DNA of 25,896 bases, taken from IMG/VR virus record IMGVR_UViG_2061766007_002077; one strand, written 5' to 3'. A program made the position numbers and the translations under genes. Of this stretch, positions 1 to 25,896 are shown piece by piece (the first letter of the stretch is position 1; each line of letters begins with the position of its first letter). This DNA is from an uncultured virus (IMG/VR IMGVR_UViG_2061766007_002077) (lineage: Duplodnaviria > Heunggongvirae > Uroviricota > Caudoviricetes). The notes under the pieces were generated by a model. The model saw only the letters and a list, made by a program, of their open reading frames with translations, was not told the DNA's origin and made no database searches.

Positions 1-172
1 CAACAGACATTCCTATGTCATAATTGACAGCGAGAGATACCCTGGTAAAGAGGTTGTCTATGACATGGCTACCGGACATGAGTATGTGGTCAATATAGGA
101 TTCACGGAGGCTTTTAAGAATTTGCTTGAATTGACGAAGGAGATTGAATCTGATGGTCAGATTGATAAATGA
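1..172 (+). CDS. 3' end of hypothetical protein (partial)
   Basis: Open frame from base 2 (NRHSYVIIDSERYPGKEVVYDMATG...DGQIDK) to TGA at 170-172; overlaps the next start. Confidence 0.6.
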   Translation, partial: NRHSYVIIDSERYPGKEVVYDMATGHEYVVNIGFTEAFKNLLELTKEIESDGQIDK

Positions 173-869
173 TGATTTCAGGAACTTTGTCCCCACATTA
201 GAGGATGAATCCGTTGATGCCATCATAACAGACCTTCCATATTGTATCTCCAAGGACAACAGCTTCTCCACAATGAAGAACAGACCCTTCAGACAAGGGA
301 TAGACTTCGGTGAATGGGACAAGGACTTTGACATAGGAAGTCTAAAGATACTTGTTCCGAAGTTGAAGAAGGGTGGGACACTTCTTGTGTTCCATTCATT
401 TGAGCAATACATGGATTTGCTGAATGTCCTTGATGGACTGGAACTCAAAGACAGGATTGTGTGGAGAAAGACCAATCCCATGCCGAGAAACAGAGACAGA
501 AGGTATATCTGCAATATAGAGATAGCCTCCTGGTATGTGAAGCCCGGAGATAAATGGATTTTTAATAGGCAATCAGACNNNNNNNNNNNNNNNAGCTATC
601 CCACAGAAAGCAATGACCAGAGGATTCATCCCACACAGAAGAACCTTAATCTCATGATGGATTTGGTCAAGAGACATACCGACAAGGGTGACCTTGTTCT
701 TGACTGCTTCATGGGAAGTGGTGTGACCGGTGTAGCTTGTGTCACCAATGACAGAAGCTTCATAGGTGTGGAGAGGAACACGGAATATTTCGATAAGGCG
801 GTCAAAAGGATAAGGAATGAGACCCCCATGTTCCTCAAAGGAAAGATAGAAGTGATTAAGCCCTCTTGA
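153..869 (+). CDS. DNA N6-adenine/N4-cytosine methyltransferase, beta class
   Basis: Motif IV variant TDLPY near the N-terminus, HPTQK, motif I DCFMGSG near the C-terminus; AAGGAG upstream of ATG 153. Confidence 0.92.
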   Translation: MVRLINDDFRNFVPTLEDESVDAIITDLPYCISKDNSFSTMKNRPFRQGIDFGEWDKDFDIGSLKILVPKLKKGGTLLVFHSFEQYMDLLNVLDGLELKDRIVWRKTNPMPRNRDRRYICNIEIASWYVKPGDKWIFNRQSDXXXXXSYPTESNDQRIHPTQKNLNLMMDLVKRHTDKGDLVLDCFMGSGVTGVACVTNDRSFIGVERNTEYFDKAVKRIRNETPMFLKGKIEVIKPS

Positions 870-890
870 AAAGAGGGTTATTTTTTTTTT
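858..890 (+). terminator. Intrinsic terminator
   Basis: GCCCTCTT-GAA-AAGAGGGT hairpin followed by a T10 tract. Confidence 0.85.
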
Positions 891-895
891 GCCTA

Positions 896-925
896 TTGAC
901 AAAAGATAAAATTATATCGTATAAT
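896..925 (+). promoter_or_regulatory. sigma70-type promoter
   Basis: TTGACA-N18-TATAAT, then AAGGAG and ATG 951. Confidence 0.8.
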
Positions 926-950
926 AATATTGTAATAGAAGGAGAAAGAT

Positions 951-1286
951 ATGAGAAGAGCCCTANNNNNNNNNNNNNNNNNNNNNNNNNNNNNNNNNNN
1001 NNNNNNNNNNNNNNNNNNNNNNNNNNNNNNNNNNNNNNNNNNNNNNNNNNNNNNNNNNNNNNNNNNNNNNNNNNNNNNNNNNNNNNNNNNNNNNNNNNNN
1101 NNNNNNNNNACAGATGGACAGAGAACAAGACTGACCCGTGCACAGGCCTACAATAAGTATCCTCATTTGAAAGAGGATGTTGAATCTGAATTGAAGCAGT
1201 TTAAAAAGGAAGATTGTCGGTCTATAAAATTGTCTTATATGGATGGACTTCAAGTCTGGGCAGAGAAAAATGAGGGAGAAAGATAA
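951..1286 (+). CDS. Hypothetical protein (N-gapped, may be two ORFs)
   Basis: SD + ATG after the promoter; middle masked. Confidence 0.5.
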   Translation: MRRALXXXXXXXXXXXXXXXXXXXXXXXXXXXXXXXXXXXXXXXXXXXXXXXXTDGQRTRLTRAQAYNKYPHLKEDVESELKQFKKEDCRSIKLSYMDGLQVWAEKNEGER

Positions 1287-1630
1287 GAATGAGTGTAGTA
1301 ATCAAGACCATGATTGACCCGCCTCCTTNNNNNNNNNNNNNNNNNNNNNNNNNNNNNNNNNNNNNNNNNNTTGCTCAGTAGTAGACAGATATATTGCTGA
1401 CAATGTTGCACCTTATGATAAGAGAATGGAGTGGTGTCCCTTGAGTAAGCCCGCCGCCTTTTATGTGGATTCTCTTCCAGAATGCTGTGATAAGTGTGAT
1501 TATAAGAGCTTTTGTATCCCTTATGACACTCAGCTCAAGAAGATGCAGGAAAGTAAGAGTGAGCAGATATTCGATATATTCGGTGAAATGATATTGAATG
1601 ATTGTCCTCTTAAGGAAAGGGGGAAGTAAT

Positions 1631-1828
1631 ATGACATTTGAGCAGGCTAACAGATGGGCAAATGCCAACAGCTATGGCAAGAATGATAAGGCAAAGGAAG
1701 CCTTCGGAATCAAGTATTATTCTCCGATATGTGAGTCTTGTGACCACAAGAAAATTTGTTTCTTTTATGATTCTCTGACAGAGCAGTGTAATTTCTATCA
1801 GAGTGGAATTGAGAAGGAAAATAAATGA
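1631..1828 (+). CDS. Small Cys-rich hypothetical protein
   Basis: ATG 1631 after GGGGAAG; CxxC motif (CESC). Confidence 0.6.
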   Translation: MTFEQANRWANANSYGKNDKAKEAFGIKYYSPICESCDHKKICFFYDSLTEQCNFYQSGIEKENK

Positions 1829-2047
1829 GTGAAGCGGAGTACATGGCTATTAGTGGGGAGTTTGATGACCCAATTTATATTTGGGATGATTTTGAACTTG
1901 TGAAGAACAGAACTTGGATGCAGAGANNNNNNNNNNNNNNNNNNNNNNNNNNNNNNNNNNNNNNCTCTACCGAAGACACGCAGAAACGGTTGATAGTTGG
2001 ATTAATGTATTTGAGGCTGAACTTGAAAGAAGAAGAAAGGGAGAATA

Positions 2048-2374
2048 ATGAGTTCATTGAATTGGAATTCTGTAAGAGACCTTAATGATATAAATAAAAT
2101 CATTGAAGAAGGTGGGAATGATAACTTTGAAGGGCTGGATAATGCTGATAAAATCATAAATATCAGCAAGACTGAATGGGGTGACTATATGGTTTTTTGG
2201 AGGCAGGAAGTTGAGGTAATTCCAGCTTCTAAGCATGGACGGATTGTGGATTTAGACAAGGTTCTTGATTGGCTTATCAATGAGAAGNNNNNNNNNNNNN
2301 NNNNNNNNNNNNNNNNTGCACTTTCTGATGCACCGGTAATCTTGGAGGCTAATAATGAGGAGATAACTGGATGA
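2048..2374 (+). CDS. Hypothetical protein
   Basis: GGAG SD; coupled to neighbouring ORFs. Confidence 0.6.
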   Translation: MSSLNWNSVRDLNDINKIIEEGGNDNFEGLDNADKIINISKTEWGDYMVFWRQEVEVIPASKHGRIVDLDKVLDWLINEKXXXXXXXXXXALSDAPVILEANNEEITG

Positions 2375-2565
2375 GTATTCAGAAAGCAGTTAATATGGAA
2401 GATTGTCTGAGAAAGCTCAGACTGGTTTCAGAGACACTTGAGGAGTATGGTGACCCGGAATCAGAATCCCTTTCCATGCTTATTGATGATTGTATTGATT
2501 ATCTTATGGACTTGAATTGCCTTATTTGCGGAAGAGAGTTCAAGGTGAATGTCAAGGAAGGTTGA
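2371..2565 (+). CDS. Hypothetical protein
   Basis: GAGGAG SD; ATGA start/stop overlap. Confidence 0.6.
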   Translation: MSIQKAVNMEDCLRKLRLVSETLEEYGDPESESLSMLIDDCIDYLMDLNCLICGREFKVNVKEG

Positions 2566-2718
2566 TTCCCATGATTATACCTGTAAGAGTCTGTTATCCT
2601 GAAATACAGAACAAAGGCAAGTTCAGGTGGAAGAGAAAGGAACTGAACAGATTGTTCACATTCATTGTTTGGGAGAAAGGGGCCATCTACAAAAGTGATA
2701 TTCTGAATTGATGAAATG

Positions 2719-2748
2719 ATGCCCTTTTGAAAAAGAGGGTATTTTTTT
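2719..2748 (+). terminator. Intrinsic terminator
   Basis: ATGCCCTTTT...AAGAGGGTAT hairpin + T tract; near-copy of the terminator at 858. Confidence 0.85.
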
Positions 2749-2756
2749 ATACTCTA

Positions 2757-2785
2757 TTGACAAGTTCCGCCATATATGGTATGAT
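2757..2785 (+). promoter_or_regulatory. sigma70-type promoter with extended -10
   Basis: TTGACA-N17 (TGn)-TATGAT. Confidence 0.85.
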
Positions 2786-2808
2786 GTATATGTAAAGAGG
2801 AGAGAAAT

Positions 2809-3048
2809 ATGAACATTTACAAGTTGGTATTGAAAGACGGAAGAAAGGTTGAGGGCGAGGNNNNNNNNNNTGCAGTAAGAGCTGCCAGCAGATATATCGC
2901 AAGAGGAATGGGACTGAAATCATCCGAAGTTAGAATTGAGGATGAGGTCAGATATATTGGTTCAAGAATCAATTTCTATGATGCAGGAAATGACGATAGG
3001 CTCAATGATATCTACATTGAGGTCATCAGGACAAATGACGAGGTATAG
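2809..3048 (+). CDS. Hypothetical protein
   Basis: AGAGGAG SD; first gene after the promoter. Confidence 0.7.
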   Translation: MNIYKLVLKDGRKVEGEXXXXAVRAASRYIARGMGLKSSEVRIEDEVRYIGSRINFYDAGNDDRLNDIYIEVIRTNDEV

Positions 3049-3051
3049 GGT

Positions 3052-3351
3052 ATGGACTTAAATGTTTTCTGGACAATTATGGCAGAAATCATTATACTTC
3101 TTCTGTATATAATCTATGTATGGGTGAAGTGCAGGGTGAATGCCTTTGATGTGAGAAGATATATGAGGGATAACCTCGCGTTTTTTCTGTTCACATTCAT
3201 CACAAGTTCAATTTTGATNNNNNNNNNNNNNNNNGATGCTTCATATCAAGTTCAGGTACAAAGACGAGTACTCCAATTGGGAGTGGAGAGAGCAGGAATG
3301 TCATGTCAGTTCCGTAGAGGAGTGCAAGAAGATTTACGGACTTGGCATTGA
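3052..3351 (+). CDS. Predicted membrane protein (3' frame uncertain across gap)
   Basis: Two hydrophobic segments. Confidence 0.5.
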   Translation: MDLNVFWTIMAEIIILLLYIIYVWVKCRVNAFDVRRYMRDNLAFFLFTFITSSILXXXXXXDASYQVQVQRRVLQLGVERAGMSCQFRRGVQEDLRTWH

Positions 3352-3390
3352 TTGTGATTATGAGATTATCTCCGTTGAGGAGGATAAGTG

Positions 3391-3681
3391 ATGGACTACA
3401 CAGATTTTGAAATCAAATGTTTCGATTACCTTGAGAGATTAAGGCAGTCAGGTGTCACCAATATGTTTGGTGCCTGTCCTTATCTTGAAAGAAGGTTCAA
3501 GATTTCTCATAGGGATGCCAGCAATGTTCTCAGCAAATGGATGAAGAACTATGAGGACATCAAGGAAATGAGAAATTGGACAGATGATATGCCTTTGACC
3601 TATAAGGACATAAGGACTAGTATTCCTGTTTATCTTGATGAATGGGACGATGATGAAGATGATTACGAGGACGAGGAGTGA
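3391..3681 (+). CDS. Conserved phage protein (DUF5049-like LRxSGxTNMF motif)
   Basis: YLERLRQSGVTNMFGA motif; GAGGAGG SD; acidic tail. Confidence 0.65.
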   Translation: MDYTDFEIKCFDYLERLRQSGVTNMFGACPYLERRFKISHRDASNVLSKWMKNYEDIKEMRNWTDDMPLTYKDIRTSIPVYLDEWDDDEDDYEDEE

Positions 3682-3683
3682 GA

Positions 3684-4112
3684 ATGAGCACCAGAAGTTT
3701 GATTGGAATTATGAACAAGGATGGTAGCATTACCAATGTGTATTGTCATTTCGATGGATATCTTGATGGAGTAGGGATTACTCTTGTTGAGAACTATGAC
3801 ACAGAAGATAAGGTCAATGATCTTCTCAAGAACGGAGATATGAGTTCCCTTGGGGATACCATCAGTTCTTGTGAGTTCTACAAGGACAGGGGTGAGGACG
3901 GTATTGATGCCAAGACCATTCCTGCTGATGTTTCCAATATCAAGGATGTCTATTATGAGAGTGGGCAGAATTGTTGGGCTGATTATGTGTATCTCTTTGA
4001 GGACGGAAAGTGGTACTACTCTCTTGAAAGAGCCAAGTATGATAATGGAAAAATAACTTATCTGCCAGCTGAATGGAAGCTTGTTGTGGAGGGCCTGAAT
4101 GAAAAGGATTAA
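3684..4112 (+). CDS. Conserved phage hypothetical protein (MSTR...YCHxDGY family)
   Basis: MSTRSLIG...VYCHFDGY...VG motif recognised from phage proteins; GAGGAG SD. Confidence 0.75.
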   Translation: MSTRSLIGIMNKDGSITNVYCHFDGYLDGVGITLVENYDTEDKVNDLLKNGDMSSLGDTISSCEFYKDRGEDGIDAKTIPADVSNIKDVYYESGQNCWADYVYLFEDGKWYYSLERAKYDNGKITYLPAEWKLVVEGLNEKD

Positions 4113-4860
4113 GCAGTGGATTTCTACCATTAGGAAAAGAAGAAATATGTTCAATGACTTTGATTTCGCCGAGTGGGAAAGGGATTTGAGTGAGGAAGTA
4201 TGAGCAATACAAGACCCAGTATTTCCCCTTATGAAGCCCTGGACCTTATCTGTAAGATATGCGAGAAAGAATATAATTCTGGTAAGAGGAAGATAAACAT
4301 AAATAAGGTATGGAATATAGCCTATATGGGTATCTCCTATAATCCTGATACCAGCACTTCTTCTTTTCATAATGAGGTATCATCTACAACAACTTTATAG
4401 GAGAAAGATATGATTGATGATAGCCATTTGTTCGATGATTACAAGCCGGTCGCAGGGGAGAAGGAAACTGATGTCCTGCTTAGAATTGAGAGGAAACTTG
4501 ATAAGCTGATTGACCTCATGTCAAGAAGTACTCCCATTCCCTCAAATATTTGCAGCNNNNNNNNNNNNNNNNNNNNNNNNNNTCTTTGAAGATGAATATG
4601 GACATAGAACAACAGAAGCGGAATTGAGGAAGTATCAGGAAATAATGATGAACCTTTGGAATGATTCCGTTGATGATGTCTATGACAAGGAGAGATTCTG
4701 GAATGAGCCTGAAAAGTGATTTGGAAGATATTAAACATAATTTAAAAATGATTAACTTATGGATTAATAAGGACAGATACCATATGACTATTAAAAGTGG
4801 AACAGAGATTGAGCTTACTTCCACTCCAAAAAATTATGGAAGAAGAGTGGAGATAGAAAA

Positions 4861-5100
4861 ATGAAGTACAGACAAAAGCCAGTTATTATTGAGGCCATTA
4901 AGTATGTAGGTGGGACTGCCTTTGATGAGGAGATTCCCAAGTGGCTTAGAGACGCCTATGAGAATCATACGGTGTATTGGGAAAATAATGAGCTCTGTAT
5001 CAAGGTCTCTAAATATGTTCATCATGTGAGTGACGGTGATTATGTTATCAGGGATGCCCAAGGTGTAATATATCCTTGTAAGCCTGATATCTTTGAGCAG
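4861..5100 (+). CDS. Phage PGDYG-like protein (3' end masked)
   Basis: KYRQKPVIIEA...GDYVIR...YPCKPDIF motifs. Confidence 0.75.
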
Positions 5101-5449
5101 NNNNNNNNNNNNNNNNNNNNNNNNNNNNNNNNNNNNNNNNNNNNNNNNNNNNNNNNNNNNNNNNNNNNNNNNNNNNNNNNNNNNNNNNNNNNNNNNNNNN
5201 NNNNNNNNNNNNNNNNNNNNNNNNNNNNNNNNNNNNNNNNNNNNNNNNNNNNNNNNNNNNNNNNNNNNNNNNNNNNNNNNNNNNNNNNNNNNNNNNNNNN
5301 NNNNNNNNNNNNNNNNNNNNNNNNNNNNNNNNNNNNNNNNNNNNNNNNNNNNNNNNNNNNNNNNNNNNNNNNNNNNNNNNNNNNNNNNNNNNNNNNNNNN
5401 NNNNNNNNNNNNNNNNNNNNNNNNNNNNNNNNNNNNNNNNNNNNNNNNN

Positions 5450-5830
5450 GAGTTTGAGGAATACCTTGTTCTCCAGGACAAGTTTATTGACAAGTGTAAT
5501 ACCATTGCTTCCATCTTTGCTGAGGTAGTGGAAGATTTTATGTATGCTGACAACTGGTCTATTGAGCCTCCTTTTGAGACCTGTACTGGTTTCAGAGAGA
5601 TTGGTTATGTCTATTGTAGGGGTTGCCTTGACAGAGTTTTCCATATACCTTTCCAGTATATCTATATGACAGAAGATGAACTGAGGGATGTTGTTAAGAA
5701 CCACCCTGAACGGATTAGGGCAATGGTCCATGTTGATGAATATTGGGAGAGTTGTGAGCCCGATGACTTGAGTGATGCTGAAAGAGAGCTTGATGAGGGG
5801 TTGGCTGAATTGAAGGACATCAAGGTATGA
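5450..5830 (+). CDS. Hypothetical protein (start masked)
   Basis: Long open frame after the gap with phage-like codon usage. Confidence 0.6.
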   Translation, partial: EFEEYLVLQDKFIDKCNTIASIFAEVVEDFMYADNWSIEPPFETCTGFREIGYVYCRGCLDRVFHIPFQYIYMTEDELRDVVKNHPERIRAMVHVDEYWESCEPDDLSDAERELDEGLAELKDIKV

Positions 5831-5879
5831 TTATAAAGACAAGGGAAGANNNNNNNNNNNNNNNNTTTTGCCTAAGGAT

Positions 5880-5908
5880 TTGAGAATGAAGGAATTATCT
5901 GTTATATT
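5880..5908 (+). promoter_or_regulatory. Probable sigma70 promoter
   Basis: TTGAGA-N17-TATATT with TG; shares TTATCTGTTATATTATAGA with the promoter at 9356. Confidence 0.55.
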
Positions 5909-6077
5909 ATAGATATATGTTGATAACAAATAGCATAAAGGATTACTGGACGATATGTGATTTATACAGATGGNNNNNNNNNNNNNNNNNNNNNNNNNNN
6001 NNNNNNNNNNNNNNNNNNNNNNNNNNNNNNNNNNNNNNNNNNNNNNNNNNNNNNNNNNNNNNNNNNNNNNNNNNNNN

Positions 6078-6666
6078 AGAGGAGTTTCATTCATTGTTTG
6101 ACTTGAATAGACCGAAGCACAAGATTAAGGTATTCAACAGAGAGGACTTTGAGGAGTATATCAAGGGTGGGCTTAAAGACAATGAAGCCTATATTGAGGT
6201 ATTTTCAGGTCCTTATGGAAAGCCAATCATAAAAGATACCGAGAAATACCCAGAGGGTGAGCAAGTATTGAGAATGGATTTTGAGGACTTGCCCGAGGAA
6301 ATGTATTGGCCTGGTTGTGAGGGAAGGTTTATCAATCCCACAATCACCTATTATGATGCCAAGAGAGCAGTTCTGTTCATTGAGAAGAACGAGGGTAAGG
6401 ATTTCATAATTCATTGTGATGCAGGAGTAAGCAGGAGTCAGCAGATAGCAGGATATATTCTCATAACAAAGTGGTGGGATTATGAATATGATGATAAGGA
6501 ATCAACACATTCACACCATCTTCCTAATTCAATCGTATTGACAAGGCTTCTTATGGCTGAACATTCACTGCTTCCCAGATTCCGAAATAGGGACGGAGCT
6601 TTCCATTATGACGGAAAGATGGATGCTTGGGTTCATAGGGACTACAAGAAGGAGGAGATACGCTGA
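6078..6666 (+). CDS. Protein-tyrosine/dual-specificity phosphatase family protein (start masked)
   Basis: Catalytic HCDAGVSRS (CX5R) P-loop; upstream FED acid loop. Confidence 0.85.
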
Positions 6667-6859
6667 GTGCTTTTATAAGTATCTTTGGGATTTTGCTTTT
6701 GGCTTATGTCATTGTCACCGGAATTACCTTTCTTTTGGGAATGATATTAGGTCTTTCAGCTTTTGTGTTGAGATTCCTGTTCAAATACTTTACAATAGGG
6801 ATAGGAGTGATTATAATATTGGTATGGATGATATTTATTCTGTTATAAGGCGGTAAGAT

Positions 6860-7273
6860 ATGAAGGCAAAGGAATGTATAGATATGGTCAAGAAGGCCAT
6901 TGAGAAGATTGAGCTGAGTGATAACACCACGGATTTCCAGGAGGCTGTTGTAGATATCCTTGTAGATACCATAGAGACCCTTGAAGACCTTACTGAGTTC
7001 ATCGGTGATAGTGATAACTTTAAGCACAGAGAACTTGTTGACGAGAGAATCACAAACGTTGATTTGGCCTATATCCTTTCAAATGGATATGGTGAGGTCC
7101 TTGATGAGGAGAATCAGATGAGAATGACTTTCTGGTGTTATTCTTGTGAGGATGCCTATAGTCCTGTTCCTGATGGATTCAAGGTGAGGAAGTGGGGTTG
7201 TTCGTTTGTTGAGCCTACAGAAAGCTTTTACTATGAGTTCCTTAATTGGCTTGATGAGAGGTATCCGGTATGA
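6860..7273 (+). CDS. Hypothetical protein
   Basis: 137-aa ORF coupled to the next gene. Confidence 0.7.
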   Translation: MKAKECIDMVKKAIEKIELSDNTTDFQEAVVDILVDTIETLEDLTEFIGDSDNFKHRELVDERITNVDLAYILSNGYGEVLDEENQMRMTFWCYSCEDAYSPVPDGFKVRKWGCSFVEPTESFYYEFLNWLDERYPV

Positions 7274-7722
7274 CAATCAAGACCTGTGATATTTGCGGAA
7301 TAGAAATAGACGAGGATTACACAAGATACCATTATGCATATGATTTGACCTTTGAGGGTCAGAAGCCCCATCAGACCAGAGATGCAGGAAATGGGATGAA
7401 GATATCCACCTTGGTGTGTTATACAGAGCCAAGAAGATATCATCTTAATCTATGCAGCCGTTGCGGTTCAGCCTTTGAGAAGGTCATAGGGGATACCATT
7501 GAGAAGCTTAAGAAGGTCAATGAGATGAATATGGAGAGTCTGACCGAGCTGATGAAAAACGCCGTGATAAAGGAGTCAGCTAAGATAGACAATACTTTGT
7601 TCCTCATGGATTGGGCTGAGTGGAACAGGAATCATCCTGAGGCTCCCATAAGTTATGATGATGCCACAAGGACATATTCAATCGGAACTGTTGGTGAGGT
7701 AAATGGTGAGGATTCCGTATGA
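7270..7722 (+). CDS. Zinc-ribbon hypothetical protein
   Basis: CDIC...LCSRC pairs. Confidence 0.7.
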   Translation: MTIKTCDICGIEIDEDYTRYHYAYDLTFEGQKPHQTRDAGNGMKISTLVCYTEPRRYHLNLCSRCGSAFEKVIGDTIEKLKKVNEMNMESLTELMKNAVIKESAKIDNTLFLMDWAEWNRNHPEAPISYDDATRTYSIGTVGEVNGEDSV

Positions 7723-7919
7723 GAGACCCTAACAGAATTGACAAGTTCTTAAAGGTTCTTGGTGATAACTGGAAGAAAGTTCCGGATTGGAGATTTGGAC
7801 AACTTGTTGAGAACATCATGGATTATACCAAGCGGGACGGTTATACAGATTTGTTCTTCATTGAGGACGATGATTTTGAATATTATATAGAGAAGTTCTT
7901 TGGGGACAGCGACGAATGA
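7719..7919 (+). CDS. Conserved phage protein (MRDPxRI...PDxRFGQL family)
   Basis: Motif recognised from phage proteins. Confidence 0.75.
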   Translation: MRDPNRIDKFLKVLGDNWKKVPDWRFGQLVENIMDYTKRDGYTDLFFIEDDDFEYYIEKFFGDSDE

Positions 7920-8066
7920 CTTTGCTCTTAATTGGTCTTGGTCTGATACTTATGGGTATAGTGGGTTTAGGAATATATGTAGGATACTGCTTATTTATCT
8001 TATGTGATGATTTGGAAAAGTTATGACAATCAGAGAAGTGCTTATAAGCAGGACTAATTAAACGAT

Positions 8067-8360
8067 ATGGATATAGAACATAATTTGGATGAATTGCTTG
8101 ATATAACTACCAATTATCTTGATAGTCAGGATGTTTCCAGGTACTTGCCCGCGGATGGAAATACTCTTGATGCTGATGTACTGGCAGAACAGATGGTTAA
8201 AGATATCGAGCAGGGAATTCTCGATGAGCTCCCACCTGAGCTTAGGGGAAATCTGTTTTACGCTTATGACCTCTGGGATTTGGTATGTTATTTCAGACGG
8301 AGATATGACTTAAATATCAGAGAAGAGGTATTTTATAAATACTATATTTCTGAAAAATGA
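8067..8360 (+). CDS. Hypothetical protein
   Basis: 97-aa acidic ORF; no SD, preceded by ACTAATTA. Confidence 0.6.
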   Translation: MDIEHNLDELLDITTNYLDSQDVSRYLPADGNTLDADVLAEQMVKDIEQGILDELPPELRGNLFYAYDLWDLVCYFRRRYDLNIREEVFYKYYISEK

Positions 8361-8471
8361 TTTTTGTGTACCGGCCTAATCGTAATAAAGGCCGATATTG
8401 AAAGAAATACTGCTAATAAGGAAAATTGTAACCTTTGTAGAAAATTGTATCTTTCCTTGAAAGGAAACTTC

Positions 8472-8993
8472 ATGAAAAAGGCTATAGTTGCACTTATGTT
8501 GGTAATCTGTGCAGCAACCCTATTTGCAGCATCTTGGTCACAGACAATCGTACTGGTGTCTGTTGTCGAAATTGAAAGACCTAACTTCAGACTTGAAGTT
8601 GCTAACGTAACCAACGGTTATGTCAAGCACTCCACTGGTGATGAAGTGGCTATCGGAACCCTGAATGCCCAGCATGATGTCAAGGCCGACTTGTTCGTAA
8701 GGCAGACAGATTCAAGATTCAGAGGTATGGTAGAGTTGGACATTACATTTACAGAGCTTTACCACGATGGTTATCACACCGAAGGTATGAAGATTTCTGG
8801 AAATGTTATTGAGAAGGAAGGAAGGGAAGGTTCTTTATCAGTTATTGGAAATAAGGTCCAGATTGATTTGGATTACAGCAGATGTGTAATGGAGTCCAAT
8901 GTAGCTGAATTATCAGTTGAGTACAATGGAAACCCAAATCTTCCTGAGGGAGAGTATGTTTCCCTTATAATGATGTCCTATGTGGTCAGATAA
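8472..8993 (+). CDS. Secreted/periplasmic beta-rich protein with signal peptide
   Basis: MKKAIVALMLVICAATLFA|A signal peptide; AAGGA SD; alternating beta-strand pattern. Confidence 0.75.
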   Translation: MKKAIVALMLVICAATLFAASWSQTIVLVSVVEIERPNFRLEVANVTNGYVKHSTGDEVAIGTLNAQHDVKADLFVRQTDSRFRGMVELDITFTELYHDGYHTEGMKISGNVIEKEGREGSLSVIGNKVQIDLDYSRCVMESNVAELSVEYNGNPNLPEGEYVSLIMMSYVVR

Positions 8994-9311
8994 TTGTAAN
9001 NNNNNNNNNNNNNNNNNNNNNNNNNNNNNNNNNNNNNNNNNNNNNNNNNNNNNNNNNNNNNNNNNNNNNNNNNNNNNNNNNNNNNNNNNNNNNNNNNNNN
9101 NNNNNNNNNNNNCACTAACTATATCAGTTAAAAGGAGACACGGAAATGGATGTGGTATTTTCAATTATCTTCGGTGCTCTCTTCTTTGGCTTACTTGCAT
9201 ACACTGCTAAAAATGCAGGTNNNNNNNNNNNNNNNNNNNNNNNNNNNNNNAGTTCGTCACGAAATACGGACCATATGACAACGATTAAGAAGAAAGACTA
9301 CTGAAGCAAAA

Positions 9312-9333
9312 GAGCCCTAAGGGGCTTATTTTT
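9312..9333 (+). terminator. Intrinsic terminator
   Basis: GAGCCC-TAAG-GGGCTT + ATTTTT. Confidence 0.7.
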
Positions 9334-9355
9334 GTTTATAAGGACTAATTATATA

Positions 9356-9384
9356 TTGACATAATGCTGATTATCTGTTATATT
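9356..9384 (+). promoter_or_regulatory. sigma70-type promoter with extended -10
   Basis: TTGACA-N17 (TGn)-TATATT. Confidence 0.8.
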
Positions 9385-9407
9385 ATAGACAGATAGGGAG
9401 TTTAAAT

Positions 9408-9812
9408 ATGACCAAAGCACTTGCCAGATGTAGTTTCAAAGAGTTCGTGAACAGCCAGTTCTTTAATGATTTCTGTACTCAGGATAGGAGAGGTAGGGAT
9501 AATTATATCAGTGATTATACCCCAGGCTTTACTCAGTATAGGCTTNNNNNNNNNNNNNNNNNNNNNNNNNNNNNNNNNNNNNNNNNNNNNAATGGAAAAT
9601 GGGTTAAGTTCGTTGATTTTTCGGATGAACAGGCTGAGGATGACTTCATCTGTGGGCTTTTTGGTGATAGAGATACCGGTAAGCCCTTTTGTGTAGATAT
9701 TACTAATAACCAGTTCTCTTTTGTTTTCAATCTTTCAGAGGAGCAGATTGAAGCTTTGGAGCAATCTGCTGATTACGATGATAATTACTTCCCGAATTAT
9801 GTAGTTGAATAA
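9408..9812 (+). CDS. Hypothetical protein
   Basis: GGGAG SD after the promoter. Confidence 0.7.
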   Translation: MTKALARCSFKEFVNSQFFNDFCTQDRRGRDNYISDYTPGFTQYRLXXXXXXXXXXXXXXXNGKWVKFVDFSDEQAEDDFICGLFGDRDTGKPFCVDITNNQFSFVFNLSEEQIEALEQSADYDDNYFPNYVVE

Positions 9813-9902
9813 TTCTTTCCAACTGATATTTCTCATATTTTTTCTTTAAGGGGCTTGATAATCAGCCCCTTTTTTTGTATATTATTATTGAGGAAATACA
9901 TT

Positions 9903-10610
9903 ATGATACACATAACAGGAGACACACACGGATATTGGGACGAGAGGGAGAACTTCCTTCAGTCACTCCCTAAGACAGATATAGTGATATGCCTTGGAGA
10001 CCTCGGGTGGTCATGGGATATCAACCATATCAATGGATTTGTTCCTAGTTGTGAATGGCTGTCTGTATTGGGGAATCATGAGAACTATACCCTCATTGAG
10101 AAGATGCCCGTTGTGGAGAAATACGGCGGAAAGATGAGGCAGATGAAGGACAACGTATTCTATCTCATGAATGGAGAAATGTATGAGATAGAAGGTAAGA
10201 AGTTCTTTGTGTTCGGAGGTGCCTTATCCATAGACAAGCATTACAGGACACCATATGTGTCATGGTGGCCTCAGGAGCAACCTACAAGGGAGGACTTCAA
10301 TCATGCCCTTGACACATTGGAGAGGAACAACTGGACATTTGATGTCATGCTGACCCATACCGCTGAGACAGAGATAGTGAGGGAGATGCTCGGGAGGCAG
10401 GACACAATAAATGACAGCACAGAGACAATGATACTGGAGTTGAAGTATCAGATAAAGGAACATGGAGGAAAGTTCAGTTATCACTTCTTCGGTCATATGC
10501 ATGATTACTGGATTTACTGCAACAATCTTGATTATCTGTGTATGTGCCTTTATGACCAGGTGTACAATCTTGATAAGAAAGACCTTGAGTTCCCCTTGAC
10601 ATATTTCTGA
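9903..10610 (+). CDS. Calcineurin-like metallophosphoesterase
   Basis: GDTHG, GD, GNHE, TH and GHMH metal-binding motifs. Confidence 0.92.
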   Translation: MIHITGDTHGYWDERENFLQSLPKTDIVICLGDLGWSWDINHINGFVPSCEWLSVLGNHENYTLIEKMPVVEKYGGKMRQMKDNVFYLMNGEMYEIEGKKFFVFGGALSIDKHYRTPYVSWWPQEQPTREDFNHALDTLERNNWTFDVMLTHTAETEIVREMLGRQDTINDSTETMILELKYQIKEHGGKFSYHFFGHMHDYWIYCNNLDYLCMCLYDQVYNLDKKDLEFPLTYF

Positions 10611-10632
10611 GAATAAATCTTATTCAAGGCTA

Positions 10633-10661
10633 TTGACAATCTTTGTGGTATATGGTATTAT
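10633..10661 (+). promoter_or_regulatory. sigma70-type promoter with extended -10
   Basis: TTGACA-N17 (TGn)-TATTAT. Confidence 0.85.
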
Positions 10662-10684
10662 GAGAATGTAAGGAGAACAAAGAC

Positions 10685-10894
10685 ATGAAGTACAGAAAAG
10701 AGTTCAAGGACCAGGTTATCAAGACAAGACTTTACTCACTCATGAGCTTCGATTATGAAATCGCTGATGCATATCACATTTCAGTCGCAACACTCAAAAG
10801 GTGGATGAAAGAGTTCTGGGCTGAGAGAAACAGAGGGGCTGAGAACGAGGAGTTCTCATACAACATCAACTGGGAGAAGGTGAGCGAGATCTAG
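10685..10894 (+). CDS. Small HTH DNA-binding protein
   Basis: KYRKEFK...EIADAYHISVATLKRW helix-turn-helix pattern. Confidence 0.75.
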   Translation: MKYRKEFKDQVIKTRLYSLMSFDYEIADAYHISVATLKRWMKEFWAERNRGAENEEFSYNINWEKVSEI

Positions 10895-10895
10895 T

Positions 10896-11291
10896 ATGAA
10901 ACATAAATACCTTATTGACGATAAGATTCCTCATGGAATCTACAAGCCCAAGAAGGGTGACCATAGGATTCCAAAATGGAAGGAATCCAGAAAGGTCTAC
11001 GGGTTTGACGAAAGGGAGACTTGGGACCTCCGTGATTATTCTCTTGCATGGCTCTATGAGAGAATCAAGATGTTCATTGATGTCTGTGACATTAATCTCA
11101 ATTATCACAAGTTCAAGTACAATGACAAGGAGTTCACTCAGCTTGAGGTACTTGACAAGATACTTGAGGACATCAGACTTTACTTTGATGCCAAATACTC
11201 TTATGACCCTGATAAATGGGAGAAAAGAGTACCTTATCTTAATGAGATTGGAGCTTTGTGGGGACTTGTGCTCCCCGCAATGTGGTGGTGA
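10896..11291 (+). CDS. Conserved phage hypothetical protein
   Basis: GFDERETWDL motif and C-terminal MWW. Confidence 0.7.
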   Translation: MKHKYLIDDKIPHGIYKPKKGDHRIPKWKESRKVYGFDERETWDLRDYSLAWLYERIKMFIDVCDINLNYHKFKYNDKEFTQLEVLDKILEDIRLYFDAKYSYDPDKWEKRVPYLNEIGALWGLVLPAMWW

Positions 11292-11309
11292 ATTATATAG
11301 GAGAAAATA

Positions 11310-11486
11310 ATGGACCCTACAACAGCAATGGAAATTTATGATGCCATATTCAAGATATGGGAGATTTATTACAGAAGGGGTATAATAACCGCAGGATTCC
11401 TTGGATTCAATATCGGTGTTCTTGTCTGTATGCTATTCTCAATCAATGGTCTGCTGAGGACTAAGAAGAAAAAGGACGATAAGTAA
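11310..11486 (+). CDS. Small membrane protein
   Basis: AGGAG SD; one hydrophobic helix and a basic tail (below the ORF-track cutoff). Confidence 0.55.
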   Translation: MDPTTAMEIYDAIFKIWEIYYRRGIITAGFLGFNIGVLVCMLFSINGLLRTKKKKDDK

Positions 11487-12004
11487 ATGATTATTGATTA
11501 TAAGGTTCAGGTCAGCAATGTAAAGACTCTGATGTTCTCCAATTCCCATAAATACCTTCTTGTTGAGTCAGATAAGCATATGGGAAAGGAAGAATCCATT
11601 CTTGATGTAGTCAAGGAGATTAGGGAAATCAGCAGCTGGTCTGATAATGAGATAAAGGATGTCCTTTTAGATGTTGAGGATAACTTTGAGAAAACGGACT
11701 ACAAGCCCTTTATGGTTCTTATANNNNNNNNNNNNNNNNNNNNTATGCAATACAGCACAGAATGTCATTAAGGCATATGAGGACTATGAGAAGAATCCTG
11801 AGGAAAGCGGGTATATCGACCATTGGAACGGCCCCTCACATTATGTTAAGATGATAACAAAATATGAGAAGCCTTCATATCTTTTGGTAAGAGGGTTCAA
11901 GGGGCACCCTGAGGGAACTANNNNNNNNNNNNNNNNNNNNNNNNNNNNNNNNNNNNNNNNNNNNNNNNNNNNNNNNNNNNNNNNNNNNNNNNNNNNNNNN
12001 NNNN

Positions 12005-13468
12005 ACAGAGAACGGAGCACTCACATATAAGACCTCAGGCTCAAGAATCCTTGACTTGTTTTCAAGGGGTGGAGCATACAGGAACAGAAGTGATGAGGAT
12101 ATCATTACTCTTGTTTCAGAGGCATTTGAAGAAGACCCGCTTTATACTCTTGAGGTCCTCTTTTATTTGAGAGACATCAGGGGTGGTCAGGGTGAAAAGC
12201 GTGTATTCCGTGTGGGTATAAATGCCTTGAAGGACGCCCTTAGGACTAAGGACGGAAATCTCCACAACCTCTTTGATACAATTATTGAAATTGGCTCCTG
12301 GAAGGACATTTTTGATTACTTTGAGTTTGACGAGTGGAAGGACTATGTTGTTTCCCATGTTGAGTCATTGAATTTCTCCAAGCCTGACCTTGTGTTCAAG
12401 TATATGCCATCTGTTGGTGGTTCAAAGAACAAGCAGGCTGAGAAGTTGGCTGAGATGCTCAAGATTTCTCCTAAGGAGTATCGTAAGATGCTTACAAGGG
12501 AGAGAAAGAGACTCCAGCTTGTTGAGACCTCCATGTGTGCCAACCATTGGAATGAGGTTGATTACAATCATGTTCCTTCAAAGGCGGGCCTTCTCTACAA
12601 GAACGCATTTGCCAAGCATGATGCTGACAGATACCGCGAATTCATCACAAAGGTGAACGCAGGTGATAAGTCTGTCAAGCTTAATGCCGGAACTCTGTAT
12701 CCTTATGAGATTACAGAGAAGTACATGAATAAGTACAACTTTGAGTACTGTGGATGGGGATACTGTAACGAAGACGGTGAGCGTAAGCCTGTGGTCGATG
12801 AAGTTCTTGAAGCTTACTGGAAGTCACTTCCTGTTTATGGAGAGAGTCAGTTCAACGCTGTTGTTGTGGCTGATACGTCAGGTTCAATGTGGGGAAGACC
12901 TATGGCCGTTTCCACATCACTGGCTATCTACTTCGCTCAGCATAACACCGGTCTTTTCCATAACAAGTGGATTACCTTCTCTCACACACCTAAGTTCATT
13001 GAACTCAAGGAAGGAGAGAGCCTTGCTGACTCCATCTATACTTTCTACAAGAACTCAGAGGTAGCTGATACAAACTTGCAGGCTGTATTCGATATTATGT
13101 TGAAGGCAGCCCTGGATTACAAGTTGCCTGAGAATGAGATGCCTAAGTTGATTTACATTGTCAGTGACATGGAGTTCAACAGTGCCATTGATAACAATGG
13201 ATTCTCAGCTACCAATTATGAGGTAATCAAGGAGAAGTACGCAAGAGCAGGGTATGAAGCCCCAGCAGTAGTGTTCTGGAACGTTGATGCCAGAAATGAC
13301 CAGTCACCTGTCAGGATGAACGAGGCTGGTGTGGCTCTGATTTCAGGGTCAAGCCCTTCAACATTCAACTTGGCAATCTCCAAGGAGTGTGACCCTATGA
13401 CCTTCATGTTTAAGACCATCAGAGTCCCAAGATATGAGGAGCCTGCAAGGAGAATCCTTGGTGTCTGA
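12005..13468 (+). CDS. DUF2828-family TROVE/Ro60-like protein with C-terminal vWA domain (true start in the N gap before 12005)
   Basis: In-frame TENGA upstream of the annotated start, RDIRGGQGE, GSWKD, VPS, LYPYE; vWA MIDAS DTSGSM, DTN, SDMEF, VFWNV, SGxS. Confidence 0.88.
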   Translation, partial: TENGALTYKTSGSRILDLFSRGGAYRNRSDEDIITLVSEAFEEDPLYTLEVLFYLRDIRGGQGEKRVFRVGINALKDALRTKDGNLHNLFDTIIEIGSWKDIFDYFEFDEWKDYVVSHVESLNFSKPDLVFKYMPSVGGSKNKQAEKLAEMLKISPKEYRKMLTRERKRLQLVETSMCANHWNEVDYNHVPSKAGLLYKNAFAKHDADRYREFITKVNAGDKSVKLNAGTLYPYEITEKYMNKYNFEYCGWGYCNEDGERKPVVDEVLEAYWKSLPVYGESQFNAVVVADTSGSMWGRPMAVSTSLAIYFAQHNTGLFHNKWITFSHTPKFIELKEGESLADSIYTFYKNSEVADTNLQAVFDIMLKAALDYKLPENEMPKLIYIVSDMEFNSAIDNNGFSATNYEVIKEKYARAGYEAPAVVFWNVDARNDQSPVRMNEAGVALISGSSPSTFNLAISKECDPMTFMFKTIRVPRYEEPARRILGV

Positions 13469-13845
13469 TAAGTCATTTGAGGAGTTCAAACGTTCTCAGA
13501 AAGAGAGGTCATTGAGCATCATCAACGAGTTGAACGAGTTGATTGATTCAATGAGTGATGAGGAGCTCTATGACCATATGATGAAAACTTCACCGTCTTT
13601 CAGAGAAACAATGAANNNNNNNNNNNNNNNNNNNNNNNNNNNNNNNNNNNNNNNNNNNNNNNNNNNNNNNNNNNNNNNNNNNNNNNNNNNNNNNNNNNNN
13701 NNNNNNNNNNNNNNNNNNNNNNNNNNNNNNNNNNNNNNNNNNNNNNNNTGACACAAAGAGTCAGCGACAAGAGTTTCCGTGATTCTCTCTTGGAAAACAA
13801 AGGAATCACAAACCATCCAGTTTTTTATTTATAAGGAGTTCAGCT

Positions 13846-14364
13846 ATGGGTACATGGAGAGAGGACAATAGCCTGATAAGATATCAGGAATACATGACCA
13901 TAGAGGAACTTCTCACAGATTGGGTTGATGATGTAGATAGGGATGTCATAAGGAAGAATGACTTTCCTATGGTAAGGAAGTACATCGGAGAAGGTCAGAG
14001 ATATTCCAGACTTTACAGATACATTGATGCTCCTCACACCAACTCAGACCCCATCTATGATAAGGATGTCGGAGACATAATAGAGTACAATCTGATATCC
14101 ACCACAAAGAAAAGTCCGAGGGAAGCATTTGATGAATGGTTCGTGGACGATACCAATGTCCTTATATTTGAGGATGTCCAGGGACTTGACCCTCAGGAGT
14201 ATGGAGCAGGAAAGTTCGATTGGGAGGATGAGGTGATAATCTGCGGAAGATTCAAGGTCACTGATATCTCAGAGAAGTCATTTCCAATCCCAAGAAGATT
14301 CCAGAACGATTACAGGAAGACAAGGCTGGAATACACACAATACACACTTTCACCGATTGAATGA
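13846..14364 (+). CDS. Putative mono-ADP-ribosyltransferase (R-S-E clade)
   Basis: LYR (Arg), GD..ISTT (STS-like) and EDEVI (ExE) followed by FKV, in the spacing typical of VIP2/C3/Alt/Mod-type folds. Confidence 0.65.
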   Translation: MGTWREDNSLIRYQEYMTIEELLTDWVDDVDRDVIRKNDFPMVRKYIGEGQRYSRLYRYIDAPHTNSDPIYDKDVGDIIEYNLISTTKKSPREAFDEWFVDDTNVLIFEDVQGLDPQEYGAGKFDWEDEVIICGRFKVTDISEKSFPIPRRFQNDYRKTRLEYTQYTLSPIE

Positions 14365-14449
14365 TTGGTTTTCAAAAAAAGGCACTAATTAACCTATGAT
14401 TATGATGAAATTACAGGCAAGACACATTGATATGCTCAATACAAGTATA

Positions 14450-15220
14450 TTAGCCCCCAAGGGAGGGTTAATGGTTCCTGCTTGTGAAAAGGGAGGGCGG
14501 TTAAGTTGAAGGACTGAAACCCTAATACTTCCCGATACANNNNNNNNNNNNNNNNNNNNNNNNNNNNNNNNNNNNNNNNNNNNNNNNNNNNNNNNNNNNN
14601 NNNNNNNNNNNNNNNNNNNNNNNNNNNNNNNNNNNNNNNNNNNNNNNNNNNNNNNNNNNNNNNNNNNNNNNNNNNNNNNNNNNNNNNNNNNNNNNNNNNN
14701 NNNNNNNNNNNNNNNNNNNNNNNNNNNNNNNNNNNNNNNNNNNNNNNNNNNNNNNNNNNNNNNNNNNNNNNNNNNNNNNNNNNNNNNNNNNNNNNNNNNN
14801 NNNNNNNNNNNNNNNNNNNNNNNNNNNNNNNNNNNNNNNAAGTTGAAGAAAGAGATTTTTAAAGTAACTAGCGAAGGAAACAAGAGCCGAAAGGTATAAG
14901 AGAAATCTTGGCTGGCTGAGTAGGCAATGAAACTCTTGGGGNNNNNNNNNNNNNNNNNNNNNNNNNNNNNNNNNNNNNNNNNNNNNNNNNNNNNNTTAGG
15001 GTGCTCCTCTACTTGAACCTCCGAGATTAAAGAGGATGAACATGAGGAAATCAGTATCTCCCGGAGTAAGCGGATAGGGCTACTGGACTTCATGAATATG
15101 GGTTTACTTGAAAGAGTATTCTCCATAAAATCCAAGAACAGCATGATACCTATACTTGTTAAGTGGTTTCTTCTTATGGGTGTCCAAGTTGAAAGGAGTA
15201 AAGAAAAGCCACTTTTGTTA
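14450..15220 (+). ncRNA. Large structured ncRNA candidate (ROOL/GOLLD-like), partly masked
   Basis: No credible + ORF; GNRA hairpins (GCC-GAAA-GGT, TACTT-GAAA-GAGTA), long stem AAGTGGTTT..AAGCCACTT; directly upstream of the tRNA array. Boundaries uncertain. Confidence 0.55.
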
Positions 15221-15293
15221 GGGAGAGTAACTCAGCGGTTAGAGTTCTGGTCTTATAAACCAGCGGTCATTGGTTCAAACCCAATCTCTCCCA
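15221..15293 (+). tRNA. tRNA-Ile(TAT)
   Basis: Perfect cloverleaf GGGAGAG/CTCTCCC; CTGGT-CT TAT AA-ACCAG; TTCAAAC loop. Confidence 0.92.
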
Positions 15294-15345
15294 TAGTGTT
15301 TGTGGTGTAATCATCATAGACATCACCTCCTCTTACAGTCACAGA

Positions 15346-15417
15346 GTTCAGGTAATTCAATGGCAGATAGACCCAGAGTGGAAAACTAGAATGAGGGTTC
15401 AAGTCCCTTTCTGAACT
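15346..15417 (+). ncRNA. tRNA-like RNA lacking a proper anticodon arm
   Basis: Acceptor GTTCAGG/TCTGAAC, D-loop AATGGCA, T arm GAGGG-TTCAAGT-CCCTT; central region poorly paired. Confidence 0.6.
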
Positions 15418-15436
15418 TTTATCCAACTGTGACATC

Positions 15437-15503
15437 GAGATTCAGCTAGTGCTGGTCCTAGTGGAAGTTGGTCGGCCTTGAAGTGCAATTCTTCAGAATC
15501 TCA
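15437..15503 (+). ncRNA. tRNA-like RNA (acceptor + T arm, no D arm)
   Basis: GAGATTC/GAATCTC stem, TGAAG-TGCAATT-CTTCA T arm, central GCTGGTCC..TTGGTCGGC helix. Confidence 0.55.
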
Positions 15504-15640
15504 TACTTATCTATTTGGAACTTGCAAGTTCCACTTATACTTCTTTCTATCCTCCTTACTTGATAAAGGTGGAACTTGTGCGGACACATGAGGTTTGATA
15601 CTTTCAGCCTGGTGTCTGGGTAACAAAAAGTATCACATTT

Positions 15641-15712
15641 GGTTCATTGGTGTAACGGTTAGCACGCAAGATTGTCAATCTTGAGGCAGGAGTTCAACTC
15701 TCCTATGGACCG
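15641..15712 (+). tRNA. tRNA-Asp(GTC)
   Basis: Cloverleaf; CAAGA-TT GTC AA-TCTTG; G73. Confidence 0.93.
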
Positions 15713-15714
15713 AA

Positions 15715-15788
15715 GCTAGAAACCTGAGTTCGATTCTCAGCCCGATAGCTCACAAGTGGTTCGGGTAGTATAGTGGTATTACACTGGC
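15715..15788 (+). ncRNA. Circularly permuted tRNA mimic (YrlA/Y-RNA topology)
   Basis: Order GCTAG - T arm CTGAG TTCGATT CTCAG - CCCGA loop TCGGG - TA - D arm GTAT AGTGGTA TTAC - A - CTGGC. Confidence 0.75.
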
Positions 15789-15938
15789 GGGGAGTAGGTT
15801 ACNNNNNNNNNNNNNNNNNNNNNNNNNNTAATGTCCTATGGATTGCTGATATGTGCAGGAATGTTTGGCAGTTGCCTATGTGTTTCTAACTGCACTGGGA
15901 CATATCTGACTGGAGGCAACCATCAGATGATGTTAAAA

Positions 15939-16013
15939 TGGTACTAAGCTTTGATAGGTGAAGCACCCCTAGTATATAGGGGGAATAAGGGGGTTCAAGT
16001 CCTTCAGTACCAA
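15939..16013 (+). ncRNA. Atypical tRNA/tRNA mimic (anticodon position TAT, no U33)
   Basis: TGGTACT/AGTACCA, D arm GCTT/AAGC, CCCCT-AGTATAT-AGGGG, T loop TTCAAGT. Confidence 0.65.
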
Positions 16014-16017
16014 TAAG

Positions 16018-16182
16018 ATGTATCTTTCTATACAAGGAAAGTGAGACCTTGTACTATTGGTAGATTCTCACAAATCTATCATGTTTGGGATGCTGAGGTT
16101 AGACTGAAGCAATTGGGCAAGAGGCTCGGCCAGGCATCATTCCTTTCTTCATGAGGAGAGGGATTTCCAATGAAAGATATAT
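16018..16182 (+). ncRNA. Multibranch structured RNA with kissing loops
   Basis: 11-bp closing stem, several internal hairpins, complementary loops GTGAG/CTCAC. Confidence 0.55.
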
Positions 16183-16299
16183 TATTTTCAAGAACAAAGG
16201 CATAATGGTAACCTTTACAGACTTTGATGGCCAAGACCAGTCTGATTCAAGAGTATAAGCCCTGAAGTACAAAGGAGAGATTGCTCACCATTCATTTTT

Positions 16300-16373
16300 C
16301 GGAGTGTTGGATAGTGGCTATTCCGNNNNNNNNNNNNNNNNNNNNNNNNNNNNNNNNNNNNNNNNNNNNNNGC
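16300..16373 (+). tRNA. tRNA, anticodon masked (Pro-like 5' end)
   Basis: CGGAGTG TT GGAT AGTGGCT ATTCC then an N gap of tRNA length. Confidence 0.5.
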
Positions 16374-16539
16374 ATAGTCAGAGTTGTTATCCTATCAAGG
16401 TTGTTATCTGACTGATATTGTCATGTTATCTTATGGAAGAAGATATCAGAGTGGAGAGCTCTGATATGGCTGAGCGATTTAAAGCCGTCCAGTAATGGAA
16501 AAGGACATTAGTTCAAGAGAGAACATCTTCCATATTCAT

Positions 16540-16611
16540 TGCTCGTTAGCCTAGTGGTCAGGCGGCGGTCTGTTAAACCGTTCTAGGTAAGTTCAATTCT
16601 TACACGAGCAG
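16540..16611 (+). tRNA. tRNA-Asn(GTT)
   Basis: TGCTCGT/ACGAGCA; GCGGT-CT GTT AA-ACCGT. Confidence 0.93.
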
Positions 16612-16750
16612 AATGTAAAAGACAACTTGTGAGGAACAAGTTATGTAAGTTGAGTCTTTTCAGCCATTAGCAGACAGATACCTATACTTGTATCTGTTGG
16701 TGACAAGGTGGAGCCGTAACACTTTTTTCTAAACTTACTTTTCTTTAAAT

Positions 16751-16821
16751 TGCCCTATCGTTCAATAGTAGGACACAAGCTTCTGGTACTTGACATCGTG
16801 GTGCAATTCCATGTGGGGCAG
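16751..16821 (+). tRNA. tRNA-Gln(CTG)
   Basis: TGCCCTA/TGGGGCA; loop TT CTG GT; variant D and T loops. Confidence 0.85.
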
Positions 16822-16826
16822 TACTC

Positions 16827-16909
16827 GCCAGGGTGCTGGAACTGGAATACAGAACTGACTTAAAATCAGTCGCCCTAAGGGATTGGGAGTTCAAATCTCC
16901 TTCCTGGCA
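16827..16909 (+). tRNA. tRNA-Leu(TAA)
   Basis: ACTGA-CT TAA AA-TCAGT; long variable arm. Confidence 0.93.
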
Positions 16910-16911
16910 TT

Positions 16912-16971
16912 TTGGATGCGATAACAGCATATAAAAATAGTGTATTAGGAAACAGACTCAGCTGCATCCAG
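16912..16971 (+). ncRNA. Small AACAGCA-motif RNA (copy 1)
   Basis: TGGATGC/GCATCCA terminal stem, AACAGCA motif, TTAGGA loop. Confidence 0.5.
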
Positions 16972-16978
16972 TTATAAT

Positions 16979-17050
16979 AGTAGGGTTAAGGAACGGTTGC
17001 CTTTGAGGTCTCATAAGCCTCCTAAGTGGGTTCGACTCCCACCCCTGCGA
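16979..17050 (+). tRNA. tRNA-Met(CAT), initiator-like 1-72 mismatch
   Basis: GAGGT-CT CAT AA-GCCTC; GTGGG-TTCGACT-CCCAC. Confidence 0.85.
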
Positions 17051-17056
17051 TAGGAA

Positions 17057-17140
17057 GCCCAAATAGACGAATTGGCATAGTCACCAGCCTTAGGAGCTGG
17101 CGTCCAGAAGGCATTGTGGGTTCAAGTCCCTCTTTGGGCA
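17057..17140 (+). tRNA. tRNA-Leu(TAG)
   Basis: CCAGC-CT TAG GA-GCTGG; long variable arm. Confidence 0.92.
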
Positions 17141-17146
17141 TAAATC

Positions 17147-17220
17147 AGGTTCTTAGCTCAGTTGGTTAGAGCGCATCTCTGATAAGGATGAGGTCCTAAG
17201 TTCAATTCTTAGAGAGCCTA
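17147..17220 (+). tRNA. tRNA-Ile(GAT)
   Basis: Canonical cloverleaf; CATCT-CT GAT AA-GGATG. Confidence 0.94.
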
Positions 17221-17355
17221 ATTCTTATGGCCGTAGCGGTGAAACCAGGCCATAAGAGCTGTTACTGGGAGATGAACAGCAGGTCTGTAAAGCGCTTTAC
17301 ATAATCCCGCTACCTTATAGATAGCCANNNNNNNNNNNNNNNNNNNNNNTGTCAT

Positions 17356-17428
17356 AGGTTCATAATTCAATTGGGAGAATGCCACCCTTACAAGATGGAA
17401 GTTTTCGGTTCGAGTCCGGATGAGCCTA
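17356..17428 (+). tRNA. tRNA-Val(TAC)
   Basis: AGGTTCA/TGAGCCT; loop CT TAC AA. Confidence 0.9.
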
Positions 17429-17503
17429 AAATAACGAGGTTATTAAAATATTTTAAGTGAAGTTAAAAGGTTCAATTCCACTAATTATAGTGGAGAATAA
17501 TTT

Positions 17504-18379
17504 ATGATTTGTAAGAGTTGTGGTAAAGAGTTTTTTGAAGATTGGAGAAAGGATAGCAAAATTAGAAAGACTCCTTGTAGATTTTGTTGTATTGAATGCT
17601 CACATTCACGGAGTTTATCTAAGGAAACAAAAGAGAAAATAAGCAAATCCCTTTTGAAATATCATTCTCCTAATCCTAAAAGGAACAGATACTTTTATGA
17701 TAAAGATACAGAATTAGGAAGATTTGAACGTTCCCAGGCTTATTCTAAAAAATCACCTAACTTAATTAAAGTTGGATTTAATTTCGAAGGTTCTTTGGAA
17801 AAGGAATATCAAAGAATAAAAACTCAGCTTTTCAATGATTATATCATTGAAGAAAAATCCACTTTGGAAATAAATTTAAAATATTCTTTTAAGTCCTCAA
17901 GAACAGGCTATGATATATTGAAGCTTTTTAATATTGAAAGAAGAGATTTATCAGAATCATTAAGATTGGCTTTAAAGAATAATAAGGTTCAAATTCCAGG
18001 TGCATCTGATTATCATCAAGGATGGTATATAGATTGGAGAGGGAATAGTCATTTTCTCCGTTCTCAATTAGAGTTTGATTTAGCTGAAAAACTTGATTCA
18101 AATAAAGAAGAATATTTAACTGAAGTTCCCATAACTTATTTTTCCATTAAGGAAAATAAGGTAAAAATAGGTTTACCTGATTTTTATTTACCAAATAAGA
18201 AATTGTTTATAGAAACAAAGGGTGAATACTTTTTGGATAGAGAAGACCTACTTGATAGAAGTAAAGTCATAAATGAAATGGGGTGTGATTTTAAAGTTTT
18301 AGTTGGTAATCATAAAAATGAAATTATAGAAGAAATAAATTGGGCTGTTGGCAGAAAAGTTGATGCACCGGTCTCTTAA
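17504..18379 (+). CDS. Free-standing homing-endonuclease-like protein (Zn finger/NUMOD3-like N-term, PD-(D/E)XK C-term)
   Basis: CxxC..CCxxC, SKETKEKIS, RSxLE, PDFYLP..FIETKG; visibly more AT-rich than neighbouring genes. Confidence 0.8.
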   Translation: MICKSCGKEFFEDWRKDSKIRKTPCRFCCIECSHSRSLSKETKEKISKSLLKYHSPNPKRNRYFYDKDTELGRFERSQAYSKKSPNLIKVGFNFEGSLEKEYQRIKTQLFNDYIIEEKSTLEINLKYSFKSSRTGYDILKLFNIERRDLSESLRLALKNNKVQIPGASDYHQGWYIDWRGNSHFLRSQLEFDLAEKLDSNKEEYLTEVPITYFSIKENKVKIGLPDFYLPNKKLFIETKGEYFLDREDLLDRSKVINEMGCDFKVLVGNHKNEIIEEINWAVGRKVDAPVS

Positions 18380-18414
18380 ACCGGATTAAGTAGGAGCGTT
18401 ACCTACACGGCTCA
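18342..18414 (+). tRNA. tRNA-Lys(CTT)
   Basis: GGGCTGT/ACGGCTC; CCGGT-CT CTT AA-ACCGG; atypical T loop AGCGTTA. Confidence 0.85.
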
Positions 18415-18422
18415 AAGAAATA

Positions 18423-18494
18423 GACTTCATCATCTAATGGATAGGATATATGGCTACGAACCATAAAATCAGGGTTCAAGTNNNNNNNNNNNNN
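18423..18494 (+). tRNA. tRNA-Arg(ACG), 3' end masked
   Basis: TATGG-CT ACG AA-CCATA; CAGGG-TTCAAGT. Confidence 0.85.
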
Positions 18495-18584
18495 NNNNNN
18501 NNNNNNNNNNACTTGTATTCTTGTTACATAACTTCAGTCATTGGGAGCTGAACATACTTTTTCTTATACAGTTGTGCATTTTAT

Positions 18585-18657
18585 GGGCTGTTCGTATAAT
18601 GGCTTATTACACTGGCTTTGCAAGCCAGGAATAGGAGTTCAATTCTCCTACGGTCCA
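18585..18657 (+). tRNA. tRNA-Ala(TGC)
   Basis: G3-U70 pair; CTGGC-TT TGC AA-GCCAG. Confidence 0.93.
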
Positions 18658-18704
18658 ATAAAGGTAAGGTAGGCCACCTTACTGAGGAGGTTGCAAACTC
18701 CTGT

Positions 18705-18799
18705 TATTCAGTTGGTGAATGGGTTCATGCCGCCCGACGATAGTTGCCAAGCTTCGACAATAGGGCGGAGAAGAAGGGTTCAACTCCATCACTGGATAG
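18705..18799 (+). ncRNA. tRNA-like RNA with greatly extended anticodon arm
   Basis: TATTCAGT/ACTGGATA, GTGAA-TGGG-TTCAT, CCGCCC-27 nt-GGGCGG, TTCAACT loop. Confidence 0.6.
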
Positions 18800-18992
18800 A
18801 CTTAGGATAATGACCCAGCCAGTCATAGGTTCTTGATTGTAGAATTAGGACACTGGCCAGATGTTGCAGTATCTGGCTATACCTTGAATTTGAGAAGAAA
18901 GAATCAGTAGGGTCCGTACCAGTTTTGTAAAACCTACCTGCTCCTGCAAGAGCAGGAAAGGGCCTGGCGTATTATATTAATTGTAGGAGGAA

Positions 18993-19856
18993 TTGAAGAT
19001 GAATACTCTTAATGAAAAACTCAGAAACAGTGATTACATCAAGTTCGTGAAGATGTTTGAATCCGAAGACCCAATTTATTGTTTCAGTGGTATCTCAGCT
19101 TGTAGGGGTTTGTCTAAGGAGAATCCTACCAAGAAAGATATTGACGATAATAATTCAAGGAACAATAAGGCCACAGAGCTCCTTGAGCGTCAGATTGATG
19201 CTGCTGGACTCTCATTCATGGAAATGGAAGGGGTCTATGAGGAATATGAGGCCGGTATTGTCTATGAAAAGAGTTTCCTTGTCTATTCCACAGACGAGGA
19301 GAAGCTGAGAAAGGTTATGGAGACTCTTGGAAGGGCCTTCAATCAGGATTCAGTTCTTTTNNNNNNNNNNNNNNNNNNNNNNNNNNNNNNNNNNNNNNNN
19401 NNNNNNNNNNNNNNNNNNNNNCAGAAATCCCTTGAAACAATGTTCTCAAGACTTGGAACAAGGAAGTCCGGAAGAAGATTCCAGCTTAACAGTATCAAAG
19501 AGAAGTCATTTGCTGACAACTTCATGACCAAGCTTATGTATTACACANNNNNNNNNNNNNNNNNNNNNNNNNNNNNNNNNNNNNNNNNNNNNNNNNNNNN
19601 NNNNNNNNNNNNNNNNNNNNNNNNNNNNNNNNNNNNNNNNNNNNNNNNNNNNNNNNNNNNNNNNNNNNNNNNNNNNNNNNNNNNNNNNNNNNNNNNNNNN
19701 NNNNNNNNNNNNNNNNNNNNNNNNNNNNNNNNNNNNNNNNNNNNNNNNNNNNNNNNNNNNNNNNNNNNNNNNNNNNNNNNNNNNNNNNNNNNNNNNNNNN
19801 NNNNNNNNNNNNNNNNNNNNNNNNNNNNNNNNNNNNNNNNNNNNNNNNNNNCTTAA
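18993..19856 (+). CDS. Putative S-adenosylmethionine lyase (T3 SAMase-like); true 3' end masked, likely shorter
   Basis: ISACR..NNSR..EGVYEE..YEKS..NQDSVL collinear with T3 gp0.3 motifs as recalled; AGGAGG SD. Confidence 0.6.
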   Translation: MKMNTLNEKLRNSDYIKFVKMFESEDPIYCFSGISACRGLSKENPTKKDIDDNNSRNNKATELLERQIDAAGLSFMEMEGVYEEYEAGIVYEKSFLVYSTDEEKLRKVMETLGRAFNQDSVLXXXXXXXXXXXXXXXXXXXXXQKSLETMFSRLGTRKSGRRFQLNSIKEKSFADNFMTKLMYYTXXXXXXXXXXXXXXXXXXXXXXXXXXXXXXXXXXXXXXXXXXXXXXXXXXXXXXXXXXXXXXXXXXXXXXXXXXXXXXXXXXXXXXXXXXXXXXXXXXXXXX

Positions 19857-19866
19857 AGGGGAGTAT

Positions 19867-20196
19867 ATGTCCAAAATTGTAGGTTTCACATATCTCAGCA
19901 CTTTCAGACCTGGTGGTTCAAGCGGTACAGGATATTCAGAGCCTGATTTCTATGATGTTGAAATTGAGCTCTCTNNNNNNNNNNNNNNNNNNNNNNNNNN
20001 NGACCTGTGGTACAGACCCTCAGACTTGGTTTATGAGCAGTATAGAGAAGGAATCAATCCTCTCATTCGTAAGTATGAGATAACAAACTATGATGATGCT
20101 TTTTCTTTGTTCTTCAAGGAGGCAGTTTCCAAATGTGGATATCACTACAAATGGGAAGATGTCAAGGCAGGACAGGAAGAATATAGAGAAAATTAA
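19867..20196 (+). CDS. Hypothetical protein
   Basis: GGGGAG SD; 109 aa. Confidence 0.7.
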   Translation: MSKIVGFTYLSTFRPGGSSGTGYSEPDFYDVEIELSXXXXXXXXXDLWYRPSDLVYEQYREGINPLIRKYEITNYDDAFSLFFKEAVSKCGYHYKWEDVKAGQEEYREN

Positions 20197-20269
20197 GTAG
20201 AAATAAGACAGTCTAAAAATTTCTAATCGTTGTGGGTGCTCCGTAAAGGAGANNNNNNNNNNNNNNNNN

Positions 20270-20635
20270 GTTAATGGTATTGAAATTCCCAAGTTAAAGG
20301 GTGGGTATCTTACAGGTTTTAGAACTGTAAGATTCGGTGATGATGATGGTGAGAATTGGGCAATTGATTGCTTTCTTGGTGGTTCTGACCTTTCAGTAGG
20401 TGATAGTGTCAAGTTCTCAGTTTTACCTGATAAGAAGGATGAGATTAGTTATCATGGGTATCTTTGTGTATCTGCTAATGAGGATTCCAATGGATATGTC
20501 ATATATGAGTTCTATAGAGCTCCGATATCTGATATGAATGTAGAGGTCAAGCCTTATTCTACTTTGTATGGAAGAACAAAGGAGAAGTTTATAGTTGGTG
20601 AGACCTATATGTTCGATTACAAGAAGTTGAAATAA
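20270..20635 (+). CDS. Hypothetical protein missed by the ORF track (start in N gap after AAGGAGA)
   Basis: Open frame VNGIEIPKLKGGYLTGFRTVRFGDDDGENW...MFDYKKLK-TAA. Confidence 0.75.
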   Translation, partial: VNGIEIPKLKGGYLTGFRTVRFGDDDGENWAIDCFLGGSDLSVGDSVKFSVLPDKKDEISYHGYLCVSANEDSNGYVIYEFYRAPISDMNVEVKPYSTLYGRTKEKFIVGETYMFDYKKLK

Positions 20636-20667
20636 GATAGTCTTTTTAGACTGTCTTTATTTATTTG
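20634..20667 (+). terminator. Intrinsic terminator
   Basis: AAGATAGTCT-TTTT-AGACTGTCTT + T-rich tail. Confidence 0.7.
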
Positions 20668-20701
20668 TTCGTCCACGGAACTGGCTGTGGAGTAAATTGT
20701 A

Positions 20702-20919
20702 GCTGGAAATCGAGCCTCCTGAGAGGGCAACGTTAGACCATGTGACCGCCGCTTGATGCGATACCCGAAAGGGAGAGGTCTTAATCATAGGATGGCATGG
20801 GAATCNNNNNNNNNNGCTGGAAATCGAGCCTTCTGAGAGGGCAACGTTAGACCATGTGACCACCGCTTTATGCGATACCCGAAAGGGAGAGGTCTTAATC
20901 ATAGGATGGCATGGGAATC
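20702..20919 (+). repeat. Two near-identical ~104-nt copies of a structured element separated by a 10-N gap
   Basis: 20702-20805 and 20816-20919 differ at 3 positions. Confidence 0.85.
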
Positions 20920-20927
20920 TCAGAAAT

Positions 20928-20999
20928 GGGACTTGTGGTGTAAAGGTAGCACGAGAGTCTGTGGAACTTTTGGTATTGGTTCGATTCCAATCTGGCCCC
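20928..20999 (+). tRNA. tRNA-His(GTG)
   Basis: G-1/C73; AGAGT-CT GTG GA-ACTTT; two acceptor mismatches. Confidence 0.85.
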
Positions 21000-21008
21000 C
21001 TAGTAAAT

Positions 21009-21099
21009 AGGCCTTTAGTATAATGGTGTCCGGATTAAAGCATAAGCAGTACGCGGAAGTGTCTAAACCGAGGTAGAGGTTCGATTCCTCTAGGGTCTG
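21009..21099 (+). ncRNA. Atypical tRNA with 27-nt D loop (GTC anticodon register)
   Basis: AGGCCTT/AGGGTCT, GTAT/GTAC D stem, AGAGG-TTCGATT-CCTCT; 3-bp anticodon stem. Confidence 0.65.
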
Positions 21100-21105
21100 T
21101 AAAAT

Positions 21106-21177
21106 GTCACATTAGTATAACGGCTATTATAATAGACTGCCAGTCTGAGGATAAGGGTTCAACTCCCTTATGTGGCT
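21106..21177 (+). tRNA. tRNA-Gly(GCC)
   Basis: GTCACAT/ATGTGGC, U73; loop CT GCC AG. Confidence 0.85.
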
Positions 21178-21183
21178 CAATAA

Positions 21184-21255
21184 GCGGGATTCGTATAACA
21201 GCTAGTATATGGGTCCTCCAAACCTAAGGCGAGAGGGCGGCACTCTCATCCCGCA
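21184..21255 (+). tRNA. tRNA-Gly(TCC)
   Basis: GCGGGAT/ATCCCGC; TGGGT-CC TCC AA-ACCTA; T loop GGCGGCA. Confidence 0.82.
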
Positions 21256-21271
21256 AATTCATTTCAGACTA

Positions 21272-21300
21272 TTGACATTTTTTCCGATATCTGTTATCAT
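21272..21300 (+). promoter_or_regulatory. sigma70-type promoter with extended -10
   Basis: TTGACA-N17 (TGn)-TATCAT. Confidence 0.8.
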
Positions 21301-21323
21301 GAAGATATAAAGGAGAAGAAAAG

Positions 21324-21566
21324 ATGAATCCTGAGACTATTAACGTATCTGTCGCGCAGCCGTTCGCAATCAACGCCACATATCTTCCTGAGAGGTTCAC
21401 TGTCATAGGAGCTCTCAGAAAGAGGGATAATGACTACGTTGTAATTGGAATGGAGAACAATGAGACATATTGTTCTTGGCTCTATAATCCTAATTGTGGA
21501 TTCATATATGGTCATTATAGACTGACAGAGGAAGAGGCTCTGAAGGAACTTATTACAAGGGGTTGA
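21324..21566 (+). CDS. Hypothetical protein
   Basis: AAGGAG SD after the promoter. Confidence 0.7.
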   Translation: MNPETINVSVAQPFAINATYLPERFTVIGALRKRDNDYVVIGMENNETYCSWLYNPNCGFIYGHYRLTEEEALKELITRG

Positions 21567-21570
21567 CTTT

Positions 21571-21783
21571 ATGACCTATACACAGTACAAGGTAGAGAAG
21601 GTTGACAATCCTGGTACATATCAGGTCTGTTGGTTGGACAGAGACTTGAAGATAGGAAGTAAGGTCACTTTCAGGGGTGATAACACTTGGTACAGAGTCA
21701 GAGAGAAATATGGTAGCATAGATTCCTCTGAACTGGAACTGAACAGAAATGTGACTTGGTATTCCATATCTAAGTCACAGTGA
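21571..21783 (+). CDS. Hypothetical protein
   Basis: 70-aa ORF in the same operon. Confidence 0.65.
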   Translation: MTYTQYKVEKVDNPGTYQVCWLDRDLKIGSKVTFRGDNTWYRVREKYGSIDSSELELNRNVTWYSISKSQ

Positions 21784-21786
21784 TTT

Positions 21787-21859
21787 GCCTGTGTAGCTCA
21801 ATTGGCAGAGCAGCTGACTTGTAATCAGCAGGTTGGGGGTTCGATTCCCTTCGCAGGCT
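21787..21859 (+). tRNA. tRNA-Thr(TGT)
   Basis: Canonical cloverleaf; GCTGA-CT TGT AA-TCAGC. Confidence 0.95.
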
Positions 21860-22025
21860 TAATTTCCTGGATTAGTCCAGAGAAGTGCTTCGGACATTCA
21901 GCACTATAATCTATGTCCTATAAGGAGATTTCAATGAGAGACATTGAATCTGTTCCTAAGATACTGAGCCTGTGACAGATTAAAGGTTTTCCTATCTGTT
22001 ACAGGTGGTATTTTAGGAGAACAAA

Positions 22026-22331
22026 ATGAAGAGAACAAGAGAGTATCGCAGGTCTGTGGCAGAGACTCACATTGCCAAGAAGAAGCAGATTTCAAAGCAT
22101 ATCTACTTTTTTGATTGGTATGACAATGACAATCAGTACTCCAAGAACAAGGTATTTTGTTCCTGTGGTATGTGCAGAGGTTATGAAATGTATCTTGATG
22201 AACTTGATTTGAGGTCATTTCAGAGTGCTGTTGATAGTCAGTGTGAAGAAGTTGATGAAAAGCTCAAGGTAAGAGTTCCAAATAGGTTTATCTATAAGAG
22301 AAATCATCATTACTCTCATGGATGGAAATAA
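22026..22331 (+). CDS. Small basic protein with CSCxMC motif
   Basis: AGGAG SD; basic N-terminus, CSCGMC. Confidence 0.75.
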   Translation: MKRTREYRRSVAETHIAKKKQISKHIYFFDWYDNDNQYSKNKVFCSCGMCRGYEMYLDELDLRSFQSAVDSQCEEVDEKLKVRVPNRFIYKRNHHYSHGWK

Positions 22332-22381
22332 GGGTGGTTGGGAGAGTTGGTCGAATCCACTCCCCTGCTAAGGGAGCAAAC
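22332..22381 (+). tRNA. Partial duplicate tRNA-Ser(GCT), truncated by gap
   Basis: Identical to the first 50 nt of 22478-22566. Confidence 0.5.
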
Positions 22382-22477
22382 NNNNNNNNNNAAGTTGGAG
22401 TAAGTCTCTCAGTGAGAATTCCTAACAGATTTGTTCATTTTAGAAGTAGAAGACATTCACATGGATGGAAGTGAGAT

Positions 22478-22566
22478 GGGTGGTTGGGAGAGTTGGTCGA
22501 ATCCACTCCCCTGCTAAGGGAGCAAACTCCAAAAGGGTTTCGCTGGTTCGAATCCAGCACCACCCG
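22478..22566 (+). tRNA. tRNA-Ser(GCT)
   Basis: CTCCC-CT GCT AA-GGGAG; long variable arm; G73. Confidence 0.95.
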
Positions 22567-22773
22567 CTTTTAGCTTACCTACCTGGTGTAGGTGGAGTAC
22601 GGACAATGGGTAAGACACTCATTGTTGGCATATGAGTATCATTTGGGATAGGCTGATAACGAGGCCTGCCTTCCCTGAATGATTACTGTCTTGGGAAAGG
22701 TAACTGGCAGAAGAGTTCTATCTGAGCTCTGTTCCGGATAATCTGTCTAGTTACCGAGTACCTTTTTATCCTA

Positions 22774-22802
22774 TTGACAACAATCCCCTAATATGTTATC
22801 CT
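22774..22802 (+). promoter_or_regulatory. sigma70-type promoter with extended -10
   Basis: TTGACA-N17 (TGn)-TATCCT. Confidence 0.75.
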
Positions 22803-22825
22803 CTATATGTAAAGGAAAGAAAATC

Positions 22826-23131
22826 ATGAAGAAGGTATTTACTTTTTATGGATGGCGTTATGAGCCCGAAGATGAAGATTTGACCCTAAATTGTAATGAC
22901 AAGGTTGATATCCTTGACCTTACATCGGAATCAGCGTTGTTCAAGGTCAATGGTGAGAAGTATGAAATCAAGAGAGAGGACAGCACATTCAAGTTGTATT
23001 GGGATGATGTCTGTATAAACAAGGCCATTGCATGTAATCCCAAGCTTCCTTATTTTGATAAGGAGAAAGATGAAGATAAAGAGAGGTTTCTTGAATATAT
23101 CACCAGTATTGGTCTTATATTATATACATAA
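22826..23131 (+). CDS. Hypothetical protein
   Basis: AAGGA SD and ATG 22826 after the promoter. Confidence 0.7.
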   Translation: MKKVFTFYGWRYEPEDEDLTLNCNDKVDILDLTSESALFKVNGEKYEIKREDSTFKLYWDDVCINKAIACNPKLPYFDKEKDEDKERFLEYITSIGLILYT

Positions 23132-23138
23132 AGGAAAT

Positions 23139-23212
23139 GAGGGTGTAGCTCAACTGGACAGAGCCACGGATTTCTAATCCGTTTGTTGGGAGTTCAAGTC
23201 TCTCCATCCTCG
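23139..23212 (+). tRNA. tRNA-Arg(TCT)
   Basis: ACGGA-TT TCT AA-TCCGT. Confidence 0.94.
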
Positions 23213-23219
23213 TAAAAAT

Positions 23220-23290
23220 TGGGATGTAGTGTAATGGTAACACAAGGGTTTTTGGTGCCCTACTTGAAGGTTCGACTCCTCCCATCCCAG
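23220..23290 (+). tRNA. tRNA-Gln(TTG)
   Basis: TGGGATG/CATCCCA; AGGGT-TT TTG GT-GCCCT. Confidence 0.93.
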
Positions 23291-23298
23291 TATTTTAG

Positions 23299-23369
23299 GG
23301 GCCGTTAGCACAACAGAAGTGCAACAGACTTTTAATCTGTGAATATAGGTGCGACTCCTATACGGCTCA
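23299..23369 (+). tRNA. tRNA-Lys(TTT)
   Basis: ACAGA-CT TTT AA-TCTGT; variant D and T loops. Confidence 0.9.
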
Positions 23370-23384
23370 TATAGGAGATATTCT

Positions 23385-23606
23385 ATGTCATATTCAAGTG
23401 AGAAATCTGTAAAGGTATTCGGTGGTATCGGTTTTCTTGATGCTCTGACCCTTCTGTTCATTGCATTGAAACTCTGTAAGGTCATTGACTGGTCATGGTG
23501 GTGGGTTCTCGCTCCTTTCTGGGGTCAGTTTNNNNNNNNNNNNNNNNNNNNNNTTATTGCCTTGATTTTCTATATAGTGGCCTGTATAATTAATAGAATA
23601 TCCTGA
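23385..23606 (+). CDS. Phage small membrane protein (LKLxxxIDWSWWWVLAP family)
   Basis: GGIGF..LLFIALKL..IDWSWWWVLAPFW motif; AGGAG SD. Confidence 0.8.
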   Translation: MSYSSEKSVKVFGGIGFLDALTLLFIALKLCKVIDWSWWWVLAPFWGQFXXXXXXXXIALIFYIVACIINRIS

Positions 23607-23616
23607 GGGTATCTGA

Positions 23617-23924
23617 ATGGATAAAATCTGCAATACTTGTATGTACCATTTCAATGGTAGAGAAGATTTCTGGAAGGCTCAGAGTCTGGATGAACTTAAA
23701 AAATCTCCTTGTTGGGGTTGTAAGTTCATCTTTGATGATGATAACTACAATGAGATTTTAAAAAGATGCCCCTTCTGTGGTGGTGAAGCTCATTTTATCC
23801 ATGATGATGGGGGAGACTCCGGTGATGAAACCTATTCTGTGGAATGTGATGATTGCTCCTGTGATATAGGTTGGTACAATANNNNNNNNNNNNNNNNNNN
23901 NCCTGGAACAGGAGAAGCAGATGA
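23617..23924 (+). CDS. Lar-family restriction-alleviation-like zinc-ribbon protein
   Basis: LKRCPFCGGEA...VECDDC; the typical WNRR terminus appears in a shifted frame after the N gap (stop 23922-23924). Confidence 0.7.
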
Positions 23925-24121
23925 AGTTCAAGAAAGGTGATTTGGTTGTCCTTAATGACAAATACTTTGAGTATTATGACCATATAGGTGAAATCTATAC
24001 CTGTATAAGTGACTCTTGGATTACTGGTTCAGGTNNNNNNNNNNNNNNNNNNNNNNNNNNNNNNNNNNNNNNNNNNNNNNNNNATGGTCTTGAACCTTAT
24101 ATTGAAATCACAGAGAATTGA
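23921..24121 (+). CDS. Small hypothetical protein (MKFKKGDLV, SH3/KOW-like start)
   Basis: AGGAG SD; FKxGDxV motif. Confidence 0.65.
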   Translation: MKFKKGDLVVLNDKYFEYYDHIGEIYTCISDSWITGSGXXXXXXXXXXXXXXXXXGLEPYIEITEN

Positions 24122-24148
24122 TTAAGTGAAGCTTAAACAGTATGGAAT

Positions 24149-24220
24149 GATTCCATAGTTTAATGGATAGAATAAGAGTTTCCTAAACTTTTGGTCAAGG
24201 TTCGATTCCTTGTGGAATCA
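24149..24220 (+). tRNA. tRNA-Arg(CCT)
   Basis: GATTCCA/TGGAATC; AGAGT-TT CCT AA-ACTTT. Confidence 0.92.
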
Positions 24221-24231
24221 TAGGGATAAAG

Positions 24232-24546
24232 ATGGTTATATTGACGAAAGAGAAATTTGATAAACTTGCAGAGATTGAGGGATGGACACCGGAATCTGTA
24301 GCTGAGGAAAGTAAGAACTGGATAGAAGACCCTATTTATGTTTGGGGTGGTCATGATGAAAATGTAGCTATGAATTACCTTAAACAGAAAGGATACAAGT
24401 GGCAAGGTGGTAAAGAATTGGAGAGGTTTTCTCCCGGTTGGACCTGGGGATATCCTGCAGTATTGTTCATAGAAACAGGAGGTTTCATATCATATTCTCC
24501 AGTGGAATATGGTAGTGAAACAGATGAAGAACCTTCATTTGACTGA
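24232..24546 (+). CDS. Hypothetical protein
   Basis: 104-aa ORF between tRNAs. Confidence 0.65.
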   Translation: MVILTKEKFDKLAEIEGWTPESVAEESKNWIEDPIYVWGGHDENVAMNYLKQKGYKWQGGKELERFSPGWTWGYPAVLFIETGGFISYSPVEYGSETDEEPSFD

Positions 24547-24550
24547 TAAT

Positions 24551-24623
24551 GGCTCCATCGTCTAATTGGTCAGGACGCAAGATTCTCAATCTTGAAACAG
24601 GAGTTCAAATCTCCTTGGAGCTA
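24551..24623 (+). tRNA. tRNA-Glu(CTC)
   Basis: CAAGA-TT CTC AA-TCTTG. Confidence 0.92.
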
Positions 24624-24635
24624 AAATATTTAATT

Positions 24636-24719
24636 GTCCAGGTGGTGGAACAGTAGACACGCTAGCTTGAGGTGCTAGTGACCGTAAAGGTTGTGCAAGT
24701 GCGATTCTTGTTCTGGACA
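24636..24719 (+). tRNA. tRNA-Leu(GAG)
   Basis: CTAGC-TT GAG GT-GCTAG; long variable arm. Confidence 0.9.
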
Positions 24720-24725
24720 TATCAT

Positions 24726-24799
24726 AGGATTATGGCGCAGTTGGTTAGCGTACTTGTCTGATACACAAGGGGTTCTTGGTTCAAATCCAGGTGAGCCTA
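24726..24799 (+). tRNA. tRNA with GAT anticodon (Ile by anticodon, Val-like body)
   Basis: CTTGT-CT GAT AC-ACAAG; acceptor 3' strand TGAGCCTA. Confidence 0.85.
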
Positions 24800-24814
24800 A
24801 AATGGAGAATTGAT

Positions 24815-25222
24815 ATGAATTTGCAGTACATCTATCAGAAACAGTATGAACTCAGAGACCTTATAAGAAAGTATATGTATGACCTTACCAATGCAGCACC
24901 TTCAAGGGAAAACTGGGTTCCAGGAGAGAACCTTGAAGATGAAAGTCTTTGTGTGATTGTATATACAAAGAGATACGGATTCTTGAAAAGAAAAAGATAC
25001 GAGCTTTACCTTGAGATATATGAGAACTTTGAAACTGGGTTCTACTTTGATGATGGAAAGGAACCTCCTGTGATTTCAGTCTTGAAACCCAGGGCCCTGT
25101 TTGAATATCTTGATTTGGTGAAGAACTTCTTTGTCAATGCCAAGGGGGATAGGTCTAATCTGAACTTTCCGAGGGAAACTCCTAAAGTTCCGGATTTGAG
25201 TTCTTTTGTCATAGAGAATTGA
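24815..25222 (+). CDS. Hypothetical protein
   Basis: GGAG SD, ATG 24815. Confidence 0.7.
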   Translation: MNLQYIYQKQYELRDLIRKYMYDLTNAAPSRENWVPGENLEDESLCVIVYTKRYGFLKRKRYELYLEIYENFETGFYFDDGKEPPVISVLKPRALFEYLDLVKNFFVNAKGDRSNLNFPRETPKVPDLSSFVIEN

Positions 25223-25266
25223 AGTCTATTTGCGCAAATTCCCTGAATTAGCTTATATTATATGTA

Positions 25267-25329
25267 TGGATACTAACAGCAACTTATTTAGGACTTGACT
25301 TTTAATCAAACACCCTTAAGAGTATCCAG
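25267..25329 (+). ncRNA. Small AACAGCAA-motif RNA displaying a Lys(TTT) anticodon arm (copy 2)
   Basis: TGGATACT/AGTATCCA stem, AACAGCAA, TTGA-CTTTTAA-TCAA. Confidence 0.6.
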
Positions 25330-25401
25330 TTAACTGGGTCTTNNNNNNNNNNNNNNNNNNNNNNNNNNNNNNNNNNNNNNNNNNNNNNNNNNNNNNNNNN
25401 N

Positions 25402-25433
25402 CGGTAAGATGGGTTCAACTCCCGTACCGTCTG
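25402..25433 (+). tRNA. 3' part of a tRNA (5' half and anticodon masked)
   Basis: ATGGG-TTCAACT-CCCGT T arm followed by ACCGTCT-G. Confidence 0.55.
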
Positions 25434-25665
25434 ATGATTTCCAGTAAAAGCCATGCAAGGCGACAGGCTGGAAAATGATTGGAGGGTTGCATACCTTATG
25501 AATCATAGGTGGGAAAGTGATTGTGGCACTTGGTGTACACCAAGGATGTTCCCAGCGTTCCCCATTCCNNNNNNNNNNNNNNNNNNNNNNNNNNNNNNNN
25601 NNNNNNNNNNNNNNNNNNNNNNNNNNNNNNNNNNNNNNNNNNNNNNNNNNNNNNNNNNNNNNNAT

Positions 25666-25896
25666 ATGATTGAAATAAATGAGCACCCTAAAATCAGCTT
25701 TATTGAAATGTTCAAAGGTATGCCCAAGACCTTCAAATACAATGTCACCAAGAAGTTCTGGGATTTATTTTTATCCGAGTTTACTCAAAGATGTATGGAT
25801 GAGCAGATACCTTATTTTGAGTGTCGGGTTCATCATTATGTAAATAATGATGATATGGAGCAGATATGTTTCTATGGATATCAGAGAATTATAAGT
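25666..25896 (+). CDS. Hypothetical protein (runs off window)
   Basis: Open frame MIEINEHPKISFIEMFKG... Confidence 0.5.
   Translation, partial: MIEINEHPKISFIEMFKGMPKTFKYNVTKKFWDLFLSEFTQRCMDEQIPYFECRVHHYVNNDDMEQICFYGYQRIIS

Follow-up and report, generated by a model that had tools for sequence, protein, structure and literature searches.

The window analysed here (the whole stretch of 25,896 nucleotides, IMG/VR record IMGVR_UViG_2061766007_002077) comes from an uncultured virus whose phage context is indicated by PHROG hits and by a viral relative of 284.7 kb (G001), and whose source setting is that of bovine gut metagenomes, or the rumen. Its tRNA array is preceded by a gap of 856 bases (Table 1), 354 of which are masked, in two N-runs (300 nt, 14540-14839; 54 nt, 14942-14995), so that 502 bases are visible. 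The last long gene before the gap encodes an ORFan: searches of PHROG and Pfam gave no family, the protein forms a single cluster among 5.8 billion sequences, and a single-protein scan of IMG/VR found no close relatives. Further upstream lies a gene for a protein of the Ro60/TROVE fold, identified by PHROG 850 (E 2.9e-111), by Pfam PF11443 and PF25043, and by an AF2 model (pLDDT 83) whose top Foldseek matches are the Ro60/TROVE structures 9kop, 9l5y, 1yvp and 2nvo (E 1e-7 to 2e-5). A sequence search of the PDB gave nothing below E 0.44, Ro60 being found by fold search only, and the single-protein scan of IMG/VR found no close relatives of this protein either; proteins 71-81% identical to it (P0002-P0004) are encoded on contigs of ENA/Logan assemblies. 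The full protein (P0001) has 499 aa, and the true gene start must therefore lie upstream of the visible frame, in an N-run.

Table 1. Features of the tRNA-array head and its upstream neighbourhood (positions are those of the window)
Feature	Position	Strand	Basis or remark
Ro60/TROVE-fold protein gene (DUF2828 + DUF7788)	12056-13468	+	PHROG 850, Pfam, Foldseek
ORFan, 172 aa, last long gene before the gap	13846-14364	+	no PHROG or Pfam family
Gap before the tRNA array	14365-15220		between ORF 13846-14364 and tRNA-Ile(TAT) 15221-15293
p1, conserved element ending the upstream operon	14380-14539	+	homology to L082 and L084
Putative intrinsic terminator, then tandem sigma-70-type promoters P1 and P2	14540-14839	+	by homology; masked in the window
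Untranslated leader, ~380 nt	about 14839-15220	+	homology and fold
5'-terminal leader hairpin	14843-14862	+	MFE fold
p2 domain, three stacked helices	14886-14925	+	covariation
Hairpin i, middle masked	14934-15027	+	arms UCUUGGGG (14934-41) and CUCCGAGA (15020-27)
Hairpin ii	15041-15094	+	MFE fold; encloses a mini-ORF of 11-13 codons (15036-15077)
Hairpin iii, GAAA tetraloop	15097-15127	+	MFE fold; compensatory changes in L082
Conserved 3' block (ATACTTGTTAAGTGGTTTCTTCTTATG) and last hairpin (15161-15214), then U-rich tract	15146-15215	+	
tRNA-Ile(UAU), first of the array	15221-15293	+	ARAGORN; Rfam tRNA, 70.6 bits

The gap and its relatives

The window was compared with two unmasked relatives, L082, which covers the interval to about 15159, and L084, which is the locus of G001. 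A near-identical strain (X3) has 84 letters opposite the window's 300-N run, where L082 has 225 nt and L084 about 247 nt. The sequencing-run data were used as assembled contigs, from which transcription start, 3' end and strand are not readable. The family known to us consists of three full sequences together with variants in a few sequencing runs. A leader 24-mer and a 22-mer had no match in IMG/VR; an 18-mer from p2 hit one locus there (L083), a chance match, as was L081 from the metagenome scan, and a gapped p2 pattern again returned G001 only in IMG/VR and two chance matches inside coding sequence in GTDB genomes. With blastn against INPHARED phages the tRNA alone was matched, in three S-PM2 records. 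Against 80 loci of Ro60 relatives (913,057 bases), the three visible pieces gave nothing with nhmmer and only matches of at most 22 nt (E >= 0.22) with blastn. A covariance model (R1), run on 83 sources (946,871 bases), recovered the three training sequences, with a single copy in G001, plus eight weak matches at E >= 1.2.

A sequence-only reading of this DNA had described the stretch 14450-15340 as a single large ornate RNA of about 800 nt, without a credible plus-strand ORF, akin to ROOL or GOLLD and perhaps embedding the first tRNA. There is indeed no long plus-strand ORF visible in the gap, but a 37-codon ORF (14396-14509) is open in both L082 and L084, so that for the 5' part the statement is only partly true. 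A 251-aa minus-strand ORF is an artefact, open solely by reading through N, and a 35-codon ORF further on (16151-16258) has a stop codon in L084. The repeat CCTATACTTGT, with two copies in the window, was dropped, since 9 of 100 shuffles yield as much and its two contexts fold differently.

The short ORF lies in p1, an element which also contains predicted stems and which, in both relatives, follows a different gene, a phosphoesterase; between the window and L084, p1 is 78% identical. Neither a frameshift nor an in-frame deletion (6 nt, in L084) closes its frame, which is open in all three sequences (37, 40 and 33 codons), and the peptide is conserved at its N-terminus only. RNAalifold predicts 45 pairs in p1, two of them with double changes. 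The element may be read either as coding sequence or as a structured 3' UTR.

The masked run of 300 nt, flanked by the conserved p1 and p2, corresponds in both relatives to an intrinsic terminator followed by two promoters, in the same order in L084/G001 as in L082. In L082 the terminator lies at 1276-1305 (13 pairs, with a T-run) and the promoters at 1334-1362 and 1454-1482; in L084 they lie at 2911-2875 (17 pairs), 2862-2834 and 2757-2729, and each of the four promoters agrees with the consensus at 11 of 12 positions. The tandem promoters are some 105-120 bp apart; P1 is identical between L082 and L084 over 52 nt (from the -35 box to 23 nt past the -10 box), and P2 has a TG-extended -10 box with an A-rich tract upstream of its -35 box. 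All 17 exact TTGACA-N17-TATWWT sites of G001 lie on the coding strand, against none on the other strand and none for reversed-pattern controls, a bias which points to the use of such promoters in the related phage. The window itself has two visible sites of this form, both on the plus strand, where 0.01 are expected. By homology, the masked 300 nt of the window would hold the terminator and the promoters as well, and, judged by the spacing to the -10 box in both relatives, transcription would start at about 14838-14840. The 84 letters of X3 would offer room for a terminator and one promoter at most.

The idea of one RNA of about 800 nt finds no support: since a terminator and two consensus promoters lie inside the interval in both relatives, one RNA cannot span 14450-15340, and X3 has 84 letters where the window shows 300. 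Nor is there support for an embedded tRNA-Ile(UAU), since in L084 a 240-codon ORF stands between leader and first tRNA; the tRNA lies outside the leader fold.

Structure and variation of the leader

What follows the promoters is a leader in which no ORF is conserved, all three frames having frequent stops in all three sequences. Its 5' hairpin has seven pairs in the three-sequence consensus, one with double changes. Covariation supports the p2 domain, formed by GCC (14886-88) with GGC (14923-25), GGT (14893-95) with GCT (14915-17), and TAAGA (14897-14901) with TCTTG (14906-14910), the last helix closing a GAAA tetraloop; an invariant internal loop opposes GAAA (14889-92) to GAGUA (14918-22). 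All 33 of the 33 cells of its 11 pairs are paired in the alignment, and four pairs carry double changes; a score as high as that observed was seen in 2 of 500 shuffles, and in slid controls no more than 48.5% of cells are paired. X3 adds compensatory variants (14899A>G with 14908T>C, 14900G>T with 14907C>A, and 14895T>C), of which the pair 14899 with 14908, and 14895, are also carried by X15, there in a contig of depth 2 and so possibly as errors. The covariation thus rests on three full sequences and two variant sets from closely related phages. The earlier proposal for this region (CAAGA-GCC-GAAA-GGT..TCTTG) had chosen the wrong partners: neither the CAAGA/TCTTG stem nor the local GCC-GAAA-GGT hairpin stays intact in L084, and we therefore replace them by the three-helix model.

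Downstream of p2, arms matching those of hairpin i close a 109-nt hairpin in L082, and the 5' arm differs from L082 at two positions, both G-C/G-U exchanges. The stretch of hairpin ii is 95% identical to L082, its sole stem difference turning G-U into G-C, and contigs from the X15 RNA library show no mismatches over 14996-15101. Hairpin iii corresponds to the inner part of a stem noticed before (TATGG..TACTT-GAAA-GAGTA..CCATA), which is real, but the outer TGGA/TCCA pairing finds no support: TGGA sits in the neighbouring hairpin ii, and L082 lacks TCCA. Compared with the window, hairpin iii of L082 has one double change (15102 G>A with 15121 C>T) and, through 15104 T>A and 15120 T>A, pairs in place of a UU/UU loop; a 78-nt insertion falls exactly at its GAAA loop. 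In the 3' part, 15152-15178 is 96% identical to L084. A third stem proposed earlier (AAGTGGTTT..AAGCCACTT) does form in the window, but L084 does not preserve its 3' arm, and its z-score is -1.0. The last hairpin of the window's leader (15161-15214) has z = -1.0 and is not preserved in L084.

Taken piece by piece, the visible parts fold like shuffles (z = -0.82, -1.17 and -0.31). The window segment 15036-15135, with hairpins ii and iii, reaches z = -2.81 (1 of 200 shuffles as stable), and the complete L082 leader z = -2.96 (0 of 100); the leader of L084 is no more stable than its shuffles (z = +1.0) and has no middle hairpins, the middle of the leader being swapped for unrelated sequence in G001. 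Most of the leader must therefore be dispensable or interchangeable. Part of it is a real structured RNA. In the X15 RNA library, leader depth (2 to 8.4) is near that of neighbouring ORFs (2.7-2.9), and a contig from X18, another RNA library, spans 15152-15275, across the border between leader and tRNA, which by itself is no proof of a single transcript. Stretches of the interval that the RNA-library contigs leave uncovered are counted neither for nor against any reading.

Alternative readings

The sequence-only reading was right that a folded non-coding RNA stands at the head of the tRNA array. Its likeness to ROOL or GOLLD, for which the position beside tRNA genes in a bovine-gut phage would fit the literature (PMC5737381), found no support in Rfam (thresholds of 99.1 bits for ROOL, RF03087, and 150 bits for GOLLD, RF02032). 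At Rfam 15 gathering scores all 20 matches in the window are tRNAs, and at E <= 10 the region 14300-16200 yields only tRNAs, one pseudo-tRNA and one chance match to an lncRNA; no Rfam family matches the leader. Neither ROOL nor GOLLD was matched at E <= 10 in the 502 visible bases or in the unmasked L082, where Rfam gives chance matches only, nor at E <= 1 in L084. The whole of G001 gave no ROOL match at E <= 1, in a search that lacked a positive control (nothing was matched in 14 control genomes), and none of 39 candidates for GOLLD at E <= 1. One might still argue that the whole interval is a member whose diagnostic core happens to fall within the 354 masked bases. We find this barely credible, since the masked stretch corresponds to terminator and promoters in the relatives; judged by the covariance searches, the idea fails already on the homologs. 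The array itself, with 22 tRNA genes directly downstream (ARAGORN), does match the habitat of ROOL and GOLLD, near tRNA genes in phages or prophages; the architecture is not that of ROOL, as the interval is split in both relatives and the leader is a series of hairpins.

It could also be that the leader is a non-functional spacer, conserved merely by recent common ancestry. For this speak the closeness of the relatives, the swapped middle of the leader in G001 and the weak fold z-scores of most pieces; yet identity between the window and L082 is 89% in p1, 85% in p2 and 95% in p3 where the phosphoesterase gene has 71%, and pairing is preserved by the substitutions seen in hairpin iii and the p2 domain, which makes a mere spacer very improbable. 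A similarly poor chance must be given to p1 acting as a leader-peptide attenuator, translation of its ORF (14396-14509) setting terminator formation and hence read-through into the tRNA array. In favour of such a device are the frame open in all three relatives and the terminator that begins 26-31 nt past the stop codon in L082 and L084. But no conserved Shine-Dalgarno sequence precedes the ORF, the variable 14-19 codons would (by our estimate) be open by chance about half the time per sequence, a conserved alternative (anti-terminator) pairing was not found, and the p1 substitutions fit RNA stems too; moreover, the array has its own promoters downstream, so that read-through from the upstream operon is not needed.

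The likeliest of the alternatives is that the leader, or its 5' domain, is a stand-alone, trans-acting RNA of a new class, most specifically a Y-RNA-like partner of Ro60. Because the Ro60-fold gene lies 1.4 kb upstream, a Y-RNA-like role is conceivable. The gene is on the same strand and ends at 13468, the domain starting at 14886; according to Chen et al. (2014; PMC4201824), bacterial and phage Y RNAs are encoded no farther than 4 kb from Ro60, on its strand, and carry the motif GNCGAAN0-1G, which is present here as GCCGAAAG (14886-14893) inside the covariation-supported domain, and also in L082. In another report (PMC12135203), a phage Ro60 binds nearby Y-like RNAs. Of 60 scanned IMG/VR loci with relatives of the Ro60-fold protein, 38 have the relative beside tRNA genes, and a hairpin followed by a U-rich tract stands ahead of the first tRNA. 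On such a model, Ro60 might bind the bulged helix of GCCGAAAG and GAGUA, linking it to quality control or processing of phage tRNAs. Several observations speak against this. G001 has the p2 domain but no relative of Ro60 (0 candidates), and its copy of the motif, in L084, reads ACCGAAAG; the leader has no tRNA-like module of T-arm and D-arm and no match to Rfam Y_RNA or tRNA at E <= 10; a degenerate motif of 8 nt would be met by chance in about one such region in 20 (our estimate); pairing of the 5' and 3' ends is not conserved; and model R1 found no further copies in the 80 other loci of Ro60 relatives. We therefore regard a trans-acting RNA as unlikely. More doubtful still is the full form of the idea, in which the upstream protein would dock on a phage Y-RNA-like molecule at the three-helix domain 14886-14925, making the array head the source of a Ro60 ribonucleoprotein that monitors or protects phage tRNAs during infection. 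If it were true, Ro60 would have a new class of partner RNA, linked to tRNA arrays and lacking the usual internal tRNA mimic, and phage Ro60 proteins would be connected with phage tRNA arrays.

The array head and its known counterparts

We think instead that the interval is probably the junction of a protein-coding operon and the phage tRNA array, rather than one RNA. In this scheme p1, a conserved element of about 150 nt, would close the upstream transcription unit and be followed by the intrinsic terminator and by two tandem promoters of sigma-70-type consensus. From these would be read an untranslated leader of about 380 nt, comprising the 5' hairpin, the 40-nt three-helix domain, three more hairpins and a conserved block of 30 nt; it would presumably continue into tRNA-Ile(UAU) and the remaining array, and maturation of the first tRNA by RNase P would then cut the leader off. 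For the conserved 5' domain the most probable role is one in cis, as an element that stabilises the array's primary transcript or binds a protein on it. The case illustrates what a non-coding gap in front of a phage tRNA array may be made of, namely a terminator, two host-type promoters in tandem and a leader that is probably processed, here one with a small covariation-supported RNA domain that is absent from Rfam. One false candidate for ROOL or GOLLD is removed.

Among known systems, ROOL and GOLLD share with this leader that they are non-coding, folded and phage-borne, directly beside tRNA genes and from rumen or bovine gut, and for ROOL, too, co-transcription with tRNAs has been suggested (PMC5737381); unlike them it has no covariance-model match, and its middle is interchangeable between relatives. 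In the window it resembles Y RNAs of the YrlA type in having a Ro60-fold gene within 4 kb on the same strand, a sequence fitting the short motif in a bulged helix near the 5' end and tRNA genes close by, but the internal tRNA mimic and the conserved end pairing are lacking here, and the domain persists without Ro60 in G001. The tRNA cluster transcript of phage T4 also yields small stable non-tRNA RNAs (species 1 and 2); these lie inside the cluster, whereas the present leader stands at the head of the array.

At the heads of bacterial stable-RNA (rRNA and tRNA) operons, a leader that is later processed follows two promoters in tandem, P1 and P2, with an A-rich element upstream. The present array head differs from these in being phage-encoded, in its long leader with a conserved structured domain, and in that its promoters are read in relatives and masked in the window. 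As read in the relatives, it would share with them two consensus promoters, an A-rich tract before P2, an untranslated leader and tRNA genes; such a phage array head would be arranged like a bacterial stable-RNA operon.

The gap and its probable transcription signals

The interval 14450-15340, which the sequence-only reading had taken for a single ROOL/GOLLD-like RNA of about 800 nt at the head of a tRNA array, is best read as a terminator followed by tandem promoters and then a leader that carries a small new structured domain of unassigned function. The neighbourhood of the gap is, to judge from its sequence, phage-like; it includes a DNA methylase gene, and bovine-gut metagenome runs carry DNA near-identical to the window. 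The tRNA-Ile(UAU) gene that closes the gap heads the 22 tRNA genes that ARAGORN calls on the + strand of the window.

Two runs of N (14540-14839 and 14942-14995) mask 354 of the 856 bases, leaving three visible pieces (p1, p2 and p3), and because much of the interval is thus hidden we searched for unmasked relatives. No close relatives of the flanking proteins were found in IMG/VR. An 18-mer of p3, searched in JGI metagenomes, gave a sole true relative, L082 (1,898 nt), which spans the interval as far as about window 15159 and is identical to the window at 89% (p1), 85% (p2) and 95% (p3); a 20-mer of p1 led to L084 (79% in p2), part of G001, a viral record that is 284.7 kb long and 96% complete.

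Features of the gap, its neighbourhood and the two relatives
Feature	Position	Strand	Remarks
Metallophosphoesterase gene	9855-10610		gap's neighbourhood
470-codon ORF	12056-13468		matches PHROG 850 'RNA-binding protein' and Pfam DUF2828, DUF7788
ORF172, 172-codon ORFan	13846-14364		5' flank of gap
Non-coding gap	14365-15220		856 bases; contains the flagged interval
p1	14366-14539		visible piece
p2	14840-14941		visible piece
40-nt domain in p2	14886-14925		three stacked helices, GAAA tetraloop cap (three-sequence alignment)
p3	14996-15220		visible piece
tRNA-Ile(UAU)	15221-15293	+	3' flank of gap; ARAGORN
Intrinsic terminator	L082 1276-1305		13-pair, with T-run
P1	L082 1334-1362		TTGACA-17-TATTAT
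P2	L082 1454-1482		TTGACA-17-TATATT with TG extension
Intrinsic terminator	L084 2911-2875	minus	17-pair
Two promoters	L084 2862-2834 and 2757-2729	minus	same as in L082

L082 shows the order phosphoesterase gene, p1, terminator, two promoters, p2, p3, and the same order is found on the minus strand of L084, ending in p2. P1 and its next 23 nt are identical across 52 nt in the two relatives, while the P2 spacer differs. The exact pattern TTGACA-N17-TATWWT occurs at 17 sites in G001, all on the strand that carries genes and tRNAs, with none on the opposite strand and none in reversed-pattern controls, and in the window two sites can be seen, both of them + (0.01 expected); because of this strand bias and this excess, promoters of the P1/P2 type look functional. 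The window site at 10633-10661 has the TTCAAGGNTATTGACA context in common with P1 and P2. Between p1 and p2 the window has 300 N, as against 225 nt in L082 and roughly 247 nt in L084, and a near-identical strain (sequencing run X3) spans this stretch in 84 letters; from the conserved flanks we infer that the window's masked run probably carries the same signals.

Both relatives also have a hairpin between P1 and P2 (L082 1363-1453; L084 2833-2758, minus strand), which in L084 reads CAAGAGGTGA...TCACCTCTTG. An A-run rather than a T-run comes after it, immediately upstream of the P2 -35 box; an UP-element-like tract is one possible reading, a terminator of antisense transcription another.

The p1 element (about 150 nt) stands 3' of ORF172 in the window and 3' of the phosphoesterase gene in both relatives; it belongs to the junction rather than to any particular gene. 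Its short ORF has 37, 40 and 33 codons in the window, L082 and L084 respectively, with a conserved N-terminus (MI..KLQ.RHIDMLNTSI), a variable C-terminus and, in L084, an in-frame 6-nt deletion. RNAalifold predicts 45 pairs in p1, two of them with double changes; the element may be coding, structured or both, the same substitutions suiting both readings.

With a terminator and promoters lying midway in the interval, and a p1-p2 length that varies, one RNA over 14450-15340 is ruled out. Nor did the proposed family hold. Rfam 15 at gathering scores gave 20 matches in the whole window, all tRNA; at E<=10, 14300-16200 gave two tRNAs, a pseudo-tRNA (15346-15417) and one chance lncRNA match, L082 only chance matches, and L084 at E<=1 only tRNAs. 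In all of G001 at E<=1 there were no matches to GOLLD (RF02032), and none to ROOL (RF03087), for which control genomes also gave none, so that this last search is without a positive control. We thus found neither RNA in the visible window, L082, L084 or G001, the sole reservation being the window's masked bases. What stands of the sequence-only reading is that the interval is non-coding, that some of its stems (not every one) are real, and that a folded RNA heads the tRNA array.

Structure in the leader

Judged by the spacing in the two relatives, a transcript from P2 should begin at about window 14838-14840, which would give a leader of about 380 nt ahead of the first tRNA. Stops are frequent in all three reading frames of the window, L082 and L084; the only ORF found in more than one of them, a mini-ORF at 15036-15077 with 11-13 codons, is present in the window and L082 and absent from L084.

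Parts of this leader are structured RNA. In the p2 domain the helices surround an invariant internal loop, GAAA facing GAGUA, which we take to resemble an AGUA/GAA loop-E or sarcin-ricin motif. All 33 cells of the three-sequence alignment are paired, with changes on both sides in 4 of the 11 pairs; its covariation score was reached by 2 of 500 shuffles, and sliding the partners lowers pairing to 48.5% or less. The X3 strain variants (14899 A>G with 14908 T>C; 14900 G>T with 14907 C>A; 14895 T>C) each preserve or improve a pair, and two of them recur, at depth 2, in a contig of the RNA library X15. A covariance model of p2 searched over 83 sources recovered only its three training sequences, and found one copy in G001. 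Further on, the hairpins at 15041-15094 and 15097-15127 jointly have z = -2.81, a stability that 1 of 200 shuffles equalled; in the latter L082 has one G-C to A-U double change, two changes closing a UU/UU loop, and a 78-nt insertion that precisely replaces the GAAA loop. For the L082 leader as a whole z is -2.96, and none of 100 shuffles is as stable.

One conserved ornate fold is, on the other hand, argued against by weak z values (-0.82, -1.17 and -0.31, not significant, for the window's whole visible pieces; +1.0 for the L084 leader), by the replaced middle (the three hairpins within 14934-15127, shared by L082 and the window, are absent throughout G001) and by the window's last leader hairpin, which is not conserved in L084 although the 30-nt block ATACTTGTTAAGTGGTTTCTTCTTATG is. 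The idea that the tRNA-Ile is embedded in the RNA also fails, since in L084 a 240-codon ORF separates the leader from a different tRNA-Ile(UAU), an arrangement that places the tRNA outside the leader fold; against Pfam this ORF gave endonuclease-like matches only, all sub-threshold.

RNA-library contigs and the tRNA-like genes downstream

Our expression look-up used assembled contigs and shows presence in RNA libraries, no more. A contig of X15 spans 14996-15101 at depth 8.4 with no mismatches (neighbouring ORFs 2.7-2.9, p2 about 2), and one of the RNA library X18, from an L084-like relative, spans 15152-15275, across the leader-tRNA border.

By far the deepest stretch in the contigs of three RNA libraries is 16017-16298 (X15 up to 154, X16 23, X18 15), as against 2-8 for the flagged leader. 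It is non-coding, is flanked by two tRNA-like genes, hardly differs from L084 and is covered by several variant contigs; a 35-codon ORF in it (16151-16258) is interrupted by a stop codon in L084. Rfam gave no match to it in the window (searched to 16200) or L084, and its fold z is -1.21. Of the stable RNAs at this locus it may be the more abundant.

The tRNA-like gene at 15346-15417 has an aberrant anticodon arm, scores 28.3 bits as an Rfam pseudo-tRNA (cut-off 29) versus 31.9 bits for its L084 counterpart, sits in a spacer 93% identical to L084, and is included in an X16 contig at depth 11.8. ARAGORN calls a second tRNA-Ile(UAU) at 15939-16013, which the Rfam tRNA model leaves unreported even at E<=10; double compensatory changes relative to L084 in its acceptor and anticodon stems show it to be a genuine folded tRNA-like RNA whose anticodon loop is unusual. 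Elsewhere in the window, the first 50 nt of tRNA-Ser(GCU) are exactly copied 146 nt upstream (22332-22381, 22478-22527), and further upstream lies a 104-nt tandem repeat of 97% identity (20702-20805 and 20816-20919).

A Ro60-fold protein and the comparison with Y RNAs

Compared with L082 and G001, where p1 directly follows the phosphoesterase gene, the window has an insertion of about 3.7 kb (10611-14365) with its own consensus promoter (10633-10661), the DUF2828 gene and ORF172. Relatives of the DUF2828 protein are often within or beside tRNA arrays in IMG/VR: 38 of 60 loci have one or more tRNA or tmRNA calls within about 6 kb, and 23 of 60 have three or more, raw counts with no background rate that include the near-duplicates L049 and L050. 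A tmRNA call directly adjoins the gene in two loci (L019 and L021), and one more is found in L014.

Modelled with AlphaFold (pLDDT 83), the DUF2828 protein gives full-length matches to Ro60/TROVE structures (E 1e-7 to 2e-5), including Thermus phage phiLo Ro60 (9kop, 9l5y), Xenopus Ro (1yvp) and Deinococcus Rsr (2nvo). It is a lead, and not a finding, that the leader domain could be a Y-RNA-like partner of this protein. Chen et al. 2014 (PMC4201824) found Y RNAs on the same strand as Ro60, within 4 kb of it, carrying GNCGAAN0-1G as a motif close to the 5' end and, internally, a domain that resembles a tRNA. The leader is without a T-arm or D-arm module, G001 is without a Ro60 relative, and L084 reads ACCGAAAG at the motif position, although GCCGAAAG in the p2 domain does fit the motif. 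In other phages, TROVE proteins are noted for some jumbo phages in a survey of these (PMC7824862), and phiLo Ro60 binds two Y-like RNAs that lie nearby (PMC12135203).

Follow-up and report, generated by a model that had tools for sequence, protein, structure and literature searches.

tRNA mimics of the YrlA type, phage ones included, are already known; Chen et al. reported YrlA in 22 phages (2014, PMC4201824), and the structure of YrlA has been described by Wang et al. (2018, bioRxiv 10.1101/312249). According to these two reports, the hallmark of YrlA is a terminal helix that carries a GNCGAAN0-1G motif close to the 5' end and is followed by the V, T, AS and D elements, and the D-stem and T-stem sequences show strong conservation (PMC4201824; 10.1101/312249). 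Chen et al. took a distance of less than 4 kb from Ro60 on the same strand as the criterion for a Y RNA, stated that Ro60 contacts chiefly the 5' strand of Y RNA, and named tandem tRNA junctions as a type of false positive in YrlA searches (PMC4201824). In the Thermus phage phiLo, the phage-encoded Ro60 is reported to bind two Y-like RNAs, Yrl1 and Yrl2 (PMC12135203; PDB 9KOP, 9L5Y), which are located directly upstream of the gene and are described as stem-bulge-stem Y RNAs with a CGAA motif (PMC12135203). TROVE proteins of jumbo phages have been mentioned (PMC7824862), and further bacterial tRNA mimics are the subject of a preprint. YrlA is bound by Ro60/Rsr and modified by TruB and DusA.

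Two other systems resemble YrlA in the order of their parts. Permuted tRNA genes, which carry the cloverleaf's 3' half ahead of its 5' half, occur in red and green algae and in one archaeon. These genes give rise to decoding tRNAs via a circular intermediate made by the splicing endonuclease, and to our knowledge there is no such pathway in bacteria. In two-piece tmRNA, the gene order is T arm, acceptor 3' strand, intervening loop and acceptor 5' strand. Here we describe an element in the genome of a phage that shares its topology with these systems and differs from each of them.

A permuted tRNA-like element within a phage tRNA island

The window, by which we mean the whole stretch of 25,896 nucleotides that was analysed, covers the tRNA island of an uncultured large phage, with 22 tRNAs called by ARAGORN at 15221-24800. 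Runs carrying DNA of the window are labelled as bovine, sheep or other gut metagenomes. We describe the source as a giant rumen phage, and the small RNA examined here sits within its tRNA gene block. The window includes 34 runs of N, interpreted as scaffold gaps. The sequence from 14996 to 15802 is uninterrupted, and a 26-N run (15803-15828) directly follows the element and its tail, so that the 3' continuation is unreadable in the window.

The element corresponds to positions 15715-15788 on the + strand and consists, in this order, of a closing stem strand, a T arm, a sealed acceptor hairpin, UA, a D arm and the second strand of the closing stem. A reading made earlier from the sequence alone, hereafter the original prediction, had recognized here a circularly permuted tRNA mimic. 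Rereading the sequence confirmed all of the coordinates that it gave. The features are as follows.

12056..13468, + strand: DUF2828+DUF7788 protein (PHROG 850); Pfam, PHROGs, AlphaFold model, Foldseek
15640..15713, + strand: tRNA-Asp(GUC), the upstream neighbour; ARAGORN, Rfam tRNA model (66 bits), alignment
15715..15719, + strand: 5' strand of the closing stem, GCUAG, with AA before it; sequence, 25 of 25 pair cells paired
15720..15723, + strand: AAAC, equivalent of the variable region; sequence, invariant in 5 of 5 copies
15724..15740, + strand: T arm with a 5-bp stem, CUGAG/CUCAG, and a canonical UUCGAUU loop; sequence, alignment of copies
15741..15765, + strand: sealed acceptor-like hairpin of 5 bp, CCCGA (15741-15745)/UCGGG (15761-15765), with a 15-nt loop; alignment
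15766..15782, + strand: UA, equivalent of U8/A9 (15766-15767), and D arm (15768-15782); sequence, alignment of copies
15783..15788, + strand: equivalent of A26 (15783) and 3' strand of the closing stem, CUGGC (15784-15788); sequence, alignment of copies
15789..15802, + strand: conserved purine-rich 3' tail, GGGGAGUAGGUUAC, running into the N gap 15803-15828; alignments
15853..15895, + strand: conserved downstream hairpin domain; alignment of relatives, contig of run X19

The 5' strand of the closing stem is the counterpart of the 3' strand of a tRNA anticodon stem. The T arm at 15724-15740 is an orphan that lies outside every called tRNA, and the acceptor-like hairpin has neither a free 5' end nor a free 3' end. 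All positions involved in the tertiary contacts of tRNA are present, namely U8, A14, G15 with C48, G18 and G19, and the UUCGAUU T loop; for the Levitt pair, G15 of the D loop has a possible partner in the last C of AAAC. The D arm, with its GUA(U)/(U)UAC stem and an AGUGGUA loop containing GG, is nearest to that of the tRNA-Ala in the window. The 5' half of the element as a whole is also closest to this tRNA, the D stem and CTGGC being identical, which agrees with the likeness to tRNA-Ala proposed beforehand, and the element was probably derived from a tRNA-Ala-like gene. As it has no anticodon loop and no free CCA end, the element would be neither charged nor decoding. We consider, with a probability of roughly 55%, that it is a functional RNA module, tRNA-like and circularly permuted, with the architecture of the tRNA-like domain of YrlA, a free-standing mimic of the tRNA elbow. 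Among publications on permuted tRNA and bacteriophages, no such element was found, judging by their titles.

We examined the geometry of the element with tRNA search programs. In the native order, neither ARAGORN nor the Rfam tRNA model called a tRNA over it. With the two halves swapped in silico, every one of 160 junction variants was recognized as a tRNA by ARAGORN, which bears out the claim that the parts stand in permuted tRNA order. A strict descriptor of the whole permuted geometry matched once in the window; among the controls, 100 shuffled windows gave two matches, and 118 loci rich in tRNAs, with 91,066 bases in total, gave one.

That ARAGORN accepts the re-permuted sequence, and that the 3' half precedes the 5' half as in the algal genes, would also be expected of a true permuted tRNA gene whose transcript is made circular, or joined by ligation, at the anticodon loop and is then cut open in the acceptor stem, yielding a decoding tRNA. 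Ligatable ends could conceivably be supplied by the flanking tRNAs. The structure of the element, however, differs from the algal genes in the anticodon loop and the acceptor stem. The acceptor stem is 5 bp long instead of 7, with U-U and G-A (or A-A) mismatches beyond it, and CCA is absent. U33 or the usual 7-nt anticodon loop is not formed in any of 8 junction variants. In addition, the 3' side of the element continues in relatives into at least 130 nt of conserved sequence. Contigs from four runs displayed no backward junction over the element, although assembled contigs would not be able to reveal one. We regard a decoding tRNA as very improbable.

Concerning two-piece tmRNA, the gene order is the same as that of the element, and the likeness of the 5' half to tRNA-Ala is a further point of resemblance. 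The element differs in that it possesses a true D stem and lacks G3-U70, CCA and a tag reading frame. No tmRNA was called by ARAGORN, and the tmRNA models of Rfam gave only an 11.7-bit T-loop fragment in one related contig (L125). A search of the element and its relatives against Rfam at E<=10 identified no family, be it YrlA or tmRNA, a group I intron, a ribozyme or any other.

Folding energies were also calculated. The minimum energy of the element obtained with RNAfold was no better than those of shuffled sequences (z = -0.07), and the cloverleaf-like fold lay 5.7 kcal/mol above the predicted minimum. Predicted energy minima of real tRNAs often miss their cloverleaf. RNAalifold, applied to three full copies, paired the D-arm region with the downstream tail in a rival helix that has one compensatory pair and four broken cells; the single-sequence minimum-energy folds of the same three copies disagree among themselves. 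A competition between two folds had been suggested in the original prediction, with the sequence downstream of the element pairing with the 3' end of tRNA-Asp. Such a pairing does exist, the GGGGAG tail reaching -11.2 kcal/mol with the tRNA-Asp 3' end, but this is no better than the value for 19% of shuffled tails, and nothing comparable was found in relatives with other upstream tRNAs. The pairing itself thus stands, while the competing fold is at the level of chance and is not conserved.

Copies, covariation and a paralogous second module

The same module was found in four other contigs. One is a viral contig of 284,702 bp rated 96% complete (G001), and three are metagenome contigs (L124, L125 and L127). 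The three were obtained in a scan of metagenome contigs that gave four matches, the fourth being a tandem tRNA pair. G001 harbours the sole copy in the viral collection; a loose pattern from T loop to D loop hit at least 119 stretches, mostly tandem tRNAs, and G001 was the only true copy among the matches listed. The collection of bacterial and archaeal genomes contained none. The module is also present in Logan contigs of the runs X3, X4 and X15, this run-level evidence consisting of assembled contigs and not of raw reads. On its upstream side, one of the X3 contigs reaches the tRNA-Asp 3' end that also precedes the element in the window, and an X3 contig carries a variant of the tail, GUUGG in place of GUAGG.

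These contigs bear on the danger, raised together with the original prediction, that two tRNA halves had been joined by misassembly beside a scaffold gap. The N run at 15803-15828 begins right after the element and its tail, and the number of N runs in the window is high, as would be expected if this were the case. However, the sequence through the element is continuous, and the order of its parts is identical in the four contigs of other assemblies, and different studies, with no fewer than three sequencing runs between them, supplied further contigs that show it. Misassembly is refuted by these independent contigs, and we assign it a negligible probability.

The five copies of the element are 95% identical. 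With 18 pairs in five copies, 90 of 90 cells are paired, and when the partners were slid by 1-3 columns, only 27-41% were. In the closing stem (alignment columns 3-7 with 72-76), a G-C pair is replaced by G-U in two copies. In the acceptor, the pair of columns 31-51 is C-G in two copies and U-A in three, which is a compensatory change; a low-depth DNA contig displays a further change, from G-C to G-U, in the acceptor hairpin. The nucleotides involved in tertiary contacts (15720-15782) are invariant in 5 of 5 copies with the exception of one D-loop position. The permuted order and the pairing, whose conservation in homologs had been set as a check, are thus kept. Covariation amounts to one event per module, and the observed covariation score was reached in 48 of 500 column shuffles, a control that is weak because the five copies diverge so little.

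The surroundings of the element are more variable. A canonical tRNA-Asp is the upstream neighbour in the window and in X3, and other lineages differ, with three different odd tRNA-like genes upstream in G001, in L125/L124 and in L127. Despite these differing upstream tRNAs, homology to the window resumes exactly at AAGCTAG. Between the window and G001, there is a single change in 90 nt of the element, while the next gene, which is tRNA-Ile-like, has several, some of them compensatory.

In addition to the fold geometry, the conservation and the covariation of the element itself, a paralogous second module was observed. With a covariance model built from the element (R1), a strongly diverged module was detected directly downstream of the first in L125 (27.6 bits) and L127 (24.5 bits); it was not found in the window or in G001. 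The second module repeats the order of the first. A closing stem of 5 bp and a variable region of 4 nt precede the T arm and the closed acceptor stem; two nucleotides then lead to a D arm with GG, and a single nucleotide separates this arm from the returning strand of the closing stem. Its acceptor loop is 30 nt long and contains a further T-arm-like hairpin. The second modules of L125 and L127 differ at five positions. Three of the differences preserve the T stem (a compensatory pair and a change from G-U to C-G), one keeps the acceptor stem as a wobble, and one breaks the acceptor stem. A third module is present in L124 between two tRNAs, and it is the only module that the Rfam model of YrlA (RF02553) aligned over its full length, with 24.2 bits against a family cut-off of 69 bits. 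We also considered that the 5' half might belong to a tRNA gene interrupted by an intron, the 3' half of which would lie downstream (Rfam tRNA model, 27.6 bits, in L125). This was rejected, since the downstream T arm belongs to the second module, which is absent from the window and from G001.

The element might nevertheless be a non-functional relic of duplication and deletion in a tRNA array that changes fast, with the 3' half of a decayed tRNA gene standing in front of the 5' half of a related gene. The tRNA island is a mosaic between relatives, with cassettes swapped and several odd tRNA-like genes, and this, along with the resemblance of the 5' half to tRNA-Ala, is what such a history would leave behind. 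Tandem tRNAs also mimic the arrangement for both covariance models, and the close similarity of the copies makes for weak statistics. On the other hand, debris would not be expected to retain two acceptor strands that are complementary and have changed together, all positions for tertiary contacts and not one broken pair in 90 cells, nor to have changed less between the window and G001 than the tRNA-Ile-like gene beside it. The diverged second module has the same topology and a compensatory change of its own. Taking into account this recurrence of the topology in further modules, we rank a selected fold above debris, and consider a relic to be quite unlikely.

Comparison with YrlA and relation to the DUF2828 protein

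The resemblance of the element, a permuted tRNA-like module in our preferred reading, to YrlA was examined in detail. The two share the order of closing helix, variable region, T arm, closed acceptor stem-loop and D arm, the same tertiary-contact nucleotides, and the lack of an anticodon loop and a free CCA end. Moreover, the element is located near tRNA genes and, in the window, less than 4 kb from a gene for a protein with a predicted Ro60 fold (see below) and on the same strand, and relatives have tandem second copies. The check with the YrlA covariance model that had been proposed at the outset gave a different picture. For the window, G001 and L125 alike, RF02553 did not match the element at E<=10. 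Its sole match in the window, of 23.9 bits, was a tandem tRNA junction at 23182-23245; in G001 there was no match at E<=0.1. No other YrlA-like RNA was detectable in the readable part of the window.

The differences lie in several parts of the molecule. Only 2-3 nt (AA or AAA) separate the 3' end of the upstream tRNA from the closing stem, so that the element has no 5' strand for binding Ro60, no long terminal helix and no GNCGAAN0-1G motif. A CGAA in the window is formed by the 3' end of tRNA-Asp and is absent from G001, L125 and L127. The acceptor loop measures 15 nt. The D and T stem sequences are not the conserved ones of YrlA; the D stem, GUAU/UUAC, differs from the signature D arm, UAGCUCA...GGUAGAGC, and the signature pattern occurs in the window only inside three canonical tRNAs. 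Finally, the element persists in a relative in which no Ro60-type gene was found, as described below. The assignment to a YrlA topology therefore holds for the T arm, the closed acceptor stem-loop, the D arm and the termini at the anticodon stem, and fails for the match to RF02553, the 5' strand and the signature D stem. The element is not an orthodox YrlA.

We next consider the protein that the original prediction named as the partner of this RNA. The DUF2828 gene (12056-13468, + strand) ends 2.2 kb upstream of the element on the same strand. A database protein with 100% identity to its product has 499 aa, and the true start of the gene is therefore probably in the N run at 11921-12004. Pfam assigns DUF2828 and DUF7788 to the product, and not TROVE; PHROGs places it in family 850, 'RNA-binding protein'. 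Sequence searches of the PDB with the protein found no Ro60. An AlphaFold model was obtained with a pLDDT of 85.6 and a pTM of 0.81, and the 11 best PDB matches of this model in Foldseek were all TROVE/Ro60 structures. The top match was the Ro60 of Thermus phage phiLo (TMq 0.54-0.57), and Xenopus Ro60 and Deinococcus Rsr were among the matches; 9kop, 9l5y, 1yvr and 2nvo were matched over their full length with E values from 6e-8 to 5e-5. The DUF2828 protein is thus predicted to have the Ro60 fold, a HEAT-repeat ring with a vWA domain (TROVE+vWA). Treating it as a Ro-type protein is justified by these matches, and it is a possible candidate for the partner of the element.

Relatives of the protein were then surveyed. 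There are 4217 homologues at E<=1e-5; protein searches of viral contigs with the DUF2828 protein and its 251-aa neighbour revealed no close relatives. We collected the neighbourhoods of 80 viral loci encoding DUF2828 relatives. R1 gave 36 matches at E<=1 in these loci, all on the strand of the gene. Half of them (18 of 36) overlapped tRNAs called by ARAGORN and are tandem artefacts, and 16 of the remaining 18, which come from 12 loci, are placed 252-657 nt upstream of the gene. For 50 of the 80 loci, the complete records were searched with RF02553, which gave 54 matches at E<=0.01 in 33 records, none of them above the family cut-off. Among these, 23 matches, spread over 21 records, share the strand of the DUF2828 gene and fall within 1.5 kb of it, where 0.98 would be expected from a uniform distribution. 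After three near-duplicates were dropped, nine of 12 DUF2828-linked RNAs were aligned; the acceptor hairpins aligned poorly, and the D arm, UAGCUCAG..GGUAGAGC, was invariant in 9 of 9. Many of the DUF2828 loci have 10-23 tRNAs. Phage DUF2828 genes thus commonly adjoin YrlA-like RNAs, often near tRNA arrays. The full-text literature on DUF2828 gave nothing on phages or Y RNAs, judging by titles and the opening lines of abstracts.

The element resembles these DUF2828-linked RNAs in having a T arm, a short closed acceptor hairpin, UA and a D arm, in lying on the strand of the gene, and in being near a tRNA array, as they often are. They are distinguished by the signature D arm, scores of 20-49 bits with RF02553 and a position 150-670 nt upstream of the gene, and the element shares none of these three traits. 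A similar comparison applies to phiLo. Both genomes encode a protein with the Ro60 fold, predicted in our case, and small structured RNAs nearby on the same strand, but the element is embedded in a tRNA array 2.2 kb downstream of the gene and possesses neither such a stem nor a conserved CGAA.

G001 provides a comparison between a genome with the DUF2828 gene and one in which only the element is seen. G001 keeps the element with one substitution. The cassette at 10.6-14.4 kb of the window, which holds the DUF2828 gene, is missing in G001 between two conserved neighbours, as revealed by blastn. G001 gave no match to the DUF2828 protein, PF11443, PF05731 or a profile of 32 homologues (A3), a result that concerns a single genome, 96% complete, and searches that can miss divergent proteins. 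The element lies within 4 kb of a Ro60-fold gene on the same strand in the window, whereas in G001 it is present without a match to DUF2828 or TROVE. The element is independent of the DUF2828 cassette in this one relative. It seems not to depend on a phage-encoded Ro60, and a host Ro60 could be its partner.

The possibility that the element is a dedicated Y RNA of the Ro60-like DUF2828 protein has to be weighed against these results. The closing stem and the conserved 3' tail would be the binding site of the protein, which the tRNA-like module would link to a host enzyme, for example PNPase, in a manner resembling YrlA with Rsr or Yrl1/Yrl2 with the phiLo Ro60. The identity of the 11 best structural matches points in this direction, as do the position of the element, 2.2 kb downstream on the same strand and within the 4-kb criterion of Chen et al. 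(2014), the lack of any further YrlA-like RNA in the readable window, the YrlA-like RNAs and frequent tRNA arrays that flank the DUF2828 genes of other phages, and the reported binding of two upstream Y-like RNAs by phiLo Ro60 (PMC12135203). Several features, however, speak against this role. The element has no match to RF02553 at E<=10, and it lacks both GNCGAAN0-1G and the 5' strand that, according to Chen et al., Ro60 mainly contacts. Its D stem is unlike the arm that is invariant in 9 of 9 DUF2828-linked RNAs, and these are found 150-670 nt upstream of the gene and not 2.2 kb downstream. The element is, moreover, kept in G001, where no DUF2828 or TROVE gene was found. We therefore consider a dedicated Y RNA to be doubtful. 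Of the original proposal of a Y-like RNA for the DUF2828 protein, what has gained support is the predicted Ro60 fold and the presence of YrlA-like RNAs beside its relatives; the retention of the element in G001 argues against the pairing of these two partners.

Possible maturation and role of the element

If the element is a free-standing tRNA-like module, its maturation and function may proceed as follows. It would be transcribed together with the phage tRNA array, and trimming of the 3' end of the upstream tRNA would generate its 5' end, leaving AA-GCUAG. The closing stem, the T arm, the sealed acceptor hairpin and the D arm may then fold into an L-shape through contacts between the D loop and the T loop. 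The resulting tRNA elbow could be offered to a tRNA-recognizing protein, as a decoy or as a tether, and possible partners would be the DUF2828 protein of the phage, with its predicted Ro60 fold, or a host factor. Cleavage of the element by RNase P is unlikely given an acceptor stem of only 5 bp, to judge by the analogy with Salmonella YrlA as presented by Chen et al. (PMC4201824).

Taken jointly, the results may be read as pointing to a Ro60-independent family of 'inside-out' tRNA mimics in giant rumen phages and, separately, to DUF2828/DUF7788 (PHROG 850) proteins as the main phage branch of Ro60. We put this reading forward tentatively, at somewhat less than even odds. If it is true, the mimics would reside in tRNA arrays, sometimes in tandem, and would be freed by the tRNA-processing enzymes of the cell. 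Their role would be that of a decoy or scaffold for a host factor that binds the elbow, for instance a tRNA-directed defence or processing enzyme. Each DUF2828/DUF7788 protein would have a YrlA-like RNA of its own, with a habitual place by tRNA arrays.

YrlA-type mimics are known only as partners of Ro60, and the element keeps just their tRNA-like half. As this half stands alone, in G001 without a Ro60 gene, it isolates the question of what recognizes a sealed tRNA elbow, and the element would represent a minimal test RNA of about 75 nt for this recognition. Concerning the protein, the predicted Ro60 fold together with the YrlA-like RNAs and tRNA arrays that habitually flank the genes makes a Ro60-type reading of the 4217 homologues possible. 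Thousands of phage genes of unknown function could then be read as Ro60-type modules for RNA handling.

RNA-library contigs contain sequences from this region. For the element itself, a single contig of run X15, 197 nt in length and with a depth of about 5, comes from such a library; it extends from the T stem through the downstream domain and may reflect DNA carry-over. The stem of the downstream hairpin at 15853-15895 is GUGCAG/CUGCAC in the window and G001 and GUACAG/CUGUAC in L125, a compensatory change. In a contig of run X19, also from an RNA library, this hairpin domain lies behind another upstream sequence, and the hairpin is therefore most likely a module apart from the permuted element.

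DUF2828 proteins and the RNAs beside their genes

The DUF2828 and DUF7788 (PHROG 850) protein encoded in the window (12056-13468) and its relatives encoded at 80 viral loci (L130-L209) are predicted to have the fold of Ro60, with TROVE and vWA domains. At these loci, in other uncultured phages, sub-threshold YrlA-like RNAs commonly flank the DUF2828 genes on the same strand. The RNAs are mostly located 150-670 nt upstream of the gene, often occur as tandem pairs and are often adjoined by arrays of 10-23 tRNAs. The D arm UAGCUCAG..GGUAGAGC was invariant among the nine that were aligned. Within the portion of the literature retrieved with the term DUF2828, nothing was found on a Ro60 fold or on flanking YrlA-like RNAs.

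The gene in the window is part of a cassette. The window contains 34 N runs of 10-349 bases each, which look like scaffold gaps, and one of them probably covers the start of this gene.

10610-14369: 3.7-kb cassette in which four small ORFs accompany the DUF2828 gene
11921-12004: N run probably covering the start of the DUF2828 gene
25343-25401: N run covering most of a tRNA-like gene with its T arm at 25409-25425

The cassette is missing from the syntenic site in G001, a 284,702-bp viral contig carrying a copy of the element. The site lies between a metallophosphoesterase gene and a 251-aa minus-strand gene.

Further permuted modules and the region 3' of the element

Additional permuted tRNA-like modules were identified in metagenome contigs with copies of the element, and a conserved hairpin was found downstream of the element in the window.

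L125:309-410 and L127:18-119, minus strand: second module, diverged, directly 3' of the element
L124:331-434, minus strand: third module, between tRNA-Ile and tRNA-Thr
Window 15853-15895: conserved hairpin (domain about 15833-15935)

The second module, not present in the window or G001, harbours an additional T-arm-like hairpin inside the acceptor loop. The third has a closed acceptor hairpin of 6 bp and aligned over its full length to the Rfam YrlA model (24.2 bits). The stem of the downstream hairpin, GUGCAG/CUGCAC in the window and G001, reads GUACAG/CUGUAC in L125, a compensatory change, and the hairpin's domain was found behind a different upstream sequence in a contig assembled from the RNA library X19.

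RNAalifold gave an alternative long helix (L001:497-633, minus strand; L125:183-316; L127:114-247) in which the D-arm region and closing strand pair with a tail about 50-65 nt downstream. This helix is possibly a competing fold of the element region; it includes one compensatory pair and four broken cells, and single-sequence folds were not in agreement.

Non-canonical genes of the tRNA island

Several non-canonical tRNA-like genes in the window were missed by ARAGORN, and a tRNA-Ile(UAU)-like gene is also present.

15346-15417, 16751-16821, 21011-21098, 21184-21255: tRNA-like genes missed by ARAGORN
15939-16013: tRNA-Ile(UAU)-like gene, with G rather than U at position 33

Among those missed, one has a replaced anticodon arm (Rfam tRNA, 28.3 bits), one a long insert followed by an orphan T arm (21075-21091), and one an unusual T loop, GGCGGCA (37.8 bits). 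An odd Asp(GUC) tRNA-like gene in G001 and L125 has an 8-bp acceptor stem and the T loop GGCAGCA. Relative to G001, the tRNA-Ile(UAU)-like gene has compensatory changes in both its acceptor stem and its anticodon stem and is thus under selection although its loop is odd.

Two protein genes (17504-18379 and 18993-19856) are situated inside the island, one weakly resembling an endonuclease or resolvase (PHROGs match) and the other with an S-adenosylmethionine lyase-like domain (Pfam).

Follow-up and report, generated by a model that had tools for sequence, protein, structure and literature searches.

A family of small phage RNAs with an ACAGCAA bulge and tRNA-like cargo, probably Y-RNA-like partners of a divergent Ro60 homologue

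On the plus strand of the window, i.e., the whole stretch of 25,896 nucleotides analysed here, positions 25267-25329 form a 63-base noncoding RNA element which is a true member of a widespread family of small phage RNAs. The family combines a 7-bp terminal stem, two bases, the heptamer ACAGCAA, which is bulged out on the 5' side, and, at the apex, a hairpin that varies and in the window mimics the anticodon stem-loop of tRNA-Lys(UUU). Probably the members of this conserved phage ncRNA family, the element included, are Y-RNA-like partners of the DUF2828/DUF7788 protein, a divergent homologue of Ro60. This reading is derived from two findings: the DUF2828 protein is predicted to fold like Ro60, and the window encodes one at 12005-13468. 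The Ro60/Y RNA machine as such is already known; new here would be its appearance in a divergent branch of the protein, with a motif of its own and with anticodon loops as cargo.

Structure of the element

The hairpin was confirmed in the sequence. Its parts succeed one another along the plus strand as TGGATACT, AACAGCAA, CTTATTTAGGAC, TTGA-CTTTTAA-TCAA, ACACCCTTAAG, and AGTATCCA-G. A first-pass annotation of this DNA had described an 8-bp terminal stem, an unpaired stretch on its 5' side, an apical hairpin with the loop of tRNA-Lys, and the lack of D and T arms; all four descriptions are correct. The terminal stem pairs TGGATACT (25267-25274) with AGTATCCA (25321-25328), and AACAGCAA occupies 25275-25282. 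In the covariance model R1, described below, the stem has 7 bp, with TGGATAC (25267-25273) opposite 25322-25328, and the pair T25274 x A25321 is an optional eighth. Identical stem ends are present in the relatives L113 and L145. The 5' strand of the stem is followed by the spacer TA and the heptamer (together 25274-25282), ACAGCAA itself being at 25276-25282 in the 5' bulge. The 3' strand, GTATCCA, and a further G together span 25322-25329 in the R1 alignment. Most members have a G after the terminal stem, and the consensus of alignment A2 ends ...GTCTTG. The element thus displays the family layout throughout: 7-bp stem, 2-base spacer, ACAGCAA on the 5' strand, and trailing G at 25329. ACAGCAA is presumed to be a protein-binding site. 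A second copy of AACAGCAA at 11321 was considered as an element and rejected; it lies within a small ORF and has no stem.

The apical hairpin TTGA-CTTTTAA-TCAA (25295-25309, plus strand) has the 7-nt anticodon loop of the phage's own tRNA-Lys(TTT) at 23299-23369; the stems of the two differ. Like the anticodon stem-loop of tRNA-Lys(UUU) it presents CUUUUAA on a short stem, yet it does so on a scaffold which is not that of a tRNA and lacks a CCA end as well as D and T arms. The absence of D and T arms is evident from the fold and from ARAGORN, which at standard settings reports no tRNA in the element; the cloverleaf of the Rfam tRNA model RF00005, with its D and T arms, is likewise not found there.

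Between the terminal stem and the apical hairpin the first reading had placed a CTTA/TAAG helix, and this is probably the wrong register. The minimum free energy fold of the window sequence does contain CTTA/TAAG together with AGG/CCT, whereas an alternative second helix, TTTAGG (25287-25292) paired with CTTAAG (25315-25320), both on the plus strand, generates the family layout. A natural variant bears on this choice. The contig from run X3 has 13 differences over 24528-25331; those within the element, taken from the 10 differences that are listed, include 25283 C>A, 25284 T>C, and 25287 T>C. In the variant the alternative register is the optimum at -11.1 kcal/mol, compared with -6.5 for the CTTA/TAAG register. 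We prefer the alternative register because the variant destroys CTTA/TAAG and strengthens 25287-25292/25315-25320. It also yields a 12-nt 5' bulge as in the relatives. Lys-type relatives fold into a terminal stem, a 12-13-nt 5' bulge starting with NN-ACAGCAA, a second helix which extends the 3' strand, a small internal loop, and finally a 4-5-bp stem with the loop CUUUUAA.

The minimum free energy of the element alone is -10.7 kcal/mol (z -2.34), and 5 of 200 shuffled sequences were equally stable. By itself this fold is modest and would not exclude chance. Chance is excluded because of the comparison with the family in other phages (R1, E 3e-10).

The RNA family and its linkage to DUF2828/DUF7788 genes

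Direct searches returned no relatives. This holds for blastn of 24776-25343 against GenBank phages, for the upstream 148-aa ORF in the phage collection (tblastn), IMG/VR, and the JGI metagenomes, for an exact 25-mer of the element and for the window's DUF2828 protein as a single query in IMG/VR, and for the element pattern in the JGI metagenomes. At E up to 10 the element had no match in Rfam, nor was it matched in a scan of the whole window at E up to 1; the Y RNA and YrlA models (RF00019, RF02553) did not match it, and Rfam 15 contains no family for ACAGCAA RNAs. The openly accessible literature that was searched holds no description of ACAGCAA/DUF2828 RNAs.

The relatives came to light with a gapped pattern (ACAGCA, Lys hairpin, and GTATCC) which matched two IMG/VR contigs. 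Both carry two tandem elements behind a tRNA array and on the tRNA strand, ending about 20 nt ahead of a DUF2828/DUF7788 gene; its product is 32% identical to the window ORF 12056-13468 (E 2e-87). Terminal stems and ACAGCAA are kept in the related contigs and the apical loop is altered. Another pattern, GTTCGCTGACAGCAA, was found in 94 IMG/VR stretches. Judged by context, the matches listed looked like chance 15-mers, save for those from about 8 related contigs, and 69 of the stretches were reused as unrelated control loci.

The linkage was quantified in a set of viral loci (811,034 nt) around the best 80 of 498 DUF2828 relatives, which had been collected with a three-protein alignment. Within these best 80 of 498, ACAGCAA occurs 389 times on the strand of the gene vs. 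42 times on the opposite strand. About half of the gene-strand motifs (194 of 389) fall into three 250-nt bins, i.e., 750 nt, adjoining the gene match on its upstream side, with a flat distribution on the opposite strand; at least one ACAGCAA is located no more than 700 nt upstream of the gene in 71 of the 80 loci. When gene-strand motifs are inspected for an enclosing 7-bp stem which starts 0-3 nt before the motif, 193 of the 389 have one. For control heptamers the corresponding numbers are 5/58, 9/90, 6/58, and 5/69 (8-10%). We regard 193/389 as the unbiased figure for the stem because the rows of alignment A2 were selected for a complementary stem. In A2, ACAGCAA is invariant, though the motif was the selection key, and all seven terminal-stem pairs change on both sides in rows which were picked for complementarity; the 99.5% pairing is partly by construction, as rows were selected for motif and stem. 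The A2 stems include G-U pairs in 10 cells.

The covariance model R1 was built from 59 non-redundant short elements of other phages, the window being excluded, with the terminal stem as its only structure. In the window it matches 25266-25329 over its full length (model positions 1-62) with 49.3 bits and E 3.1e-10; the next-best match in the window reaches 13.7 bits. At E <= 0.01, R1 produces 192 matches in 74 of the 80 loci (best 80 of 498), all 192 on the strand of the gene, a count to be read with the provision that the 80 loci supplied the elements for R1, so that neither is independent of the other, and that many loci stem from few metagenomes. The 69 unrelated viral loci (about 195 kb) gave a single match. 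This match (L068:2248-2360, minus strand, 28.3 bits) lies in a 120-kb viral contig and may be a real member.

Cultured phages, none of which was used in building R1, extend the picture. Matches with E <= 0.01 are present in seven of nine sampled, every one on the strand of the gene. Salmonella phage Felix O1 (FO1a) has three such matches just downstream of gp42, where three to four elements are located in total; Listeria phage P100 has two upstream of gp165; Mycobacterium phage Samty (cluster L) two downstream of gp54; Staphylococcus phage BE22 three directly downstream of the gene; Campylobacter phage F357 two and Enterococcus phage VRE9_4 one, directly upstream of it; and Bacillus phage PJN02 four upstream. 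No match was obtained within 3 kb of the gene in Vibrio phage nt-1 and within 4 kb in Aeromonas phage phiAS5. Because cultured phages carry the elements, an artefact of one metagenome is ruled out. No R1 match at E up to 1 was obtained at the loci of Bxz1 and CcrColossus, whose Ro60 is of the TROVE type; therefore, the type of RNA follows the type of protein. An association with DUF2828, which had been put forward for testing, is consequently established as a strand-specific link in 74 of the 80 viral loci (best 80 of 498) and in seven of nine cultured phages. The companion proposal, an RNA whose AACAGCA stem is a protein-binding site, is strongly supported by the comparative evidence, with the binding as such presumed.

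In the window the DUF2828 gene is on the same strand and the element is 11.8 kb downstream of it; the usual distance is below 1 kb. Part of the sequence immediately ahead of the gene is masked. In L113 and L145, whose proteins are 43-44% identical to that of the window, elements of the form TGGATAC..ACAGCAA..GTATCCAG are scattered in tRNA arrays, and in L145, the closest by protein identity, they are 1-4 kb from the gene inside the array.

A possible second, diverged copy in the window is at 16912-16971 (plus strand) between tRNA-Leu(taa) and tRNA-Met, with the sequence TTGGATGC-GAT-AACAGCAT...GCATCCAG. It is the source of the 13.7-bit R1 score (E 0.3) and folds weakly (z -0.95). Its ends are TGGATGC/GCATCCA, as in L113:390-443, and its motif is ACAGCAT behind a 3-nt spacer.

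Other RNA genes were observed at the loci studied. L001 has two full-length tRNA-like genes of 116-126 nt (L001:2306-2431 and L001:2987-3102, minus strand) which are matched by the Rfam tRNA model, and the same genes are found in L002, L024, L030, L058, and L079. Between D arm and T arm they carry an insert composed of the hairpin GCGAAC-YGAYAA-GTTCGC, the stem of which covaries between contigs, followed by TG-ACAGCAA. They look like tRNAs with the same ACAGCAA handle. In BE22 a 29-codon CDS annotated as a hypothetical protein (BE22_0031, L181:5513-5602) overlies an R1 match at 5525-5588 (48.7 bits) and is probably an RNA gene misannotated as a CDS. In P100 a sub-threshold match to ROOL RNA (L178:1366-1917; 86 bits vs. 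a gathering score of 99.1; E 4.9e-16) lies among tRNAs, with the DUF2828 gene following about 1 kb downstream.

The Ro60-like protein and known Ro60 systems

The DUF2828/DUF7788 gene of the window is at 12005-13468 on the plus strand. Its frame is open from 12005, and the 5' end enters the masked stretch 11921-12004. The protein matches Pfam DUF7788 (E 6.9e-41) and DUF2828 (E 7.3e-29) as well as phrog_850, annotated as 'RNA-binding protein' (E 2.9e-111). Pfam TROVE did not match it at E up to 0.01. In the PDB, sequence searches showed no DUF2828-Ro60 link up to E 0.01, and raising the limit to E 10 brought up nothing relevant. The connection emerged from a predicted structure. An AlphaFold model of the relative from L113 (43% identical; alignment of 40 sequences) has a mean pLDDT of 88.8 and a pTM of 0.86. 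When it was compared with the PDB by Foldseek, the top 11 matches were Ro60 structures, their sources being Deinococcus, Xenopus, human, and Thermus phage phiLo; each alignment spanned the full length, with E-values of 2e-7 to 3e-4 and TM-scores of 0.38-0.56, and isolated vWA domains followed in the list. The predicted model thus gives the DUF2828 protein a Ro60-like fold, and the link between DUF2828 and Ro60 is one of fold, not of sequence. We presume this protein to be the partner of the element. In the GenBank phage collection about 700 records of the DUF2828 branch, those of Felix O1 and P100 included, are annotated only as 'RNA-binding protein' or 'Ro-like'.

Ro60 grips a motif on the 5' strand beside the terminal stem of a Y RNA, the remainder of which serves as a tether for further proteins, PNPase among them (PMC4201824, PMC12135203). 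The closest parallel is Thermus phage phiLo with Yrl1 and Yrl2. Its Ro60 needs the CGAA motif of Yrl2, and its Yrl RNAs, located upstream of the Ro60 gene, have a 5'-3' stem around a large bulge with CGAA (PMC12135203). Common to phiLo and the phages described here are a ring protein encoded by the phage, with a Ro60 fold that for DUF2828 is a predicted one, small RNAs adjacent to its gene, and an RNA stem which flanks a large bulge with a short conserved motif (PMC12135203). The differences are that phiLo has a TROVE-type Ro60 and CGAA, whereas here the protein is DUF2828/DUF7788 and the motif ACAGCAA, and that binding of the motif was demonstrated for phiLo (PMC12135203), while for the ACAGCAA RNAs we infer it by analogy.

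Similar parallels exist to YrlA and YrlB with Rsr: proximity to and the same strand as a Ro60-type gene, a motif on the 5' strand by the terminal stem (PMC4201824; RF02553), modular RNAs with a tRNA-like domain, and several RNAs per locus (PMC4201824). YrlA has the motif GNCGAAN0-1G together with a T arm and a D arm (PMC4201824); the window element has neither arm and an anticodon stem-loop instead. Neither the bacterial motif GNCGAAN0-1G nor the vertebrate GGUCCGA, in the form given there (PMC4201824), occurs in the element; no CGAA is present in 25267-25329, and the bulge is AACAGCAA. The phage list in Table S2 of Chen et al. 2014 comprises Bacillus G, CcrColossus, and cluster C1 mycobacteriophages, and Bxz1 and CcrColossus are entered with YrlA RNAs (PMC4201824). 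That list is of the TROVE type, and none of the seven element-bearing cultured phages appears in it (PMC4201824).

On the side of the protein, gp130 of Bas63, a Felix O1-like coliphage, is structurally Ro60-like, is encoded directly upstream of tRNA genes, and counters the Ppl defence, and the PhageMaP authors guessed that some of the nearby 'tRNA genes' may be Y RNAs (PMC11482910). The fold result for the L113 model agrees with this Ro60-like call (PMC11482910). That Bas63 gp130 is a DUF2828 protein is our assumption; the likeness consists in a Ro60-like protein beside tRNA genes (PMC11482910). No RNA is identified in the Bas63 work (PMC11482910), whereas candidate RNAs are defined here, among them those downstream of gp42 in Felix O1.

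Cargo, transcription and function

The apical part of the family varies in a particular manner. The loop CTTTTAA is present in 16 of 128 unique short elements and is also the commonest 7-nt hairpin loop. In 13 Lys-type elements, the window included, both sides change in four of the five hairpin pairs, and the paired cells amount to 90.8%; these rows were chosen by loop and not by stem. RNAalifold predicted only the terminal stem for these 13 elements; for this reason the Lys hairpin was tested as a named structure. A hairpin of at least 4 bp with a YU-NNN-RN loop is found in 62 of 167 unique elements, compared with 11 +/- 2.9 (maximum 19) for shuffled interiors. Among the triplets of these 62 hairpins TTT leads with 12, followed by CGA (11) and CAA (5), which are T-loop readings, and then by GTT, TGT, GAT, and others; GGTTC[GA]A occurs in 24 of the 167 elements. 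Long forms of about 110 nt carry, behind ACAGCAA, a T arm, a closed hairpin, and a D arm in YrlA order, as in Mycobacterium phage Samty (L180:4566-4674), L145:4240-4360, and L161:2871-2981. The Samty long form has a sub-threshold YrlA match (37.9 bits vs. a gathering score of 69). The family is therefore composed of one constant handle and exchangeable tRNA-like parts.

tRNA-Lys(UUU) is the target of PrrC, and its anticodon stem-loop is a substrate of the anticodon nucleases PrrC and RloC. This background invites an explanation without DUF2828, namely a free-standing anticodon decoy which soaks up or misleads a tRNA-Lys(UUU) nuclease of the PrrC, RloC, or PARIS type. Agreement of the loop with that of the phage's own tRNA-Lys, recurrence of the Lys-type hairpin on a covarying stem, and the prevalence of TTT among the cargo triplets all speak in its favor. 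Yet a decoy leaves ACAGCAA, the terminal stem, and the linkage to DUF2828 unexplained, and most members carry other cargo. Close relatives alter the loop: CTTTTAA is replaced by CTTGAAA in L024 and L058 and CTGATAA by CTGTTAA, and in one contig the hairpin is replaced outright; L030 has no hairpin. The expectation that homologs keep the anticodon loop thus holds for a subset (16 of 128; 13 with covarying stems) and fails for close relatives which swap it and for the many members with other cargo. In view of these loop swaps and other cargoes a decoy cannot be the defining function of the family, and we consider this explanation improbable.

Transcription of the element is suggested by its sequence surroundings. 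It is part of a long tRNA array with 22 ARAGORN calls and further T arms beside masked bases. The window, which derives from an uncultured phage, has a G+C content of 40% and is masked in many places. The promoter proposed upstream, TTGCGC-N17/18-TATATT (25230-25259, plus strand), would start transcription at about 25266-25268, i.e., at the first base of the element. It is weak: the -10 part recurs elsewhere, yet TTGCGC agrees with the consensus at three of six positions and a consensus scan gave no call. Ahead of tRNA-Arg, at 23115, the -10 block TTATATTATAT has an exact repeat; copies with one mismatch stand at 5902 and 9378, each before an ORF and behind a good -35 box (TTGACA/TTGAGA). In the form TTATATTATA(G/T) the promoter-like block recurs on the plus strand at 5902, 9378, 23115, and 25253; the copies at 5902 and 9378 are 17 nt behind TTGAGA/TTGACA and have an upstream ATTATCTG in common. 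The recurrent block is likely a phage promoter family. Downstream, GGGTTCAACTCCC (25403-25434, plus strand), in register with the T arms of other tRNAs, represents the T arm and the acceptor 3' strand of a tRNA that comes next in the array, the 5' part of which is masked (25343-25401); the element lies about 15-30 nt before this masked tRNA, and the two are probably co-transcribed. Many family members sit 2-4 nt behind a tRNA and are therefore probably cut from tRNA precursors. The window sequence is present in animal-gut and bovine-gut metagenome runs, and contigs from four runs were aligned to it. From RNA-library run X20 a single contig of 151 nt was obtained, which covers 25102-25218 and is outside the element; as regards expression this result is neutral.

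Such neighborhoods could also be read as those of an element for processing or stability of tRNA precursors, a leader hairpin for host RNases with ACAGCAA as the signal and no DUF2828 partnership. The many members 2-4 nt behind or just before a tRNA, and the position of the window copy between a promoter-like site and a masked tRNA, would suit it. Against it, tandem members in P100, BE22, and L001 directly flank the DUF2828 gene with no tRNA between, the elements track the gene rather than tRNA arrays (the tRNA-bearing TROVE locus of CcrColossus has none), and the long forms show the YrlA layout. We hold a processing element to be highly improbable.

The array itself shows several irregularities. 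The X3 contig, otherwise 98% alike, is missing 24251-24527; these 277 bases are most of a small ORF (24232-24546) between two tRNAs, a case of presence/absence variation. The 5' half of tRNA-Ser(gct) is present as an exact 50-nt duplicate (22332-22381, 22478-22527), 146 nt upstream of the tRNA-Ser(gct) gene, and a 104-nt tandem repeat of 97% identity is at 20702-20805 and 20816-20919; both repeats adjoin masked bases. Ahead of the first tRNA about 850 nt (14365-15220, partly masked) are devoid of an ORF on the plus strand and contain a 251-aa ORF on the minus strand which has no Pfam or PHROG match. A larger RNA might be encoded in this region.

A decayed or armless tRNA-Lys gene, be it a pseudogene or a minimal decoding tRNA, would account for a seven-pair stem beginning with GG, a perfect Lys anticodon loop, and the position within a tRNA array. 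With the threshold lowered to 80%, the mitochondrial mode of ARAGORN does draw a Lys(ttt) cloverleaf, accompanied by two overlapping spurious calls; at standard or mitochondrial settings ARAGORN makes no call, and an armless mitochondrial-type tRNA was rejected on this ground. The Rfam tRNA matches are at 20-21 other sites, not at the element. A pseudogene would lose the perfect stem and ACAGCAA, both of which are kept across phages of three bacterial phyla, and the cargo often is no anticodon hairpin at all. We therefore give this origin hardly any credence. Equally far-fetched is a chance hairpin or a DNA-level site (a recombination site or terminator-like inverted repeat): the fold is modest and inverted repeats of 8 bp are no rarity in 26 kb, but the R1 match was obtained with a model built without the window, the strand bias is 192 of 192, the 10 G-U cells in the A2 stems would be mismatches on the other strand, and no T-run follows the stem.

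We return to the Y-RNA-like partner of the DUF2828/DUF7788 protein. The RNA would originate in the tRNA array, where a weak promoter of its own would drive it or a tRNA precursor would include it. It would fold into a rod with a 7-bp terminal stem, a 5' bulge starting with NN-ACAGCAA, a second helix, and the tRNA-Lys(UUU) anticodon mimic at the apex. By analogy with Ro60 and Y RNAs, the stem and the ACAGCAA bulge may serve as the handle gripped by the ring-shaped protein, and the apical hairpin as exchangeable cargo which might bring a tRNA-recognizing host factor to the protein or block this factor. The Lys anticodon hairpin may be the bait for a factor which recognizes tRNA-Lys, an anticodon nuclease being one candidate.

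The element would be the first known RNA partner candidate for the DUF2828 branch, and it is testable as a defined module of terminal stem plus ACAGCAA; a working covariance model and a catalogue of tRNA-like cargoes are supplied with it. It makes concrete the guess in PMC11482910 that Y RNAs exist among the tRNA genes beside Bas63 gp130. It may also explain some of the small ORFs annotated over such elements, e.g., BE22_0031, and 'orphan' tRNA mimics in phages can be re-examined for a DUF2828 partner. Tentatively, and with the odds in our judgment clearly against it, one may go further and view DUF2828 and the ACAGCAA RNAs as a programmable display platform, in which one protein handle and a cassette-like set of RNAs present different tRNA fragments and so capture, inhibit, or redirect host enzymes which read or attack certain tRNAs. 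If this is true, the fragments on display would include T arms and anticodon loops of the Lys, Asn, Ile, Thr, Cys, or Ser type, the RNA of the window would be a tRNA-Lys(UUU) bait against anticodon nucleases, and the rapid swapping of cargo between close relatives would record an arms race with host defences.
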